Source: an uncultured bacterium
GTDB lineage: Bacteria; Vulcanimicrobiota; CADAWZ01
Length of the DNA stretch: 64,000 bases
Assembly: GCA_949288455.1 (NCBI GenBank)
Contig: CASEKF010000015.1
Span: 18,132-82,131 of the forward strand
Direction of reading: 5' to 3'
Shown: piece after piece, positions 1-64,000 of the stretch
Numbering within the stretch: position 1 is the first letter of the stretch
Layout of the letters: every line of letters starts with the position of its first letter
Made by a program: the position numbers and the translations under genes
Notes under the pieces: generated by a model
What the model was told of the DNA's origin: nothing
Database searches by the model: none
What the model saw: only the letters and a program-made list of their open reading frames with translations

Positions 1-683
1 TTGGCCGGAGCGGTTACGACTATAGTATATTTCATAGCGTCGTATTCTTCAAGGATTTTAATAGTAGAAGCGACAGAATTAGCCTTCTGCCCTATCGCGA
101 CATAAATGCATATGACGTCTTTGCCCTTCTGGTTGATTATAGCGTCTACGCCTATAGCCGTTTTTCCGGTCTGTCTATCGCCTACTATCAACTCTCTTTG
201 TCCTCTTCCTATAGGAACTAGGGCGTCGATAGCTTTAATTCCGGTAAGCAAAGGCTCTTCTACCGGTTTTCTGTCCAGCACCTTCGGAGCCGAAAATTCG
301 ATCGGACGTTTTTTAGAAGTTTTGATAGCCCCTTTCCCGTCTAAAGGTCTGCCAAGAGGATCTACCACCCTGCCTAAAAGCTCCGGGCCGACGGGAACTT
401 CAATAACGGATTCAGTTCTTCTGACGCTGTCGCCTTCCTTAACTTTATCGTCCGCACCAAGAAGTACGCATCCGATCGTCTCGAGCTCAAGATTCATAAC
501 CATACCGGAAACTCCCCCTTCAAACTCTAAAAGTTCTCCGGACTTAGCCCCCGGTAAACCGTAAACGGTAGCTATGCTATCACCCACTTTTATCACGGTT
601 CCAACGTCGACTTGCTCGAGTTCTTCCTGATAGCTTTCTATCTCTTTTTTCAACAAATTACTAATTTCTTCAGGTTTCAACAT
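1..683 (-). CDS. atpA: F0F1 ATP synthase alpha subunit, N-terminal part (gene continues beyond window start)
   Basis: Absent from the ORF track because it runs off the edge. The reverse complement translates from the ATG at 683-681 as [57 protein letters not shown]...[69 protein letters not shown]. Walker A motif GDRQTGKT is present. TAATG stop/start overlap with the upstream delta-subunit gene. Confidence 0.9.
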
Positions 684-1282
684 TAAGAATAATCCTCCGG
701 CATTAAATTCTCCGCTTCCCTTCCGGCGACTATTCCGGAAGCGTCTGTTTGAGCAAATTTATTCCGAAAATCATTTAATTTTTTCAAAAGACTCCCGTCG
801 ATAACTTTACCCTTAGACTTTACGATCGCTCCTCCTATAATTTTAGGATTAACGGTAAAGGAAAGTTCGACGCGCTTTCCTTCCCGAACGGTAAGAGCCT
901 CGCTCAGCTTAAGCTTTTCCGCGTCGGAAAGATCAACGGCAGTCACGACTTCCATGTTTGTAAAACCTTGAGCGTCGCGTACAAGTTCGATATATTTTTC
1001 GTAGATCAAATTTAGATAAACGCCGCGTCGGTTATCTAAAATAACGTAAAGAAAATTCATTACCTGCTTATCGGTCGATTTCTTAAAAAGTTTATCTAAC
1101 ATACCTTTTTTTTTATCGGCAGATATAAAAGGATAATTAATTACTTTAGACAAAAAAGGCGAATTAGAAACGGATTTTACAATATCATCAAGCTGTTTTT
1201 TCCAAACTTCTTCTTTACCTAGCGTAGTCGCGACCGAAAAGAACGAAGAAGCATAACGCTGAGCTACGGCATTATCTAACAT
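683..1282 (-). CDS. atpH: F0F1 ATP synthase delta (OSCP) subunit
   Basis: Lies between the b and alpha genes. The N-terminus [15 protein letters not shown] is typical of delta subunits. I prefer the ATG at 1282 over the track start at 1306, which leaves an 11-nt overlap with atpF. Confidence 0.8.
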
Positions 1283-1763
1283 CGCCCGATTCCACCTTCT
1301 TAGCAAAATTATTAATTAAAAACTTATGAGTATTAGCGTCTAAAGAAGATTCCAAAAGCTTGCCTGCCAAGGCGACGGCAAGATCTCCGACTTCTTTATT
1401 TATCTCCCTATAAGCTTTTTCTTTTAAATCGGCTATTTCAGCTTCATTTTTCTCTCTAATCCTATCCGCGACGGCGTTCGCTTCGTCAATAATGCTTTTT
1501 CTCATTTTTTCCGCCAAATCGCTGGCATGAGAAATAATATCGGCAGAATCTATCTCTATGTTTTTTAAAGATTCCTCATACTTTTTCTTTTGAGCTTGTG
1601 CGTCCTCGTTAGCTTTCTTAGCGTCGTCCAGCTCTTTAGCTATTAAAGACTGGCGTTCTTGTAAAGCTTTATCAAGATTTCTAAAAAGAAAATAATACAA
1701 AATAACGGCGAAAACAATAAAATTACCTATTTGAACCGCTACAGTTGGCATATTTAAATCCAT
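1272..1763 (-). CDS. atpF: F0F1 ATP synthase b subunit
   Basis: 163 aa with one N-terminal TM helix (VAVQIGNFIVFAVILYYFLF), then a long charged helical region. Sits between the c and delta genes. Confidence 0.8.
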   Translation of the reverse strand: MDLNMPTVAVQIGNFIVFAVILYYFLFRNLDKALQERQSLIAKELDDAKKANEDAQAQKKKYEESLKNIEIDSADIISHASDLAEKMRKSIIDEANAVADRIREKNEAEIADLKEKAYREINKEVGDLAVALAGKLLESSLDANTHKFLINNFAKKVESGDVR

Positions 1764-1812
1764 AGGTTTTATACCTCGCGCTTATTATTGCTATTCAAAA
1801 AGCAACAAGCAT

Positions 1813-2157
<345 letters not shown>

Positions 2158-2248
2158 TTAAAGACCTCCAAAACAATATAATTCAAAATATATTCCGCCA
2201 TAGGCGGAACAAAGTAGGACGGCAAGAAGCCGAGCGTACTTAAAACTT

Positions 2249-3130
2249 TTATTCTTCTTCAAAATTTATAGCGGAACCTATATAGGAAAGAGTAAGAATC
2301 GTGAAAACAAAACCTTGAACGACTCCGGTTAAAACTCCCATAAACAGTAAGGCGAAAGGGAAAATATTGACTCCTAATCCAAAAAGGAACGAAACAAAGG
2401 CGTCCGGGGCTAAAGCGTAAGCTACGTAAATAAGGCCGATCATAATCCCCATAACGATATGTTCGCCTAAAATATTGCCCATAAGACGCATAGTAAGCGA
2501 GACGACTCTAGCTATTTCCTCCACTAAATTAAGAATAATAAAAAATACGGCTAGAGGAGGAGCGATTATCCAGCGTATAGGCGTCGGAAACCCCGGCAAT
2601 ATCGAAGGCAGAGGATGAAAATAATGGAGAAGGTATTTTACGCCTCCTTCTTTATATCCGATTATCTGGAAAGAGCAAAAAGACAAAATAGCCAAAGCGA
2701 GAGTAGTGCTGATATCTCTAGTTGGAGGCATAGACAAAACGAGATGCCATCCTTCGATTTTAAAAGCGGGCAACAGCCCCCAAAGGTTGGATATAGTGAT
2801 AAAAATGAAAAAACTAATAACCCAAGGCAAATATTTTTTTACTCTTTTTCCCCCTAGACCATCGGCAAGATTATCGAAAAAAGAATATAAAAATTCGAAA
2901 GCCACCTGAATTTTTCCAGGAGCCGCAGAAAAACGCTTAGAAACGCAAACGCAAAAAATCAATACTACCAACATGATTATCCAGGTTATAATAAGCGTAT
3001 CCATATGAAGGCCCTTAGCGAAATCTGACTTTGCCAAAGCGGTCAAAGAAAAATTTTCAGGGGTCAAATAACGCAAAGGCTCGTTTGCCAATTCGGCTAT
3101 AAGATCCATAGCCTTTTTCATTGCGTCCAA
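2249..3130 (-). CDS. atpB: F0F1 ATP synthase a subunit
   Basis: Polytopic 293-aa protein with the conserved stator arginine motif LTMRLMGNILGEH. Operon position is upstream of c. Confidence 0.85.
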   Translation of the reverse strand: MDAMKKAMDLIAELANEPLRYLTPENFSLTALAKSDFAKGLHMDTLIITWIIMLVVLIFCVCVSKRFSAAPGKIQVAFEFLYSFFDNLADGLGGKRVKKYLPWVISFFIFITISNLWGLLPAFKIEGWHLVLSMPPTRDISTTLALAILSFCSFQIIGYKEGGVKYLLHYFHPLPSILPGFPTPIRWIIAPPLAVFFIILNLVEEIARVVSLTMRLMGNILGEHIVMGIMIGLIYVAYALAPDAFVSFLFGLGVNIFPFALLFMGVLTGVVQGFVFTILTLSYIGSAINFEEE

Positions 3131-3501
3131 TAAGAGTCACCACCTTTAGCCGCGCCGCAACGCGATAAAAGAACGCGGCGGCAAAATAACGTCAGCGAAA
3201 CGATAACGCCGATAAATAAAAAAACAAAATTTAGCTTTAAGTATATAGCGTATCCGACTAGACAAGATATCAATAATATTTTAAGGAAAAAAGCTCCTAA
3301 AAAAATCAACGCGGCAAGTTTTCGTCTTTTGACTTTATTGAAAATATAAGCCGCCGTCTTAGAAGAGATAAACGTCGCTAAAGAAAAAATAACGCATCCC
3401 CCCAAAAAACCTCCCGCATAATATATTCCCCAAAGAAAGAATATAACTACGGCGCACACAACAATCAAAAAGAAATTTTCAAAAAACAGCCTGACGTTCA
3501 T
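3118..3501 (-). CDS. atpI: small hydrophobic protein at head of atp operon (AtpI-like)
   Basis: 127 aa with four predicted TM helices. Overlaps the atpB start by 13 nt. Called by position and hydrophobicity only. Confidence 0.5.
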   Translation of the reverse strand: MNVRLFFENFFLIVVCAVVIFFLWGIYYAGGFLGGCVIFSLATFISSKTAAYIFNKVKRRKLAALIFLGAFFLKILLISCLVGYAIYLKLNFVFLFIGVIVSLTLFCRRVLLSRCGAAKGGDSYWTQ

Positions 3502-3743
3502 TTGTTACAAAATTGCTATACGCTTAAATTATTAAAATTCTGCAAATGATTTATTATTCCTTCATTATGCATCGTATTATTTATATTAATATTTTACGTT
3601 AAAATATATAGGTTTTAGACATATAAAATTTCATATCAATATTTAACTCAATATTCAATTCGAAAAACATATCCTAAACTAACCTGACGCCGCTTGATTA
3701 TTCTAACGGCGAAAACAAGCTAAAAGAAGGAAAAAAGGCGGGA

Positions 3744-3772
3744 TATACAGATATTAAAATTTATGCTATAAT
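3744..3772 (+). promoter_or_regulatory. putative sigma70 promoter with extended -10
   Basis: tataca (3744-3749), 17-nt spacer, then tgc-tataat (TG at 3764-3765, TATAAT at 3767-3772), about 35 nt upstream of the TTG start at 3807. Confidence 0.45.
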
Positions 3773-3806
3773 AAGGCAATCAAGGTTAGGAAGGAGATAT
3801 TAAACA

Positions 3807-4145
3807 TTGAATAAAGCGTTAAATTTATTTTTACCGGCGCTCATAGTCGTCTCTCTTTTATTGACATGTTATTCTGAGGCTCAAGCGCAGCTGATTTTAG
3901 TCAACCTTAAGGTAAAAATAGTCAAAGTCGAACGCAAAAAGAACAGACTTCAGGTAAGAGTGCACGAAAAAGGAAATAAAAACGTCCAATATATAGAAAT
4001 AGACGACAACACTAAATTTTCAAAAAACAATAAACAGCTGTCTTACGACGAAGCCTGGAAAATTTTCAAAGAAAATCAAATTATTAGAGTTAAAGGCGGT
4101 TACACTATGAGCCTGCATGTAAAAGCGAAGCAAATATACATGTAA
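3807..4145 (+). CDS. small secreted protein, unknown function
   Basis: TTG start preceded by RBS aggaaggag. N-terminal signal peptide LFLPALIVVSLLLTCYSEAQA-QL. 112 aa. Confidence 0.5.
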   Translation: MNKALNLFLPALIVVSLLLTCYSEAQAQLILVNLKVKIVKVERKKNRLQVRVHEKGNKNVQYIEIDDNTKFSKNNKQLSYDEAWKIFKENQIIRVKGGYTMSLHVKAKQIYM

Positions 4146-4355
4146 CTAAGCCGACGGTTAATGTTATATTTTTAACGCGGCTTTGCTCAACGATTCGTTT
4201 AATGTTTCTCATAATTACGGGCGCTAAAATAAAGTAAAGTTCATAAAAAATTAACAAAAACCGTATGTTTTTATATAGACTTTGACTAACCGATGATGTA
4301 TTATAACACTAGGGCAAAGTTAAGTACAAAAGCATTCGTATGCTAAATATAAGAA

Positions 4356-5606
4356 ATGGAGCGTAATATATTAATGAATGTAAGTTCAGCTTCCCATGCG
4401 CAATTTGCAAACAACGTACAATTTAACGTAGACAACAAAGCCGCTCAACCGGCTGCGCATCAGGAAAACGCGCACCCCCAGGCGTCGGATCAAGTATCCA
4501 TAGGCGGAGCTAACTCCGAAACCGGAGTTCATAAAAAATGGACGTTCCTCCACTATGGAGCAGGCGACAATAATTTGTCGTCTCTGATAAAAAGCGACGT
4601 AGACGAAATGGAAAGAGTCGGTTCAGACGCAAATACTCACGTAATATCTATGCTTGACCAGTCTTACGGAGACTGCAAGAAGTATTATATAACTAAAGAC
4701 GATACTCCGGGGTTAAAATCTCCGGTGCTTGAAAATATGGGTCCCAACGTAAACATGGCGGATCCTAAAACTTTAGCCGAATTTATCGCCTGGGGCGTTA
4801 AAAATTATCCTTCGGACAACGTGGCGGTTATCATAGGAAGTCACGGCGGAGGAACTATGGGAGCGGCGGCAGATGATCGCAGCAATGATTTTATGTCTCC
4901 TCAGGGGCTAAGACAAGCGTTTGCCGAAGCGGAAAAAATGACCGGCAAAAAGATAGACGTGCTGGGATTCGATTGCTGTCTTATGGCAAACACCGAAGTC
5001 GCTTACGAATTAAAAGACGCGGCCAGTTATATAGTGGCGTCGGAAGAATCGGAAGGCGGAGCGGGATGGCCGTATCACAACGTATTAAACGACAAAGCCC
5101 TGGCAAGTTTGCAACAAGCTTTAGCTCAGAAATTGACCGTATCTCCGGAAGAATTCGCAAAGAAAATCGTAACGGACGCTTCTAACGCGCAGCACGATCT
5201 TCCTACGATGTCTACGGTAGACACGAGCAAAATGGATAATCTGGCTAAAACTATCGACGGTTTTGCTAAAGCTATTATAGATTCCAAAGATTCTAACGGG
5301 ACTCTGAAAACTTTAGCTAGAAAAAGTCAAAACTTCTCCGGATTTAAGGATATTTCACATTTCTGCAGACAAATTGTAGATTCTCCTCAAATCACGGACG
5401 CCAAACTAAAAGCCGAAGCTCAAAAAGTAGTGGAAGCTATAGACGAAGCCGTAATAGCGAACCAAGCTTCCAGCCAATACCCCAACGGTTACGGTCTGCA
5501 AATGGAAATTCCAACTAACGGAAGCATGTCGTCCGGATACGCAAATCTTCAATTCGCCAAAGATACTGCTTGGGACGAAGCTATGGCTTCTATGGGAAGA
5601 AACTAA
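4356..5606 (+). CDS. clostripain-family (peptidase C11-like) cysteine protease
   Basis: KKWTFLHYGAGDNNL opening motif. Catalytic His context VAVIIGSHGGG and Cys context IDVLGFDCCLMANTE match the C11 His/Cys dyad. An alternative start at ATG 4374 has GGAG upstream. Confidence 0.7.
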   Translation: MERNILMNVSSASHAQFANNVQFNVDNKAAQPAAHQENAHPQASDQVSIGGANSETGVHKKWTFLHYGAGDNNLSSLIKSDVDEMERVGSDANTHVISMLDQSYGDCKKYYITKDDTPGLKSPVLENMGPNVNMADPKTLAEFIAWGVKNYPSDNVAVIIGSHGGGTMGAAADDRSNDFMSPQGLRQAFAEAEKMTGKKIDVLGFDCCLMANTEVAYELKDAASYIVASEESEGGAGWPYHNVLNDKALASLQQALAQKLTVSPEEFAKKIVTDASNAQHDLPTMSTVDTSKMDNLAKTIDGFAKAIIDSKDSNGTLKTLARKSQNFSGFKDISHFCRQIVDSPQITDAKLKAEAQKVVEAIDEAVIANQASSQYPNGYGLQMEIPTNGSMSSGYANLQFAKDTAWDEAMASMGRN

Positions 5607-5639
5607 TTATTAAATTATTATGAATTAAAGCTAAAGATA

Positions 5640-5695
5640 TTGCGAAAAAAAAGCATTCCGCATATTGGAATATGCGGAATGCTTTTTTTTCGCAA
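5640..5695. terminator. bidirectional rho-independent terminator
   Basis: 27-bp perfect arms ttgcgaaaaaaaagcattccgcatatt / aatatgcggaatgcttttttttcgcaa with only gg between them. A/T runs inside the arms give U-tracts on either strand. Lies between convergent genes. Confidence 0.8.
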
Positions 5696-5770
5696 TGAAA
5701 TGTTCTTCTCAGGCCCCCGCGCGCCCGTAATGAGAGAATTGTTCCGCCAATCAAATTTCCGCGTAAAACT

Positions 5771-8038
5771 TTATTCTAAATGTTTATCAGAGTCTTGTTT
5801 AGAAAGAAAAATCTTTTCAAATTTTCCATATAAGGCCGTTATCGCAAGACAAAAAACGCCTCCTGCCGCAAAAATAAAAACTCTCGGCAAAACGGAAACT
5901 TCATCTTTAAGAAAAAGATAATTTATATCTACAAGAAAAATCTTCAGAATCATTACAATCGTCGCAATCAAGCCAAATTTCCTTAATTTCCGAAGGTCTG
6001 CAGAAAACCCTATTAAGACGTATAAAAATCCTAAAACAATGCCGGCCAAACTAAGGGATACGGCGTTAATACCGCACCCGGCCGCCAAAAATAAATTAAC
6101 GAGAATAAAAAAACCTCCAAAGCCCAGCGGCAAAGACCTGCTATCTTTATCATGCGCAATCGATTCGTAAGATAATAATAAAAATACAGCGGCTATTGCG
6201 AATATAACGAAAGAAAATAAAACTGCGTTATAGTCTACAAAATAAGACAAAACCACACCCGCTAAAATAAGAAAAATAACAGAGACGCAAAAAAACGCAA
6301 AATTATTCTTTGAGACGACCGAAACGTTTTCCCCTTTATCTTTCCGGAATCTACTAAAAGTAAGGTCCGAACAGAGATAAGACAAGGAAGAACAGTCTTT
6401 AAACCAATTAAAGAAATATAAGCCTAATAAGCATAAAAAAGAAGTCATAAACGAAAAGAAATATGTCAAAACGCTTCCGTGAAAAACGACTAGCCAAAAT
6501 TCTGAAGGGATAAGAAAAAACGCGGCGAATACGGCCAAACATTTAGCGTCAGCGGACCAATCGAAAATTAAATACGTCAAAGCGAGAAAAGGAATAAAAA
6601 ATAATATTAACGTCCATACGCCAGGCGCCTTACCTGTTAAAACAGAAATAAAAAAACAAACGCAATCTATCCATAACAATACTCTAACATAACGAACATT
6701 TATGCCGTATTTAAGACGTTTCATTAAGATATAAGCTAATATGGCAAAAAAGAAAAAGCCAAATACGGGTATATAATATTGATAAAAATAGAAGAACGAA
6801 ACGCAGCCGGTATAAATCGAGAGCAAATAAAAAATTAAATCGGGACAGGAAGAAAATCTAAGACCGATATATAAAAAGGCTAAATTCGACAATATAAAGA
6901 TCCAAGGGAAAACAGAAAATTCTATTCCGGCTTTTTCGAAAATTTCAACCAAAACCGTAAATTCAAACGTTAAGATAAGAAAAAGAGAAATAAAAATCAG
7001 GCTCTTTTGACTTTCCAGCTTCGCTATATTCAAAAATACGGCGTACATCGGCAAAAATAAGAAAATCTGCGTATAAATAATTTCGGAAGGTCCTCTAAGA
7101 ATAACCATATAAGTTAAAGTCAAGAAAGACACAAGATTCATATACGCTATTCCGCGTTTTTCTCCCGGAGTCATCCAAACGCTGCCCATTCTTTCAGCCG
7201 CAAAACCGAACGCGGTTATAAAAAGCGATAAAACAAGCGTATCGGCGCTTGAATCGCTTCCTCTAAAACCTAAACACATAGCGAAATAAGCTCCGTTATA
7301 AGCTATAACAACCGGAAAAAATTTTCTAATAGCCTTATAGGAACACATGAAGCTTAAAGACAGAATCATAATAAGCGGAAGCGTCGCATAAATAGAAATT
7401 AAATTAAAAACCGAATAGGACGCAAGGATAGAAATCAGGGTTAATCCGGAGCCTATTCCCGTTAAAGCAGAAAATATAACGGATTGTTCGCCTTGCGTCA
7501 AACGTCTGTAACCGACGATATATAATAAAATCCCCATAAAAAAAATAAGGGCGGCTTTGAAAGAATTCGACATAGACGCCCAGATGTCAGATAGGAAGAA
7601 AGCCGCTGATAAAAAAAATAAAAGAGCGGCCAAGGAGCCGATTATATATTTCCCTACGAAAAATTCTCCCTTATTTTCTAAAGAAGAGGCCTTTAACTCG
7701 TCGGTCTTTTTATCGTTATGAGTCTCTTGGGAGGAATCAGCGTTATGCGGAACCGACTTAGCGATGAATACGAAAGGATCTTGCCGATCAAGCGCAGCTT
7801 TTACCGATGACGCATCGGAACTAATTTGTTCTACGCTGCCCTCCCCCCGTTTGGTTAATCTCGGTATACCTTCGGCGACAACGCCTCCGTCAAGTCCGCT
7901 TGAGTCAGGTTTTGAACTGTCTAAACCTTTCAAAATACGCAACTCTTTTTCTAAAACAGCCACTCTTAAATGCAAATCTTCTATTTTATTAAGCAGGAAC
8001 TCAAAGTCGGCGCTTTTTTCTTCCTTATCCTCCCGCAT
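5771..8038 (-). CDS. large polytopic membrane protein, DUF2339-like
   Basis: 755 aa. N-terminal coiled segment FEFLLNKIEDLHLRVAVLEKELRILKG, a disordered linker, then more than 20 hydrophobic helices. This architecture is typical of DUF2339. Confidence 0.55.
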   Translation of the reverse strand: MREDKEEKSADFEFLLNKIEDLHLRVAVLEKELRILKGLDSSKPDSSGLDGGVVAEGIPRLTKRGEGSVEQISSDASSVKAALDRQDPFVFIAKSVPHNADSSQETHNDKKTDELKASSLENKGEFFVGKYIIGSLAALLFFLSAAFFLSDIWASMSNSFKAALIFFMGILLYIVGYRRLTQGEQSVIFSALTGIGSGLTLISILASYSVFNLISIYATLPLIMILSLSFMCSYKAIRKFFPVVIAYNGAYFAMCLGFRGSDSSADTLVLSLFITAFGFAAERMGSVWMTPGEKRGIAYMNLVSFLTLTYMVILRGPSEIIYTQIFLFLPMYAVFLNIAKLESQKSLIFISLFLILTFEFTVLVEIFEKAGIEFSVFPWIFILSNLAFLYIGLRFSSCPDLIFYLLSIYTGCVSFFYFYQYYIPVFGFFFFAILAYILMKRLKYGINVRYVRVLLWIDCVCFFISVLTGKAPGVWTLILFFIPFLALTYLIFDWSADAKCLAVFAAFFLIPSEFWLVVFHGSVLTYFFSFMTSFLCLLGLYFFNWFKDCSSLSYLCSDLTFSRFRKDKGENVSVVSKNNFAFFCVSVIFLILAGVVLSYFVDYNAVLFSFVIFAIAAVFLLLSYESIAHDKDSRSLPLGFGGFFILVNLFLAAGCGINAVSLSLAGIVLGFLYVLIGFSADLRKLRKFGLIATIVMILKIFLVDINYLFLKDEVSVLPRVFIFAAGGVFCLAITALYGKFEKIFLSKQDSDKHLE

Positions 8039-8085
8039 TTACAGCCTCCTTATTTGTATAGTCCGGAGAATTTCCGCGCAAGTTT

Positions 8086-9297
8086 TTAAGATTCGTCTTT
8101 CTTTAATACGACTACTATGGGAGTTTGTTCATTTCCATTGCCCGCCGGATTATATTCCATAGCGGATTCGAGATATTTTTTCAAGTCTGCAGTCTGAGCG
8201 AGAACGTCAACTTTATGAAGGTCGTTAGCGTCTATCACCGCCGCGTCCATCCCAGTCTCTTTTTTTACTTTATCTAATTCTTCCCGCATATTGGCCGGTC
8301 CCATAACGATATATTTATCAAAAGGCGGCAAAGTTCCGGTACAATCGTCTATTACCGAGGCGGCCTTTCCCGCCACTCTATAAAAGTCTCCGCTCCTTCC
8401 CAATATTTTTCCTATCATACCGGCAAAAATAGCCGCGATAATTCTAAACGTTCCGACTTCATCAATAGCTTTTCTCATACTATATGGAGACGATAGACTT
8501 GAATCCATTTTAAAGAAATGACTCAAAAATACGGCTAAAGTTCCGGGGTGAACGTCGTCTACGTAATAAATTCTTCCCTGCATAATGGCCAGCGCGCTTT
8601 CGGCTATAGTAAAGATCTTATTTTCAGACGGCTCTATATAAGATTTCGCAATATCCGTAAGTTTTTCGCCGGGCATAAGGATATGCGTTTTAACAGGAAT
8701 CGTAAGACTATCGTTTTTTGCCGCGGGGGCTTTTGATTTTTTATCTTCGCTCTCAGGAAACAAATCCGTAAGAGAAAGAGAAGAATCGGATTCTTTAAAA
8801 TCGGAAAAGCGAAGCCTTATTTCAGTCCTTTTAAACTTCATAAGGCCTCTGCCATAATAACGGGTAAGAACGTCGACGGTAAAATTTTCCAAATCGCTCG
8901 CGTTAAAGTCTCCTGATACGCTAAGACAAATCTTCAAAAAAGCGGTTTTGCCGGGTTTTAAAACAAGACCCTCCCAATAGTCGTCAAAGCGTACGTTATC
9001 AATATTTATAACTCTGCAATCAATTATATTTCGGCGGAATATATCGCCTTTAGGCTGTAGTCTGGCGTCACAATCAATTATCAAAGCGTGTTGTTTGCCG
9101 GAATTATAAAACGGAACGTCAAACGACAATCTCAACAGATTTTCTTTTCTTTCATAGAGACAATTTCTAATTTTAGTCAAGTCAAGAAATAAATTACAAT
9201 CTCCATGTCTAAAAGACATAATGAACCCCGCAGATATAAAGACGAGAATCAATAAAAAGATCAAAGCGCAAAAGATAAGAATTATAGACGTAAACAT
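8086..9297 (-). CDS. membrane-anchored protein; C-terminal half possibly CofE/F420-ligase-like fold
   Basis: N-terminal TM helix (IILIFCALIFLLILVFISAGFIM). The C-terminal region TIAESALAIMQGRIYYVDDVHPG...VIDDCTGTLPP...AAVIDANDL resembles the CofE-like family from memory only. Confidence 0.4.
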   Translation of the reverse strand: MFTSIILIFCALIFLLILVFISAGFIMSFRHGDCNLFLDLTKIRNCLYERKENLLRLSFDVPFYNSGKQHALIIDCDARLQPKGDIFRRNIIDCRVINIDNVRFDDYWEGLVLKPGKTAFLKICLSVSGDFNASDLENFTVDVLTRYYGRGLMKFKRTEIRLRFSDFKESDSSLSLTDLFPESEDKKSKAPAAKNDSLTIPVKTHILMPGEKLTDIAKSYIEPSENKIFTIAESALAIMQGRIYYVDDVHPGTLAVFLSHFFKMDSSLSSPYSMRKAIDEVGTFRIIAAIFAGMIGKILGRSGDFYRVAGKAASVIDDCTGTLPPFDKYIVMGPANMREELDKVKKETGMDAAVIDANDLHKVDVLAQTADLKKYLESAMEYNPAGNGNEQTPIVVVLKKDES

Positions 9298-9336
9298 AAT
9301 AAAAATTCCCTAACTATTTTAATAATGCATTCATTG

Positions 9337-9400
9337 AAGATTCTAAATATTATGATCTTTTCCTGTTCGAACAGGAAAAGATCATAATATTTAGAATCTT
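9337..9400. repeat. perfect 64-bp palindrome (32-bp arms, no loop)
   Basis: aagattctaaatattatgatcttttcctgttcg is followed immediately by its exact reverse complement cgaacaggaaaagatcataatatttagaatctt. Verified base by base, centre between 9368 and 9369. Confidence 0.95.
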
Positions 9401-9408
9401 TAATAATT

Positions 9409-11124
9409 ATGTATAAATTTGCGGCAAGCGTAAACGCGAGATACTACGCGATACAAAAAGGCAACGAAATAACCTGCGGCTACGAAGGAGAAAATAAATG
9501 GACTAAGCCTTTTCCCTATTCTAAGCTGTCTTTGATATGTATTGCAAACAACGGAGTAATGATAGCGGCAGCCGACGGTCAAATTATGCAAATTTTTGCA
9601 GATCCCAGTATTTCCCCTACGCCATTAAAAGGACTAACAGCCCAAGAATTAGCCTCTAAAGACACCGTAATTACGGGACTAAAAATAAACTCAAGCGGAA
9701 CTCAACTGTGCTTAGGATTAAAACAAAAGATTTCTAATTTTACCGATAAGGTAAAATTTTTTTTCACCAAATCGGAAGCGAAAAAAAAACTTATAAAACA
9801 TAAGCTTCAATTTATCAGCCTAATAACCGACAATTTTAAAGATTACTATGAAAACACGCACTCTGAAATCGATTCGCATAAATATTTCTGGACAATTTCA
9901 AACGATTTTGACTGGCTAGCAATAGCCGAGCCTATCAAGAAATTAACGGGCAAATATACCAAAGTATCGCTTGTCAAAGTCAAGGAATTTACGGTTTACA
10001 AAGAGATATTGTTAAATAACGAAACCGCTCTCAGCAGACTGGACATAAACTCGGACGGGCTTATACTGGCGGATATAGAAGACGCTAGAGGCAAAGGAGC
10101 TCTTATCATAAGCCCTGAAGAAAGCAGCGTAAGAATTGAAAAAAAGCCCGACTGGGAAACCGTAGGTTTAGGAACCGATTTTTTAGCGTTTAAAAATCAA
10201 TCCAACGAAATTATTATAAAAACGTTTGACAATTATACGAAATGCTACGCGTCGTTCGCCGCTCTTGAAGAAATGAACGTTCCATGGTCGATACATTTTT
10301 TGGATAAAAACAACATCCACATTCTTACGGAAGAAAACGGCGAACTAAATTTAACCAGAACGACTTTGGATCATCTTGCAATAGAGGCGAAAAGATGGAC
10401 GTTCATCCAAGCTCGAAAGGCGGAAGTCAGAAATATCGAAAAAGAGAAGCAAGAAAGACATAATGAAAGACAAGAACTTTATAATAAAAAACGGAAAGAA
10501 TTAGCTAAAGGAATAGCTCTTATGAAATTCAACGCCGCCTTTAGTTCTCAGTCTGCAACGACAAACGAAGAGGCGGACTCAAACGAATCGAACGAACAAA
10601 GACGGGACGTTTTTCAAATTAAAAGAAACAAAAAAATTAATCTTTCCATATCTGAGAATAACGAGAATAACGAAGCCGTTCATTTATCCGAATCAGATTT
10701 AAAGACCGACGGACGAACTGAAACAACCGAAGAAGACCGGACGGAAATAAACGAATTACAGGAAGAAAGCGCCGCTACAAATGCAAATAATTCATACGCG
10801 TCTATTAGAGCGTTACAAATAGAAGCGGAAGAAGCGGCCGCTCCTACGGAAGAACAAGAAGCCGAATCTCCAACCGCAGAAAAAATACGGCAGGAAGAAT
10901 CGCTGCAATCTCTTCGTATGAAAGTTCGGTCGCGCGTCGCGTCAAATCTTACGCCCGAAAATATGGAAACGTTAAAGAAAGAAAGACAAAAGATACGGCA
11001 GCTACTGGATATTTTAGACGAAAGATTTATTCAAGGAGAAATTACCGAACAATCTTATCAAGAACTAAAAACAAAATATCTGAAGAAGCGAAAAATTCTA
11101 GAAAAATATTTAAACAATCAATAA
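9409..11124 (+). CDS. hypothetical protein: repeat-like N-domain, acidic coiled middle, SHOCT-like C-terminus
   Basis: 571-aa ORF. The C-terminal LDILDERFIQGEITEQSYQELKTKYLKKRKIL resembles the SHOCT short C-terminal motif. No Shine-Dalgarno sequence before ATG 9409, so the start is uncertain. Confidence 0.45.
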   Translation: MYKFAASVNARYYAIQKGNEITCGYEGENKWTKPFPYSKLSLICIANNGVMIAAADGQIMQIFADPSISPTPLKGLTAQELASKDTVITGLKINSSGTQLCLGLKQKISNFTDKVKFFFTKSEAKKKLIKHKLQFISLITDNFKDYYENTHSEIDSHKYFWTISNDFDWLAIAEPIKKLTGKYTKVSLVKVKEFTVYKEILLNNETALSRLDINSDGLILADIEDARGKGALIISPEESSVRIEKKPDWETVGLGTDFLAFKNQSNEIIIKTFDNYTKCYASFAALEEMNVPWSIHFLDKNNIHILTEENGELNLTRTTLDHLAIEAKRWTFIQARKAEVRNIEKEKQERHNERQELYNKKRKELAKGIALMKFNAAFSSQSATTNEEADSNESNEQRRDVFQIKRNKKINLSISENNENNEAVHLSESDLKTDGRTETTEEDRTEINELQEESAATNANNSYASIRALQIEAEEAAAPTEEQEAESPTAEKIRQEESLQSLRMKVRSRVASNLTPENMETLKKERQKIRQLLDILDERFIQGEITEQSYQELKTKYLKKRKILEKYLNNQ

Positions 11125-11154
11125 ATTTTCCGGGGCCTTCGGCTATAACGCCGT

Positions 11155-13152
11155 TTACTTATCGGTTTCCTGAACGTCCGGAATTACCGTTTTTCCGTCG
11201 GAAAATCGTTCGTATATATCTTTTATGCTTTCGTATGATTGTATAAACAGCTCGACTATAGCAGGATCAAACGCGGAGCCGCTCTCTTTTTTTATATATT
11301 CCATAGCTTTATCAAAACTCCATGGTTCTTTATACGGCCTGATTGAAGTCAAAGCGTCGAATACGTCGCATACGGCTACTATACGGCCTTCTACTGGGAT
11401 TGCTTCCCCGTACAAACCGTAAGGATATCCGGAACCGTTCCATTTTTCATGATGCGAAACGGCTATTTTTTCAGCAGTCCAAAGAAGAGGAGAATCGCTG
11501 CCCGATAAAATTTTCTTTCCTATAACAGTATGACTTTTCATTACTTCAAACTCTTCCCGCGTCATTTTGCCAGGCTTTAAAAGAATGTCGTCAGGTATTC
11601 CTATTTTGCCGATATCATGCATTGTGGCCGCCTCTTTCAACAGCTCTCTGTCTCGTTCGGAACATCCCAATTTTTCGGCGATAATATTAACGTAACCGCT
11701 TACTCTAACGACATGCAAACCGGTGTCATGGTCTCGATATTCCGCGGCTAACGCAAGTCTCCTAATAATCTCCCTTTTCGTGTTTTCAATTTCTCCAAAA
11801 CTTTTTTGCAGCTGCGAACCCAAATTGTTTAACGCGTCCGCAACCGCCGCCGTTTCATAAGAAGCTCCAAATAATTTCTTAAAAAAAGAACCTCTTTTTA
11901 TCTCAGGCAGCCGATAGTCAAAACGACCTAACGCGAACATATCCGCTTGACGCTTAAGCAGCATTGTAGGAGTCGCTCCAATTTTTGACAGGTAAAGTAT
12001 AAACGGGGATACAAAAATACAAATTCCTAAAAACAAATAAAACATATTTCTTTGAAGTCTTCTGACACCTTCAGAGAAAACTTTTTCAGGAGTAGCTATA
12101 ACAAAAATAAAATCTTCAAAAAATTCTACTGGAGTAAAAAAATATCTCGTTTTAGTTTTCAATTCCGGATCATAGATAGACACGCCCATCTCTTTAAAAT
12201 TTCGCCTGAATTTGTTAAGAAGTTGACCGTACCTCAAATTGGGAGCTTCGTTCAAGACGTTCAGCAAGGTTTGTCCGGAGTAAAAAAAGTAATCGATATA
12301 TCGTATCATAGATTTATCTTTTGATTTTACGGCGTCGTTCTTCAAATCCAAAAAATCTATGACGCCTTCTCTGGACGGCATATTTTTCCAGGTCGACTTA
12401 GATCCGACGGCATAGCGATTTTGCATCAAAAGCAAACAATAACCTTCCGAGTTCTCCTTATTATTTTCAAGCTCCAAAACGCGCTGTAAGGCCGAAATCG
12501 AGATATCTACGGTAACTACCGCGACCACTTCGTCATTAACGAGAGCCGGAACGGAGTAAGTTATCATCATTATTCCTCCCCCGTTCAAATCCTCGTAGGG
12601 AGACGACCAGTAAGGTTTTTTCGTCGCTACCGGAATTTTATACCAATCCCACTCGGTATAATCGTAATTTTTTTTTGCAAGATCAGAAAACCGTATTGGC
12701 TGTTCCGGATTTCCTCTAAAAAAATAGGGCGCAAATTCGCCTATTTCAGGAGTCGCTTCCGGAACGAAAGCCACGGCGGAAGCGTAAACGTCTACGCCAT
12801 CTTCCAACGAGTTATAAAAAAAAGGCCTAATTACGCTTTCAAAAAGTATTTTTGAAAGCAAAGCCTTAGTTTCCGCCTGATCGCGACTATATTTCAAGAC
12901 ATATTGATTTGTCCCGACAAACGAAGCTCCGAAGAAAAATGCCAATCTATCGGCAAGCGATTTGGAACCCGCTACGGAATAAGCGATCTTGGACATTATT
13001 CTTTTGCTTTTACTTTCCGATCTAAGCGCAAAATTACGACGAACTCCGTCTCTTGCGAAAAATTGCATAAGCGATAAAGGTAAAAGCGTCAAAATTATCA
13101 CCGCTACAAAAAATAAAAACAGCTGTTTCCTCATTGAAAAATATCCGGTCAA
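11155..13152 (-). CDS. HD-GYP domain c-di-GMP phosphodiesterase with periplasmic Cache-like sensor and HAMP-like linker
   Basis: Two TM helices flank a ~330-aa extracytoplasmic domain. The C-terminus carries HDTGLHVVRV, HDIGKIGIPDDILLKPGKMT and HHEKWNGSGYPYGL (HD and GYP motifs). Confidence 0.85.
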   Translation of the reverse strand: MTGYFSMRKQLFLFFVAVIILTLLPLSLMQFFARDGVRRNFALRSESKSKRIMSKIAYSVAGSKSLADRLAFFFGASFVGTNQYVLKYSRDQAETKALLSKILFESVIRPFFYNSLEDGVDVYASAVAFVPEATPEIGEFAPYFFRGNPEQPIRFSDLAKKNYDYTEWDWYKIPVATKKPYWSSPYEDLNGGGIMMITYSVPALVNDEVVAVVTVDISISALQRVLELENNKENSEGYCLLLMQNRYAVGSKSTWKNMPSREGVIDFLDLKNDAVKSKDKSMIRYIDYFFYSGQTLLNVLNEAPNLRYGQLLNKFRRNFKEMGVSIYDPELKTKTRYFFTPVEFFEDFIFVIATPEKVFSEGVRRLQRNMFYLFLGICIFVSPFILYLSKIGATPTMLLKRQADMFALGRFDYRLPEIKRGSFFKKLFGASYETAAVADALNNLGSQLQKSFGEIENTKREIIRRLALAAEYRDHDTGLHVVRVSGYVNIIAEKLGCSERDRELLKEAATMHDIGKIGIPDDILLKPGKMTREEFEVMKSHTVIGKKILSGSDSPLLWTAEKIAVSHHEKWNGSGYPYGLYGEAIPVEGRIVAVCDVFDALTSIRPYKEPWSFDKAMEYIKKESGSAFDPAIVELFIQSYESIKDIYERFSDGKTVIPDVQETDK

Positions 13153-13353
13153 AATCTCACCTCAAACGCCGCGTTTTATAATTTTTCAACATTTCCTATG
13201 TAGATCGACATAGTTTTGACGAAGATTCTTAATATTTTTCTAAGTTGGCCGAGTTTTCTCCTTTACCCCTAAAACTGAAGCTACGTCAAGTTTTACGTAT
13301 TTCCCGCTATTTTGAGACTCCAAATAAAAAAACTTAATTAATCGCAAAAAAGC

Positions 13354-13381
13354 TTGACAAATATCTTTTTTTTGTTATAAT
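13354..13381 (+). promoter_or_regulatory. sigma70-type promoter of tRNA-Leu
   Basis: Consensus TTGACA (13354-13359), 16-nt spacer, consensus TATAAT (13376-13381), about 33 nt upstream of the tRNA 5' end. Confidence 0.6.
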
Positions 13382-13414
13382 AATGCTTGTTCAAATTACG
13401 ACGCAGAACAATCT

Positions 13415-13495
13415 GCGGAGGTGGCGGAATGGCAGACGCGTACGTTTGAGGGGCGTATGGGTTATCCCGTGAGGGTTCGAGTCCCTCTCTCCGCA
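13415..13495 (+). tRNA. tRNA-Leu, anticodon GAG (type II, long variable arm), no encoded CCA
   Basis: Folded by hand. Acceptor gcggagg/tctccgc, anticodon stem tacgt/gcgta, loop ttGAGgg, 13-nt variable arm, T arm gaggg-ttcgagt-ccctc, discriminator A. 81 nt. Confidence 0.9.
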
Positions 13496-13504
13496 TAAAA
13501 AAAA

Positions 13505-13533
13505 CGGCTCCGATTAATCGGAGCCGTTTTTTT
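13505..13533 (+). terminator. rho-independent terminator after tRNA-Leu
   Basis: cggctccgatt/aatcggagccg stem followed by a T7 run. Confidence 0.8.
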
Positions 13534-13628
13534 ATGCGTTTCTTATCTAATTTCTTTTAAGTAAATATTGACTGAATAAAAAACGCGAATGATAATATAT
13601 AAGTAAAGCGAATATACAAGGCTTATCT

Positions 13629-16600
13629 ATGAGCTATGCGAGGACGCCGATGGATCTAACACTAAAATCGAACCGAATTCTCAGCGCGACGGCAAACAAA
13701 CTTATTTTGTCGATAACCGACGATTATACGACATCAGACGTTCCCTGGACTTCAATTTCCCATATAATAGCGGCGTCAATCAAAGGGAAAAAACCTCCGT
13801 ATATGTTGTTGTTTTTTATAAGAGATTATTCGGAAATATTCGTAATAGACGCCTCCATTTTTAATTTTAAATCTTTTCTCTCAAAAACTATAATCAAGCA
13901 AAATCAAAAATTTCTCCAGCTAATCAAGTCTTTTGTAGAATCGTCTAAAAAAGCTTTTATAGACTGGCCTTTAAGAGACGCCATCAAAAGCGATTCTCTT
14001 TCTTTTCTGCCCGAATTTAAAAATATGGGTTCTTTAATGTCATACTGCGCGTCTATTAAAACGAAGGAAAACTTTGAAGAAAATCAAAAAACAAACGAAA
14101 TCTCCGACGACTCCAAAATAATGATGTTCCACAAAAAACTGGAGTATTTCCGAAACAGAAGGGAAATGGCAAAAATAAAGCTTATAAAAGCTAAAGATAT
14201 TTACGCTCAAGCTCAGGAAGGCGAAGAATACGAATATACCCTGATATCTGTTTTAAAAGAAACAGACGGAGCGTTAAGCATAGATCCAAATTTTATAGAC
14301 GCTTATCTTTTTAAATCGAATATATCTAGAGACCTCGACCGTAAAAGGAACGCTCTTGAAGCTCTTCTTTCCATAACGGCAAGGATTCCCGAAAATATGC
14401 TTAACGACGTATTATCGACAGATATCTATATTCACCTTGCCGATTTATACTATGAACTTAACGAACCGGCTAAAGAAATGGAGATGTTTCAAAATTACTG
14501 CGGGATCTCTCCGTCAAAAGATGCGAATCACGCCATAGTCAAAGCTCTGTCCGATTATTTACAAATGGATAACAGCGACTGGTATAATCTAGCGATTGAA
14601 GGCTATAATTATTATCTTGACGGGAATCCGTTTAAAGCATCCAATATTTTTTTAGAACTGCTTTCAAAAGTAAATTTTAGATGGGGATACCATTGGCTGG
14701 CTCTATGTTTTAAAGCTCTGGGAAATATTCCTCAAGCCATAGATTTATTAAACGCCGCTAATAGTCAATATCCGTCGTATTCGACATATATGGAACTAGG
14801 TTTCTTACTGGAAGAGAACGGAGAGCCGATAAAAGCTCAAAATATCTTTAGGCAAGCGTTTGAATTTATGCCTAAATGTCCGTACGCTTACATGTCTTCC
14901 GCTCAAAGTCTTATAAAATCTTCAACCGACGATATTACCGCGTTTAACTTAATACTAGAAGCTATAGACTGCGATCCGTACGGTCCTTTTATAAGTCATG
15001 CGGAGGAACTGGTTAAACAGATCCAAAAAGCGTCTTCTGCTACCGGCAAAAACCTGGAGGAAAGAAGAACTAAAAAAGTAGGGGACTCGTTTGAAGACGG
15101 CTATAAAATACAAGATATTTTTAAAGGCGGCATGGGAATAGTCTATAAAGTTCTTGAAGAAGAAACAGGAAAAATATACGCGATAAAAACTTTCCAAGAT
15201 AAATTTATCTGGAACGCGGAAGTGGTAAAAATGTTTTACCACGAAGCCGAGATCTGGATAAGACTTGGCATACACCAAAATATAGTTCAAGCTATAAAAG
15301 TAAAAGACTTCGACGGCAAGCCTTATATGTTTTTGGAATTTATAGAAGGCACAGATTTAGAAGCTATATTAAAATACAGACAACTTAACGCCGAAGAAAT
15401 CATAGATTACGCGCTTCAATTTTGCAGCGGGATGGGCTACGCGTATAAAACGCTCGGAGTTATACACCAAGATATCAAGCCTTCAAATTGTATGATTACG
15501 AACGACGGCATTCTAAAGATTACCGACTTCGGATTAGTAAAAATTTTTTCGGAGACCATGGATTCTTCTCAAGCGGACTCTGAGCTTGAACAAATTAAAG
15601 CTCAAAGAAAAACCATGATGGAACTCTTGCCTAGCGACATAAAAAACGCTAAGCCGTCAAGTCTTTTAGACGCCAACGCTATCGATATAGATATGGCCGG
15701 AGTTACGTCTTCTTTTATGGATACCGATACTATGGACGGCAATAATTCGAAAGTAGGAGGAACAATTCCATATATGGCTCCTGAACTTTTTACCGGAGAA
15801 GGAACAGTAAGCGCTTTAACGGACATATATTCGTTCGGAGCCATGCTTTATGAAATGATCGACGGAGAACCTCCGTTCGGAGCGGAGGATTTTGAAAGCT
15901 GCATAATGGGCCATATAGAAAAAATCCCGGACAATCCTTCCCTAAAAAGAAAAGACATTCCGGAAGAGCTCAGCGCAATAGCTTTAAAATGCCTGGAAAA
16001 AAATCCGGAAGACAGATACGGCGATTTCAGCGAAATATTTGCGGATCTCACTTCCCTTTCGGCAAAATTAGGAATAGAATCATACAGCTTTGGAAACTCA
16101 AACGCCGAGGAATACGACACGCTGGAAAGAATGATTTACCGCGGAGAAGCTCTTATGGTTCTTGAAAAGTACGCGGAAGCGGCCGAAGTCTTTACAAAAA
16201 CTCTTAAAGTCTATCCTATGGCTACTAAGGTTCTCACTGAAAGAGCGGAGTGCTACAGAGTTATGGGCAAATATAAAGAATCCCTGCATGATCTCAAGAC
16301 CTCTTTAAAATCAGATAAAACCAACGCTAAAGCGCACTACTATATGGGACTTCTATGCCTTTCCATAAAACAATTCAAAGAAGCTCACGCATATTTTCAA
16401 ACTTCGGCAAAGCTGAATCCGGATAATGCGGACGTATGGTTAAAATTAGGTTCAATGTACGATCTTATAGGAGATCCTAAAACTGCTTTAAAATATTACG
16501 ATAACGCTTTGAAAATAAATTCAAGATTTACCGTAGCATGGAATAATAAAGGCAATATATTTATGAAGGAGGGCAAATACTTCGACGCTCTGGCTTGTTA

Positions 16601-19481
16601 TACAAAATCAATCGAATCTAATCCAAGATATCAACTTGCATGGTTAAATCAGGGAATCGTAAAGCAGCAGCTTCATTTACATTTTGACGCGATCAGCTCC
16701 TTCAAAAAATCTATAGAAATCAATCCTAAATCTACGAAAGCCATGGTTTGCATATTGGACTCTCTTACGAAAATAAAAGCTTACGACGAGGCCTTTAAAT
16801 ATTTTGAACTGCTTGAGGAACTAGAACAATCAAATTTTTATATACTTTTTTTAAAAGCAGTCTGCTATTATGAAAAAGGGATGTTTAAAGAGGCGCTCAA
16901 ATTTATAAAGCAAGCTTTAGAGCAGGATAAAAACTCAAAACAGGCGGCGAAGTTTCTGCTGTTCGTTTATCTTAAACTGTATAAATACGCAGAAGGCAAA
17001 CAGGCGTATGAAAAGTTGTCCTCAGTATGCCGGGAAGATTCGGATATAAAACTCATATATGACACGATGTGCGAACGTCTGAACGCGTTAAGCTTTATGA
17101 AAGATTATTCCATATGGTTTTCAGAGCCTGAATTACGAGATAATATACATTTTTCCATAACAGAGTTCGAATTGAACTTCAGCAAATACGAAAACAAACT
17201 AAAAGAATACGACGAAAATTCTATCCTAAAAAACAGGCTTTATCTGCTAAATCAAATCATGTCGAAAGACGTACAGAATTCTAATTCGAAGTATCCATGC
17301 GTTAAATTCGTCGACTTTAACGAACCTATTCTTACGGAAGAACAAAAAATTTACGAAGAATTAAAAAAACTCCTGAGAAAGAACAACGGAAAGCCGCTAT
17401 TAATTCAAAGTCATTCCAATAACGAAAGCGCATACGACAAAGCGCTGGAGGCCATGTACAAAACTAAGGATTATACGAAAGCCCTGCAATTATTTCAAAA
17501 AATAATTCCTAAAGTATGGGGCGAAATAGAATTATGGAACCATGTAGCCGTATGTATGTTTGAATTGGGAGATAATATAGGAGCTCTGAATATACTTTCT
17601 CAAGGTATAGCCCGGACTCCTTTAGAGTTAAAATTCTGGCTTTTAAAAGGTTTTTTAGAAAAAAAACTAAGACTAAAAAAACAAAGCGTCGATACATTCG
17701 CATTCATTCTGTCTATATTTCCGGCCTCTACGGAAGCTCTTTTCGCTATAATATCGATAAACACGGAAAACGGACTTACAAGAAAGGCGGGATATATAGC
17801 GGGAATATTCTCTTCGCTTTTCGACAGGCTTTCTCTTGAAAATCCGACTAATTTATTTGCATTGAGCTTTATTTATCTGGCCTCAGGAAGATTGGACGAA
17901 GCTAAAGACGCAATCGATTCTTTTCTCTCCTTCTACCCTTCCTCAATAGACGCTACGTTTTTATATATTTACTTAGACTTGGCAAAACACAATTATGACT
18001 CTGCTCTTAACAGGCTATTGGCAATACAACCCAAAGATACTGAAAATAACTTATATGCCGAGCGCTTAATGAACCTAATAGAAGGCTATATTTTAATGAA
18101 TCAGGAAAAATTTGATTTAGCCGACTTGGCTTTTAATAAAATTCCTTCTGCTTTTGAAGAATATCCCTTCGCAATATACTATAAGATAATCTCAATGTCA
18201 AAAACGGAAGATCATGGCCTAGCGGTCAAAACCATTATATCAAATCTTATTTCGGAACATCCAAACGAGGATCTTCTCTGGGAAGCGCAGGGATATATAT
18301 TGAGCAAAGATAAAAACACGTATACAAACGCCTTATGGTCCTTCTCGAAATCAATAGAGCTAAACCCTGAATCTATATACGCATATATCAACTCAGGCAT
18401 AGTACTGCATAAAATAGGACGATATGAAGACTCTCTGGAATTTTTTGACAAAGCGATCTCAAAAGAGGCAGACAATGAAGACGCCATTACGCTAAAAGCC
18501 GTTTCGTTCTTCCTTTTAGATAAATGCGACGAAGCTTTAGAATGGATAACAAAAGCCCAAGCTATAAACGCTTTCAACAGCTTTCCGTACCTTTTAACGG
18601 CCGTTATACTTTTTAAACGGGGCAAATATAACGAAGCGTCCGAACGTATTGATCAAGCTTTCGCCATAGATCCTAACAATCCTGAGCTTTGGAATCTGAA
18701 AGGGCTTTTAATGAGAGCGTCCAATAAAATAAACGACGAAATCTTTAGTTATAACAGAGCTATAGAGCTAGAGCCTACATGCGTCTCGGCATGCGTCAAT
18801 AAAGGCATATGGCTAATGGAAACTAAGCGTTATCAAGAAGCTAAGGCAATTTTTGACATAGTGCTTGAAAAATCGCCTAATTATGCCGTAGCTTGGAGGG
18901 AAAGCGGAGAATGTCAATATAAGCTCCAAAAATATAACGACGCTTTAAGACGTTATAACTTAAGCATACAAACGACGCCGTTAGATTATGAGGCGCATAA
19001 TGGGAAAGCTGAAACGCTTATGGCTTTGGACAAAAGTTCCGAAGCTTTATGGGCTATGCAGAGATCGGTTGAACTTAACGATAAACAGGCTAACATCTGG
19101 AATAATATCGGAGTAGTTCTAGCTCGCTCAGGAGTTTACGAACAAGCTTATCAATCGTTAATAAAGGCTTCCGAACAAGAAGATATTTACGACGTAATAA
19201 TTTATAATTTGCTGCTGATGTCCATGGAAATCAATCACATAGAAAATATAAAACTGTTCAGCGAAAGATTTTATGAAATCGAAACATCTCTTGAATTACC
19301 TCAACCGGGCAAATCTCAGTTGCTTTTAGCTCCGTTTCGACAACCTACCGCGCCTTTTGCGACTACTGATTTTAGTTCATATTTCGATTTAAAAGTAAAA
19401 CCTATGCCGTTATTCTTCATTAAAACGGGAGAATACCTTACGACACGAAAAAATTTCTGCTATAATTACTTAGAGACTTGA
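13629..19481 (+). CDS. giant Ser/Thr protein kinase embedded in TPR repeat arrays (1950 aa)
   Basis: Hanks kinase motifs: G-loop KGGMGIVYK, YAIKTF lysine, catalytic loop HQDIKPSN, DFG at 15524-15532, APE at 15776-15784. TPR-like 34-aa repeats lie both upstream (about aa 190-470) and downstream (about aa 830-1900). Confidence 0.85.
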   Translation: MSYARTPMDLTLKSNRILSATANKLILSITDDYTTSDVPWTSISHIIAASIKGKKPPYMLLFFIRDYSEIFVIDASIFNFKSFLSKTIIKQNQKFLQLIKSFVESSKKAFIDWPLRDAIKSDSLSFLPEFKNMGSLMSYCASIKTKENFEENQKTNEISDDSKIMMFHKKLEYFRNRREMAKIKLIKAKDIYAQAQEGEEYEYTLISVLKETDGALSIDPNFIDAYLFKSNISRDLDRKRNALEALLSITARIPENMLNDVLSTDIYIHLADLYYELNEPAKEMEMFQNYCGISPSKDANHAIVKALSDYLQMDNSDWYNLAIEGYNYYLDGNPFKASNIFLELLSKVNFRWGYHWLALCFKALGNIPQAIDLLNAANSQYPSYSTYMELGFLLEENGEPIKAQNIFRQAFEFMPKCPYAYMSSAQSLIKSSTDDITAFNLILEAIDCDPYGPFISHAEELVKQIQKASSATGKNLEERRTKKVGDSFEDGYKIQDIFKGGMGIVYKVLEEETGKIYAIKTFQDKFIWNAEVVKMFYHEAEIWIRLGIHQNIVQAIKVKDFDGKPYMFLEFIEGTDLEAILKYRQLNAEEIIDYALQFCSGMGYAYKTLGVIHQDIKPSNCMITNDGILKITDFGLVKIFSETMDSSQADSELEQIKAQRKTMMELLPSDIKNAKPSSLLDANAIDIDMAGVTSSFMDTDTMDGNNSKVGGTIPYMAPELFTGEGTVSALTDIYSFGAMLYEMIDGEPPFGAEDFESCIMGHIEKIPDNPSLKRKDIPEELSAIALKCLEKNPEDRYGDFSEIFADLTSLSAKLGIESYSFGNSNAEEYDTLERMIYRGEALMVLEKYAEAAEVFTKTLKVYPMATKVLTERAECYRVMGKYKESLHDLKTSLKSDKTNAKAHYYMGLLCLSIKQFKEAHAYFQTSAKLNPDNADVWLKLGSMYDLIGDPKTALKYYDNALKINSRFTVAWNNKGNIFMKEGKYFDALACYTKSIESNPRYQLAWLNQGIVKQQLHLHFDAISSFKKSIEINPKSTKAMVCILDSLTKIKAYDEAFKYFELLEELEQSNFYILFLKAVCYYEKGMFKEALKFIKQALEQDKNSKQAAKFLLFVYLKLYKYAEGKQAYEKLSSVCREDSDIKLIYDTMCERLNALSFMKDYSIWFSEPELRDNIHFSITEFELNFSKYENKLKEYDENSILKNRLYLLNQIMSKDVQNSNSKYPCVKFVDFNEPILTEEQKIYEELKKLLRKNNGKPLLIQSHSNNESAYDKALEAMYKTKDYTKALQLFQKIIPKVWGEIELWNHVAVCMFELGDNIGALNILSQGIARTPLELKFWLLKGFLEKKLRLKKQSVDTFAFILSIFPASTEALFAIISINTENGLTRKAGYIAGIFSSLFDRLSLENPTNLFALSFIYLASGRLDEAKDAIDSFLSFYPSSIDATFLYIYLDLAKHNYDSALNRLLAIQPKDTENNLYAERLMNLIEGYILMNQEKFDLADLAFNKIPSAFEEYPFAIYYKIISMSKTEDHGLAVKTIISNLISEHPNEDLLWEAQGYILSKDKNTYTNALWSFSKSIELNPESIYAYINSGIVLHKIGRYEDSLEFFDKAISKEADNEDAITLKAVSFFLLDKCDEALEWITKAQAINAFNSFPYLLTAVILFKRGKYNEASERIDQAFAIDPNNPELWNLKGLLMRASNKINDEIFSYNRAIELEPTCVSACVNKGIWLMETKRYQEAKAIFDIVLEKSPNYAVAWRESGECQYKLQKYNDALRRYNLSIQTTPLDYEAHNGKAETLMALDKSSEALWAMQRSVELNDKQANIWNNIGVVLARSGVYEQAYQSLIKASEQEDIYDVIIYNLLLMSMEINHIENIKLFSERFYEIETSLELPQPGKSQLLLAPFRQPTAPFATTDFSSYFDLKVKPMPLFFIKTGEYLTTRKNFCYNYLET

Positions 19482-19682
19482 TAAAAAACAAATAGTTTGG
19501 TATAACATATTAACAATTACTACGTTTTAACGAACGCTTTCGAAAGCGAACGAATAAAAAAAACGCTGTAAACTAATAAATTAAACGATATATTAAAAAA
19601 TTTATAAATACCTGCGTTTTCTTTAACGACGGCAATCAAATAACGTTAATAAATAAACGTTTAAAAAATGAGAGGATATTTA

Positions 19683-20474
19683 ATGCAAAATACGCATCTA
19701 GATTCAGAAGTTTTAAAATCTCTTAAACATAGAGTTTCCAGGCTGGTTAAAGAAAAAAAATTTAACGAAGCGGTCGAAGTTCTAGTAGAAATAACTCAAA
19801 TTGATCCGAGAGATTTTCGAGCTTATTTCCAAATGGCTCAATTATTTTTCGCTCAAAAAAAATATGAAGGAGCCGAAAAAATGTGCCAGCAGGCTATTAT
19901 CGTAAAGAACGACGATATCAGGCCCTGGCTGATATTAGGAAATATATACGCGGCTAACGGACAGATGGATAAAATACTCACTCAACTTCCTGCCGGGATT
20001 GCGATTCAGCCGGATAATTTTCAATTAAATTATCTCGTAGGCTACGCTTACGCTAAAAAAGGCGACTTTCAAAAAGCGGCGCAATACCTCAAAAAAGCGC
20101 AGGAAAAAGAGCCTGACAATCAAAAGGCAATTCAAGCTCTGCAAGCGGTCAACGCGACTCTCAAAAAACTTCAGCCGCAGACTCCCATTTCGCCTGCCGG
20201 AGCCGAAAACGAAGCGAAAACTCATTCCGCTAATTCAAAAAACGAAGATTCTAAAGTCAGAACTTCCTCATGGCAAACTACGCAAAATTCTTCCGGAAAT
20301 CAGGGCGGAATCTGGGGGAACATATCGTCTCAACAGCATATTCAAAATAAACCTGCCTCGGCTCACAACGACGTATGGGGAAGACAAGAACAGACAAATA
20401 CTTCGCAAAACTCGAATCAAAGCTCTCAGCCGCAGCAAAAGAAAAAAAGCATATGGGATAATTTAAAAAATTAG
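19683..20474 (+). CDS. TPR-repeat protein with Q/N/S-rich low-complexity tail
   Basis: TPR-like helices (AYFQMAQLFFAQKKYEGAEKMCQQAI, NYLVGYAYAKKGDFQKAAQYLKKAQEKEPDN). I prefer ATG 19683 (RBS agagga 6 nt upstream) over the track start at 19668. Confidence 0.6.
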   Translation: MQNTHLDSEVLKSLKHRVSRLVKEKKFNEAVEVLVEITQIDPRDFRAYFQMAQLFFAQKKYEGAEKMCQQAIIVKNDDIRPWLILGNIYAANGQMDKILTQLPAGIAIQPDNFQLNYLVGYAYAKKGDFQKAAQYLKKAQEKEPDNQKAIQALQAVNATLKKLQPQTPISPAGAENEAKTHSANSKNEDSKVRTSSWQTTQNSSGNQGGIWGNISSQQHIQNKPASAHNDVWGRQEQTNTSQNSNQSSQPQQKKKSIWDNLKN

Positions 20475-20490
20475 CGTAAAAATAACAATT

Positions 20491-20527
20491 ATCAATAAGG
20501 TATGGCGATTTGCCATACCTTATTGAT
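20491..20527. terminator. 16-bp stem hairpin between convergent genes (probable bidirectional terminator)
   Basis: atcaataaggtatggc / gccataccttattgat with loop gattt. The flanks are AT-rich but lack a clean U-tract. Confidence 0.55.
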
Positions 20528-20657
20528 AATTAAAAGAATCATCTTCTGCCGTCGAATATAAGATCAGCGAGAAAGTCCAGAAAAAAAGCTCCGAAATCAA
20601 TGGCGTCGCTTGTTCTGCGAACGCTTCTTCTAGGCGTTTCCAGACTATTCCAAGAAT

Positions 20658-21047
20658 CTACGCCAAGATAGCCTGGATTATCGAACCGCCCGGCATCGGG
20701 ACATGCGAAAGTTCAAAAATACGCTTAAGTTCTCCGCCGTCGAACCATACGGCCTTACATTGTTCGCACGTATCTACGTTAACGCCGTGACGCTGCATGA
20801 CATTTAAAACAGACGAACATATCGGGCACTCGCGAGTCCCTTCCTCAATCAAACTTATTCCATTTTGAAGTTCTATAATTGGGATCGACGTTTCAGGAAA
20901 TATCTTCAGTTTCATAATTTTAGAAATTTCAGAATACATAAGCCACATACCCCCGCAGTTATAACAAACGTTTATAGACGCGGGGGTATCGGAGCCAAGA
21001 TTGATATCTTTTTTATAAAGTTTATTGCGGCAAGCCGGGCAATTCAT
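20658..21047 (-). CDS. double zinc-ribbon protein (TFIIB-type zinc-finger-like, two copies)
   Basis: CPACRNKL...CYNCGGMWL and CPICSSVL...CEQCKAVWFDGGEL. These are two CxxC...CxxC units with the G-x-W(L/F) signature. Confidence 0.6.
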   Translation of the reverse strand: MNCPACRNKLYKKDINLGSDTPASINVCYNCGGMWLMYSEISKIMKLKIFPETSIPIIELQNGISLIEEGTRECPICSSVLNVMQRHGVNVDTCEQCKAVWFDGGELKRIFELSHVPMPGGSIIQAILA

Positions 21048-21076
21048 ATCTCCTCCTAATTTTTTTTGCGTCGAGC

Positions 21077-21640
21077 TTAAAAAAGCTTATCTTCACATTC
21101 CGCTAAAAACGGCGCGGAAGCGTCTTTCTTAGACAATTCCGGAGTTATCTCTCCCCAATCGACTGATATTTGAGGATCATTCCATCTTACGCTAAAATCA
21201 TGTTCGGGAGAATAATATTCGTCGGTTTTATACACAACTTCCGTATTCTCGACCAAAGTCAAAAAACCATGCGCGAATCCTGCGGGTATAAAAATCTGCT
21301 TTTTATTTTCTTCGCTGAGTTCTACGGAAGTCCACTTTAAATAAGATTTAGAAGATCGCCTCAAATCAACCGCCACGTCAAGTATTTTGCCCCTTACGCA
21401 TCTGACAAGTTTAGCCTGCGCTTTAGGCTTGAGCTGAAAATGCAGGCCTCTCAACGTATATATTTTTTCAGATTTTGAATGATTATCCTGTACGAAATCG
21501 CAAAATAATCCGAAAGGCTCTAGTTTTTTTCTGGAATAACTTTCGAAAAACCAGCCTCTGTTATCCTTAAAAACATCCGGAGTTATAACAAGAACTCCGT
21601 CCAAAGAAGTTTGTTCGCAAATCATAAAAACAGGCTCCAT
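21077..21640 (-). CDS. rmlC: dTDP-4-dehydrorhamnose 3,5-epimerase
   Basis: DNRGWFFESY, RGLHFQ, KLVRCVRGKILDVAVDLR and FIPAGFAHGFLTL are hallmark RmlC cupin motifs. 187 aa. Confidence 0.85.
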   Translation of the reverse strand: MEPVFMICEQTSLDGVLVITPDVFKDNRGWFFESYSRKKLEPFGLFCDFVQDNHSKSEKIYTLRGLHFQLKPKAQAKLVRCVRGKILDVAVDLRRSSKSYLKWTSVELSEENKKQIFIPAGFAHGFLTLVENTEVVYKTDEYYSPEHDFSVRWNDPQISVDWGEITPELSKKDASAPFLAECEDKLF

Positions 21641-21793
21641 ATAATTTTAAACTAAAAATTTCTGTATCAAAAAAACAAATCCTTTCATAAACCGGCTAAA
21701 TGAATCTCTCTAGTCTAAATTTTAAACAGGAAGAAAACGAATTCAGAAAGAAATAAGTCTCTTCAGAATAGCTATGAAAGGCTTTAGGCGATA

Positions 21794-22747
21794 ATGATTT
21801 CCGTAAAAAACTTAACGAAAAAATATGGAGAAACAACGGCTTTAGACAATATAACTTTTAACGTTGAAAAAGGCGAAATAGTCGGCCTTCTAGGTCCCAA
21901 CGCGGCCGGGAAAACAACGACCATGCGAATTTTAACCGGGTACTTTCCCCCTACTTCGGGCGAAGTAATAATCGCCGGAAAAAACGTCGCGGAAGATTCG
22001 CTGTACATTAGAAAAAACACGGGATATCTTCCTGAATCGGCGCCTTTATATTCAGATATGACAGTCGACGAATTTCTAGATTTCGCGGCGGAAGCCAAAG
22101 GACTGAATGGTAAAACCAAACGGGAAAGCAAAGATAACGCTATAAATAATTGTAACCTACAGGACTATGCTTTTAAACAATTAAAAACTCTTTCTAAAGG
22201 CTACAAACAAAGAGTAGGATTAGCGCAAGCCATAATAAACTCCCCGCAAATTCTTATTTTAGACGAGCCTACCGTAGGACTAGATCCGCAACAGATCAAA
22301 GATATGAGGGAAATAATAACAAATTTATCTAAAAAATCGACAATAATACTCTCTTCTCATATCCTTGAAGAAATCAGCAAAACATGTAATAGAGTCATTA
22401 TCATGAACAAAGGAAAAGTTCTGGCGACAGATACTCCCGACAATCTCTCTTCTAAAATAGAAAAATCAGACAGATTATTTTTCGAACTAGGAGGCGATAA
22501 AGAAACCGCGCTTAACATAATAAAACAAACTAAAGGCATTACGGAGTGCGGTTATTCAAATCTAAATTTAAATGAAGAAAACAGTTTCGGCATCGAAGCC
22601 TTGTCCGAAAAATCTCCGGAAATAAGAAACGTCATAATAAAGGAACTTATCGCCAAAGATATATCGGTATATCAAATCAAACTTGAAAAATTGACGCTTG
22701 AACAAATATTTTCAGCAATAGTCGAGGAGGCTAAGCAAACGAAATGA
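21794..22747 (+). CDS. ABC transporter ATP-binding protein (ABC-2/GldA-like)
   Basis: Walker A GPNAAGKTT, signature LSKGYKQR, Walker B ILILDEP. 4-nt overlap with the following permease. Confidence 0.85.
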   Translation: MISVKNLTKKYGETTALDNITFNVEKGEIVGLLGPNAAGKTTTMRILTGYFPPTSGEVIIAGKNVAEDSLYIRKNTGYLPESAPLYSDMTVDEFLDFAAEAKGLNGKTKRESKDNAINNCNLQDYAFKQLKTLSKGYKQRVGLAQAIINSPQILILDEPTVGLDPQQIKDMREIITNLSKKSTIILSSHILEEISKTCNRVIIMNKGKVLATDTPDNLSSKIEKSDRLFFELGGDKETALNIIKQTKGITECGYSNLNLNEENSFGIEALSEKSPEIRNVIIKELIAKDISVYQIKLEKLTLEQIFSAIVEEAKQTK

Positions 22748-23514
22748 CGGCAGTATTAAAAAAAGAACTCAGCTATTATTTTAAATCTATAACCGCATAC
22801 TTTATGGCAGCCGCTCTTATTACCGTATGCGGGATCCTATTTTATTTAAGAACGGTATATTATGCCGAACAAAGTATGTTGGCGTCTTCGATGCCTCCCG
22901 GTACGGCTCCTAAGTTAAACTTCAACTCGGCTATACTTGCGTCTCTTCCTGCTACCGTCTCCTTCGTAATGATTTTCTTCGTCATACCGGCGACTACTAT
23001 GCATGTGTTCGCGGAAGAAAAGAAGAACGGAACTCTTGAAATGCTTTTTACTTATCCTTTCACAGAGTTTGATTTAATAGCCGGAAAATATATAGGAAGC
23101 ATACTGGCTATTCTTCCAGGAGCAGCATTAACCGCTCTATTTCCAATCTTCCTTCTAAAATATATGCCCGGTATGGATTTAGGATATTTGGCCGCCGGAT
23201 ATACGGGTATTATTCTCGCGTGCTTAGCCGGAACGGCTATAGGAATATGGGCTTCCTCGCTTACGTCGAGTCAAATTCTGGCTTGCTCTATAACGATATT
23301 GACATTTTTAATTTTATGGCTTATAGGAGGCTCCGCAGATCTTATGGACGGCATAGGAAGAGAATTTCTCAACGCGGTTTCCTTTTCCTCAAATTTGGAA
23401 ACTTTCACGAAAGGAACTATAGAGCTGCCCGCCGTCGTATATTTCATAGGCCTGACTTTATTCTTTTTATATTTGACTTATTATAATTTAACGTCGCGCA
23501 AATGGAGAGGATAA
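22744..23514 (+). CDS. ABC-2 type permease (GldF-like)
   Basis: 256 aa with six hydrophobic helices. Translationally coupled to the ATPase. Confidence 0.7.
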   Translation: MTAVLKKELSYYFKSITAYFMAAALITVCGILFYLRTVYYAEQSMLASSMPPGTAPKLNFNSAILASLPATVSFVMIFFVIPATTMHVFAEEKKNGTLEMLFTYPFTEFDLIAGKYIGSILAILPGAALTALFPIFLLKYMPGMDLGYLAAGYTGIILACLAGTAIGIWASSLTSSQILACSITILTFLILWLIGGSADLMDGIGREFLNAVSFSSNLETFTKGTIELPAVVYFIGLTLFFLYLTYYNLTSRKWRG

Positions 23515-23518
23515 TCTT

Positions 23519-24859
23519 ATGAAAAAATCAACGGCATATGAAATCAACGCGGCGTTAACCGTCATAATAGCGGCCGCTATAATCGTTATCGCGGTTATGA
23601 TAGCTCATCAGCGCCCCGTAAAATGGGATTTAACGAAAAATAAAGCTAACACTCTCTCGCCTCAAAGCAAGGAAATACTAAAAGGGCTGCAATCTTCGAT
23701 CAAAGCCGTAGTTTTTACCGAAAATCCAAGTCGGCGATCCAATATTGAAAAATTGATGAAATTATATAAAAACGAAGGAAATAAATTTTCTTACGTTTTT
23801 TACGAACCTAACAAAAATCCTGAAAAATCCGAAGAATACGGAGTCACTCTCGATCCGTGTCTATATTTAGAGACAGACGCCGGAAAACGCGAAAAGATCA
23901 TAGAAATAACGGAAGAAAACATAACTAATTCAATAGTTAAAATTTTAAGTTCCACAGAAAAAAAGGTATATATGCTTTCAGGTCATGGCGAATTGCCGAT
24001 AAACGATCCTGAAAATATAAAGTCTCTCGATATTTTAAAAACGGCTATGGAAAAAGAAATATACTCCTTAGATTCGCTCAACCTAAAACAAACCGGCAAA
24101 ATTCCCGAAGACGCCTCTCTTATTATTATTGCCGGACCCACTATTCCTTTCTATCCTAAAGAAATACAGATTCTGGAAAAATACATGAGCGAAGGAGGAA
24201 AAACTCTGTGGCTTACGGGGAGCTCGTTCCCGGAAGAAACTAAAAAAATATTCGCTAAATACGGATTTTCTCAATATCCCGGACAAATAGAAGACGAAAC
24301 CGGCAAAATCATCGGAGAATCCACGTCTATAACTTTAGCTCTGTCCGCTATGCCGTCGTCGGTAACCAAAGGCTTTGATCCGACTAAAACTCTGTATTTT
24401 ATGCCTTTATGCGGAGCTTTAAAATTTGAAAAAAACGTAGAAGGAACGACTATAGAACCGGTTTTAAACGCAAATCAAAACTGCTCGATCAAAACTAAAA
24501 ACGGAGAACCGGTAGATATAGACAATTTAGGAATTATTACGGGCATAACTATTGAAAGGCCTGTAAAAGACAGCGAAAAAACGGAGAAAATAGTCGTTTT
24601 AGGAAGCTCCTTAATGGCTTCCGGACAATACGTCAACAGAGGAGACAATATAAATTTACTGCTTAATTCGGCCGCTTGGTTAGTCGAAGAAAAAAATCTG
24701 ATAGCTATAAGACCTAAAGACGAAATATCAGCGCCTTTAAAGATGACGCCAATGGAAACTAATCAGTTCTTTTTTAAGACCGTCATAGCTATGCCGATAT
24801 TAATCCTCGGTTTTTGGTTATCGCTGAGAATAGCAAAAAAAGTAGCGGGGAAAAAATAA
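23519..24859 (+). CDS. GldG-like ABC-transporter accessory protein
   Basis: N- and C-terminal TM anchors flank a ~400-aa extracytoplasmic domain. Position after the gldA/gldF-like pair is the classical arrangement. Confidence 0.65.
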   Translation: MKKSTAYEINAALTVIIAAAIIVIAVMIAHQRPVKWDLTKNKANTLSPQSKEILKGLQSSIKAVVFTENPSRRSNIEKLMKLYKNEGNKFSYVFYEPNKNPEKSEEYGVTLDPCLYLETDAGKREKIIEITEENITNSIVKILSSTEKKVYMLSGHGELPINDPENIKSLDILKTAMEKEIYSLDSLNLKQTGKIPEDASLIIIAGPTIPFYPKEIQILEKYMSEGGKTLWLTGSSFPEETKKIFAKYGFSQYPGQIEDETGKIIGESTSITLALSAMPSSVTKGFDPTKTLYFMPLCGALKFEKNVEGTTIEPVLNANQNCSIKTKNGEPVDIDNLGIITGITIERPVKDSEKTEKIVVLGSSLMASGQYVNRGDNINLLLNSAAWLVEEKNLIAIRPKDEISAPLKMTPMETNQFFFKTVIAMPILILGFWLSLRIAKKVAGKK

Positions 24860-24860
24860 C

Positions 24861-26141
24861 ATGAACGGCAAAACTACTTTAATTTCAGCTATCGTATTGC
24901 TAATACTGGCATGTATATACGTATACGGGGAAATATCTAAAAAAGAGACGGCTATAAAAGAAAAAGAAGAAAAAAAAATTTTTTCTATAACGCCGGAAGA
25001 AATTAACCGCGTTTCAATAGGCAAAAAGGACGGATACGTCATCTTTGAAAAACAAGACGGGATATGGAATATATCTTCGCCGCAAAAATTTACGGCAAAA
25101 TCCTGGGAATTTGAAAATATGCTTTATCTTCTAAGCGATCTGAAAAAAGAAGAAGAAATACCGGCTGAAAATTTAAAAGATTTTGGCCTTCAGCCGCCAA
25201 ATATAATATTGACTCTATCGGGAAAAGAACGAGAAGAAACGATAGAAATAGGGAAAAGAAATTACAACGGAAATCTTTCTTACGCAAAGAAACTAGATCA
25301 AAATTCCATATTTACCGTCAGCTCCATACTAATAGGCGATTTGGAACGCCCCTATTCTTTCTTCATCGAAGACAGTCCTCTTCCGATCGACCTCGAGAAA
25401 GCGGAAGAAATACGCGTAAAAACAGAGAACAATACTACTCTGCTATCCAAACGCGAAGATATTTGGGAGATGGAAGGAGACGGGATGCCAAAACAAAAAG
25501 CCGATCCTAAAAAAGCGACTCTTTATCTTCAATCTATCACATCCCTGAGAGTTAGAGATATAAAACAAGGTTCTCTTGCGCCTGACGCTCCAAAATCATA
25601 TAAAGCTTATATTTCCGTAACAGACAAAGACAAAAAAGAAAAAAGTCTGTATTTATTGAAAGAGAATAAAGAAAGCTCATTATGCCAAAGACTTCCCGGA
25701 GGCGAAACTTTTTTATTAGACCGAAAAGTCTCGGATAATATTTTCTTTATTTCTCCCGAGAAATTTAAAGACACTAGGCCGTTTAAGTTCAACGCCGAAG
25801 ACATAAAGAATATCTATATAACAAGGGGAGAAAACACGTTTCATTTTACGAAGAACGGAACCTGGAAATCTTCCGGCGCTGAAAAAAAAGAAATTCCCGC
25901 AATACTCGCGCTGTTGTGGGAGCTTGAGGAGTTATCTTATGATAGCACTTCAGATAAACCCGGCCGGAGTCTTTATGCCATAAGCGCAAAATTAAAGAGC
26001 AATGAAATCGCGTTTGAATTTTCGATAGAAAAAAATCAAGACGACTTAATCATAGTTCTAAAGGATAAAAGATACAAAATTACCGACGAGAAAATAGTAG
26101 ATTTAATCGAAACGGTTTTAAAAGAAGTCGAAGCTAAATAA
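24861..26141 (+). CDS. DUF4340-like membrane-anchored protein
   Basis: N-terminal anchor, then a repetitive beta-rich ~400 aa. Commonly follows gldG-like genes. Assignment rests on context and architecture. Confidence 0.5.
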   Translation: MNGKTTLISAIVLLILACIYVYGEISKKETAIKEKEEKKIFSITPEEINRVSIGKKDGYVIFEKQDGIWNISSPQKFTAKSWEFENMLYLLSDLKKEEEIPAENLKDFGLQPPNIILTLSGKEREETIEIGKRNYNGNLSYAKKLDQNSIFTVSSILIGDLERPYSFFIEDSPLPIDLEKAEEIRVKTENNTTLLSKREDIWEMEGDGMPKQKADPKKATLYLQSITSLRVRDIKQGSLAPDAPKSYKAYISVTDKDKKEKSLYLLKENKESSLCQRLPGGETFLLDRKVSDNIFFISPEKFKDTRPFKFNAEDIKNIYITRGENTFHFTKNGTWKSSGAEKKEIPAILALLWELEELSYDSTSDKPGRSLYAISAKLKSNEIAFEFSIEKNQDDLIIVLKDKRYKITDEKIVDLIETVLKEVEAK

Positions 26142-26162
26142 CAAAATAATAAGGAGGGAACA

Positions 26163-26873
26163 ATGACAAGAAAAAAAATCGAAAGGCTTGAATTAGAGAC
26201 TAGATCTCGCAAGCCTGAGGAAACTGCGGAATCTTGCGAACCTTCCGTGAAAGAAGCAAAACCAAAAACTTCTTCACAACCCACATCGTCTTCCCCCATA
26301 ATGATATATGGAACAAATAATAAGGATATCATCAAAATATCCGAAGGGAAGGACAGGAGCTTAACCGTAACGGTAAACGGAGTTTCAAAAACTTTTACGG
26401 AAGAAGAAGCCAAACGACTTCGATTCGTGACTGGAAACGGAAACGACGTTATAATAGCTGATAAAAACGTAACTCATGATTTGTATATAAAGACAGGCGA
26501 CGGAGATTGTACTATTTATACCGGAAAGGGCAACGATTTTATAATAACGGGAAACGGAAACAATATAATATATTCCGACGACGGAAACGATAATATTCAG
26601 ACTGGAAACGGAAACAACATAATTTTTGCGGGGAACGGCGACAATATAATAAACACCGGAACGGGAAACGATAAAATATATGCCGGAACCGGCGATAATA
26701 TTATAAATTCAGGAGCGGGAGACGATCTTATAAGCGTTAAGGACGGCAATAATATTATTGACGCCGGAGAAGGTTTCGATACGATACTTGCCGGTAAAGG
26801 ACAAAATATAGTTTATGATTTTAAAGGCGACAGCGTTAAAATTAAAACTACACCATGTCAAGAAAAAAAATAA
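26163..26873 (+). CDS. small RTX-type beta-roll repeat protein
   Basis: Strong RBS aaggaggg. About 11 consecutive nonapeptides fit x-G-x-G-(N/D)-(D/N)-x-I-x (TGNGNNIIF AGNGDNIIN TGTGNDKIY AGTGDNIIN SGAGDDLIS ...). No N-terminal signal peptide. Confidence 0.7.
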   Translation: MTRKKIERLELETRSRKPEETAESCEPSVKEAKPKTSSQPTSSSPIMIYGTNNKDIIKISEGKDRSLTVTVNGVSKTFTEEEAKRLRFVTGNGNDVIIADKNVTHDLYIKTGDGDCTIYTGKGNDFIITGNGNNIIYSDDGNDNIQTGNGNNIIFAGNGDNIINTGTGNDKIYAGTGDNIINSGAGDDLISVKDGNNIIDAGEGFDTILAGKGQNIVYDFKGDSVKIKTTPCQEKK

Positions 26874-26885
26874 AAGGAGATATTG

Positions 26886-27479
26886 ATGAAGAAGCCCGTA
26901 TTCATTATTTTTCTAACAGTCCTAACAGTCGCATTCGTTATATCTTTAGTTTCTTTATCTTTTGCAAATCAAAAGATATCGACGGAAAACGACGCCAAAC
27001 CTATATATGAAGACGCTAAAAGATTTATGGCAAAATTTAAAATGTCGGTTCCAAGAGATATTTTGCTTAGAGTCGAAAGTCCGGATCTCGTCAAAATAGA
27101 AGCGTCTAATTCCGGAAAATCAGGAGCAAATGTACAAGCGTTTTATAGGCCCCATTCGCCTGAAGTGATTTATATCCCCTCTAATTTAGACGAAACGGAA
27201 TTATTCGCGACTCTGGCCCATGAGCTTACTCACGCTTGGCAATCCTCTTATTGTCCTCTTCAAGACACGTCGTTTAAAGAGGGATTAGCTTCTTGGATAA
27301 CCGTACAAGCTTATATAGAAAAGGGGCAAAGCAACTCGGCATTGTCTTATCTTAACGGCTGCTCTCGCAGAGATCCCGAGGAAGCCAAAACGGTCAAGAG
27401 AATCATGGACATATATGAACGCGAAGGGATAGACGGAGTCATAAAATATGTCACAAAAGAAACGAGATACAGAGAATAA
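26886..27479 (+). CDS. membrane-anchored or secreted HExxH zinc metallopeptidase-like protein
   Basis: RBS GGAG 6 nt upstream of ATG 26886. N-terminal hydrophobic segment. LAHELTHAWQ, with a downstream FKEGLASW as possible third ligand (gluzincin-like; reminiscent of the DA1-like HEMMHAW motif). Confidence 0.55.
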   Translation: MKKPVFIIFLTVLTVAFVISLVSLSFANQKISTENDAKPIYEDAKRFMAKFKMSVPRDILLRVESPDLVKIEASNSGKSGANVQAFYRPHSPEVIYIPSNLDETELFATLAHELTHAWQSSYCPLQDTSFKEGLASWITVQAYIEKGQSNSALSYLNGCSRRDPEEAKTVKRIMDIYEREGIDGVIKYVTKETRYRE

Positions 27480-28011
27480 AGAAATTTTTAACCTTGCGAC
27501 AGAAAGACTTTTATTAATTCCGTTAACTCTGCGTCATTTATATTTATGCAGAACCGGAAGAAGAAACATGGAAATATCTCTCGGGCTTAAAGCGGCTTCT
27601 TCCGGAGAAGATTTACATGACCCTACTATACGAGAAGCGTTAGAATGCATGATTTCAGCCGTAGAGTCGGATTTAGAAAACGAAAAATGGCTTACCAACT
27701 GGGAAATAATAAAAAAAAATGAAAATATAATAATAGGCGGCATGGCATTTTACGGGCCTCCCGATAAAAACGGAATATGCGAAATAGCTTACGTGATACA
27801 GGAAGCCTACAGAAACGCCGGGTACGGCTCCGAAGCCGTCAAGGCGCTAATAGAATGGGCGTTTAAGAACGGCGCGAAATCAGTTAAAGCCGAAGTGTCA
27901 AAGAATAACATTCCTTCTGAAAAACTGCTTAAAAATATAGGATTTAACAAATTTCAAGAATCGCCCGACTCTTACTTTTACGTCATACAAAATCTTTCAA
28001 AATTCCCGTAA
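27448..28011 (+). CDS. GNAT family N-acetyltransferase (RimJ/RimL-like)
   Basis: TERLLLIPLT N-terminal motif and AYRNAGYGSEAVKALIEWAF acetyl-CoA binding motif. Overlaps the upstream gene by 32 nt. The 3' end overlaps the convergent gene by 29 nt. Confidence 0.75.
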   Translation: MSQKKRDTENKEIFNLATERLLLIPLTLRHLYLCRTGRRNMEISLGLKAASSGEDLHDPTIREALECMISAVESDLENEKWLTNWEIIKKNENIIIGGMAFYGPPDKNGICEIAYVIQEAYRNAGYGSEAVKALIEWAFKNGAKSVKAEVSKNNIPSEKLLKNIGFNKFQESPDSYFYVIQNLSKFP

Positions 28012-30820
28012 TCAAAGATTTTATTTCGCCGGACTTAACCCCTTTAAGTCTGGCGTTCTTAATTCTATCTGCGGCGTCTTCAAGACAAAGGCTGGTTCTC
28101 AGCCACTCTTCAAAATCCCGTCTTCTAAAATGGTATTCGAAAGACGCCGAGGGAGCTTTATCTATAATTTCCAAAAACTCGTCTAAAGATTGCGCGGACA
28201 TACCGGTATACTCTCCCGGGATACAGAAATAAAATCTCTTTGCGGCTAATTTTTTCTTCTGCGAAGAACAATTAAAAATATTTTCGGCATACTCGCATTT
28301 TCTCAATTTCAGAGCGGATCTTTTTGCGGCTTCTTCCGATTTATAAATCTTTATATTTTGTTTCAAATGCTCTATCACGGAATTAGCCTGTTCCTGAGAC
28401 TTAGCCTCTGACGTAAGGTGCAAAACGGGTTCGGTCTTATCGGGAACTACAAGTCCCCAAGAGCCTGCGAAAAATATTTTGATTCCGTCTATAGCGGAAT
28501 AAGGATGAGTTTCGCAATAACTATGGAAATATCTCATCAACCTGCCTTTGTCGGAAAAAGCGCATTCGACGTCAGCTTTAGCCTGATAGAAAACGGGCAG
28601 ATTATCAGCCGCTTCCCCTATAGACATTTTTGTCAACGCCATTAATTCCAAAAGTTTAGCGAACGCAAACATGGAATCAAAACCGCAGTTAAACTCCGGA
28701 AATATGAAGCCTCCTTTATGGTTGCCTGCGAAAATTATCGTCTTGTCTAAAGCGGCTTCCATTAAAGATTGTCTGCCTACTCCTGTTCTAACGACTTCTC
28801 CCTTAGCGTCCCACATCATTTTATCAATAACGGAAGGAGCCGATTCGGTTACCGCTACGGCGGGCAAAGGGTATGCTTTAGAAATAAAATACGTCATCAG
28901 CAGCAATAATCTGTTCCCGTTAACGAGTCTTCCTTGTTCGTCTATAAGGAAAAAAGATTCCGAATCAGAATCTAAATATACTCCGGCGTTAGCTCCCAAA
29001 GTTACGACTACTTTTGACAGTTGAGACAACTGGCTCCTCTTAGAATAAACTCCTTCGCGGTGAGGATCTATATAGGAATTTATAGAAATAGTTTCGCATC
29101 CGAGTTTGCCTAAAATATTAGGGAAAACGGCGGAGGAAGAACTAAAGCCATAATCGATGACCGCTTTAAAAGACGACGAAGAAATTTTTCCTATATCCAA
29201 ACATTTCAAAAAGCCGTCGGTATAATTATCTATAACTCTGGGGGGGAAGCCTATAACTCCTATTTCTCCGCTAGGGCATCTTCTAAAATCTTCCCTTGAA
29301 AAAAGATTCTCCAATTTTCTCTCTTCCGATTTAGAAATATTTATGCCTTGATTATTAAAAAACTCGATAAAAACAGACTGAGGGTCATAAGGCTTCATTC
29401 TTACATGAACGCCTCCCTCAGCCGCTCCGGCGCTAGTTACCTTTCTGGCTACGGCAGCCGGAACAACCCTAAGATCGGCGACTTGTATCCCCGTCGAAGT
29501 AAGGCCGCATATAATAGCTCTATTGATCATACGCGACGCAGGATGCTCGTCTCTCGAAGTATTTATAGTGTTTCCCTTTTCAAAAAAGGAACCGAAGGCC
29601 GCTCCAAGCTTAAGAGCAAACTCGGGAGTAATCTCAATATTAGAAAGACCGCTTATACCGTCGTTGCCGAACATACTTCCAAGCCATCTGCCTCCCCATA
29701 TCAAACTTAGGCTTACGACGGCCCCGGCTTCAATTTTTTTATCAGGCCATATTTTGATATTCGAATGTACGTTGGCGGCTTGACCTATAAAGCATCGGTC
29801 TCCTATGATAGCTCCGTCATGAGTTCTTACCTTCTCTTTTAAAACGGCTCCCTTGCCTATTATCGTGCCGTTTACGACGCAATCCCGTCCGATATATGTG
29901 TTTCCCCATATTATAGATCTCTCGATCTGAGCTCCTTTAGAAATTATACAGTTATCGCCAATAGAAGCGTAAGATCCTATATGTACTCCTTCCGAAATTT
30001 TACAATTCTTCCCTATCACTACATATTCGGATAATTTGACAGAAGGATGAACGTACGAGTTATCTCCTATCCAAATATTTTTCCTAACGAGCTTACCCGG
30101 GATATCGACGTCTATTTTACCTTGAAACAAGTCGCATGACGCTAATCTGTATTGTTCAAGACTGCCTATATCGCACCAATAACCGTCAAGCACGCACCCG
30201 TACAAAGGCTCGCCTTTTTTCATCATCATAGGAAATATATCTTTACTGAAATCATAGACTGCTCCATTTTCCATTAAGTCTAAGATTTCGGGCTCAAGGC
30301 AATAAATACCGGTATTTACGGTATCGGTAATAACTTCTCCCCAATCCGGTTTTTCGATAAATTTTCTTATAACCGAATCTGAATCGGTGATTACTATGCC
30401 GAATTCCAAGGGATTCTCCACTTTCTTTAAAATAACGCTAGCTTTAGACCTCTTAGTTTTATGAAATTGAATAAACGCTGAAAAATCAAAATCGGTAATA
30501 GCGTCTCCGCTTATAATCAAGAACGAATCGTCTAAAGACGAAGCTATTTTTTTTATACTTCCGGCAGTGCCTAAAGGCTCTTCTTCAATAGAATAATTTA
30601 TATTAACGCCAAACTCTTTTCCATTTCCAAAATAGCTTACTATTTCGTCTGCCAAATAATGAAGCGTGACTATTATTTCTTTAATATTATGCCTGACAAG
30701 GCGTCCAATCATATGTTCCATAACGGGAATATTACAAACCGGAGCCAAGGGTTTTGGAGTATTAACAGTTAGAGGTCTAAGCCTGGAGCCTTCTCCTCCT
30801 GCCATCACGACGGCTTTCAT
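27983..30820 (-). CDS. fused sugar-1-phosphate nucleotidyltransferase (with hexapeptide beta-helix) / phosphohexomutase, plus ~115-aa C-terminal extension
   Basis: N-terminus MKAVVMAGGEGSRLRPLTVNTPKPL (NTP-transferase G-loop). Hexapeptide-repeat region (IGDNCIISKGAQIERSIIWGNTYIGRDCVV). Four-domain PGM/PMM-like region follows, then an unassigned tail. Confidence 0.8.
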   Translation of the reverse strand: MKAVVMAGGEGSRLRPLTVNTPKPLAPVCNIPVMEHMIGRLVRHNIKEIIVTLHYLADEIVSYFGNGKEFGVNINYSIEEEPLGTAGSIKKIASSLDDSFLIISGDAITDFDFSAFIQFHKTKRSKASVILKKVENPLEFGIVITDSDSVIRKFIEKPDWGEVITDTVNTGIYCLEPEILDLMENGAVYDFSKDIFPMMMKKGEPLYGCVLDGYWCDIGSLEQYRLASCDLFQGKIDVDIPGKLVRKNIWIGDNSYVHPSVKLSEYVVIGKNCKISEGVHIGSYASIGDNCIISKGAQIERSIIWGNTYIGRDCVVNGTIIGKGAVLKEKVRTHDGAIIGDRCFIGQAANVHSNIKIWPDKKIEAGAVVSLSLIWGGRWLGSMFGNDGISGLSNIEITPEFALKLGAAFGSFFEKGNTINTSRDEHPASRMINRAIICGLTSTGIQVADLRVVPAAVARKVTSAGAAEGGVHVRMKPYDPQSVFIEFFNNQGINISKSEERKLENLFSREDFRRCPSGEIGVIGFPPRVIDNYTDGFLKCLDIGKISSSSFKAVIDYGFSSSSAVFPNILGKLGCETISINSYIDPHREGVYSKRSQLSQLSKVVVTLGANAGVYLDSDSESFFLIDEQGRLVNGNRLLLLMTYFISKAYPLPAVAVTESAPSVIDKMMWDAKGEVVRTGVGRQSLMEAALDKTIIFAGNHKGGFIFPEFNCGFDSMFAFAKLLELMALTKMSIGEAADNLPVFYQAKADVECAFSDKGRLMRYFHSYCETHPYSAIDGIKIFFAGSWGLVVPDKTEPVLHLTSEAKSQEQANSVIEHLKQNIKIYKSEEAAKRSALKLRKCEYAENIFNCSSQKKKLAAKRFYFCIPGEYTGMSAQSLDEFLEIIDKAPSASFEYHFRRRDFEEWLRTSLCLEDAADRIKNARLKGVKSGEIKSLITGILKDFV

Positions 30821-31041
30821 ATCTGCCTCCTAAAATTTAAAGAAATTATTACCGGATTGACAAATAAATTTTAGTAAAAATTTCTGTAAATTTCTAAACA
30901 ATCCTTTTAGTTTAAACCGACCTTCCATTCATAAAAAGTTAGAAGGAGTTTACTAAAGTTTTACAGAAAAAAGCTTCAAGAACAAAAGTTATTCGCAAAA
31001 TAACCTGCGAATGTCATTATGAAAAGCAGCGAGGAATAAGG

Positions 31042-32655
31042 ATGAAAATATCTTTGGAAAAAATGGAACTGGATACGGTTGAATTAAACTCTGTGCTGAC
31101 GTTTATCAACAAACTTTCAGAAAATTGCAATCCCATTCTATATTCTATAAGAAAAGAATATTGGAATAGACTTAATCTTCCGGAATCAGGCTTTGCGAAA
31201 TGGTGGAACAAGATATTAACGGATACTTTGGAAGAAACCGGCGTTTTCGGCGACGTAACGCTGACTAATGATAAAGACGTACTGTTTTACGATATAAATC
31301 TAATAGAAAGAAATATTAAAATAGGGTTCGTAGGCAAATCGGACGAACAAGAAACGGCGGTCAATTTACTAAACGAATTTAAACGCAAAATAATGCTGGC
31401 GGCTCAAAGTCTAAACGCGGAAAATTCAGTATGGGTTTCTAAAGAATATGATCAGCAAATTTTACAAGCTATAGAGAATCAGTCTTCCGTTTGTATTCCC
31501 TCCGAAGAAGAAACAGATCTATCCTTAGTTTTAGAAGACGCCAAAACAAGAAACTTCCTTTATAAAATAAAAGATTGTTCTTCGACTTCAATCGCTAAAA
31601 TATTTCCGCAGTCAGATATTCCGCAGATCGCTCCGATCGTCGATATCTTTGAAAAGCGAAAAGTAATAACGAAGGAATTCGTAGTTCAGTGCAGCAAAAC
31701 CGGACAGCCTATTTTAAAAGTTTCTTCAAGAAACGCTCTTGAAGAAACTCCTCAGGGAGCCAACAAATGTTTTATTTGCGGAAACTCTCTCGCTAACGAA
31801 ACGATAGACGAAATAATTTCCTGTTCCGAAATAGGCAAAAAATTTATTGAAAACGGATTCTGGCTTCAGATTAGAATCCTTCATTCCCTCAAACAAGCCG
31901 GCGTAGACTTAAATAAAGTGCGCATATGGCAAGGCGACAACAGTTTTATTTATCTATTCTCGATTATAAACGGTCAGTCGTATCTTTTTGTTCTAACGGA
32001 CAAAAAAACTACCGTCGACGACATGTATAAAATCAATTTATATATATCGTCGTATAATATAGAAAACGTCCTGTTAATATCAACGGAGCCTATTCCTCTT
32101 CTGATTAAAAAGCATATAGAAAAATCGAGCGGCAGCGAAGCCAGTTTTAATTTTATCGAAACTTTAGAAGCTATAGACAAAATGATAGACCTATTTATCA
32201 TCGACAGATCTTCCGCATACATTTCCAATCAGCTTTCTAACTTTGTCGATTTCACTCCCGTAAAACTGAACGAGTTAATAATTAAAAGCGTTGCTAATCG
32301 CGAAGAGGACGAAGATAGTAATGAAAGCATGCAGATTTTATCCGAAGAGAACGTTGAAAAAGAGCCTGAGAACAAAACTGAAGAAAATATCGCCGATAAG
32401 CCTAAACAGCTGAAGCCGGAAACCGAACATAAAAAAGAGACTTCTGAAAATACGGCTAAAAGTGAAACTAAACAAAAAAAATCTAAACTTCCCGCATCGC
32501 TTGAGATTCCAACGAAAAAAGAAAGCTTGAAAGACGATTTCATTATAGAAGAGGAATTATTGCCCGAAGATTTATCAATAGATAAACTTTCCGTAGACGA
32601 GTTATCGGAACTATCCGATCTTTCTAATTTATCTCTAGACGATCCGCTGAATTAA
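31042..32655 (+). CDS. hypothetical protein with acidic/lysine-rich tail
   Basis: 537-aa ORF with RBS gaggaataagg. I recognise no family. The C-terminal 130 aa are E/K/S-rich, ending in LS-rich acidic repeats. Confidence 0.45.
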   Translation: MKISLEKMELDTVELNSVLTFINKLSENCNPILYSIRKEYWNRLNLPESGFAKWWNKILTDTLEETGVFGDVTLTNDKDVLFYDINLIERNIKIGFVGKSDEQETAVNLLNEFKRKIMLAAQSLNAENSVWVSKEYDQQILQAIENQSSVCIPSEEETDLSLVLEDAKTRNFLYKIKDCSSTSIAKIFPQSDIPQIAPIVDIFEKRKVITKEFVVQCSKTGQPILKVSSRNALEETPQGANKCFICGNSLANETIDEIISCSEIGKKFIENGFWLQIRILHSLKQAGVDLNKVRIWQGDNSFIYLFSIINGQSYLFVLTDKKTTVDDMYKINLYISSYNIENVLLISTEPIPLLIKKHIEKSSGSEASFNFIETLEAIDKMIDLFIIDRSSAYISNQLSNFVDFTPVKLNELIIKSVANREEDEDSNESMQILSEENVEKEPENKTEENIADKPKQLKPETEHKKETSENTAKSETKQKKSKLPASLEIPTKKESLKDDFIIEEELLPEDLSIDKLSVDELSELSDLSNLSLDDPLN

Positions 32656-32660
32656 AAACT

Positions 32661-32703
32661 AAAAAAGAACCGATTTCTTTATAGAAAATCGGTTCTTTTT
32701 TTT
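32661..32703. terminator. bidirectional rho-independent terminator
   Basis: agaaccgattt / aaatcggttct stem, 9-nt loop, A6 run upstream and T7-8 run downstream. Lies between convergent genes. Confidence 0.8.
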
Positions 32704-32718
32704 GTCTAAACGTAGATT

Positions 32719-34029
32719 TTATTCATATTTCAAAGCTTTTATAGGGTCTACAGAAGCCGCTTTCCAAGCCGGATAAATTCCAAAAATAATACCGGTAGAC
32801 ATAGAAACGAATATCGCGCTAAAAACAGCCGAATATGATATCACGGTCTGCCAACCGGCATAATAAGATATGAACCAAGCTAGGGCTATTCCCAACAAGC
32901 AGCCCAACATACCGCCTATTAAAGTTATTATGAGACTTTCGGTTAAAAATTGCGCCAAAATATTTGATTTTTTTGCGCCCAGACAGCGTCGTATACCTAT
33001 TTCTCGCGTCCTTTGAGTGACGGATGCAAGCATAATATTCATAATGCCTATGCCTCCTACTAAAAGAGAAATAGCCGCGATAGAGCCCATAACTATATTA
33101 AAAATTCTCTGAGCGCGCCGTTTTTGCCTAAGTAATTCCGCAGGCTCGATAACGCTGAAATCTTCCTGCCCGGAATGCTTTCTAAGTAAGATTGAGCGCA
33201 CAAGATCTCCGAATCCTGAAAGTTCTTTTTCGTCTCCAACTTTTAAAAGGATCATACTTAACGGAGCGCTGTCGATTGGATATCTTGCTTTAAGAAGTCC
33301 TTTTAATACTCTTTTAGAATTTCTGTTTATCTCGTTATTAAGAGCTTTCGAAACGTTGGCTGACAAAGAGGCCAAATTAAAATTCTGAACCGCCGAAGAA
33401 ATGGGTATATAAACCGAATCGTTGTGAGGCGTCATCTTCACCAGGGTAGAAGACTTTAAGGAAGAAAGAAAACCTATGCATTTAAACTGGCGCGTTTTAA
33501 TCGTCAAAGTTTTCCCTATGGGATTTTCATAAGCGAACAATTTACGTTTAACGTTCGCTCCAAGCACGCATACTTCGCTAAAATCTTCTATATCCATAGC
33601 AGAAATAAATCTGCCCTGTTCCAAAGTCAAATTAGCTATAATCGGAAGCTGTTCGTTAGAGCCTATTATCGAAGCCTTTATCGTCCGGTCTTGAACTTTA
33701 ACGTTATCTTCAGCTTCAAAATAAGGAGAAAAATAAGATACGGACGAAAATATTTCGGATATTGAAGTCATATCTCCGTAATTTAAACCGTAAGGCGATT
33801 TTTTCAAATTTTTCTCTATATTTCCGATATCAGGCTCTATTCGCTTTATCATCACAGTATTAGAGCCAAGTCTCCGAAGCTGCTCTTCAGCGTCGTTTTT
33901 AGCTCCTTCGCCTATTGAGACCATTGAGATTACGGCGGCTACGCCGAAAACGACTCCAAGCATAGTGAGAAAAGACTGAAGTTTACGACTGCATATTTCC
34001 TGAATTCCGGTTCTAATTACTTCAAACAT
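32719..34029 (-). CDS. MacB/FtsX-family ABC permease (second of two)
   Basis: TM1, a large periplasmic domain, then three C-terminal TMs with the FtsX motif REIGIRRCLGAKKSNIL. Ends DPIKALKYE. Confidence 0.8.
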   Translation of the reverse strand: MFEVIRTGIQEICSRKLQSFLTMLGVVFGVAAVISMVSIGEGAKNDAEEQLRRLGSNTVMIKRIEPDIGNIEKNLKKSPYGLNYGDMTSISEIFSSVSYFSPYFEAEDNVKVQDRTIKASIIGSNEQLPIIANLTLEQGRFISAMDIEDFSEVCVLGANVKRKLFAYENPIGKTLTIKTRQFKCIGFLSSLKSSTLVKMTPHNDSVYIPISSAVQNFNLASLSANVSKALNNEINRNSKRVLKGLLKARYPIDSAPLSMILLKVGDEKELSGFGDLVRSILLRKHSGQEDFSVIEPAELLRQKRRAQRIFNIVMGSIAAISLLVGGIGIMNIMLASVTQRTREIGIRRCLGAKKSNILAQFLTESLIITLIGGMLGCLLGIALAWFISYYAGWQTVISYSAVFSAIFVSMSTGIIFGIYPAWKAASVDPIKALKYE

Positions 34030-34040
34030 AGCAGATTTTT

Positions 34041-35255
34041 CTATTCATGTCTAAGAGCTTCTATAGGATCTAATTTTGAAGCCTGCCATGCCGGATAAAA
34101 GCCAAAGAAAACTCCTACTCCGGCAGAGAACAAAAATGAAATTACTATAGCTTCTACGGAGATGAAAGTATTAAGATCCGCAAAACGGGCTAAAAGCAAA
34201 GATAGTACGACTCCTGACAAAATACCTATAACGCCGCCAAATAGCGAGAGAGTCATAGACTCGAATAAAAACTGTTTTAAAACGTCTCCGCCTCTAGCTC
34301 CAAGAGCCATTCGTATTCCAATTTCTCTTATCCTTTCAGTAACCGAAACAAGCATAATATTCATAATGCCTATTCCGCCTACAAGAAGCGAAATAAAAGC
34401 AATAGCGGACAAAAATAAAGTAAGCATTCCGGTAGTCTCAGCCATAGCTTCGGCTAAATCCATCTGCGAGCGAATCGTAAAATCGTCCTCTTCTCCGTCT
34501 AAAATTCTATGTCTCTGTCTCAATAGAGAAGAAATTTCGTTTATCGCCGCATTAGTCATATCTTCAGAAATCGCCGAACAGACGATAGACTGTATATATT
34601 TCATTCTTGAAATTCTGCTGAGCGCGGTAGTATAAGGAACCATAATGCAATCGTCTTGATCGCCTCCCATACCTTCGCCTTTCGTTTCCAGAACTCCCAC
34701 TATTCTAAACGGCACTTTTTGAACTCTTATAACCTGTCCTATAGGATTGTCATTGACAAACAAATTTTCCACCACGGACGATCCCACGACGCATACCTTG
34801 GAACTGCCTTTTACGTCCTGTTCGGTAAAAAATTCTCCCTGAGCGACATTCCAGTTTCTTATCAAGTTATAATTGTAAGAAACTCCATATACTGAAGTAT
34901 TCCAATTCTGATTCCCATAGACGATTTGCATCGATCTTCTGACCATTGGCGAAGCGTAAGCGACCATAGGACACTCGGTTGAAATAGCATAAGAATCGTC
35001 TACCGTAAGCGTTTGAACCATAAAGCCCGACTGATGCACTCCTCCGCTCTTTATAGTCGCTGGAGTTATCGTCAATATATTCGTTCCAAGCGATGAAATA
35101 TTAGCTTCAACAGATTTAGAAACTCCCTGTCCTATGCTAACCATAGTTATAACCGAAGCGACGCCGATAATAATGCCGAGCATAGTAAGCACGGTTCTAA
35201 GTTTATTAGCGTACAAAGCCTTTAAGGCAATTCGCATAGTTGCCCATACTGTCAT
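34041..35255 (-). CDS. MacB/FtsX-family ABC permease (first of two)
   Basis: Same architecture. REIGIRMALGARGGDVL, ends DPIEALRHE. 4-nt overlap with the upstream ATPase. Confidence 0.8.
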   Translation of the reverse strand: MTVWATMRIALKALYANKLRTVLTMLGIIIGVASVITMVSIGQGVSKSVEANISSLGTNILTITPATIKSGGVHQSGFMVQTLTVDDSYAISTECPMVAYASPMVRRSMQIVYGNQNWNTSVYGVSYNYNLIRNWNVAQGEFFTEQDVKGSSKVCVVGSSVVENLFVNDNPIGQVIRVQKVPFRIVGVLETKGEGMGGDQDDCIMVPYTTALSRISRMKYIQSIVCSAISEDMTNAAINEISSLLRQRHRILDGEEDDFTIRSQMDLAEAMAETTGMLTLFLSAIAFISLLVGGIGIMNIMLVSVTERIREIGIRMALGARGGDVLKQFLFESMTLSLFGGVIGILSGVVLSLLLARFADLNTFISVEAIVISFLFSAGVGVFFGFYPAWQASKLDPIEALRHE

Positions 35256-36022
35256 AAGTCATCCTCCGGAAGGGGCATTTGTTTCAGCATTTCCTCCGCG
35301 TTTTCAGGATTGTCATTTCTTATATCTTCTTTTACCTTGCCGTCTCTTAAGACGATAACTCTATCTGCAAAGCGGGCTATTTCATCTGAGTGAGTAACTA
35401 AAACGACCGTGATTCCGTTACGTCTATTCATTGTTTGAAATATATTCATAATTTCAACGCTGGTTCTTGAATCAAGGTTTCCGGTAGGCTCGTCGGCAAG
35501 AATCATAGCCGGATTTTTTATAAGAGCCCTAGCTATGGCGACCCTCTGCTGCTGCCCTCCTGAAAGTTGATTAGGCTGATGGTTATATCTGCCGGAAAGA
35601 CCGACCGAATCCAGAGCTTTTTTTGCCAATTCGTCGCGTTCCTTACTATGGTACGCCCTGGCTCTTGAATATAGAAGAGGAAGCTGAACGTTCTCTAATG
35701 CCGAAGTTCTCGACAAAAGATTAAAACCCTGAAAAACGAAACCTATTAAATCGTTGCGTATATCGGCAAGTTCGTCTTTAGTCATATTTGAGACGTTTTT
35801 ACCGTCGAGGAAATATTCTCCTGAAGTCGACTTATCTAAACATCCCAATATATTCATAAACGTAGACTTACCGCTTCCGGAAGGTCCCATAATAGCGACT
35901 AAATCGCCTTTTTCAATAAATAGACTCACTCCCCTTAGCGCATGAACTTTAACCTCTCCGGAATCGTATATTTTATTTAGTTTATTTACTTCAATTACTT
36001 TATATATCTCGCTGCTGCGCAT
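35252..36022 (-). CDS. ABC transporter ATP-binding protein (MacB/LolD-type)
   Basis: Walker [10 protein letters not shown], signature [15 protein letters not shown], Walker [12 protein letters not shown]. Confidence 0.9.
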
Positions 36023-36028
36023 ATTTTT

Positions 36029-37591
36029 TTAAACTCTCATCGGACGTCCCGGACGCTTCCCCATTCCTCCTTTTGTTTTTTTCTGCGTTGAAAGAGATTG
36101 TACTCCGGTAATTATCCTATCTCCTTCCTTTATATCGCCTTTTAACATTTCGGTAAAATTGCCGCCGCTAATTCCAACGGTAACTCTAACGGGTTTTGGA
36201 ATATCGCCCTCGGTTAAAATCCAAACTGTCTCCTTGTCGACCTTGCCTTCTTTATCTTTCTTTACGTTAGTCTTGATTTTATCGGCTTTATCGGCGGAAG
36301 GGCGATCTAGCTTCTTTTTAGGCGGACGAGGAAAATTAGGAACGGTTTCGGGGTTAAATCTTAAAGCCGCGTTAGGAATTTTAATATTTTCTTCGCTCAC
36401 TTTAGCTATGATGGTTATATTCGCGGTCATTCCCGGCAGAAGCTTAAGAGACGGATTATCGGCGGAAATAACGGCTTGATAAGTGACGACTCCCGATTCG
36501 ACGGTAGCGGCGGTTCTTACCTGTTTCACCACGCCTTTAAAAGTTTCGTTCGGGAAAGCGTCCACGGTAAAAGAAGCGGGAAGATCTTTCTTAACCTTTC
36601 CGATATCGGCTTCGTCTACGTTAGCTATAACTTCCATATTTTTTAAATCTTTCGCTATTACGAAAAGTTCCGGAGTATTAAACGAAGAGGCCACGGTCTG
36701 TCCTTCGTCGACGCTTCTGCTCGTTACTATTCCGTCTATCGGAGAATATATCATAGTATATCCCAAATTAACTTCGGCCTGCTCTAACCGGCTTTTACTC
36801 TGACGGACCTGAGCCTGAGCCGACTTGAACTGATTTAAAGAGCTCTCGGCTTGGCTTTTTGCCGTATCTTCGGCTATTTTTGCCGCGTCTACGTCATATA
36901 TGGAGCTGTCCAATTGCAATTTTGCGGCTGTCACTGAAGATTCTGAGCGTTTTAACGCGGCCGAAGCCGAATCCAAGTCGGCAAGAGAAACTTTATAATT
37001 CATCTCCGCGGAATCTCTCTCCGAAGCCGAAATAAAGTTGTCTTTATATAATTTTTCGGCTCGATCATATTCAAGTTTGCGATTTTCAAGCGTAGCTTTA
37101 GCTTTAGCTAAATCGGCCTTTGCGGAAACTAAGGCGTCCTCGGCTGAAATTACGTTAGCTCTGGCTATTTCCTGCTGGGCTAAAGCCGTTTTCGTACTTG
37201 CCTGGGCCTTTTTAACGTTCATAAGAGCCGTTTGATACTGAGCGCTCATATTTTGCTCCGAGGCTATGGAAGAATCATATGAAGCTCTGCTCTCTTCAAG
37301 TTGCGCTTCAAATAGCGAAGGATCTATTTTCGCGAGAAGCTGTCCGGTTTTTACGGGGGAATTATAATCGACGTAAAGAGTTTCTATCTTACCTGACACC
37401 TGAGCTCCGACGTTAACGGATATAACCGGCTGAAGAGTGCCGGTAGTTACTACGGTCTGGCTTATCTTACCCTTTTCCGCTTTGACGGTAGTAAAAGACG
37501 GGGGCTTCTTTTGAGAATTCACGAAAATAACGACTGCGACAGCCGCCGCGACCAAAATAATTACGGGGAGTATCCATTTATTTTTTTTCAT
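36029..37591 (-). CDS. periplasmic adaptor (HlyD/MacA-type membrane fusion protein)
   Basis: N-terminal anchor KWILPVIILVAAAVAVVIFV, a long alanine-rich alpha-hairpin region, then beta-barrel and lipoyl-like segments. I prefer ATG 37591 (GGAG upstream) over the TTG at 37639. Confidence 0.8.
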   Translation of the reverse strand: MKKNKWILPVIILVAAAVAVVIFVNSQKKPPSFTTVKAEKGKISQTVVTTGTLQPVISVNVGAQVSGKIETLYVDYNSPVKTGQLLAKIDPSLFEAQLEESRASYDSSIASEQNMSAQYQTALMNVKKAQASTKTALAQQEIARANVISAEDALVSAKADLAKAKATLENRKLEYDRAEKLYKDNFISASERDSAEMNYKVSLADLDSASAALKRSESSVTAAKLQLDSSIYDVDAAKIAEDTAKSQAESSLNQFKSAQAQVRQSKSRLEQAEVNLGYTMIYSPIDGIVTSRSVDEGQTVASSFNTPELFVIAKDLKNMEVIANVDEADIGKVKKDLPASFTVDAFPNETFKGVVKQVRTAATVESGVVTYQAVISADNPSLKLLPGMTANITIIAKVSEENIKIPNAALRFNPETVPNFPRPPKKKLDRPSADKADKIKTNVKKDKEGKVDKETVWILTEGDIPKPVRVTVGISGGNFTEMLKGDIKEGDRIITGVQSLSTQKKTKGGMGKRPGRPMRV

Positions 37592-37678
37592 TGTGAATAA
37601 CCTGACTCCATTCAGCGTATAGTAAAAACTAGTCGTCAACCTGTTTTAAGGAAGACTAATATCAGCAAACTTTTTATT

Positions 37679-39070
37679 TTAATGTTCTGAAACGCCGTCT
37701 TCCGGCTTTGAATCGTCTTCGGACTTTGAATCGTCTTTAAGTTGCAAAGTTCCGCTATAGTCGGCAAGCTCTGTTCCAACTGCCCTTTCGAGAGCGGCTA
37801 CGGCGACGTAGTAATCCATGATAGAAGAAATTCTATTAATTCTTGATTCCAGCAGAGAAACTTGAGCGTCGATAAATTCTAAATTAGAACCTACCCCTAC
37901 TCTATATCTGCTTTCGGCTAAATAAAAATTTTCCCTCGCCAATTCCAAAGCTTTTAAAGTCACCTGTATATTTTCCTTAGCCGTCTGCATCGTGATAAAG
38001 GCGGAATGTATATCCTGCCTAACGTTCTGCAAAAGTCGTTCGTTCGAAGCTTTCACCGCTTCTACTCTGGCTTTGGCTTCTTTCAGCTTATATACTCTGG
38101 CGTTTCCGTCGGCAATCGCAATCGACATAGTCAAGCCGAGTCTCCAGGAATGAGTCATCGGATAATGCTCTCCTCCCCATCCGTATCCCGCGGATCCCGA
38201 TACCGTAGGGGCGAAATCTGCCGCCGCCGCGGCGCAAGAAGCTTCGGCCGCTCTCAGCAGAGCTTCCGACTGAAGTATATCCGGTCTTTGGAGCTGAGCG
38301 GCTATTAATAAGTCTTCCAAAGAAGCCGAAATTTCAGGCAAATGCCGAATATTTCCGGTCGATAAATCAAATACCGGCTCATAAGAAACTCCCATAGCGT
38401 TGACAAGAGCCACCAACGCAAGCTGAAAAGCGTTTTTAGACTCAATCAAAGCGTATTTAGCGTTCGTAAGATTAACTTCTGCGCTCGTAACTTCAATTTT
38501 AGAACTTTGTCCCGCCGCAAAAAAAGCCTCGGCTTGCTTAAGATGTTCCGTATAAGCGTCTACCGACTCCTGATTAGCTTCGATTAGAGATTTAGCCGCG
38601 ATACATTTATAATAAGCCGACTTGACGTCATAAATTACGCTATCCTCCAGAGATTTAAGCTCGCACATGGAAGCGACATAATTTTCAAACGACGCTTTTA
38701 CCGAATTTGAAGTACGGCCGAAATCCGTTATATACTGCCTCAAAGAGAACGAATGGGAGTAATCGTAAACCGTCCCGGCCTGAAGAGACTGATTGCCCGA
38801 AGCGGTATAAGAAGACGAAAAATCAATTTGAGGATAGAAACTGGCTCTAACTTGTCCCAATTGGTAATAAGACTGCTCTATTCTAAGTCTCATTTCTTTT
38901 AAATCAGGATGATTATCTATAGCCTGAAGTATACAGGATCGAACTTCCTCGTTCATAGAGTCGTAAGCCGGCTCGACGGACGAGGTCTCTTCGGCTCTTA
39001 CCGGGGAAAAAAATAAAAATAAAAACGAAATAATAAAAAAAAACAGGGAAAATACGGTAAATTTATTCAT
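37679..39070 (-). CDS. TolC-family outer membrane efflux channel
   Basis: Signal peptide MNKFTVFSLFFFIISFLFLFFSPVRA-EE. Two-repeat helical/beta OMP architecture typical of the outer membrane efflux protein family. I prefer ATG 39070 over the TTG at 39130. Confidence 0.8.
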   Translation of the reverse strand: MNKFTVFSLFFFIISFLFLFFSPVRAEETSSVEPAYDSMNEEVRSCILQAIDNHPDLKEMRLRIEQSYYQLGQVRASFYPQIDFSSSYTASGNQSLQAGTVYDYSHSFSLRQYITDFGRTSNSVKASFENYVASMCELKSLEDSVIYDVKSAYYKCIAAKSLIEANQESVDAYTEHLKQAEAFFAAGQSSKIEVTSAEVNLTNAKYALIESKNAFQLALVALVNAMGVSYEPVFDLSTGNIRHLPEISASLEDLLIAAQLQRPDILQSEALLRAAEASCAAAAADFAPTVSGSAGYGWGGEHYPMTHSWRLGLTMSIAIADGNARVYKLKEAKARVEAVKASNERLLQNVRQDIHSAFITMQTAKENIQVTLKALELARENFYLAESRYRVGVGSNLEFIDAQVSLLESRINRISSIMDYYVAVAALERAVGTELADYSGTLQLKDDSKSEDDSKPEDGVSEH

Positions 39071-39672
39071 CAGAGTAATACTAACCACAGAATTTTTAAT
39101 CCAAAATTTTGCCGTTTTATAATCCGGCAATCCAAATTTATTAACTTAAAAAAACAGGAACCGCTATCGTCTATCATGCAGCTCCAATTTCGTATCTTTC
39201 TATGCGACTTAATTGATTTCCTCTAAATAACAATTTGTTTACTTTTCTAACAAAATTAATTCGTTATTAGTAAACAAACAAACTTAAAAGTCAAATAACC
39301 AACCCCAAAAGTATTATAGACAAAGAAACATTAAATAAAAATGAAAAACTTAATCCGCTATAGTTGCCTACGTCTATTAAATATCCACGCAAAATACTTA
39401 CGCTCATCTTCAAAGCTTGTAAGTAATCGTTTATAAAAAAATCGAAAGCGTTTTCCTTCGTAATATATACGTCAGAAATCGAGGCACACTTGCCCGTATA
39501 CTCGGAAGCCGTTTATTCAAGTTCAATCTTTACTCTTCATTACACGCAAACGGAAAACGCTGATATGAAGGCAGACAGCTAAAAAACTTGCGCGCACTTA
39601 TGCAATTTATGCGTAAAATAAGCGCGAAACAAGGCGAATTAATAAAAACTTTCTACCATAAGCAAAATAAAA

Positions 39673-40689
39673 TTAATCTCCTTCAGCCTCGTCTTTTATC
39701 ATATTCCATGAAGCATCCAGAAAAGAACAGAGGCCGATTTCCGAAGTTATTCCGAGGATTTTGCAAATAGGATCCAAAAAAGCTTTGATCTCCTCATTTC
39801 TCATTACCGCTTTAGAGGGGCGTTTACCCGTTCTTTTTATATACGCGAGAAACTCGTCGGCGACGGCGACCATACCGTCCTCATCCGCTTCGAATTCGTT
39901 TGCGGCTATAAGCTTTATTCCTCTTTCCGCAATCATATACATTCTTCTAAATACTGCGGATCCGTCGGCAGAAAGCGCAGGCACGGGAGAAACGTAAAAA
40001 CCGAACTCCAATTCGCCTCCGGGAGCTAGAGATTCTGCGCCGACATAATCCAGAACGTCTTTTGGATTTTCGGGCACAAATGAAAAATATTCTCTATTTT
40101 TAAGAGGGAGATAAAACGAACTTAAAGTTATATCGTCCCGTTCCCCATCATAAACGATCTTTATCATTTCAGGAAAACGAACCTTCTCAATACCGCTTTT
40201 TTCAATGATTCCAGAAGCTTTTAAAAAAGCCTTCGCCACAAAGGAAAAAGTCGCAATCTGTTCTTCAGTTACGGGCGCGCAAGGAGCGAATCTGCGAAGC
40301 AAACTTAAATTCGGATAAGGACGAGGGCCTCTGAAACGGAGCCCGATTCTCTTGAATTCCCGTTTCGCTTCGTCCGAAAAAGGAGAAACGTCCGAAAACA
40401 TAAGCACAACGCAATTTAACTCATAAAAAGAATCCGCCTCGCAATTTTTTTTAAAAACTACGTCCAAAAGCGAAAAAAAAGAATCTTCATCCTCCGCGAT
40501 AAACATAGCCTTACAAAATTCCGAGTCTATCAAACAGTATGCCGTTCTGCCGGAAACGGCGTCAGTTACCGCCACGCGCTTTAAAACGGAAGACTTTCTT
40601 TTCCAAAAAATCGTTTTTCTAAATAAAAGAGCCAACTTAGCCGCGTCCATTTTATCTTTAAGCGTCATTTCAGAAATGATTTCAGACAT
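39673..40689 (-). CDS. hypothetical cytoplasmic protein
   Basis: 338-aa ORF with no TM helices and no motif I can assign. Confidence 0.4.
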   Translation of the reverse strand: MSEIISEMTLKDKMDAAKLALLFRKTIFWKRKSSVLKRVAVTDAVSGRTAYCLIDSEFCKAMFIAEDEDSFFSLLDVVFKKNCEADSFYELNCVVLMFSDVSPFSDEAKREFKRIGLRFRGPRPYPNLSLLRRFAPCAPVTEEQIATFSFVAKAFLKASGIIEKSGIEKVRFPEMIKIVYDGERDDITLSSFYLPLKNREYFSFVPENPKDVLDYVGAESLAPGGELEFGFYVSPVPALSADGSAVFRRMYMIAERGIKLIAANEFEADEDGMVAVADEFLAYIKRTGKRPSKAVMRNEEIKAFLDPICKILGITSEIGLCSFLDASWNMIKDEAEGD

Positions 40690-40913
40690 ATTTATCCCGC
40701 CTTCTCTTAACTAAACGTATAAAACGCGGCGCAGCTTTCGCCGCATGCATATCCAAACGCCTTTAATATTCGATGTTTCCAATTGTCTTTTCCTTTTACG
40801 ACCAATTAAAAATAACCGCCGAAAAAAAGGAAATAGGTAAAATAAAATATAAGTAGACAAAACTACGCTAGATATTGCGACGCTCACAGTTTATCTAAAA
40901 AAACGGAGGATTC

Positions 40914-42560
40914 ATGGAAATAGAAAACATAAAAAAAGCTTTTGAAGTTTGGGACGAAAACGCGAGCCGGAGCGTAAAAAAAAGGCCTGAACGGGAACAT
41001 CTGCCGGAACAAAGGATTTATACGCCTTTAGACTCTGAAGGCTTAGACTATCTCTCCGACATAGGCTTTCCCGGCGAGTATCCGTTTACGAGAGGCGTGC
41101 AGCCCACTATGTACAGAGGCAGATTATGGACTATGCGTCAATACGCCGGATTCGCTACCAGCGAAGAATCTAACGCAAGATATAAATATCTTCTTGAACA
41201 AGGTCAAACGGGCCTTTCATGCGCCTTCGATCTTCCTACTCAAATCGGTTACGATTCCGACGATCCGATAGCGGAAGGAGAAGTCGGAAAAGTCGGAGTG
41301 GCGATAGACAGTTTGAGAGACATGGAAATTTTATTCGACGGCATAGATCTCGGCAAAGTTTCGACGTCTATGACGATCAACGCGCCGGCAGCGGTTTTAT
41401 TGGCCATGTACATAGCCGTTGCAAAAAAGCAAGGAGTTCCTTCGGAACAATTAAAAGGGACTATACAAAACGACATATTGAAAGAATACGCCGCCAGAGG
41501 CACGTATATTTTTCCTCCTAAACCCTCTATGAGGCTTATTACCGATATCTTCAGATATTGTTCAAAACGCGTTCCCCTGTGGAATACCATAAGCATATCG
41601 GGATATCACATTCGAGAAGCCGGATCCACGGCCGCTCAAGAACTGGCGTTTACTATAGCTAACGGCATAGCGTACGTTCAAGCCGCGATAGACGCGGGGC
41701 TTGACGTAGACGATTTCGCGGGCAGACTATCCTTTTTCTGGAACGCTCACAATAACGTGCTTGAAGAAGTATGCAAATTCAGAGCTTCAAGAAAAATATG
41801 GTCAAAAATTATGAAAGAACGGTTCGGAGCAAAAAAAACAAAATCTTTAGCTCTAAGATTTCATACTCAGACAGCCGGGTCAATGCTTACCGCTCAGCAG
41901 CCTGACAATAATATCGTAAGAGTGACTTTGCAGACCGTCGCGGCCGTTCTGGGAGGGACTCAATCTCTACATACCAACTCAAGGGACGAAGCTTTAGCCT
42001 TGCCTACCGAAGATTCGGTTAGAACGGCTCTGAGAACTCAGCAGATAGTCGCTTTCGAATCAGGCTTAGCCGACGTAATCGATCCTTTAGCCGGTTCCTA
42101 TTATATAGAAAGTCTAACTTCGAAACTTGAGAAAGAAGCTCTCGAATACATCGACAAAATAGATAAACTCGGCGGAGCCGTCGCGGCTATAGAAAACGGA
42201 TACGTGCAGAAAGAAATACAGGACAGCGCGTACGCTTGGCAGAAAGAGATTGAGAACGAAGAAAGAATTATAGTCGGCGTAAACAAATTTACTATAGAAG
42301 AGCCTCCCGCGGAAAACCTTCTAAGAATAGACGAATCGGCCGAAAAATCGCAAAGAGAAAAACTTAAAAAGCTTAAAGCCGAGAGAAATTCCGACGAGGT
42401 CAAAGATAGTCTTTACAATTTACGTATAAAATGCGAAAATGAAAAAGAAGAACTTATGCCGGCTATAATAAGATGCGTGGAATCATACGCGACTTTAGGA
42501 GAAATCTGCGGAGTAATGAGAGAAGTATTCGGGGAATACAGCCCTCATACCGCTTTATAA
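40914..42560 (+). CDS. methylmalonyl-CoA mutase, catalytic (large) subunit of a split enzyme
   Basis: RBS ggagga. [26 protein letters not shown] and [18 protein letters not shown]. The Tyr in RQYAGF and the Arg in AARGTY are the residues reported to distinguish methylmalonyl- from isobutyryl-CoA mutases. Confidence 0.88.
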
Positions 42561-42572
42561 GAGGAGACAATT

Positions 42573-42971
42573 ATGAAAAAAATAAGAGTTCTCGTAGCTA
42601 AACCGGGTCTTGACGGACATGACCGAGGCGCTAAAGTGATAGCCAGAGCGATGAGGGACGCCGGTTTTGAAGTAATATACACAGGTATAAGACAGACGCC
42701 GGAGGATATCGCCGAGGCGGCTCTGGAAGAGGACGCCGACGTAATCGCGCTAAGCCTTCTTTCAGGAGCTCACAACACTCTTTTTCCAAAAGTCACGGCT
42801 CTGCTAAAAGAAAAAGGCCTTGGCGACAGGCTTGTGGTAGGAGGCGGAGTAATACCGGAAACAGATATTCCGTTTCTAAAATCGCAGGGAATAAAAGCCG
42901 TGTTTACTCCCGGCTCAAGAACCGACGATCTTATAAAATACATTGAAGACAATTGGAGCGCCAATAGATAA
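42573..42971 (+). CDS. methylmalonyl-CoA mutase B12-binding (small) subunit
   Basis: [15 protein letters not shown] contains the DxHxxG cobalamin-binding motif. 132 aa. Confidence 0.9.
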
Positions 42972-42972
42972 A

Positions 42973-43905
42973 ATGGAGCATAACCCTCAAAAAACGGCGG
43001 AAGAGCTGACGATTGGAAACAGGCTGGCTCTGGCTAAGGCGATTTCTTCAATAGAGAACGAAACGCAAGAAGGAGAAGAGATCCTTAGGCTGACGGAACA
43101 TCATACGGGAAAAGCGTATTTAATCGGCATAACCGGCCCTCCGGGGGTCGGTAAAAGCTCTTTAACTTCCCTTCTGGCGTCTCGTTTAAGGAAAGAAAAT
43201 AAAAAAATAGGGATAATAGCTATAGATCCTTCCAGTCCATTCAGCGGCGGAGCCGTTTTAGGCGATCGGATCAGGATGAAGCCTCATAATTCAGACGAAA
43301 ACGTATTTGTAAGAAGCATGGGTTCAAGGGGCGCGCTGGGGGGACTCGCCTTTAAAACGGCTCAGGCGTCAAGGTTAATGGACGCTTTCGGAATGGACGT
43401 CATAATTATAGAAACGGTAGGCGTAGGTCAATCGGAAATTGAAATAGCTCGAACGGCCGATCTGGTCGTCGTAGCTCTCGCCCCCGGTTTTGGAGACGGA
43501 GTACAGGCAATGAAGGCGGGTATTCTTGAAATAGCCGATATTTTCGCGGTAAATAAGAGCGATTTAGCCGGAGCGGACAAACTGGCGGCGGAACTGAGCG
43601 GAAATTACGCGGATCGTTCAAACGACACTCCGGTAATTAAAACAAATTGTCTTACGAACGAAGGATTGGAAGAACTCTTAAACGAGATTAGAAGACTAAA
43701 AAAGTCTATGCTGGAATCCGGAATCTTTATTAAGAGAAGGAACGAGAGAAAAGAACAGGAACTGAAAAATCTGATACAAAATATAATAAAAAGACGAACC
43801 GAAGCGGCCGTAAACGAATTCGGAGGCATAAAAAAACTCTTGGAAATTAACGGCGGAAACGTTTTTCAGGCGGCTGAGACAGTCGAAAAAAAGAACCGAC
43901 GATAA
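42973..43905 (+). CDS. meaB: MeaB/ArgK-type G3E GTPase (mutase chaperone)
   Basis: P-loop GITGPPGVGKSS, DPSSPFSGGAVLGDRIRM, ETVGVGQSE, NKSD. I prefer ATG 42973, immediately after the upstream stop. Confidence 0.9.
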   Translation: MEHNPQKTAEELTIGNRLALAKAISSIENETQEGEEILRLTEHHTGKAYLIGITGPPGVGKSSLTSLLASRLRKENKKIGIIAIDPSSPFSGGAVLGDRIRMKPHNSDENVFVRSMGSRGALGGLAFKTAQASRLMDAFGMDVIIIETVGVGQSEIEIARTADLVVVALAPGFGDGVQAMKAGILEIADIFAVNKSDLAGADKLAAELSGNYADRSNDTPVIKTNCLTNEGLEELLNEIRRLKKSMLESGIFIKRRNERKEQELKNLIQNIIKRRTEAAVNEFGGIKKLLEINGGNVFQAAETVEKKNRR

Positions 43906-43920
43906 TTTAAAGACGCAAGT

Positions 43921-43958
43921 GAACCGGCATTTCTCCAGAATTTGCCGGTTCCGTTTTC
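43921..43958 (+). terminator. probable rho-independent terminator after mutase operon
   Basis: gaaccggca / tgccggttc 9-bp stem, 13-nt loop, followed by cgtttt. Confidence 0.45.
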
Positions 43959-43981
43959 AGATGCTTATAAAATAACTCATT

Positions 43982-45661
43982 ATGAATTCCTTAGAAGAAT
44001 TAAAAAATCATTTTTTCGAAAAAGCTAAAGCAGAATACAGAATTTATAAACGGCATATAGAATCCGAACAAAACAAACAAGGCAAAAACGGCGATTCGAC
44101 AAACGGCTTTCCTATTTTCATAGCGATTCTCAGTTTGATAAATTTCGACGAGAAACGTATAAGCGAAATATTGAACAGCGCGGACGCTCAAACTTATAAA
44201 CCGGAACAAATAATCTCGTTTCGTTCGCAAGACGAATTTTCCGATTTTACGGAAGGAATTTCCAAAGAGAATAAAGCGAATCGTTATTTGATAATCGCCG
44301 ACGCTTCGGTAATTTTCGAGCCTTTCGCTTTTTTTGAAGCCGGGAAATATATATCCGAAAACAACAATCCCGATTTAATATATTCGGACGAAGAACTTTT
44401 CGACAAAAACGAATCCGTACTTTTACCTTATTTTAAACCGGAATTCTCTCCCGATACTCTTAGAAGCTTTAACTATATAGGAAATTTCTTTATAGTTTCG
44501 GAGGAACTTTTTAAAAATTCCTCTCTTGAAAAAAATGAATTCGACATATATGATTTAATTTTAAAAACGAGCGAAAAAGCAAAAACAATAAAGCGAATTC
44601 CAAAAATACTTTTCCGCGCAGACATAGAATTTAAAGAAATCGGGAATGCGCATTCCCGCGCCGTATTAACGCGTCATCTCTCCAGAAAAGGATTAGAATT
44701 TTCCGAGATAACTTCCAATAAAGGCATAAATAAAATAACTTACAAAATCAAAAACAATCCTCCGGTTTCCATAATAATTCCTAATAAAAACAACGCCGCT
44801 TTATTAAAAAGATGCGTCGAATCAATAACTTCGAAAACGTCTTATAACCGCTATGAAATAATCATCGTCGAAAACGGCAGTTCCGAAATCGAAACTTTCA
44901 ACTATTACGATGTTGCGTCAAAAAACGCAGTCATAAAAGTTATCAATTGGAATAAACCGTTTAATTATTCTTCGATCAATAATTTTGCCGTTTCGAACGC
45001 TCAAGGAGAGCATATCGTTCTATTAAACAACGATATAGAAATCATAACGCCTAATTGGATAGAAGAAATGTTGGCTTTCAGCCAAAGGGAAGACGTGGGA
45101 GCCGTAGGCTGCAAATTGTTATATCCCGACGGCACTATTCAGCACGCCGGACTGACTCTAGGCATTTTCAAAAACGCCGTTCACACTCATCCGCGTTTCG
45201 GCGGAGAAGCTCTCGGATATTTCGGTCGCGTTTCTGCGGTCTCAAACGTATCGGCGGTAACCGGCGCATGTCTGATGACTCCAAGAAGCGTATACGAAGA
45301 ACTGGGCGGTCTTGAAGAAAAATATACCCTCGGATACGGAGATATAGATTACTGTCTCAAAGCGCGGAAAAAATATCTTGTGATATTTACTCCGTTCGCT
45401 CAGGGCATTCATCATGAATCTCTTACCCGAGGAACCGATCAGGACGGAACAGGAAGAAAACGAGCGGAAAAAGAACTGGCCGTTTTTCATAAAAGATGGG
45501 GAGAAAATTTGAAAGATCCGTATTATAATCCGAACCTTTCTCCGACGAAAAGAGACTATTCTTTAAACGATTTCGACTCGCGCTATATATCGGCGCTGCA
45601 AAATTCCGCGCCGTATAAAATCGGCAAAAAATTCGTCAATTTAATTAAAGGCATTTTTTAA
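43982..45661 (+). CDS. family 2 glycosyltransferase (GT-A), with degenerate N-terminal GT-A-like half
   Basis: PPVSIIIPNKNNAALLKRCVESITSKTSYNRYEIIIVENGS and VLLNNDIEI (DxD-type) motifs. C-terminal SAPYKIGKKF amphipathic motif. Confidence 0.75.
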   Translation: MNSLEELKNHFFEKAKAEYRIYKRHIESEQNKQGKNGDSTNGFPIFIAILSLINFDEKRISEILNSADAQTYKPEQIISFRSQDEFSDFTEGISKENKANRYLIIADASVIFEPFAFFEAGKYISENNNPDLIYSDEELFDKNESVLLPYFKPEFSPDTLRSFNYIGNFFIVSEELFKNSSLEKNEFDIYDLILKTSEKAKTIKRIPKILFRADIEFKEIGNAHSRAVLTRHLSRKGLEFSEITSNKGINKITYKIKNNPPVSIIIPNKNNAALLKRCVESITSKTSYNRYEIIIVENGSSEIETFNYYDVASKNAVIKVINWNKPFNYSSINNFAVSNAQGEHIVLLNNDIEIITPNWIEEMLAFSQREDVGAVGCKLLYPDGTIQHAGLTLGIFKNAVHTHPRFGGEALGYFGRVSAVSNVSAVTGACLMTPRSVYEELGGLEEKYTLGYGDIDYCLKARKKYLVIFTPFAQGIHHESLTRGTDQDGTGRKRAEKELAVFHKRWGENLKDPYYNPNLSPTKRDYSLNDFDSRYISALQNSAPYKIGKKFVNLIKGIF

Positions 45662-45699
45662 GATCAAAAATTTGACAAAAAGAAAGACCGAGTAATATA

Positions 45700-47001
45700 A
45701 TGGACGAACAAATTAGAATATCGATCTTAATTTTCAAGAGATGGCTGCAAAAACTGCCATGTTACGTAGGCTTAAAGCTTCCCAAACATTATATGGAACA
45801 AAAAGCCATGTATGATTTTGAAATCGACCGTATATCCGCCGAAAAAAAACAGACGAAAAAAAGCGATTTTGAAAAATGCGATATTCCCCTTACCATTCGT
45901 TTAAACGAGCTTAAAGAGTTAATACAATCAACAAAGAAGACGGCGGCGATAATATATCCTTTTTTCGATATAAACTCTACTTTCAGATATAGGGTTTACA
46001 ACATATGTCAAATTTTAAAAAAAAGCGAAAAATACGGAGCGGTATATTTTTTCCCATACGAGCTTAAAGAAGCCGCTAAATTTATAAACGGCATAGACGC
46101 TGCGATAATATGCAGAACCGAATATTCCAAAGATATGGAAAAAGCCGTAAGATTTATTAAAAGACATAAGAAAACAATTCTTTTCGATATCGACGATCTT
46201 TTATTCAGCCCCGATTACTTTAAATATCTGTTGGATAAAATCGGAAATTCTCAAAATATTGAAAATAATCTCGAACCGGCGTTAGCTGCTACCGGCAAAT
46301 ATTACCTTATGGCAAAATTATGCGACGGCTTCATATCTACGAACGAATTTTTAGGAAAACTTCTCCTTAAAAAATTTGGCAAACCTTTCAAATCGATACC
46401 CAATTTTCTGAACGAAGAGCAGAAATCGGTCAAAGACGCGGAAAAATACGGTGATTTTACGTTGGGTTATTTCAGCGGAACAAATACCCACAACAAAGAT
46501 TTTCTGGAAGCCTGGAGCGGCATAAAACGTTTATTGACCGAGTATGAAGACATACGTCTAAAAATAACGGGCAGATTGACTCTTCCCGAAGACGCCAGAG
46601 TTTTTATGAAGTCTAAAAGAATAACTCAAAGTCCTCCAGTCGATTTTATAACGCTTCAAACGCTATACGGCAAAGTCCATGTAAACGTCGTTCCTTTAAC
46701 GCCCGGTCTTTTTAACGACTGCAAATCGGAACTTAAATTTTTTGAATCGGCGCTTATGGGCACCATTACTTGCGCGTCTCCGGCATATTCCTTCAGAAAA
46801 GCTATTAAACATGGCGAAAACGGTTTTTTGGCTAAACGAAGCGAATGGTTTGAAACTTTAAAATATATTTACGAAAATTATAAAAACTTACGTTCGATTG
46901 AAGAGAATGCGAAAAAATATGCGGTCGATAATTACTCCGGAAAAAAAATCATACAAAAAATAGAAGACTGTTTCGATTTTTTTCTTGGAAAGGACGGATA
47001 A
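45700..47001 (+). CDS. GT-B fold glycosyltransferase (GT1/GT4-like)
   Basis: C-terminal KFFESALMGTITCASPAYSFRKAIKHGENGFL resembles the GT-B nucleotide-sugar binding E-x7-E region. Confidence 0.55.
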   Translation: MDEQIRISILIFKRWLQKLPCYVGLKLPKHYMEQKAMYDFEIDRISAEKKQTKKSDFEKCDIPLTIRLNELKELIQSTKKTAAIIYPFFDINSTFRYRVYNICQILKKSEKYGAVYFFPYELKEAAKFINGIDAAIICRTEYSKDMEKAVRFIKRHKKTILFDIDDLLFSPDYFKYLLDKIGNSQNIENNLEPALAATGKYYLMAKLCDGFISTNEFLGKLLLKKFGKPFKSIPNFLNEEQKSVKDAEKYGDFTLGYFSGTNTHNKDFLEAWSGIKRLLTEYEDIRLKITGRLTLPEDARVFMKSKRITQSPPVDFITLQTLYGKVHVNVVPLTPGLFNDCKSELKFFESALMGTITCASPAYSFRKAIKHGENGFLAKRSEWFETLKYIYENYKNLRSIEENAKKYAVDNYSGKKIIQKIEDCFDFFLGKDG

Positions 47002-47004
47002 ACA

Positions 47005-48063
47005 TTGCGAAACGATAAGTTGGGAATAGCTTATAATATATTCGACGGAGAGGAAATTCTTCCGTTTTCAATAAGCGCTATAAGAAAAGAAGCGGATTAC
47101 ATAGCCGTCGTATATCAAAAAATAAGCAACGCGGGCGAAAAGGCCGCTCCTGACCTGGAAGATAAATTAAACGAATTAAAAAGGCTGAAACTCGCGGACG
47201 AACTATATCTATACGAGCCCGACTTAACGAAAGATCTCCATTTCAACGAAAAAAAGAAAAGGGATATCGGACTTCATTTAGTAAAAAAAGCCGGGTGCTC
47301 TTACTTTTTAAGCATGGACTGCGACGAATTCTACGAATCGGAAGAATTTGCGAGAGCAAAAAAATTTATAGCGGACAATGAAATAAAATCTTCCGCAGTA
47401 TCTATTTTAGAATATCTTAAAAAGCCCGAATACTTAATTTTAAACGGCTATACCTTCAATCACGGGTATGGAAACAGATACGCTTTTTACGTTCCTTTTA
47501 TAATGGACATAACAAACGAGGACTTAAACGGAAAAAAGACGCTTCATGGAGAGTCGTTCTTTCCGGTTCTTACGGATCCGACCAGAACGCTTAACGGCGC
47601 TCTTAAATTTTATCTTTTTCCAAAACATGAAATAGTTATGCGCCACATGTCAAGCGTAAGAGACAACTTAGAAATCAAATACAAAAACTCTTCTCTTAAT
47701 CAAAGACAAGACGAAGAGACTAAACTATTGATAGACGAGATAAAAAAGGATATTATCGACTTCAATTTTGAAAAAAATAAAATTTCAAATTCTCTTGCGA
47801 TATTCAGAGGATTGATAATAGAAAAGACAGACAATATCTTCAATATAAAATTACAAGGAGAGACAGAGGACACAAACTACGAGTCCGGCGAAGAAAACGC
47901 GTCCGATTTGAAATACCGGCTGCAGAGCTTAAAAGATAAATTGCTGACGGCGCAAACGGAATTAAAAACGATAAAAGAAAGCAAATCGTATAAATTGGCA
48001 AGCGCTTTAGCTTCCCTTGCGGCATATCCGAAGAATTTGTTACTCAAGCTTAAAAGGAGATAG
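47005..48063 (+). CDS. putative GT-A-like glycosyltransferase with C-terminal coiled coil
   Basis: TTG start. LSMDCDEFY is a DxD-like motif. C-terminal coiled segment and SKSYKLASALASL amphipathic motif. Assigned mostly from context. Confidence 0.4.
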   Translation: MRNDKLGIAYNIFDGEEILPFSISAIRKEADYIAVVYQKISNAGEKAAPDLEDKLNELKRLKLADELYLYEPDLTKDLHFNEKKKRDIGLHLVKKAGCSYFLSMDCDEFYESEEFARAKKFIADNEIKSSAVSILEYLKKPEYLILNGYTFNHGYGNRYAFYVPFIMDITNEDLNGKKTLHGESFFPVLTDPTRTLNGALKFYLFPKHEIVMRHMSSVRDNLEIKYKNSSLNQRQDEETKLLIDEIKKDIIDFNFEKNKISNSLAIFRGLIIEKTDNIFNIKLQGETEDTNYESGEENASDLKYRLQSLKDKLLTAQTELKTIKESKSYKLASALASLAAYPKNLLLKLKRR

Positions 48064-48066
48064 AGA

Positions 48067-50016
48067 ATGTTATTATCAGAGACTCGGGATACTTTAAAAG
48101 ACAAAGAATTTGGAGCCGGGTTAAATTCGGACGCACAACAATGCAAACTCATATACGGCTTGACTGCAAAAGAATTAAACGATCATCTGAAAAAGACTGA
48201 CTCAACCTTTTTAGATTTGTATAACGAATATAAAAGCGACGGCTGCTACTCGGCGGCAGCGGCGTTGTTCGAAAAGTTCGCAGACTTATTTCCCATAGAC
48301 GAGCGTATAAGCGAAGAAGCTAAGAATATTTTAAATTTAACAGTATTTTCATTTCAAAACGACGAAGACTTAAACGCCAATATTAATAAAATAAACAAAT
48401 TTCTCAGCGACAAAAACGAGAAAAAAACAATAGCGTTTTTTACTCACAGATGGATTACCGGAGGAATAGAAAAAGTTCTATCCACGCTGCTGTCTTTTAT
48501 GGATTCATATAATACGATTTTGATATCGCTTAAGCCGGTAAGCGAAGAAATACGCAGCGTGATAGAAATTCCTGAAAATACGATTCATATCATGTTGAGC
48601 GAATCGAAAATCGATAAAATATCCCATCGCCTCGCGTCTCTGTTGTCTATGCTTCATGCGGATATATTTATAGGGAACGTCCACTACGATAAATATATAC
48701 TTAAAATATACAAAATATTAAGTTATATGAAAATAAAAACTATCGCTTATATGCATTGTTCTTTTTTCATATATCATCGAATTTCGTATCTGAATCCGCT
48801 TATTCCAAAAATAAAAGAATCGCTGTCGTATGCCGACGCGGTAGTATGGCTGACAAACTTCAGTTTAAAATCGTATCAAATATCAAATAGAAACGGAATA
48901 AATATTCCGAATCCTTTAAACTTAACAATTTCCGACGTCTCTAAAACTCCTTCTAAAAATATCATCGCGGTAGGAAGATTCAAAGATCCGTTTAAACGGC
49001 TGGATCTGACGTTGAAAATTTTTAAAAAAGTACTGAACGATCATCAAGACGCCCAATTAACGATAGTAGGGCCTTACGATTTAAACGAGAAATGTCTGTA
49101 TTCGGAACAAACTTTCGAAGATATTATGAACGAACTGCAATTTCCGAAAGATAAGGTCGTTTTCGCAGGCGAACGAAAAGACTTAAAACCGTATTATGAA
49201 AAGGCGGCGGTTCTTCTGTTCACCTCGGAAATAGAAGGCTTTGGAATGGTTCTCGCCGAAGCCGGAGCATTCGGAACGCCTGCGGTTATATGCGATATTC
49301 CCGGTCTCGAAGATATTATAACCGACGGAGAAAACGGCTTTATATCGGATAAATATGATATAGACGGTATGGCGGAAAAAATAAATTATATTTTATCAAA
49401 TACGGACGTATTTATGGCAATGTCCGAAAAGGCTAAAAAACTTGTCAAAAGATTTGAAGCTCAATCCGTCGAGTCAAAATGGAAAGAGCTTATCGACGAA
49501 CTGATAAACGCAAAAACAAAAGAAGATATGGAACTTTTTTACCGCAAAAATGCGGAAAAAAATATTACTTCGCCCCAAGATATGATTCGCATTATAAAAG
49601 AATACGAAACGTCGGCTGCCGAAAATAATAAAGAGATAAAAGTCCTAACTCCCGCCATCGCTCGCTATCCGGTTCTTAATTTTATCTTTAATCAAATAGC
49701 TAACAACGCGGCTCTCCGTTTAACTTTCCTAAAGCCTGCGGAAACAATTTACGATTTACTTAAGGAAGAAAAAGAAATAAAAGCTATAGCCGAATCGAAA
49801 TATTTCGATAAAAAGTGGTATTTAAACAAATATCCCGAAGTAAAAAAGACAAAGACGGATCCTATAAAGCATTACGTAAAATTTGGCTGGAAAGAAGGTA
49901 AAGATCCGTCGCCGGATTTTAGCACTAACGATTATCTGGAGGAGCGTCCCGACGTAAAATATTCGGGAATATGTCCTCTTTATCACTGGCTAAAATTCGG
50001 ACAATACGGGAAGTAA
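48067..50016 (+). CDS. GT4 glycosyltransferase with conserved ~70-aa C-terminal tandem-motif domain
   Basis: RBS aaggag. GT4 motifs AVGRFKDPFKRLD and FTSEIEGFGMVLAEAGAFGTPAV...GENGF. C-terminus SKYFDKKWYLNKYPEVKKTKTDPIKHYVKFGWKEGKDPSPDFSTNDYLEERPDVKYSGICPLYHWLKFGQYGK. Confidence 0.75.
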   Translation: MLLSETRDTLKDKEFGAGLNSDAQQCKLIYGLTAKELNDHLKKTDSTFLDLYNEYKSDGCYSAAAALFEKFADLFPIDERISEEAKNILNLTVFSFQNDEDLNANINKINKFLSDKNEKKTIAFFTHRWITGGIEKVLSTLLSFMDSYNTILISLKPVSEEIRSVIEIPENTIHIMLSESKIDKISHRLASLLSMLHADIFIGNVHYDKYILKIYKILSYMKIKTIAYMHCSFFIYHRISYLNPLIPKIKESLSYADAVVWLTNFSLKSYQISNRNGINIPNPLNLTISDVSKTPSKNIIAVGRFKDPFKRLDLTLKIFKKVLNDHQDAQLTIVGPYDLNEKCLYSEQTFEDIMNELQFPKDKVVFAGERKDLKPYYEKAAVLLFTSEIEGFGMVLAEAGAFGTPAVICDIPGLEDIITDGENGFISDKYDIDGMAEKINYILSNTDVFMAMSEKAKKLVKRFEAQSVESKWKELIDELINAKTKEDMELFYRKNAEKNITSPQDMIRIIKEYETSAAENNKEIKVLTPAIARYPVLNFIFNQIANNAALRLTFLKPAETIYDLLKEEKEIKAIAESKYFDKKWYLNKYPEVKKTKTDPIKHYVKFGWKEGKDPSPDFSTNDYLEERPDVKYSGICPLYHWLKFGQYGK

Positions 50017-50076
50017 ACGCGCGGCAAACAAATTTTAAACCGACATCTCCCAAAAGCAAAAAGGAAGCAGATAAGC

Positions 50077-53000
50077 ATGAAAAATTCAAATCCTCCGGTT
50101 TCCATCGTAATTCCGGTTTACAACGGCTCGAATTACTTAAAATACGCGATAGACTCGGCTCTTAATCAAACGTATAAAAATATAGAGATAATAGTAATCA
50201 ACGACGGATCCGACGACGACGGAAAAACGGAAAAAACGGCTCTTTCATACGGAAATAAAATCAAATATTTCAAAAAAGAAAACGGAGGAGTCGCCACGGC
50301 TTTAAACTTAGCCATAGAAAAAGCTCAAGGAGAATATATATCCTGGTTAAGCCATGACGACGCGTATTACCCCGAAAAAACAGAAAAACAAATCGAGCGT
50401 CTTCAAACGTTCGGAAAAGACGCCGTAGTTATAAGCGATTACGAATATATAGATAAAAACGGAAACTTAATAAAAAAAGTAAAGATGAAAGACGGAATAG
50501 GCGACAATATAAAAGCCGCCTTAGCTTTAGGGAGTTGCCCGGAAGAAAGCGTCAACGGCTGCACGCTTCTTATTCCAAAAATCTTTTTTGAAAAATACGG
50601 ATACTTTGAGCCGGAATTAAAATATACCCAAGATTATTCGCTGTGGTTTAAAATAGCCTCTAGCGAACCTTTTATTCAGATGCCTTTATGCCTTGTAAAA
50701 TCGCGGCAACATGAGGAGCAGGATTCAAAAAAGGGAAACGAACGCCTGACGGAAGAAGTTAATAATCTTCACCGAAGGTTAATAGACGCTCTAACGGCAA
50801 AAGAGGCCGAAGACTTCTTCGTCAAGACCGGAAGCGCAATGACTCAGCCTCTGGATGCCTATCGAAACGCTAAATATTACGCGAGAACCGCGTCAATATT
50901 AAAAAAGCTTACCGAAATCAATTTTAAAAACGGCAGATTGTCCGCGGAGTTTACGGAGTATCTAAATAAAATTATTTTTAAATATCCTTCGGTCGATTTT
51001 GCAAACGCTTTTGAGACGGCTTTAAGAAAACTTGACGAAAACCATGATAAAATAAAAATTTTATTCTATGTTCACATATGGCAAAAAGGCGGAATAGAAA
51101 GAGTTTTATCGATCATACTTCCCCGTCTTGCGAAAAGATATACGATAATACTCGCATATACGGACAAAGCGGAGGCTCCGAACAAAGGTTTTTCTCTGCC
51201 TGAAAATATTATTAAAATTACGATTAACGATGATCACGACTCAAATATCGCGGAAAGACTGGATTATCTGCAAGCGGTTATTAAAGCCGACGTTTTCGTA
51301 AATACGACTCATATAAATAAACAAATTCTTCAATTATACGAATCTTTAAAACCTCAGAAAATAAAAGCGATAGCTTCAATGAACTGCAACTATTTTATAA
51401 ATTACGCTATCAACGGCTTAGAGTCAAATATTGCCGAACAAAATAAATATCTGCCTTACGCCGACGCCGTAACCTGGCTGACAAAATTTTATCTTTACCT
51501 ATACTCCGCTTCGCATGAAAACGGAATTTATATGCCGAACCCTCTGCCGTTTCAAATAAGCGGCCGAACAAAAAAACGCGGCAAAAATATCTTGGCGGTA
51601 GGACGATTTGACGATATCAATAAACGCCTCGACCTGACTTTAGAGGTATTTAAAAAAGTCCTTGACCGTCATAAAGACGCTAAATTGACTATAGTGGGAT
51701 CTTATGATAAGAACGCCGAGTTTCCGCAAAGGAACAACCAAACTCTGAACGTTATTCTAAAAAAGCTGGCGATACCTGAAGAAAATCTATGTTTTGCGGG
51801 GGAAAGAGAAAACGTAGACTCTTTTTATAAAAACGCCGATATATTCATAATGACTTCGGATACGGAAGGCTTGCCCAATGTCTTGCTTGAAGCGGGATGT
51901 TTCGCTCTCCCGTCGGTATTATTTGATATTCCCGGTCTCGAAGACGTTATAATCGAAGGCGAAAACGGTTTTATTATAGATAAATACGACGTAGAAGGTA
52001 TGGCGGACAAAATCAGCTTACTGTTTGAGGACGAAGAACTGTTTCAAAAAATGAGTTCCCAAACAGCAGCTTTAGCTTCCGAATTCGCGCCGGACAAAAT
52101 AATAAAAAAATGGACAGACTTAATAGAATCGCTTGTTCAAGGCGGAAACGCGTCTGACTCCGGCAAATCGGCGAAAATCCAATGCGAAATTACGCCTCCG
52201 ACTCAAAAATATCCTATTCAAACGGCGCGGCAGTTTAAACTGAACACCGAGCTTATACTCGAAAATAAATTAAAAACGCTTATCTCGCATAAAATTTTAA
52301 ACGTCCCCGGAATATCGCAAAACTTAGCCGAATTCAAGATCAGAAAAAAAGATAAGCCTATCGTTATGTTCCATATATTCGGCTGGCAGCGAGGAGGAAT
52401 GGAAAGAGCCCTGCAGACTCTGGCGAATTATCTGGCAAAAAAATACGAAGTAATAATAGCGGCTTGTCCTCCAGTAGCTAAACATGGATTTATACCGGAT
52501 AAAGACGTATGTTTTCTGCCGATACCGAAATACTTAAACATAATTTCAAATCTGGAAAAACTAATAAATTTCATAAAACCGGATGTTTTTATAGGAAACA
52601 ACAATAGCCTGCCGGAATTTTTCCCGATTTACGAAACTTTAAAAAAATTAAACGTAAAAACAATAGCTTACAACCATGAATCTTTTTTCTATATATATTC
52701 GCACGATTATCTGTACAAGTCGGCTCTGAAAAAACTGGATATGTTAAAATATGCGGATCTGGTCTTGTGGCTAACCCGTTTCAGCTTTAACGCATACTCT
52801 TTGTATAACGGCAACGGCTGCTATATTCCGAATCCGAATACTTTTTCGGCGGCGCAAAAAAACGAACACGCAACCAATACTAATTCAATCGTCGCGGTGG
52901 GCAGATTCAACGACTACGTTAAAAGAATAGATCGATTGCTAAAAATATTTAAAGAAATTTTAAAACTAAGGCCGGAAACCGTTTTGAACGTCGTAGGACA

Positions 53001-53991
53001 ATATGATTTGCGACTTAAATATGAAAGCGGCCGCACTATCGAAAGCTTAATCGAATCTTTAGAAATTCCGCCGGATAAATTAAAGTTTATAGGGGAAACA
53101 AACGACGTTGCGAAATATTATATGCAAAGCGACGTTTTTATAATGACTTCTCAAAGCGAAGGCATGCCGGCGGTAGTTACGGAAGCCATGACCTACGGAC
53201 TACCGGTAGTAATCATGGAAATACCGGGTCTGGAAGATCTCGTAGTAAACGGAGAAACCGGATATTCCGTCCCTCAGGACGATATCAAGGGAGCGGCGGA
53301 AAAAGTCCTCATGCTTCTGGACGACAAGGAGTTAAGACAGACGATCTCGGCGCGTCAGCAACAACATATACAACAATTCTCAATAGACAAAATAGGTCGA
53401 AAATGGGAAGAAATTATAAATGCGCTTATTGAAGGCAAACCCATACAACAAATAAACGATTCTAATCTTTATCAAAATGAAAAATTTCTGAAAAACATAG
53501 TAAAAGAATTTGAACAATACGCTGAAAAAATCGCCGCTATGCCGATAAACGAATTAGACAACCTGGAACAAGAGGGATATCTCGGAGTTCCGGAGCTCGT
53601 AAACGAAGCTTTGAGAACTGAGCTGGAGAATATAAAAAAATCTTGGCAAGCCGAACTGACGTATATAAAGAATTCTTGGTCATATAAAATAGGACGATGC
53701 ATAACAAAGCCTTTAAGTTTTATATACGAGTTTATAAAATTCAGGAACGAGGCCAAAACGGTAGAGCGTTCAAGTTTATTTAATAAAGCCTGGTATTTAA
53801 AAGAAAACCCCGACGTGGCGGAATCCGGAATGAATCCTGCTCTGCATTACGCTCAATTCGGCTGGAAAGAAGGAAGAGATCCCGGACCCGATTTCAGCTC
53901 AAACAGATATTTGGAAGAACGCCCGGACGTAAAATTTGCCGGGATGTGTCCCCTCTTTCACTATGAAAAATTCGGCAAACGCAATAAATAA
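50077..53991 (+). CDS. 1304-aa multidomain glycosyltransferase GT2-GT4-GT4 with the same C-terminal domain
   Basis: GT2: PPVSIVIPVYNGSNYLKYAIDSALNQTYKNIEIIVINDGSDD and WLSHDD. Two GT4 modules (MTSDTEGLPNVLLEAGCFALPSV; MTSQSEGMPAVVTEAMTYGLPVV). Coiled segment, NSWSYKIGRCITKPL helix, then the C-terminal domain SSLFNKAWYLKENPDV...HYEKFGKRNK. Confidence 0.8.
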   Translation: MKNSNPPVSIVIPVYNGSNYLKYAIDSALNQTYKNIEIIVINDGSDDDGKTEKTALSYGNKIKYFKKENGGVATALNLAIEKAQGEYISWLSHDDAYYPEKTEKQIERLQTFGKDAVVISDYEYIDKNGNLIKKVKMKDGIGDNIKAALALGSCPEESVNGCTLLIPKIFFEKYGYFEPELKYTQDYSLWFKIASSEPFIQMPLCLVKSRQHEEQDSKKGNERLTEEVNNLHRRLIDALTAKEAEDFFVKTGSAMTQPLDAYRNAKYYARTASILKKLTEINFKNGRLSAEFTEYLNKIIFKYPSVDFANAFETALRKLDENHDKIKILFYVHIWQKGGIERVLSIILPRLAKRYTIILAYTDKAEAPNKGFSLPENIIKITINDDHDSNIAERLDYLQAVIKADVFVNTTHINKQILQLYESLKPQKIKAIASMNCNYFINYAINGLESNIAEQNKYLPYADAVTWLTKFYLYLYSASHENGIYMPNPLPFQISGRTKKRGKNILAVGRFDDINKRLDLTLEVFKKVLDRHKDAKLTIVGSYDKNAEFPQRNNQTLNVILKKLAIPEENLCFAGERENVDSFYKNADIFIMTSDTEGLPNVLLEAGCFALPSVLFDIPGLEDVIIEGENGFIIDKYDVEGMADKISLLFEDEELFQKMSSQTAALASEFAPDKIIKKWTDLIESLVQGGNASDSGKSAKIQCEITPPTQKYPIQTARQFKLNTELILENKLKTLISHKILNVPGISQNLAEFKIRKKDKPIVMFHIFGWQRGGMERALQTLANYLAKKYEVIIAACPPVAKHGFIPDKDVCFLPIPKYLNIISNLEKLINFIKPDVFIGNNNSLPEFFPIYETLKKLNVKTIAYNHESFFYIYSHDYLYKSALKKLDMLKYADLVLWLTRFSFNAYSLYNGNGCYIPNPNTFSAAQKNEHATNTNSIVAVGRFNDYVKRIDRLLKIFKEILKLRPETVLNVVGQYDLRLKYESGRTIESLIESLEIPPDKLKFIGETNDVAKYYMQSDVFIMTSQSEGMPAVVTEAMTYGLPVVIMEIPGLEDLVVNGETGYSVPQDDIKGAAEKVLMLLDDKELRQTISARQQQHIQQFSIDKIGRKWEEIINALIEGKPIQQINDSNLYQNEKFLKNIVKEFEQYAEKIAAMPINELDNLEQEGYLGVPELVNEALRTELENIKKSWQAELTYIKNSWSYKIGRCITKPLSFIYEFIKFRNEAKTVERSSLFNKAWYLKENPDVAESGMNPALHYAQFGWKEGRDPGPDFSSNRYLEERPDVKFAGMCPLFHYEKFGKRNK

Positions 53992-54049
53992 CACGATATA
54001 ATTAAACAAACGCGCAAAAAACTAATCTTTCAAAAAAGGACGCGGAATT

Positions 54050-55084
54050 ATGAACGATATATTTAAGGATAAAACCCTAATGATCACAGGAGGAACGGGC
54101 TCTTTCGGGAACGCCGTTCTAAAACGCTTTTTACAAACCGATATAAAAGAAATACGCATTTTCTCAAGAGACGAAAAAAAACAGGACGATATGAGAAACC
54201 TCTATAAAAACGACAAAATAAAATTTTTTATAGGCGACGTCAGAGATTATCAAAGCGTAAAAAGCGCGATGTTCGGAGTAGATTACGTTTTTCAAGCCGC
54301 GGCTCTTAAACAAGTGCCTTCATGCGAATTTTTTCCAATGGAAGCCGTCCGAACAAATATTATGGGGACGGAAAACGTACTCAACGCCGCTATTGAAAAC
54401 AATATAAAAAAAGTGATATGTTTATCTACCGATAAAGCGGTCTATCCCATAAACGCGATGGGAATGTCAAAAGCTCTAATGGAAAAAGTCGCTATATCAA
54501 AATCGCGAAACGTTTCCGGCACGACTATAGCCGTAACGCGGTACGGAAACGTAATGGCTTCCAGAGGCTCGGTTATACCTTTATTTACGAAACAAATCAA
54601 AAGCAATTCTCCAATAACCGTAACGGATCCGCATATGACAAGATTTATGATGTCGTTGGACGACGCCATAGATCTAGTTCTATTCGCCTATAAGAACGCG
54701 AAAGGAGGAGAAATTTTCGTTCAAAAAGCTCCCGCTTCGACAATAAACGATCTGGCTCTGGCTATGAAGGAAATTTTCAGTTCGCATGTTCCGATAAAAT
54801 GCATAGGAACAAGACATGGCGAAAAATTATATGAAACTCTGCTTACGAGGGAAGAAAAAGTAAAAGCTAAGGATTTAGGAAATTACTTTATGGTTCCGCC
54901 CGATTCCAGGGACTTAAACTACGGGAAATATTTTGTAAACGGGGAAACGGTCATAACTCAGGCGGACGACTACAATTCTCACAACACAAGACGTTTATCG
55001 CTAAGCGAAACGGCGGAGCTTCTGAAAAAACTCGACTATATACGCCAAGAACTATCAGGCGAACCGCACGACGAGGGGTATTAA
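54050..55084 (+). CDS. UDP-GlcNAc 4,6-dehydratase/5-epimerase of the CapE/FnlA/WbjB (or WbvB) type
   Basis: TLMITGGTGSFGNAVLKRFL Rossmann motif. The active-site segment PINAMGMSKALMEK has Met-x3-Lys in place of the SDR Tyr-x3-Lys, as described for CapE-type enzymes. 344 aa. Confidence 0.8.
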   Translation: MNDIFKDKTLMITGGTGSFGNAVLKRFLQTDIKEIRIFSRDEKKQDDMRNLYKNDKIKFFIGDVRDYQSVKSAMFGVDYVFQAAALKQVPSCEFFPMEAVRTNIMGTENVLNAAIENNIKKVICLSTDKAVYPINAMGMSKALMEKVAISKSRNVSGTTIAVTRYGNVMASRGSVIPLFTKQIKSNSPITVTDPHMTRFMMSLDDAIDLVLFAYKNAKGGEIFVQKAPASTINDLALAMKEIFSSHVPIKCIGTRHGEKLYETLLTREEKVKAKDLGNYFMVPPDSRDLNYGKYFVNGETVITQADDYNSHNTRRLSLSETAELLKKLDYIRQELSGEPHDEGY

Positions 55085-55088
55085 TAAA

Positions 55089-56207
55089 ATGAAAGTAACG
55101 ACTATGGTAGGAACCAGACCCGAAATAATCAAACTCAGCTGCGTCATAGAAGCTCTGGATAAATATACGGAACACACTCTGGTTCACACGGGACAAAATT
55201 ACGACTATGAATTAAACGGCATTTTTTTTGAAGAAATGGGGATAAGAAAACCGGACGCATTCCTTGAAGCCGCCGGGACAAACGCCGCGGAAACAATCGG
55301 AAACGTCATAATTAAATCGGACGAATTTTTGCGAAAGGAAAAACCGGACGCGTTTCTCATATACGGAGATACAAATTCTTGTCTATCCGTAATATCGGCA
55401 AAAAGGCTGCATATCCCCGTATTTCATATGGAAGCCGGCAACAGATGTTTCGATCAACGCGTTCCGGAAGAAATCAACAGGAAAATAGTAGATCATTTAA
55501 GCGATATCAACATGACGATAACCGAGCATGCCAGACAATATCTCATACGGGAAGGAATTTCCCCCGAAACCGTGATAAAAGTCGGTTCCGGTATGAAAGA
55601 AGTCTTGATAAAACAAAAAGCCAACATAGAAAAAAGCGACGTTTTAAAGAAATTGTCTCTAACTCCCGGAGATTACTTTGTCGCCAGCGCTCACAGGGAG
55701 GAAAATACCGACTATCAAGACAACTTCCAAAATCTTTTGGAATCCCTTGAGGCTCTCGCCGCTACGTATAATAAAAGAATAATTTTTTCCACTCATCCCA
55801 GAACGAGAAAACTTCTGGACAAACTTAATATAAAACTAAACCCTCTTATAGAATTTCTTAAACCGTTAAGCTTCGCGGATTATATCAAGCTGCAGCGGAA
55901 TTCCCGATGCGTCGTATCGGACAGCGGCACGATCACCGAAGAAGCGTCCGTTTTAAAATTTCCGGCCGTAATGATAAGAAACGCTCATGAGAGGCCTGAA
56001 GGAATGGACGAAGGAACGCTGATAATGTGCGGTTTAAAAAAGGAAAGCGTACTAAAGGCGGTAGAGACGGCAGCCTCTCTTCATGCAGTCGCCGCGCCGG
56101 CAACGGTTAAAGATTACGATACCGACTGCGTCTCTTCCAAAGTAGTTAAAATAATAATGAGTTATACGGAATATATCGAAAGAACAGTATGGAAAAAAAT
56201 GAGGTAA
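55089..56207 (+). CDS. non-hydrolysing UDP-N-acetylhexosamine 2-epimerase (WecB/CapG/FnlC family)
   Basis: MVGTRPEIIKLS, YGDTNS and the SDSGTITEEA region. 372 aa. Confidence 0.85.
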   Translation: MKVTTMVGTRPEIIKLSCVIEALDKYTEHTLVHTGQNYDYELNGIFFEEMGIRKPDAFLEAAGTNAAETIGNVIIKSDEFLRKEKPDAFLIYGDTNSCLSVISAKRLHIPVFHMEAGNRCFDQRVPEEINRKIVDHLSDINMTITEHARQYLIREGISPETVIKVGSGMKEVLIKQKANIEKSDVLKKLSLTPGDYFVASAHREENTDYQDNFQNLLESLEALAATYNKRIIFSTHPRTRKLLDKLNIKLNPLIEFLKPLSFADYIKLQRNSRCVVSDSGTITEEASVLKFPAVMIRNAHERPEGMDEGTLIMCGLKKESVLKAVETAASLHAVAAPATVKDYDTDCVSSKVVKIIMSYTEYIERTVWKKMR

Positions 56208-56211
56208 AAAG

Positions 56212-57063
56212 ATGAAAATAGCGGTTTTAGGAGCCACCGGAATGGCCGGACACGTCATCTCGATTTTTTTTAAAGAAAAAGCTGCGGAAGTTTACGAAAC
56301 GTCAAGAAGCGTTCGAGAAGCTCCCGGATCTAAACGGATAGACGCGACCGATTCCGAATCGCTTATAAATTGGCTTAAAGAAATAAATCCCGACGTTATT
56401 GTTAACGCTATCGGGCTATTACAAAAAGCTTGTTCGGAACGACCGGATCTTGCGATTAAAATAAATTCTTATCTTCCTCAAAAATTAGCTTTTGAATTTA
56501 AAAAAGCAAAAGCCAAAATAATTCACCTGAGCACCGACTGCGTTTTTTCGGGCAAAAACGCGCCTTATAAAGAAGATTCTTTTAAAGACGGAGACACTTT
56601 GTACGACAGAACCAAAGCTCTGGGAGAAATAATCAACGATAAAGATTTGACTTTAAGAATGTCAATTATAGGTCCGGATATAACTCCTGAAGGAACCGGG
56701 CTTTTCAACTGGTTCTGTAAACAAACGGGAACAATTAACGGATACGCTAAATGTTTTTGGAACGGAATCACTACGATAGAGCTGGCTAAAGCTATCGAAG
56801 CGGCTATAAAACAAAACGTAACCGGCCTGTATAATCTAGTTCCTAAATTTAATATATCAAAATATGAATTGCTTCTGCTTTTTAAAACTGTTTTTAACAG
56901 GCAAGACGTGGAAATTATTCCGTCTGAAATAGTTAACGTAAATAAAACTTTAATAAATACAAGAACAGATTTTAATTACTCTATTCCCTCTTACAAAACC
57001 ATGATAAAAGAAATGGCGGAATGGATAAATTACCATAAAGATTTATATTATTTCGCAAAATAA
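56212..57063 (+). CDS. RmlD-like NAD(P)-dependent sugar-nucleotide 4-reductase
   Basis: MKIAVLGATGMAGHV Rossmann motif and HLSTDCVFSGKNAPYKEDS...LYDRTKALGE (Y-x3-K). 283 aa. Confidence 0.7.
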   Translation: MKIAVLGATGMAGHVISIFFKEKAAEVYETSRSVREAPGSKRIDATDSESLINWLKEINPDVIVNAIGLLQKACSERPDLAIKINSYLPQKLAFEFKKAKAKIIHLSTDCVFSGKNAPYKEDSFKDGDTLYDRTKALGEIINDKDLTLRMSIIGPDITPEGTGLFNWFCKQTGTINGYAKCFWNGITTIELAKAIEAAIKQNVTGLYNLVPKFNISKYELLLLFKTVFNRQDVEIIPSEIVNVNKTLINTRTDFNYSIPSYKTMIKEMAEWINYHKDLYYFAK

Positions 57064-57073
57064 AGGATCAAAA

Positions 57074-57508
57074 ATGGAAAAACCTTACTTAATAGAAGGC
57101 GGAATCTTCAAAGACGAAAGAGGCGTAATTGCTCATGTAAACGCCTTTGACTTCAGTTCCGTAAAACGTTTTTACACAATAGAAAATACTTCCCGTAAAA
57201 CTATAAGGGCGTGGCAGGGACACATTGAAGAGCGAAAATTTTTTTACGCGATAAAAGGCAAATTCTATATAGCATACGTTAAAATAGACAATTGGGAAAA
57301 CCCTTCGAAAGATCTGAAAGCAGAATGCAAAATCCTTTCCGATCTCAAAAGCGAAATTCTGTATATACCGGCAGGCTACGCCAACGGCATAAAAGCTTTG
57401 GAAGAAAATTCAAAACTACTGGTTTTTTCAACTCTAAGCATTGAAGAAGCCGTTAAAGAAAAAATAAGATACGATAAGAATTTATGGGTAAATTGGGAAA
57501 CGCTATGA
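57074..57508 (+). CDS. small cupin, WxcM/FdtA-like or CapF-C-terminal-like sugar-nucleotide isomerase/epimerase
   Basis: 144 aa. KRFYTIENTSRKTIRAWQGHIEERKFFYAIKGKFYI resembles the cupin core of FdtA/WxcM-type proteins. Sits inside the sugar-nucleotide operon. Confidence 0.5.
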   Translation: MEKPYLIEGGIFKDERGVIAHVNAFDFSSVKRFYTIENTSRKTIRAWQGHIEERKFFYAIKGKFYIAYVKIDNWENPSKDLKAECKILSDLKSEILYIPAGYANGIKALEENSKLLVFSTLSIEEAVKEKIRYDKNLWVNWETL

Positions 57509-58647
57509 TATATAAATATACTTCCGACTCTTTTTTCAGGGAAATAAAACTGTTTTTCCACGATGCGGAAACCGTATTGGATATAGGCTGCGGAGTGCGG
57601 CCGTGTTTGGATATTATTCCCAAAACTCATATTTGCCTGGATCCCAGCAAAGAATATATGGATATTCTGAAATCTTGTCATCCTAAAAATACTCAATACA
57701 TATTTTTAAATACGGACGCGTTAACAGGATTAAAAACCTTTGCCGATCTAAGCGTAGATACAGTTTTGGCTCTGGATCTAATAGAACATCTTAAGAAAGA
57801 AGACGGATTTGAGCTTTTAAAAGAAGCGGATAGAGTAGCTAAAAAACAAATTATATTTTTTACGCCTTTAGGCTTCGTTTCAAACGAACAAACAGACTCG
57901 GATACCGACGCATGGGGACTTCATGGAAAAGAACTGCAAAAACACAGAAGCGGTTGGCTCCCCGAGGATTTCGGCGACGCCTATGATTTTCATATCTGCG
58001 AAACGCTGTACAAGAAAGAAACTCATACGGCTAAGGTAGATAAAGATTTCGGAGCGTTTTACGCAATTAAAAATAAATTCTATAAAGAAACCTCTCCCCT
58101 TCCCGAAACTCCGTTATTCGTTAAAGAAGCGGCTCAGAAACAAGAGCCGAATTTTTATGACAAAATTCTGCAAAGCAAGGAAGCGCAAATTAAAAATCAA
58201 AACGAACTACTTAAAAATCAAAATGAACAGATTAAAAATCAAAGCGAACAGATTAAAATTCTAAACGAACAGATCAAAAATCAAAACGAACAATTAGAGA
58301 AAATAAATTTATCATTAGCAATAATACGAAAACATCCGTACTTCAAACTACGACGGCTAGCTAAAAAATATATTATCAGGCCTATAAAAAGTCTAATAAA
58401 CGACGAAGTAAAAACGGTAAGCAATTCCGCGTTTTTCAATAAAAAATGGTATCTTGAAGAATATGACGACGTAAGAAAAGCTAGTATGGATCCCGCGAAA
58501 CATTACGTTAAATTCGGGTGGAAAGAAGGAAGAAATCCCGGGCCCGACTTTAACGGCGAAGACTACCTCGATAAAAGACCCGACGTGCGGGAAGAAGAAA
58601 TGTGCCCTCTGTATCACTATGAAAAATTCGGAAAATACGAAATATAA
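57505..58647 (+). CDS. class I SAM-dependent methyltransferase - coiled coil - conserved C-terminal tandem-motif domain
   Basis: ATGA stop/start overlap with the cupin gene. SAM motif I VLDIGCGVRP. Heptad repeats QIKNQNE. C-terminus SAFFNKKWYLEEYDDVRKASMDPAKHYVKFGWKEGRNPGPDFNGEDYLDKRPDVREEEMCPLYHYEKFGKYEI. Confidence 0.7.
   Translation: MIYKYTSDSFFREIKLFFHDAETVLDIGCGVRPCLDIIPKTHICLDPSKEYMDILKSCHPKNTQYIFLNTDALTGLKTFADLSVDTVLALDLIEHLKKEDGFELLKEADRVAKKQIIFFTPLGFVSNEQTDSDTDAWGLHGKELQKHRSGWLPEDFGDAYDFHICETLYKKETHTAKVDKDFGAFYAIKNKFYKETSPLPETPLFVKEAAQKQEPNFYDKILQSKEAQIKNQNELLKNQNEQIKNQSEQIKILNEQIKNQNEQLEKINLSLAIIRKHPYFKLRRLAKKYIIRPIKSLINDEVKTVSNSAFFNKKWYLEEYDDVRKASMDPAKHYVKFGWKEGRNPGPDFNGEDYLDKRPDVREEEMCPLYHYEKFGKYEI
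58186..58311 (+). repeat. six imperfect tandem 21-bp repeats encoding heptads (QIKNQNE)n
   Basis: Units start at 58186, 58207, 58228, 58249, 58270 and 58291: caaattaaaaatcaaaacgaa / ctacttaaaaatcaaaatgaa / cagattaaaaatcaaagcgaa / cagattaaaattctaaacgaa / cagatcaaaaatcaaaacgaa / caattagagaaaataaattta. Confidence 0.85.
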
Positions 58648-58660
58648 AACGTTTTGAATT

Positions 58661-59443
58661 TTAGGGGTTATATTTTCCAAATAAATTTAAGACCAAAATT
58701 TTCATAAGTTCAAAATTTCCTTTAAAAAAAGAAATTTTAGTAGGAGTCTTGCCGGTTTTAGGATATTCCCGCGATACGGGAATTTCGCAAACCTTCATGT
58801 TAAGCTGGGACGCTCTGGAAGATAAATACGCTAAAAGTTCGTAACCCGAAAAAATATCTCGCAAAGGTTGTACTCTTTCGTCTTGAAGGTAAGCGGACGA
58901 ATATCCTCTATAAGCGTTGGTAGTATCCGTAAAGCGTTTGCCTGCGGTTAGGGAAATAATAGGAGCATGGATCAACCTCACGGCTAAATAACGTATCCAA
59001 GGAGTATTTACGGCTCGGCCGCCTTGTATAAATCTTGAGCCTTGTATAAAATCATAGCCTTCCCGTAATTTTTCAACGAATAAAGGCACGTCTTCCACGC
59101 TGTCTTTATTGTTTCCGTCTATAGTTATAATGCCGTTATATCCTCTTTTAAGGGCCCAGCTTATGCCCATTCTTAGCTGAGCTCCCTGTTTCCCCGCGTC
59201 TTCTTTGACAAGAAGAGCGTTGACTCCATACTTTTTTAACGCGACTTCGTCCGTAGAGCCGTCCGAAGATCCTCCGTCGCATATAACCATATCGACTTTT
59301 TCATGAATTCCTTTAACAAAGGCCCGTTCAAGTTCCTTATGAATGCGATCTCCTTCGTTAATTATAGGAATTAAAACGCAATAATCATTTTTTTTAGCTT
59401 CGTATTCGTACTTTTTGTATTTAGGAACTCCGCTCTCCGTCAT
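58661..59443 (-). CDS. family 2 glycosyltransferase (soluble, polyprenyl-phosphate sugar synthase-like)
   Basis: YCVLIPIINEGDRIHKEL...VICDGGSSDGS...IITIDGNNKD GT-A motifs. 4-nt overlap with the upstream gene. Confidence 0.65.
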   Translation of the reverse strand: MTESGVPKYKKYEYEAKKNDYCVLIPIINEGDRIHKELERAFVKGIHEKVDMVICDGGSSDGSTDEVALKKYGVNALLVKEDAGKQGAQLRMGISWALKRGYNGIITIDGNNKDSVEDVPLFVEKLREGYDFIQGSRFIQGGRAVNTPWIRYLAVRLIHAPIISLTAGKRFTDTTNAYRGYSSAYLQDERVQPLRDIFSGYELLAYLSSRASQLNMKVCEIPVSREYPKTGKTPTKISFFKGNFELMKILVLNLFGKYNP

Positions 59444-60273
59444 GCAAAAATCTCCGTTAAATAATCTATCGTCCTCTCAAGCTCCGATAATTCGTCGACT
59501 CTTCCCATTTCAAGAGATACGAAACCTCCGTAGTCTGCGCGGTTTAAAATATCGGCTAATTCTTTATGAAGATTTCGTTTTCGTATAATTTTAAGGTTAG
59601 GCTCGCTAATATGAACATGATTTACTAAAGAAGAATTTTCATATATCACATCTAAAGTTTCTTCGTTAGCTATAACCGTTCCTAAGTCAAGATTCAATTT
59701 AAAACCTGCCGAATCGACCAGTTTTATCAGTCTCAAAGCGTCTTCCGTAAAATTAATATAATTAGTGCCGTAAATAGCCGGATTAGCCTCCATGCCAATA
59801 ACCGTTTTTTTAGAAAACGCGTAATCGCCAAGTTTTTTAAAAAAAGACAGCGCCGATTCCGAGTCAGCTCCAGGAGGCATATTTCTATTTTTCGGGCATC
59901 CGAAAACAATATTTCCGCAGTTTACGGCCGCGGCAAAATCTATGGCTCTTTTAGCGTAAGAATATAAAAAGCCGCGTTCTTCAGGCGAAGAAAACATATT
60001 TTCCTTTCTGGCGAACCATATAGACTGCATAGAAGAAATATCCAAATTATATTCGGCTTTTAACTTGTAAGAAAACTTCTTGGCTTCGTCTAAACGCGAA
60101 TACGGATCTTCCGGAAATATTCTGGTCGGAGCTATTTCAAGACCCCGGATACTTTTTTTCTTAAGAATACCATATACTTTTTCGTCAAATTCAGAACTCC
60201 ACGCAATGTTAGATACGGATATTTTCACGATGCTCCTCCGGTTTAACAAATATTTGCGGCATAGAAACGACAA
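59440..60273 (-). CDS. xylose-isomerase-like TIM-barrel protein (sugar phosphate isomerase/epimerase family)
   Basis: 277 aa. Motifs such as GLEIAP, IGMEANP, LNLDLGT and HVHISE fit the AP-endonuclease-2/xylose-isomerase-like barrel. Confidence 0.55.
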   Translation of the reverse strand: MSFLCRKYLLNRRSIVKISVSNIAWSSEFDEKVYGILKKKSIRGLEIAPTRIFPEDPYSRLDEAKKFSYKLKAEYNLDISSMQSIWFARKENMFSSPEERGFLYSYAKRAIDFAAAVNCGNIVFGCPKNRNMPPGADSESALSFFKKLGDYAFSKKTVIGMEANPAIYGTNYINFTEDALRLIKLVDSAGFKLNLDLGTVIANEETLDVIYENSSLVNHVHISEPNLKIIRKRNLHKELADILNRADYGGFVSLEMGRVDELSELERTIDYLTEIFA

Positions 60274-60313
60274 TCGACTTCAGTCTAGAGCGACGAACAA
60301 CTTAAATTTACGT

Positions 60314-61234
60314 TTAAATTTGCGAATAATAAAAATCTTTAATATCTCGCAATATGTCGTCTTTAGTCATTATATAGCCGTTCTTCCCTCCAAATAATTC
60401 ATAGTATTTAGTTTTATAATCATAAAAAGCCGGAGAAGAAGAAAGCTCATTTTTAAAATTCAAGCCCGCGACATAATTACAAACTTCCGAAGCCGACACA
60501 GGCTCTACGGCGGGGTGCCATAAGCGTATGTTTTCTTTAAGAACGACGGTCATATCTTTATAAAGACGCTTTAAAGGATAAAATTGATAAAAACTCCCGG
60601 AATCGGTAAAATTTAACGCCGTAAAACCTATATTTTGAAAAAAAGACTTCAAAAATCTTTTCTCTTCTTGGGCCAAAGGCAAAAGCTTATAAAAACCGTT
60701 GTCTTGAAGCTCATAAAACTGACGTAAAAAGTTATTTAACGCCGAAAGCTCTGAAAATTTATCCTTTGACAGCATAAACGGAATCAAATTTATAAAATCA
60801 TATAAGAAATTCTTCTTTAAATTAACGCCGTAAAGAGCCGGAAGCCTGATTATTAAAGCGTCCGGAAACTTCGTTCTAACTTTATGTTCCAATAGGTATC
60901 GGTTATATCCGTAAGGATGAAGATTCTCGGTTTCAATAGGAGAATCTTCGTCTACGTCGACGGGCTTTTTAAAAACGTCGACGGTAGAAATCAGAACAAG
61001 TCTTTGAGGATTAATTTTTACGATATTGTTAAAGGCCTCTTCTATTAGCTCCATATCTTTTTCAGGAGCTTTATTCGCCAAATATTTTTCCGCTTTCAGT
61101 CCGGCGTAAACCAATAAATCGGGGTTCAGTCCATAAGCTTCGGATATATTTTTCGAATTATATTTTTTATCGAAATGTCCCTCCATATCAAGATTGCTTC
61201 CGACGAAGCCGGTATATCCGACAAGAGCTTCCAT
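60314..61234 (-). CDS. NAD(P)-dependent epimerase/reductase-like protein
   Basis: Preferred start MEALVGYTGFVGSNL (glycine-rich Rossmann-like motif) at ATG 61234, with ggaga 10 nt upstream. This avoids overlapping the upstream gene. Confidence 0.5.
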   Translation of the reverse strand: MEALVGYTGFVGSNLDMEGHFDKKYNSKNISEAYGLNPDLLVYAGLKAEKYLANKAPEKDMELIEEAFNNIVKINPQRLVLISTVDVFKKPVDVDEDSPIETENLHPYGYNRYLLEHKVRTKFPDALIIRLPALYGVNLKKNFLYDFINLIPFMLSKDKFSELSALNNFLRQFYELQDNGFYKLLPLAQEEKRFLKSFFQNIGFTALNFTDSGSFYQFYPLKRLYKDMTVVLKENIRLWHPAVEPVSASEVCNYVAGLNFKNELSSSPAFYDYKTKYYELFGGKNGYIMTKDDILRDIKDFYYSQI

Positions 61235-61257
61235 AAAGGCGTATTCTCCCTTCGCGA

Positions 61258-62844
61258 TTAATCTTTTCCCAAACAAGAATTTTTCTCGTCCATACAAGAC
61301 GAATTATGTATCTTAATAAAATCAAATATAAAATTTAAAATTACGTAAAAACAAATCTGAATAAAACCGAAATACCACAGAACGTAATTTATATGAGTAT
61401 GTATATAAGAATGAGCTTTACCCAAAACGAACCAAGAAACGCTTGAAAGCATAGTTAAAATATATAAAAACAATTCTTCCCAATTAAGTTTTCCCATAGA
61501 AAATCGATAAAAGAAAATCAAAACCGGCAAATATATCAATAATTTAAATAATTCTCCGGGCATTCCGAGAATGATTTGAGTATTAAAATTTAAATAAGCG
61601 GATAGAACATCAAATACGCTTGCTTTAATCGATTCTTTTACGTAAATATTATCAAATGCGTTAGGATCTCCTCCTAAAGTTCTTCTCTTAACGTCTTCGT
61701 TATATATTGAAGAAACTCCGCGAGCGACGTTTCCTTCGCCCCTCACGGTCGAAAAAAACAAAAAAGCCGCGATAAAGCCGAATAAAGCCGCGAAAGATAA
61801 AATTAGAATTCTTTTAAACAGCTTAAAATCACTTTTTTTAGCCGTTAAAGATTTAAAAAAATCGGCAAGGGGAAAAACTATTAAGGAAAACATTACCGCA
61901 GACAAAAATTCAAAGCCGCATAAAGATTTAATTAAGATAGCTAAAAAAGAAAATATATAGCAAGCTATTCTGATTTTTTTGTTTTCTATATTGTTGATAA
62001 AGTATAAACCTATCAACATCGGAAGAAACAGCAAAAAAGCGACCCAATAAAGATTTCTTCCAAAATTGACGATCCATGGAGACAAAAGAAAAACAGCGTA
62101 AAAACAAGCGGCCGCCAACGCGTTATATTTTTTATTTATCTCAATTACAGTCAAAGTAAAAATAAGAGCGGATAAAAAAGAAAGGATCAAACGCAAATCC
62201 TTTTCGGTATTAAACGGAAACATTTTGGCGTAAAAGTAATACGCGTATCCCTGCAGTCCGAAATTCGAAGGATAAGGAAAAAGCGCGGATTGAGGCAAAA
62301 GAGAGCCGTCGGAAGAATATACGTAAGTATAATCCAGGTAAGGATAAGATAAAAAAGACTCCGGAATTTTTTCTTTTATCTTAGCCGATAAATAATCGGG
62401 CGGCGATTGAACTACTTCGGAAATCGTATAATATCTCCCGAACATTTTAAGAGAATTACCCGGCTTTATAACTAACTTAGAATATTTATTAAGAAAAAAG
62501 GCTATAGAATTATCTTTTATGGAGACTCCGTTAACAAAATTATCTTTATTTAAATAATTAGGGTTCTCGGACGTAAAAGAACGTTTAAAATTATACGTCG
62601 ACGACAATCCTCCGGAACCGGGCCAAGGAGCTAAATACGCTTCCTCCTCTTTCTCTTTAAGGACGGGCAAATTTTCCCTCGCTCCGTTAACGCTGGAAAC
62701 GGCTAATTGGTCCGAATCCCATTGAAATATCACAAAATCCTTATTGTAAGGATCAAGACAGTTGGTAACGTAAACGAGCCATAGAGAAAGCGTTAAAAAA
62801 AACGCCAAAACTATTTTCGCGGCGCTGTCTTTTCGTAAAATCAT
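61258..62844 (-). CDS. polytopic membrane protein, candidate GT-C-type transferase or polymerase
   Basis: 528 aa. N-terminal TM, a ~170-aa extracytoplasmic domain, then about 9-10 TM helices. Located directly after a GtrB-like gene. Confidence 0.45.
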   Translation of the reverse strand: MILRKDSAAKIVLAFFLTLSLWLVYVTNCLDPYNKDFVIFQWDSDQLAVSSVNGARENLPVLKEKEEEAYLAPWPGSGGLSSTYNFKRSFTSENPNYLNKDNFVNGVSIKDNSIAFFLNKYSKLVIKPGNSLKMFGRYYTISEVVQSPPDYLSAKIKEKIPESFLSYPYLDYTYVYSSDGSLLPQSALFPYPSNFGLQGYAYYFYAKMFPFNTEKDLRLILSFLSALIFTLTVIEINKKYNALAAACFYAVFLLSPWIVNFGRNLYWVAFLLFLPMLIGLYFINNIENKKIRIACYIFSFLAILIKSLCGFEFLSAVMFSLIVFPLADFFKSLTAKKSDFKLFKRILILSFAALFGFIAAFLFFSTVRGEGNVARGVSSIYNEDVKRRTLGGDPNAFDNIYVKESIKASVFDVLSAYLNFNTQIILGMPGELFKLLIYLPVLIFFYRFSMGKLNWEELFLYILTMLSSVSWFVLGKAHSYIHTHINYVLWYFGFIQICFYVILNFIFDFIKIHNSSCMDEKNSCLGKD

Positions 62845-62859
62845 AGAAAGCCTCTGATA

Positions 62860-63807
62860 TTAACAAGTAAGTTTTTCGATACTTTTAAAATTATATTTCT
62901 GTTTTTTAAATAATAAATCGACGATTATCGCAAGATATTTAATAACGACAGTCAATATGCCGAATAAACCGAAAAACGCAAACGAAAGAAAAAGCATCGT
63001 AGTAGTCCAACCTGCGGCAGGATCGGCGAAAATAAAGACAACCAGAGCGTATCCTCCAATTAAAAGCGCTATCGTCATCATTATAAAAGTCATAGCCAGC
63101 GCAAATCTGTATCCGAAATCGGTAAAAAGAAGTATAGCGTTTACCGCAAGATCTTTTCGATAGGTTTCGTATCGTTTGTCTTTTTTCTTGCGCAAAACCG
63201 AGGTGAGAGGCGCATATTCCAAAACGAGAGAATTTAAGCCCGAATTTTGATATATAATTTTTCTGTAAGGAATAGTCTTATGTATCTGATTTATACGATT
63301 AATAGCTCTTCTGGACAATATGCGGAAAGTTTCGCTCTTCATATGCCCGCCGAAAGGAAGCAGTTTGTTCAACAGTCGATAAAAGAATCTGGAGGAACGC
63401 CTTTCTTTATTCTTAGGCGAAGCGGAAACTATATCGTTTCCTTTAAGAGACGCATAATAAACGTCCATTATAAAAGACGGATCATAATCCGCATCCGAGC
63501 TGTCAAATTCGAAAACAAAATCGCCTATAGCCAAATCCACCCCCGCGTTCATAGAAAGTTCCAAACCATGGAAATAACTCATATTAAGAAGAGTAGCCGA
63601 AGAAGAGGCGAACTTACCGGCAAAAGCTTTTATTTTTTCAACGCTTAAATCTCCTGAATCGTCGTTTACCAGTATAATTTCAAATTTGTCAAAATTTTCG
63701 TTTAATATATCGTAAATTGAAGTTAAAAAATCAAAAATTTCATTTTCGTTATCTCTTACATATATGACTGCGGATATAAAATTTTTCTCTTTCTCGATTC
63801 TCTCCAT
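62860..63807 (-). CDS. GtrB/ArnC-like family 2 glycosyltransferase (polyprenyl-phosphate glycosyltransferase) with two C-terminal TM helices
   Basis: ISAVIYVRDNENEI...FEIILVNDDSGD GT-A N-terminus. C-terminal helices FALAMTFIMMTIALLIGGYALVVFIF and MLFLSFAFFGLFGILTVVIKYLAIIV. Confidence 0.75.
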   Translation of the reverse strand: MERIEKEKNFISAVIYVRDNENEIFDFLTSIYDILNENFDKFEIILVNDDSGDLSVEKIKAFAGKFASSSATLLNMSYFHGLELSMNAGVDLAIGDFVFEFDSSDADYDPSFIMDVYYASLKGNDIVSASPKNKERRSSRFFYRLLNKLLPFGGHMKSETFRILSRRAINRINQIHKTIPYRKIIYQNSGLNSLVLEYAPLTSVLRKKKDKRYETYRKDLAVNAILLFTDFGYRFALAMTFIMMTIALLIGGYALVVFIFADPAAGWTTTMLFLSFAFFGLFGILTVVIKYLAIIVDLLFKKQKYNFKSIEKLTC

Positions 63808-63809
63808 AC

Positions 63810-64000
63810 TTATAAAACCTCATCCAAATCGTAGACCGTATTAATTTTACCCGAAAGGACGCTTATAAAGCAAGGTTTTTCCGAATGACGCCTTATAACG
63901 GTAGGTCTCGAATCGTCGATCTCCGAACTTTTTAAAATAGGCTTCATTGAAAAAAGAGAGTATTTATACTTAAAATCAAGGTCGTCTATCAAATACTTTT
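63810..64000 (-). CDS. C-terminal end of an unidentified protein (frame open to window edge)
   Basis: The reading frame stays open past the TTG at 63992 to position 64000. The stop lies 2 nt upstream of the next gene start. No recognisable motif. Confidence 0.3.
   Translation of the reverse strand, partial: KYLIDDLDFKYKYSLFSMKPILKSSEIDDSRPTVIRRHSEKPCFISVLSGKINTVYDLDEVL

What the first reader, a model, noticed from the sequence alone, without database searches (positions are those of the whole stretch)
48067..58647. Three unrelated glycan enzymes end in the same ~70-aa tandem-motif C-terminal domain
**What the sequence shows**
- The GT4 protein (domain at about 49793-50013), the 1304-aa GT2-GT4-GT4 protein (53764-53988) and the SAM methyltransferase (58420-58644) all terminate in a near-identical module.
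- The module is (F)(N/D)KxWYLxx(x)PDV-x6-(D/N)PxxHYxxFGWKEG(R/K)xPxPDF-x4-YLxxRPDV-x5-CPLxH(Y/W)xKFG.
- By my hand alignment the 1304-aa protein and the methyltransferase share 44 of 70 positions. Their catalytic parts are unrelated.
- The module is itself an internal duplication: two copies of YL..PDV...P..HY..FG.
- It always sits at the extreme C-terminus. In the 1304-aa protein and the methyltransferase it follows a coiled segment and a short amphipathic motif: NSWSYKIG and HPYFKLRRLA.
- Related motifs, SKSYKLAS and SAPYKIGKKF, close two further glycosyltransferases of the cluster.

**Interpretation**
- I cannot attach a characterised function to this module.
- A shared terminal module on a polymerising glycosyltransferase set plus a modifying methyltransferase suggests a common docking or targeting device. 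It could co-localise the enzymes on the membrane, on each other, or on an acceptor.
- This would be conceptually like WbdA recruitment by WbdD in the E. coli O9a system, but with a different sequence.
Basis: partly seen in the sequence, partly recalled or inferred. Interest (0 to 1): 0.72.

Follow-up and report, generated by a model that had tools for sequence, protein, structure and literature searches.

The report
Shared helical-repeat tail on glycan enzymes
Two sugar-chain-building enzymes and a methyltransferase in one gene cluster all end in the same small folded tail, which is two copies of a very widespread but undescribed 38-residue repeat found next to a membrane-binding helix on glycan-assembly enzymes in many bacteria; it probably places these enzymes at a shared site on the membrane.

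Summary
Three ORFs end in the same ~72-aa module: GT4 (48067-50016), GT2-GT4-GT4 (50077-53991) and methyltransferase (57484-58647). The copies share 55-62% aa identity and are the only copies in the window.

The module is not a private domain. It is two units of a 38-aa all-helical repeat (LFDxxWYLxxNPDVAxAGxNPLxHYLxxGxxEGRxPxP). A profile of the three copies hits 24,407 protein clusters, some with ~20 tandem units. Pfam-A, NCBIfam and PDB hold no match. AlphaFold2 folds it confidently (pLDDT 94.6) and Foldseek finds no PDB relative.

The repeat sits almost only on enzymes that act on a glycan polymer: GT2, GT4, RgpF, WbsX, methyl- and sulfotransferases. Their clusters often hold Wzm/Wzt transporter genes. 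A basic segment almost always precedes it.

The window's methyltransferase reads MT, coiled coil, basic helix, module. This is the WbdD-type chain-terminator layout. Fused proteins elsewhere, including one on an E. coli plasmid, show terminator, coiled coil, "SWRxTxPL" helix, repeat pairs, polymerase GTs.

Best reading: a membrane-proximal targeting or hub element of a polymerase-terminator complex. Binding is inferred, not shown. "Always C-terminal" holds only here, and only 9 of 32 related loci have two or more carriers.

The parts
48067..50016 (+). GT4 glycosyltransferase, 649 aa, soluble, ending in the two-unit repeat module
   Evidence: ORF. Pfam Glycos_transf_1 at residues 294-458. No TM-like segment.
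49798..50013 (+). Module copy 1: two 38-aa repeat units (KYFDKKWYL...HWLKFGQYGK); net charge +5
49645..49731 (+). Hydrophobic/helical segment before module copy 1 (LTPAIARYPVLNFIFNQIANNAALRLTFL); not basic
   Evidence: Sequence. The 45 aa upstream of the module have net charge 0.
50077..53991 (+). GT2-GT4-GT4 three-module glycosyltransferase, 1304 aa; candidate polymerase
   Evidence: Pfam Glycos_transf_2 at residues 9-133 and two Glycos_transf_1 stretches. No TM segment.
53671..53742 (+). Amphipathic basic helix motif NSWSYKIGRCITKPLSFIYEFIKF. It is a local version of the recurrent SxSWRxTxPL motif that precedes repeat pairs elsewhere.
   Evidence: Hydrophobic moment 0.70, charge +3. The same motif occurs in L022 (TSWSYRIGKAITAP), L020 (SLSWRITRPLR), P0004 and the E. 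coli plasmid GT1787.
53773..53988 (+). Module copy 2: two 38-aa repeat units (SLFNKAWYL...HYEKFGKRNK); net charge +1
   Evidence: AlphaFold2 model of this copy: pLDDT 94.6, pTM 0.84, seven short helices.
57484..58647 (+). Class I SAM methyltransferase with coiled coil, basic helix and module, 387 aa (380 aa if started at the ATG seven codons downstream, at 57505, as other assemblies call it). Candidate chain terminator or modifier.
   Evidence: Pfam Methyltransf_11. AlphaFold2 model. Homologues are MT + coiled coil + basic C-terminal helix.
58153..58329 (+). Long helix, residues 224-282: predicted coiled coil of the methyltransferase
   Evidence: It is encoded partly by a 21-nt tandem repeat, 5.2 copies, at 58189-58296.
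58336..58422 (+). Basic amphipathic helix, residues 285-313 (HPYFKLRRLAKKYIIRPIKSLI...)
   Evidence: The 45 aa upstream of the module have net charge +9.
58429..58644 (+). Module copy 3: two 38-aa repeat units (AFFNKKWYL...HYEKFGKYEI); net charge -3
   Evidence: pLDDT 97-98 in the full-length model.
45602..45658 (+). C-terminal basic amphipathic tail NSAPYKIGKKFVNLIKGIF of the 559-aa GT2; no repeat module
   Evidence: Hydrophobic moment 0.54, charge +4.
47977..48060 (+). C-terminal tail ESKSYKLASALASLAAYPKNLLLKLKRR of the 352-aa protein without a family; no repeat module
   Evidence: No Pfam or PDB match for this protein.

Best explanation
**What it is**
- The ~72-aa tail is a pair of units of a widespread, uncurated 38-residue all-helical repeat.
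- Together with the basic or amphipathic helix just upstream, it forms the membrane-proximal end of enzymes that act on a lipid-linked glycan at the cytoplasmic face of the inner membrane.

**Proposed roles in this cluster**
- The GT2-GT4-GT4 protein and the GT4 protein are the chain-extending enzymes.
- The methyltransferase, with its coiled coil, is a WbdD-type chain modifier or terminator.
- The shared pair brings all three to the same membrane-surface site, so that polymerisation and end-modification happen in one complex. The site could be the membrane interface itself, a common partner, or the lipid-linked acceptor.

**Shown**
- The homology of the three copies.
- The size and make-up of the repeat family.
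- The confident fold prediction.
- The restriction to polymer-acting enzymes.
- The flanking basic segment.
- The conserved order: terminator, coiled coil, helix, pair, polymerase.

**Inferred**
- That the pair binds anything.
- What it binds.
- That the methyltransferase terminates chains.
For: 1. **Three old, selected copies on unrelated soluble enzymes.**
2. **Very large family.**
   - The profile hits 24,407 clusters at E<=1e-3 and 15,776 at E<=1e-10.
   - The period is exactly 38 aa.
3. **Carriers are polymer-acting enzymes.**
   - In 32 genomic loci the carriers have GT2 (11), RgpF (10), GT4 (9), WbsX, TupA-like ATP-grasp, methyltransferase, HAD/phosphoribosyltransferase and kinase domains.
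   - The 55 top hits show the same kinds.
   - Plasmid annotations agree: glycosyltransferase, methyltransferase, sulfotransferase.
   - Sugar-nucleotide enzymes in the same clusters lack the repeat.
4. **Neighbourhoods point to ABC-transporter-dependent assembly.** Among 148 neighbouring ORFs are ABC_tran (8), Wzt_C (3), ABC2_membrane (3) and many sugar-nucleotide enzymes.
5. **A basic segment precedes the pair.** The 45 aa before a pair have median charge +6, against 0 for control windows (Mann-Whitney p = 6.6e-13).
6. **The methyltransferase has the terminator layout.**
   - The model shows MT domain, helix 224-282, helix 285-313, then the module.
   - Its homologues in Vibrio, Rhizobium and others are MT + heptad coiled coil + basic C-terminal helix.
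   - This is the layout described for WbdD-type terminators (PMC11231755).
7. **The same order recurs in fused proteins.**
   - P0004: MT, coiled coil, STIWRMSKPIRR, 17 units, GT2, GT4.
   - E. coli plasmid GT1787: sulfotransferase-like N-terminal region (assigned from sequence motifs, not scanned against Pfam), 11-aa x 22 coiled coil, NSNSWRITKPLR, two pairs, then GT region. It lies next to two genes annotated ABC transporter permease and ATP-binding protein (Wzm/Wzt by position and size).
8. **Confident fold.** pLDDT 94.6, pTM 0.84.
Against: - No binding test of any kind was possible.
- Only 9 of 32 related loci have two or more unit-bearing ORFs within about 20 kb. Docking between module-bearing proteins therefore cannot be the general function.
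- This cluster, followed to its end in other assemblies, holds no Wzm/Wzt, Wzx/Wzy or initiating transferase. The export route here is unknown.
- Module net charge varies from +5 to -3. The module is not itself a uniform anionic-lipid binder.
- The GT4 protein lacks the basic upstream segment.
- The repeat also occurs on a few secreted proteins: an M10 protease with RTX repeats and a GH16-like glycanase. There a cytoplasmic membrane hub makes no sense.
- Arrays of about 20 units are hard to explain as a simple tag.
Confidence: 0.45

Rival explanations
1. The repeat is a carbohydrate-binding element, a CBM-like helical repeat. Each unit or pair holds the nascent or finished polysaccharide. On biosynthetic enzymes it would give acceptor affinity or processivity. 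On secreted glycanases and proteases it would tether them to the polymer.
For: - The one thing all carriers share is a glycan substrate. They include synthases, methyl- and sulfotransferases, and also a secreted GH16-like glycanase and M10 proteases.
- Arrays of up to about 20 units suit binding along a polymer.
- The module is very rich in aromatic residues and histidine: 14-17 of 72 residues.
- There is a precedent for a small C-terminal helical domain that binds acceptor sugars in an O-polysaccharide glycosyltransferase: WrtF (PMC12595478).
Against: - Modules within one cluster are no more alike than modules from unrelated phyla. Only 9 of 43 have their nearest neighbour in the same locus, mostly within the same protein. 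The window's three copies are about 60% identical to each other and 62% identical to a copy in L001, an alphaproteobacterial genome. Adaptation to a cluster-specific glycan would predict otherwise.
- The conserved positions look structural: helix N-caps (D/N-P), Gly/Pro turns and core aromatics.
- There is no sequence or fold match to any CBM or to WrtF in PDB.
- The constant basic flanking segment is not explained.
Confidence: 0.25
2. The repeat is an inert structural element: a rigid spacer, ruler or stabilising cap. It sets distances between catalytic modules and the membrane, as coiled coils do in WbdD and WbbB. It has no specific ligand.
For: - Unit number varies from 2 to about 21, and arrays lie between catalytic domains.
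- The conservation pattern resembles that of a structural solenoid.
- The pairs sit at domain junctions in multi-domain enzymes.
Against: - In the window the pair is the extreme C-terminus, so it spaces nothing.
- P0004 and GT1787 already have a long coiled coil in addition to the repeats.
- Orthologous positions keep high identity across genomes, for example 97% between L001 and L002. This suggests a surface under selection.
- Small free-standing 2-3-unit proteins may exist on long contigs, although at least one may be a split gene.
Confidence: 0.15
3. The similarity is trivial: a recent duplication, gene conversion, low-complexity sequence or chance.
For: None beyond the three genes lying close together.
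Against: - DNA identity is 65%, with third codon positions at about 51%.
- E-values between copies are about 1e-30.
- There are thousands of homologues in many phyla.
- The fold prediction is confident.
Confidence: 0.01

Closest known systems
WbdD-WbdA terminator-polymerase complex of E. coli O9a / Klebsiella O3 (ABC-transporter-dependent O-polysaccharide assembly)
   Same: - A methyltransferase with an N-terminal catalytic domain, an extended coiled coil and a C-terminal membrane-proximal amphipathic helix.
- Multi-module GT polymerases in the same cluster.
- The membrane-proximal end is where polymerase and terminator meet (PMC11231755; model).
   Different: - There is no kinase domain.
- The MT domain is a generic class I fold, and WbdD is not among the top 50 Foldseek matches.
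- WbdD and WbdA are not reported to share a common repeat module.
- Here the same module is on both polymerase proteins and on the methyltransferase.
- No Wzm/Wzt genes lie in this cluster.
Single-polypeptide terminator-ruler-polymerase proteins (Klebsiella O12 WbbB; Klebsiella O7 ORF6)
   Same: Fused relatives of the window module (P0004 and the E. coli plasmid GT1787) have terminator domain, coiled coil, then polymerase GTs. This matches WbbB and ORF6-O7 (PMC11231755).
   Different: - Those relatives insert the SWRxTxPL helix and 2-17 repeat units between the coiled coil and the GTs. The paper read here (PMC11231755) does not mention such a repeat for WbbB or ORF6-O7; their sequences were not examined.
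- The window splits the functions over three polypeptides.
Dockerin modules of cellulosomal enzymes
   Same: A module of about 70 aa, itself an internal duplication, at the C-terminus of catalytically unrelated carbohydrate-active enzymes. This is the same logic of a portable address tag.
   Different: - There is no Dockerin Pfam match and no EF-hand calcium loops.
- The context here is cytoplasmic.
- No cohesin-like partner has been identified.
- The repeat also forms long arrays.
TPR / Sel1-type helical repeats
   Same: A short all-helical repeat (34-44 aa in those families, 38 aa here) that forms arrays and often mediates protein-protein contacts.
   Different: - There is no TPR or Sel1 Pfam match.
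- The model has four short helices per unit rather than a helix-turn-helix.
- No fold match exists in PDB.
C-terminal alpha-helical acceptor-binding domain of WrtF (Rhizobium tropici O-polysaccharide fucosyltransferase)
   Same: A helical domain of about 67 aa at the C-terminus of an O-polysaccharide glycosyltransferase, which contacts the acceptor sugars (PMC12595478).
   Different: - No sequence or fold similarity was detected.
- The WrtF domain is described as unique, not as a repeat.

Membership tests
38-aa 'FDxxWYL-NPDV-NPLxHY-GxxEGRxP' repeat family (uncurated; defined here) | Consensus positions F2, Y7, L8, P12-D13-V14, P21, H24-Y25, G29 | tested here: met
   All six window units carry them except P12 (D in unit 1 of the methyltransferase copy), D13 (E in unit 1 of the GT4 copy) and Y25 (W in unit 2 of the GT4 copy). 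Family frequencies are 0.69-0.96 over 1,441 units.
38-aa 'FDxxWYL-NPDV-NPLxHY-GxxEGRxP' repeat family (uncurated; defined here) | Fixed 38-residue period, with units occurring in pairs | tested here: met
   798 unit spacings equal exactly 38; the next most frequent value, 76, occurs 50 times. Related loci carry mostly 2, 4 or 6 units per protein. The window has one pair per protein.
38-aa 'FDxxWYL-NPDV-NPLxHY-GxxEGRxP' repeat family (uncurated; defined here) | Basic or amphipathic segment immediately upstream of the pair | tested here: met
   Met for the methyltransferase (+9) and the 1304-aa protein (+4, hydrophobic moment 0.70). Not met for the GT4 protein (0). Family median is +6 against 0 for controls, p = 6.6e-13.
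WbdD-type coiled-coil chain terminator | N-terminal terminating enzyme domain (methyltransferase, with or without kinase) | tested here: met
   Methyltransf_11 at residues 32-122. No kinase domain.
WbdD-type coiled-coil chain terminator | Extended coiled coil after the catalytic domain | tested here: met
   A single 59-residue helix at 224-282 with pLDDT 91-96 from residue 231 on. The heptad repeat is encoded by a 21-nt tandem repeat. The oligomeric state was not tested.
WbdD-type coiled-coil chain terminator | C-terminal membrane-associating amphipathic helix | tested here: inconclusive
   A helix at 285-313 is predicted, and the 45 aa upstream of the module have net charge +9. Membrane binding was not tested.
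WbdD-type coiled-coil chain terminator | Sequence or structural relationship to WbdD | tested here: not met
   The top 50 Foldseek PDB matches of the model are generic class I methyltransferases. WbdD is not among them.
WbdD-type coiled-coil chain terminator | Genetic linkage to a Wzm/Wzt ABC transporter | tested here: not met
   None lies in 43982-64000 or in the two genes beyond the window end seen in other assemblies. The ABC genes at 21794-23514 are followed by ABC_transp_aux and DUF4340 genes and carry no Wzt_C domain. Linkage is seen in related loci.
WbdD-type coiled-coil chain terminator | Caps the non-reducing end and sets chain length; recruits the polymerase | not testable with these tools
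   Needs biochemistry and genetics.
Dockerin | Match to the dockerin profile; duplicated calcium-binding loop-helix | tested here: not met
   No Pfam hit even at E<=10.
TPR / Sel1 repeats | Match to TPR or Sel1 profiles; helix-turn-helix unit | tested here: not met
   No Pfam hit. The model has four short helices per unit.
Carbohydrate-binding modules | Homology to a known CBM, or demonstrated sugar binding | tested here: not met
   No Pfam, PDB-sequence or PDB-fold match. Sugar binding itself cannot be tested here.

The most novel reading that the evidence does not exclude
The 38-residue repeat founds a very large helical-repeat fold with no solved relative. It would work as a portable, dockerin-like address code for cytoplasmic glycan assembly lines. 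Pairs placed next to a basic membrane helix would bring polymerase, modifier and terminator modules to one membrane-surface hub. Longer arrays would set the geometry between them. This would explain how separately encoded enzymes form the complexes that control chain length in ABC-transporter-dependent pathways across many phyla.
Probability: 0.25. Interest if true: 0.8.

Novelty: new variant of a known kind. Interest (0 to 1): 0.6.

Why it matters
**The open question**
- In ABC-transporter-dependent polysaccharide synthesis, polymerases and terminators must form a membrane-bound complex.
- How they do so is understood for only a few enterobacterial models. A recent study of Klebsiella O4 and O7 states that interactions form the complex, with the coiled-coil protein as a scaffold, and that it is unclear what dictates how the modules are distributed (PMC11231755).

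**What this finding offers**
- A compact, confidently folded, easily recognised repeat sits at the membrane-proximal junction.
- It occurs in more than 24,000 protein clusters and is absent from Pfam, NCBIfam and PDB.
- This gives a concrete, testable candidate for the assembly or targeting element.

**Minimum value even if the mechanism is wrong**
- It deserves a curated family model.
- Such a model would improve annotation of thousands of 'glycosyltransferase' and 'hypothetical protein' entries.

Tried and rejected
**Database searches that found nothing**
- Pfam-A and NCBIfam scans of the proteins, the isolated modules and a consensus three-unit sequence, up to E = 10: no family. The scattered hits DUF5813, DUF7669, B12D and PDC10_C seen on multi-repeat proteins are short partial matches, inflated by repetition.
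- PDB sequence searches with two profiles: zero hits at E<=10.
- Foldseek against PDB: best E = 8.

**Limited or uninformative searches**
- The word-indexed homologue search returned only short proteins of at most 135 aa for the short query. It was useful as an alignment for AlphaFold but not for architectures.
- The genome-contig scan did not find the source species; the best match was 62%.
  - An OEP/MacAB system shows it is diderm.
  - The same cluster occurs, with GT4 gene nucleotide identity of at least 99.5%, in at least 8 metagenome assemblies.
  - That variation is too small for a selection test.
- The viral-contig scan with the narrow patterns found nothing.

**Literature**
- Searches for the motif strings and for descriptions of such a repeat found nothing.

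**Ideas rejected**
- Recent duplication or gene conversion.
- Concerted evolution of modules within a cluster.
- A uniformly basic membrane-binding module (charges +5, +1 and -3).
- Transmembrane anchoring of the six plus-strand enzymes.
- RTX or type I secretion as the general context: only one of the 153 proteins scanned has even one GGxGxD motif.

Full report
**1. The observation**

ORF listing confirms three plus-strand genes:
- a 649-aa protein at 48067-50016;
- a 1304-aa protein at 50077-53991;
- a 387-aa protein at 57484-58647.

Pfam assigns them GT4 (Glycos_transf_1); GT2 plus two GT4 modules; and a class I SAM methyltransferase.

Their last ~72 residues align without gaps.
- 33 of 77 columns are invariant.
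- Pairwise identity is 55-62%.
- tblastn of each tail against the whole window finds the other two at E about 1e-30 and nothing else below E = 0.1. There are exactly three copies.
- DNA identity is 65% and only about 51% at third codon positions. The copies are old paralogues kept by selection on the protein, not a recent duplication or gene conversion.

None of the six plus-strand enzymes of the cluster has a transmembrane-like segment.

**2. What the module is**

No curated resource holds it.
- Pfam-A and NCBIfam give no hit, even at E = 10.
- Two profile searches of PDB sequences give no hit.

It is nevertheless very common.
- A profile of the three copies, searched against 1.84 billion cluster representatives, finds 24,407 proteins at E<=1e-3.
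- 15,776 of these are at E<=1e-10 and 3,318 at E<=1e-30.
- The best hits contain up to about 21 tandem units.
- The unit spacing is exactly 38 residues in 798 cases; the next most frequent spacing, 76, occurs 50 times.

The consensus unit is LFDxxWYLxxNPDVAxAGxNPLxHYLxxGxxEGRxPxP. F2 and Y7 are 96% conserved, H24 89%, G29 88% and P21 87%.

The second unit is cut short after its third helix.

AlphaFold2 gives a confident compact model.
- The input was a 126-sequence alignment.
- The result is pLDDT 94.6 and pTM 0.84, with seven helices: four short ones in the first unit and three in the truncated second.
- Foldseek finds nothing in PDB; the best E is 8.
- In the viral library there are only weak matches, which are intriguingly to giant-virus glycosyltransferases.

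**3. Where the repeat occurs**

A pattern scan of one genome per species returned 32 loci. They come from:
- gut Alphaproteobacteria;
- Gastranaerophilales;
- Bacteroidota;
- Verrucomicrobia;
- Desulfovibrio;
- Mucispirillum;
- Halomonas;
- Pararhizobium.

The source species itself is not in that collection.

*Carriers.* The carrier proteins have these domains:

| Domain | Proteins of 32 |
|---|---|
| GT2 | 11 |
| RgpF | 10 |
| GT4 | 9 |

WbsX, TupA-like ATP-grasp, methyltransferase, TOD1, GT92, HAD/phosphoribosyltransferase and a kinase domain also occur.
- The 55 shortest of the top hits give the same picture.
- So do the annotations of 112 plasmid records: glycosyltransferase, methyltransferase, sulfotransferase, GH99-like.

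*Neighbours.* Among 148 neighbouring ORFs from 15 loci:
- GT2 (11), ABC_tran (8), Wzt_C (3) and ABC2_membrane (3);
- many sugar-nucleotide enzymes, all of which lack the repeat;
- no Wzx or Wzy family among the 25 commonest families.

The repeat thus travels with enzymes that act on the polymer, not with those that make precursors. Its clusters are typical of ABC-transporter-dependent assembly.

*Exceptions.* A few carriers are secreted-type proteins:
- an M10 protease with RTX repeats and eight units;
- a GH16-like glycanase.

*Position in the protein.* Position is not fixed. The pair starts within the first 40 residues of the protein in 19 of the 32, is internal in several and C-terminal in four.

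**4. Context inside the proteins**

Two features are constant.

*First, a basic segment precedes the pair.*
- The 45 residues before a pair have median net charge +6, against 0 for control windows of the same proteins (p = 6.6e-13).
- They often contain an SxSWRxTxPL-like helix.
- The window's NSWSYKIGRCITKPL (hydrophobic moment 0.70) is one version.
- L022 has TSWSYRIGKAITAP and L020 has SLSWRITRPLR.

*Second, the order of parts recurs.*
- The full-length methyltransferase model shows:
  - catalytic domain, residues 1-197;
  - a disordered linker;
  - one 59-residue helix, 224-282;
  - a second helix, 285-313;
  - the module, at pLDDT 97-98.
- The long helix is partly encoded by a 21-nt tandem repeat.
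- Its homologues in Vibrio cholerae, Rhizobium and many others are methyltransferase + heptad-repeat coiled coil + basic C-terminal helix. Of the 120 listed hits, only the near-identical (99%) copy of the window's own protein, P0274, carries the repeat.

This is the design described for chain terminators of ABC-transporter-dependent O-polysaccharide synthesis. The catalytic domain is distal, a coiled coil acts as ruler, and the membrane-proximal end carries an amphipathic helix and the polymerase recruitment site (PMC11231755).

Fused proteins show the repeat exactly at that junction.
- P0004 reads methyltransferase, long coiled coil, STIWRMSKPIRR, 17 units, GT2, GT4.
- A 1787-aa protein on E. 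coli plasmid pKTa005_1 reads:
  - a sulfotransferase-like N-terminal region, assigned from sequence motifs and not scanned against Pfam;
  - a 22 x 11-aa coiled coil;
  - NSNSWRITKPLR;
  - two pairs;
  - the GT region.
- That plasmid gene lies next to rfbBDAC, cysDNC and two genes annotated ABC transporter permease and ATP-binding protein, which I read as Wzm/Wzt from their position and size.

**5. Mechanism**

The best-supported reading has three parts.
- The pair, with its upstream helix, is the membrane-proximal targeting or hub element of polymer-acting enzymes.
- In this cluster it brings two chain-extending glycosyltransferase proteins and a coiled-coil methyltransferase, a likely chain modifier or terminator, to one site.
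- The site is unknown: the membrane interface, a shared partner, or the lipid-linked acceptor.

What is shown is homology, distribution, predicted fold, flanking features and conserved order. What is inferred is any binding and its target.

- Only 9 of 32 loci have two or more unit-bearing ORFs nearby. Module-to-module docking cannot be general.
- The module's charge varies from +5 to -3.
- The cluster holds no transporter, flippase, polymerase or initiating transferase. This was checked by following it two genes beyond the window end in other assemblies. The pathway assignment here therefore rests on analogy.

**6. Rivals**

*Glycan binding.*
- For: it unifies the biosynthetic and secreted carriers, and it suits long arrays and the high aromatic content. 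WrtF offers a precedent for a small helical acceptor-binding domain (PMC12595478).
- Against: modules of one cluster are no more alike than modules from unrelated phyla, and the conserved positions look structural.

*Pure spacer or ruler.*
- For: variable unit numbers.
- Against: a terminal pair spaces nothing, and the fused proteins have coiled coils as well.

*Chance or recent duplication.* This is excluded.

**7. Comparison and novelty**

The system works like the WbdD/WbdA and WbbB family of polymerase-terminator complexes. It is not a member by sequence.
- The methyltransferase is a generic class I fold, with WbdD absent from the top 50 structural matches.
- There is no kinase domain.
- Wzm/Wzt is not linked.

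The module resembles a dockerin in logic only. It is not TPR, Sel1 or a known CBM.

I found no description of the repeat in the searchable literature. A family this large has probably been seen informally.

I rate the finding as a new variant of a known kind. It is a known type of assembly line that uses an undescribed, very widespread repeat at its junction. Interest is 0.6.

Noticed in passing
window 58189-58296: The methyltransferase's coiled coil is encoded by a 21-nt tandem repeat (5.2 copies, 82% matches) giving IKNQNEQ heptads. Homologous methyltransferases and the E. coli plasmid protein also build their coiled coils from short tandem repeats (ELNTVTQ x6, QNQLADS x7, an 11-aa unit x22). 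Repeat slippage could change ruler length. The genes called for this methyltransferase in three other assemblies are all 380 aa, as expected from the downstream start, so there is no sign of length variation.
   Followed up: partly
window 58661-63807 (minus strand) and two genes beyond the window end (L046 7965-9998): A second gene set holds two polyprenyl-phosphate glycosyl synthase-like GT2s (PpgS/AglJ-like, 260 aa; PgfS-like, 315 aa), a 528-aa polytopic protein with no family, two xylose-isomerase-like TIM barrels, an RmlD-like protein and an FAD oxidoreductase (DAO). It looks like a system for periplasmic addition of a lipid-linked sugar that may be oxidised, reduced or epimerised first.
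   Followed up: partly
window 54050-57508: FnlA-like UDP-GlcNAc 4,6-dehydratase/5-epimerase (E = 1.5e-163 but below the equivalog cut-off), a WecB-type 2-epimerase, an RmlD-like reductase and a separate 144-aa cupin. This is a pathway for a 2-acetamido-2,6-dideoxy-L-hexose (L-FucNAc, L-QuiNAc or L-RhaNAc type). The cupin ORF overlaps the methyltransferase start by 25 nt.
   Followed up: partly
model of window 53761-53988 against BFVD: The weak but consistent best matches in the viral structure library (E = 0.015-0.12, probability 0.82-0.99) are giant-virus proteins: glycosyltransferases, a DUF5672 protein, an uncharacterised protein and a dTDP-sugar reductase (Hyperionvirus, Harvfovirus, Fadolivirus). 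The repeat may also occur in giant-virus glycan enzymes. A narrow pattern scan of viral contigs found none.
   Followed up: partly
L049 (E. coli plasmid pKTa005_1, NZ_CP147085.1, 50179-74394): A conjugative IncF plasmid carries a complete-looking polysaccharide cluster: rfbBDAC, GT2, an ABC transporter permease and ATP-binding protein (Wzm/Wzt by position), the 1787-aa protein (sulfotransferase-like N-terminus, coiled coil, repeat pairs, GT region), a second GT and cysDNC. This suggests a sulfated rhamnose-containing glycan. The 1787-aa gene occurs in only 1 of 5,426 complete E. coli genomes.
   Followed up: partly
P0102, P0111; plasmid hits H1, H24: A minority of carriers are secreted-type proteins: an M10 (serralysin-like) protease with RTX repeats and eight units running to the C-terminus; a GH16-like protein with seven units; and plasmid genes annotated 'M10 family metallopeptidase' and 'calcium-binding protein'. 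This is unexplained under a cytoplasmic hub model.
   Followed up: partly
window 47005-48063: A 352-aa protein inside the glycosyltransferase run has no Pfam, NCBIfam or PDB-sequence match. It ends in a coiled segment and a basic tail (ESKSYKLAS...LKLKRR). It may be an unrecognised glycosyltransferase or a scaffold.
   Followed up: partly
window 40914-53991 compared with L038-L045; 54050-63807 compared with L046-L048: The whole cluster keeps identical gene sizes in the metagenome assemblies examined. In the eight that cover the GT4 gene, that gene is at least 99.5% identical in nucleotides. The cluster is therefore a stable trait of this uncultured species rather than a hypervariable serotype locus.
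   Followed up: yes
window 13629-19481; 21794-26141; 26163-26873: Elsewhere in the window there are three unrelated items: a 1950-aa protein combining a Ser/Thr kinase domain with very many TPR repeats; an ABC transporter set (ABC_tran, ABC2_membrane, ABC_transp_aux, DUF4340); and a small RTX calcium-binding protein.
   Followed up: no

Follow-up and report, generated by a model that had tools for sequence, protein, structure and literature searches.

How long the chains of O-antigens and similar glycans are has consequences for serum resistance, for phage adsorption and for recognition by the immune system. The window, meaning the whole 64,000-nucleotide stretch of DNA analysed here, comes from an uncultured bacterium of the Vulcanimicrobiota and contains a plus-strand glycan operon (43982-58647) whose last gene encodes a methyltransferase with a run of heptads. 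This arrangement raises the question of whether the enzyme caps a growing glycan chain, and whether its repeat-encoded stalk influences how long that chain becomes. We consider it probable, at roughly 60%, that the protein is an O-methyltransferase that terminates the chains of a surface glycan exported by an ABC transporter, a glycan that probably contains a 6-deoxy-L-HexNAc. The argument draws on the following genes and protein regions:

43982-48063, plus strand: three further glycan-assembly genes, encoding a 559-aa GT2 protein, a 433-aa GT4-like protein and a 352-aa protein
48067-50016, plus strand: 649-aa GT4 glycosyltransferase, a candidate polymerase component, ending in the C-terminal module (49793-50013)
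50077-53991, plus strand: 1304-aa GT2-GT4-GT4 glycosyltransferase, a candidate polymerase, ending in the C-terminal module (53764-53988)
54050-57508, plus strand: precursor genes assigned by Pfam, encoding an FnlA-type 4,6-dehydratase/5-epimerase, a UDP-GlcNAc 2-epimerase family enzyme, an RmlD-like reductase and a cupin
57505-58647 including the stop codon, plus strand: methyltransferase ORF, 380 aa
57505-58089, plus strand: class I SAM-dependent methyltransferase domain, residues 1-195 (Pfam, AF2, Foldseek)
57574-57603, plus strand: SAM motif I, VLDIGCGVRP, residues 24-33
58141-58320, plus strand: predicted coiled-coil stalk, approximately residues 213-272 (AF2 helix, heptad register and a sub-threshold Pfam DUF16 coiled-coil match)
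58186-58311, plus strand: 21-bp tandem-repeat array, one heptad per unit (Tandem Repeats Finder, TRF)
58330-58404, plus strand: basic amphipathic helix, residues 276-300 (KHPYFKLRRLAKKYIIRPIKSLIN), a predicted membrane-surface anchor
58420-58644, plus strand: C-terminal module of 70-75 aa, made of two ~35-aa repeats and present in three copies in the genome

The start of the methyltransferase gene at position 57505 is favoured over an alternative ATG at 57484, which would yield a 387-aa product, because the TGA of the upstream cupin gene (57074-57508) overlaps the later ATG to form the sequence ATGA. Residues 25-115 match Pfam Methyltransf_11 (E=4.4e-8; 34.1 bits versus a cut-off of 21.2), and the AF2 model of the domain, with pLDDT mostly >90, has a fold that spans residues 1-190. 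Foldseek searches with this domain retrieve generic class I methyltransferases, of which 3dli is the best match, and the family alignment contains the invariant motifs DIGCG, IEH, TPxG, W-G and HxSGWxP-F. The Methyltransf_11 match, the DIGCG motif, the AF2 model and the Foldseek results agree on the Rossmann-like fold and glycine-rich motif I that define class I SAM methyltransferases. Both Methyltransf_11 and AF2 place this catalytic module at the N-terminal end of the protein, as the terminator class requires. The original prediction, made without database searches, had described a SAM methyltransferase followed by heptads, a basic amphipathic helix and a common C-terminal module, and this order is correct according to the ORF translation, Pfam and AF2.

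The predicted stalk includes about 58 residues, equivalent to ~8.6 nm if helical. In the AF2 model an uninterrupted helix runs from residue 215 to 307, with pLDDT values of 96-98 over the heptads. These heptads (QIKNQNE LLKNQNE QIKNQSE QIKILNE QIKNQNE QLEKINL) had been reported as the product of six tandem 21-bp units, and translation and TRF bear out both the sequence and the array, with the refinement that the sixth unit is degenerate. Specifically, the in-frame array consists of five good units (58186-58290) followed by the degenerate one (58291-58311), and TRF assigns a period of 21 bp, 5.2 copies, 82% matches and a score of 153 to positions 58189-58296. Only one core position of each heptad is clearly hydrophobic (I or L); the other is occupied by N or Q. 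Because only a single hydrophobic core residue is present per heptad, the stability and oligomeric state of the predicted coiled coil are uncertain.

The segment that follows the stalk, residues 276-300, has a hydrophobic moment of 0.46-0.62 and a net charge of up to +7 in 18-residue windows. A basic segment is also present at the end of 138 of the 210 family tails that are 25-200 aa long, and HP..R helices that resemble this segment can be recognized by eye in distant homologues. The C-terminal module has the repeat pattern F-x3-4-YL-x3-PDV...P-x2-HY-x3-G-x2-EGR-x-P, and all three of its copies in the 2.1-Mb genome fall within the locus, on the methyltransferase and the two glycosyltransferases listed above. 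When modelled alone with AF2 the module reaches a pLDDT of 94.1, and it yields no match to PDB folds at E<=0.001. The module has a putative docking role and may represent a new domain through which the proteins of glycan assembly complexes dock. In the 1304-aa glycosyltransferase the module is preceded by a short coiled coil and an SWSYKIGR helix, and the 352-aa protein, which has no family match, ends in a coiled coil and a basic helix. Jointly, the precursor genes indicate a putative pathway to a UDP-2-acetamido-2,6-dideoxy-L-hexose; the NCBIfam FnlA match scores 543 bits, which is under the equivalog cut-off of 730.

If the glycan is exported by an ABC transporter, the genome should encode one. 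A wzm gene and a gene for a 392-aa Wzt are present on another contig (C16), where they reside among unrelated genes and are unlinked to the locus. Two GT4 genes are located ~24 kb from wzm/wzt on that contig. The host Wzt has an extended C-terminus, with a 404-aa ABC-transporter chain (8dku/7k2t) as its best solved relative, compared to ~240 aa for ATPase-only family entries. A whole-genome search for Wzt_C gave no match, which we ascribe to the first-look filter because a direct hmmscan of this Wzt against Wzt_C gives a near-threshold match (29.9 bits with a cut-off of 30.4; E=6.5e-7). Presumably, this Wzm/Wzt pair serves the glycan made by the locus. The sole other glycosyltransferase cluster that we looked at in the host genome, on contig C68, was considered as an alternative client and rejected because it looks like an LPS core cluster, with a GT9-type heptosyltransferase, an RfaE-like cytidylyltransferase and an LpxB-like fusion recognized by eye. 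The host genome also encodes LpxC and a second MraY/WecA-family (PF00953) phosphotransferase. Searches of the 98.9%-complete genome with models PF02706, PF04932 and PF01943, outside which divergent flippases may fall, identified no Wzz, Wzy_C/WaaL or Wzx, and no WaaL-type ligase was detected. A Wzy-dependent route with a Wzz regulator, named beforehand as the finding that would speak against capping, was not found, and a Wzm/Wzt pair is present.

To place the enzyme in a wider context, we surveyed 147 relatives in species genomes and analysed 80 loci from 80 other species. Among the matches listed in the genome-contig scan, the nearest relative is no closer than 53% identity, and the methyltransferase domain was not found in the five same-family genomes searched. 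A wzt gene lies within 10 kb of the family methyltransferase in 46 of the 80 loci, and wzm-wzt is positioned immediately upstream on the same strand in 26. The linked Wzt proteins are mostly 414-498 aa in length, and eight of ten that were sampled pass the Pfam threshold for Wzt_C. For example, the methyltransferase resides beside Wzm/Wzt and multidomain glycosyltransferases in the Paenibacillus locus L008 and in L011, L012 and L013, and in L012 a Wzt bearing Wzt_C is encoded immediately upstream. This carbohydrate-binding domain is a hallmark of export coupled to terminal modification, and it reads the terminal modification in the systems that have been studied (PMC11231755). The linkage of the family to wzm-wzt and the frequency of Wzt_C support the earlier proposal that an enzyme of this shape fits the capping logic of ABC-transporter-dependent systems. 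The association of the family with FnlA-type precursor genes and with transporters that bear Wzt_C also yields a rule by which several hundred 'class I methyltransferases' that lack annotation could be annotated; at E<=1e-10 the family has ~570 representatives. The C-terminal tails of the family range from 25 to 198 aa.

Known terminators offer the closest functional comparisons. A coiled coil has been described as a 'characteristic marker' of terminators in such pathways, and WbdD coiled-coil length sets the length of the O-antigen (PMC11231755; PMC5082667). In the protein described here, as in WbdD (E. coli O9a and K. pneumoniae O3; methyltransferase-only in O8/O5), an N-terminal catalytic domain, here a putative capping domain, is followed by a coiled coil, here a predicted one. 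WbdD likewise acts in a pathway with Wzm/Wzt, and wzm-wzt-terminator synteny is seen across the present family. The C-terminal membrane-associated amphipathic region through which WbdD recruits its polymerase has the predicted amphipathic helix as its putative counterpart. However, the stalk here is ~58 residues (~9 nm) rather than ~20 nm, it is encoded by tandem 21-bp repeats, and the helix is followed by a 70-aa module common to the polymerases. Also unlike WbdD, the protein lacks a kinase domain and its transporter genes are unlinked. Homology to WbdD was considered and rejected: the kinase domain is missing, and neither a PDB phmmer search at E<=1 nor the first 50 Foldseek matches contained a WbdD chain. 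Apart from 3dli, phmmer recovered nothing but helical proteins that are designed or unrelated.

In E. coli O101/O162 (Onovel32), the rfb locus encodes a methyltransferase of comparable domain layout, in that a single N-terminal methyltransferase domain precedes a C-terminal coiled coil in an ABC-transporter pathway. That enzyme is needed for O-methyl capping and was proposed by its authors to be a WbdD-like ruler, but the paper reports no tandem-repeat encoding or copy-number polymorphism, and the natural variants are gene disruptions (PMC13168486). The K. pneumoniae proteins O7 ORF6, O12 WbbB and O4 ORF7 also carry their terminating module on the far end of a coiled coil, with polymerase modules variably spread over one or several complex-forming proteins. 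Terminator and glycosyltransferase modules form a single polypeptide in O7 and O12, whereas here terminator and polymerases are separate proteins with a common C-terminal module. The capping chemistry differs as well, being methyl-phosphate or Kdo in the three K. pneumoniae systems. Coiled-coil terminators are already known, and what would be new is a repeat-encoded, naturally polymorphic ruler together with a common docking module. Our literature search, which was thin on subscription papers, found no tandem-repeat-encoded or naturally polymorphic ruler.

The original prediction also implied that repeat number would differ between strains, and comparison of assembled contigs and protein clusters reveals that it does. 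Locus L007 has five units where the window has six, the result of an exact 21-bp deletion between strains that are 99.1% identical over 16.5 kb. One-unit differences also exist within 90%-identity clusters of four other methyltransferase lineages and of one module-bearing GT2 protein, which brings the natural one-heptad allele differences to six independent cases. Among 24 sampled contig observations, six heptads occur on 23 and five on one, and so variation in repeat number is present in the sampled population, but is not frequent. Independent assemblies supply 23 contigs that encode the identical 380-aa sequence or single-residue variants of it, so the array is not an assembly artefact. Since the 21-bp units encode heptads, slippage or unequal recombination is expected to add or remove exactly one heptad, which corresponds roughly to 1 nm or two sugar residues. 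Like contingency-type repeats in bacterial surface-structure genes, these DNA units are short, arranged in tandem within a gene for a surface glycan and variable in copy number between close strains; no high rate of switching was seen. In contrast to contingency-type repeats, the units here are 21 bp and in frame, and one-heptad steps are expected rather than on/off switching.

The reading that we favour, chain termination, is the best explanation of what was observed, namely the architecture, the repeats, the copy-number polymorphism, the family synteny and the pathway repertoire. From these we infer terminal methylation, an oligomeric state, docking through the module and a dependence of chain length on heptad number. 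In the mechanism we envision, the basic amphipathic helix, together with the C-terminal module, would position the protein on the cytoplasmic side of the inner membrane, beside the two module-bearing polymerising glycosyltransferases. A parallel coiled coil of the predicted length would then keep the N-terminal methyltransferase domain away from the membrane site, such that an undecaprenyl-linked chain could be capped only when it is long enough to reach this domain. Capping would halt extension and create the epitope for the C-terminal domain of Wzt, after which Wzm/Wzt would export the chain. Since whole units of the stalk come and go among near-identical strains, it may serve as a natural dial for the length of a surface polysaccharide.

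Two alternatives dispute that the enzyme is a terminator. The more serious, which we regard as unlikely, is that it O-methylates residues within the chain, or one particular 6-deoxy-L-HexNAc at any position, with a tail that only tethers the protein to the membrane-bound assembly complex, as for the glycosyltransferases, and whose length measures nothing. Such a role fits the translational coupling of the gene to sugar-precursor genes and the co-occurrence of FnlA-like and 2-epimerase genes with the family in 43 of 80 loci, which suits modification of one sugar that need not be terminal; moreover, 33 of 302 family members have nearly no tail. In four of five same-family genomes, and among metagenomic GT2 proteins, GT2-type enzymes bear comparable tails that combine tandem heptads, such as EQNRQIQ x5, with a helix of the SWSYRIGR type and with the C-terminal module described above. 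Because relatives' glycosyltransferases carry such tails, the heptad coiled coil is not exclusive to terminators, and a tail of heptads, helix and module may serve assembly in general instead of measuring chain length. Weighing against a non-terminating enzyme, family genes directly follow wzt genes encoding Wzt_C, the reader of terminal modification in studied systems (PMC11231755), no other module-bearing protein of the locus has a coiled coil as long as that of the methyltransferase, and all characterised proteins of such loci in which a methyltransferase precedes a coiled coil are terminators (PMC11231755; PMC13168486). It is very improbable that the enzyme instead acts on a lipid, a protein or a small molecule and resides in the locus by chance. 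Its similarity is only to generic class I methyltransferases, and among the nearest solved folds are methyltransferases that act on lipids or small molecules. Against this speak the operon coupling, the module common to two glycosyltransferases, and the glycan-locus context, which was seen in all five homologue loci whose flanking DNA was long enough and throughout the 80 species loci.

A further alternative accepts termination and treats the array as neutral, with heptad duplications reflecting coiled-coil growth and with enzyme stoichiometry setting chain length. We view this as possible, although it is not the account we would choose. In its favour, the host genome is generally repeat-prone, with 101 in-frame tandem arrays that have TRF scores of at least 80, nine of them with a period of 21, and 23 of the 24 population observations have six units. 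Chain length in E. coli O9a is shaped by the ratio of WbdA to WbdD as well (PMC11231755). However, 21 of 237 proteins have strong internal repeats, every one with a period of 7, 14 or 21 residues and none with any other period between 4 and 13, and unrelated repeat sequences arose independently at the same position in many lineages. Moreover, engineered coiled-coil insertions and deletions in WbdD shift chain length (PMC5082667).

Chain termination could be extended to a broader, tentative proposal, which we hold to be somewhat doubtful: the ruler of this family would have been built repeatedly from tandem heptad repeats, its drifting copy number would act as a heritable dial of ~1 nm per unit for glycan length, and in the lineage of the window the terminator and polymerases would be joined by a common C-terminal address module. 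The coiled-coil ruler idea has so far rested on engineered WbdD variants. If the proposal is true, natural one-heptad alleles show that bacteria use the ruler as an evolvable trait, and these alleles constitute a ready-made allelic series for quantitative ruler tests. Repeats of 21 bp at the DNA level are present in the tail in seven of the 80 loci, with a different heptad sequence in each.

The methyltransferase ORF (57505-58647, plus strand) encodes a 380-aa protein and is the last gene of a plus-strand glycan operon that spans positions 43982-58647. The operon has the following gene order:

first block: GT2, GT4-like protein, 352-aa protein
second block: 649-aa GT4, 1304-aa GT2-GT4-GT4
third block: FnlA-type dehydratase/epimerase, 2-epimerase, RmlD-like reductase, cupin
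last: methyltransferase

The stop codon of the upstream cupin gene overlaps the methyltransferase ATG (ATGA), which points to translational coupling and favours the start at 57505 over an alternative in-frame ATG at 57484. The sequence VLDIGCGVRP is located at residues 24-33, and residues 25-115 match Pfam Methyltransf_11 above its cut-off. An AlphaFold2 model built from a 47-sequence alignment (mean pLDDT 88.9) includes the following parts:

residues 1-190: methyltransferase domain
residues 215-307: single long helix (pLDDT 96-98 across the heptads, 57-70 across residues 280-300)
residues 276-300: strongly basic, amphipathic segment within the long helix, KHPYFKLRRLAKKYIIRPIKSLIN
residues 313-379: compact helical C-terminal domain (pLDDT >90)

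The heptads had been read directly from the sequence as encoded by tandem 21-bp repeats, and both translation and Tandem Repeats Finder (58189-58296, period 21 bp, 5.2 copies, score 153) confirm this organization. Read in frame, the array is QIKNQNE LLKNQNE QIKNQSE QIKILNE QIKNQNE QLEKINL, which corresponds to five good units plus a last one that is degenerate. The predicted coiled coil of the methyltransferase covers about 58 residues and is the longest within the locus, compared to about 25 residues for the 1304-aa polymerase, and this is the geometry that a ruler needs.

As predicted, repeat units are gained or lost in frame, both in the species of the window and in four further methyltransferase lineages. 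Among the proteins that cluster with that of the window at 90% identity, P0104 carries five heptads instead of six due to an exact 21-bp deletion within the array, while the remaining 23 contig observations have six units. Across 16.5 kb, the P0104 contig and the window share 99.1% identity, and that single deletion explains 21 of the 25 gaps counted by position over the alignment. In addition to the unit deletion, the five-heptad array (L007:10682-10786, compared with 58186-58311) has an identical N/S-to-T codon change in two separate repeat units, which could reflect gene conversion between units. Other pairs likewise differ by whole units:

Repeat-unit differences between paired proteins
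P0008 versus P0257: one additional QELNTVT
P0031 versus P0258: one additional unit of 14 aa
P0022 versus P0262: one heptad fewer
P0122 (Nostoc) versus P0260: one additional LVDTQNQ
P0058 versus P0266 (GT2 of the module-bearing type, metagenomic cluster): exactly three heptads fewer

In-frame repeat expansion looks like a general habit of the organism, since its genome contains 101 in-frame tandem arrays with a Tandem Repeats Finder score of at least 80 (nine with period 21), and the periods are almost all multiples of three. Several of these arrays have 10-23 copies; examples in the 2.1-Mb genome are located at C42:40237-40557, C42:85912-86335 and C32:18729-19077.

The C-terminal module also ends the 649-aa GT4 and 1304-aa GT2-GT4-GT4 proteins of the locus, and each copy (58420-58644, 49793-50013 and 53764-53988) comprises two repeats of ~35 aa, or ~70 residues. 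There is no further copy elsewhere in the genome. When modelled alone, the module forms a small helical domain (pLDDT 94.1) with no structural relative in the PDB and no model in Pfam or NCBIfam. Relatives of the module, sometimes with three or four repeats, are found in distant taxa, where they lie at either the N- or the C-terminus of GT2, GT4 and GT92-like proteins. The 352-aa protein of the operon (47005-48063), which has no match in Pfam or NCBIfam, has a coiled coil and a basic helix of its own in the C-terminal part. It could be an unclassified glycosyltransferase or a further member of the assembly complex.

The methyltransferase domain was not found in the five searched genomes of the same taxonomic family. 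Instead, GT2-type proteins in four of these genomes carry the tail of heptad repeats together with the module and an SWSYRIGR helix, with perfect heptad tandems such as EQNRQIQ x5 and KNEQIK-type repeats on G002:C277 (L098/L108) and G004:C104 (L099/L104). The tail therefore represents a lineage-wide cassette of assembly enzymes, and it seems that the methyltransferase domain was attached to this cassette.

The methyltransferase domain itself defines a distinct subfamily. A set of 1.84 billion proteins contains 190 representatives at E≤1e-30 and 570 at E≤1e-10, with the invariant motifs DIGCG, IEH, TPxG and HxSGWxPxDF. It is distributed across many bacterial phyla and some archaea, and species genomes yielded 147 relatives. 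In 210 of 302 family members the C-terminal tail measures 25-198 aa (median 76), and two thirds of these tails end in a basic segment; another 59 members run on into glycosyltransferase or other domains, and 33 have almost no tail. Many tails are built from tandem repeats of unrelated sequence (such as QELNTVT, SLEAEKI, LQQTQAQ, ELANTQL, LVDTQNQ, ANAELQN and the 14-aa VLKQVRESLEQENT), and the 21-bp units encoding the SLEAEKI tail are 100% identical. Strong internal repeats were found in 21 of 237 screened proteins, 10 of them GT2 proteins that matched the query via its coiled coil and module. Every period is 7, 14 or 21, with no other period between 4 and 13 among these 21 proteins.

Gene neighbourhoods were counted for 80 loci out of the 147 relatives, using HMMs made from the Wzm and Wzt sequences of this analysis to detect these two neighbours. 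Wzt is encoded within 10 kb of the family gene in 46 of the 80 loci and immediately upstream on the same strand in 26, and individually inspected loci are consistent with this linkage. These Wzt proteins are mostly 414-498 aa, and 8 of 10 sampled Wzt proteins pass the Pfam Wzt_C threshold. The same gene order, wzm-wzt-methyltransferase, is found in E. coli O8/O9a. FnlA-like and 2-epimerase genes, whose window counterparts lie at 54050-56207, occur within 10 kb in 43 of the 80 loci, a link similar in strength to that with wzt. This suggests that glycans with a 2-acetamido-2,6-dideoxy-L-hexose are capped, or otherwise modified, by the family, and hints at specificity for 6-deoxy-L-HexNAc-containing glycans. 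A Paenibacillus locus has almost the window's set of genes: FnlA-like, 2-epimerase, a 283-aa RmlD-like reductase, Wzm, Wzt, a GT4, one multidomain glycosyltransferase of 1156 aa and a coiled-coil methyltransferase.

In the window's own genome (2.13 Mb, 39.5% G+C, 98.9% complete), the sole Wzm/Wzt pair is located on contig C16 (L005 8284-10290, minus strand). Its neighbours are unrelated (a LysM protein, a PLP enzyme and acetate kinase), and glycosyltransferase clusters are far off. This Wzt has 392 aa with a C-terminal extension whose Wzt_C match (E=6.5e-7, 29.9 bits) falls just short of the cut-off of 30.4. Among solved structures, its best relatives are the 404-aa ABC-transporter chain of 8dku/7k2t, compared to ~240 aa for ATPase-only entries of the same family. 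Because Wzz, Wzy_C/WaaL, PF01943 flippase and Bac_transf proteins were not detected in the genome, the only recognised polysaccharide exporter is ABC-type, and we infer that it serves the glycan locus of the window. The genome also encodes LpxC and a second MraY/WecA-family (PF00953) phosphotransferase, and the other inspected glycosyltransferase cluster, on C68, has the appearance of an LPS core locus.

The protein is probably a chain-terminating methyltransferase that works as proposed (probability roughly 0.6). It is doubtful, by comparison, that heptad copy number serves as a functional, naturally used dial of glycan chain length. Two features temper the ruler reading. The heptad core is polar, since each heptad pairs a single I/L with N or Q in the second core position, which makes any oligomeric state of the predicted coiled coil tentative. 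In addition, the tail cassette is carried by GT2-type enzymes. The protein resembles WbdD in its predicted order of N-terminal capping domain, coiled coil and C-terminal amphipathic membrane and recruitment region (PMC11231755, PMC5082667), and its architecture also matches that of the O101/O162 methyltransferase, a recent description from E. coli (PMC13168486). Homology to WbdD was rejected, as neither the sequence search nor the list of the top 50 structural matches includes a WbdD chain, and the protein has no kinase domain, unlike WbdD. We classify it as a functional analogue of known coiled-coil terminators rather than a WbdD homologue. It differs from these terminators in that the stalk is repeat-encoded and naturally polymorphic, although there may be an earlier account of repeat-encoded rulers. 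Furthermore, the putative docking module is common to terminator and polymerases, and the transporter genes are unlinked.
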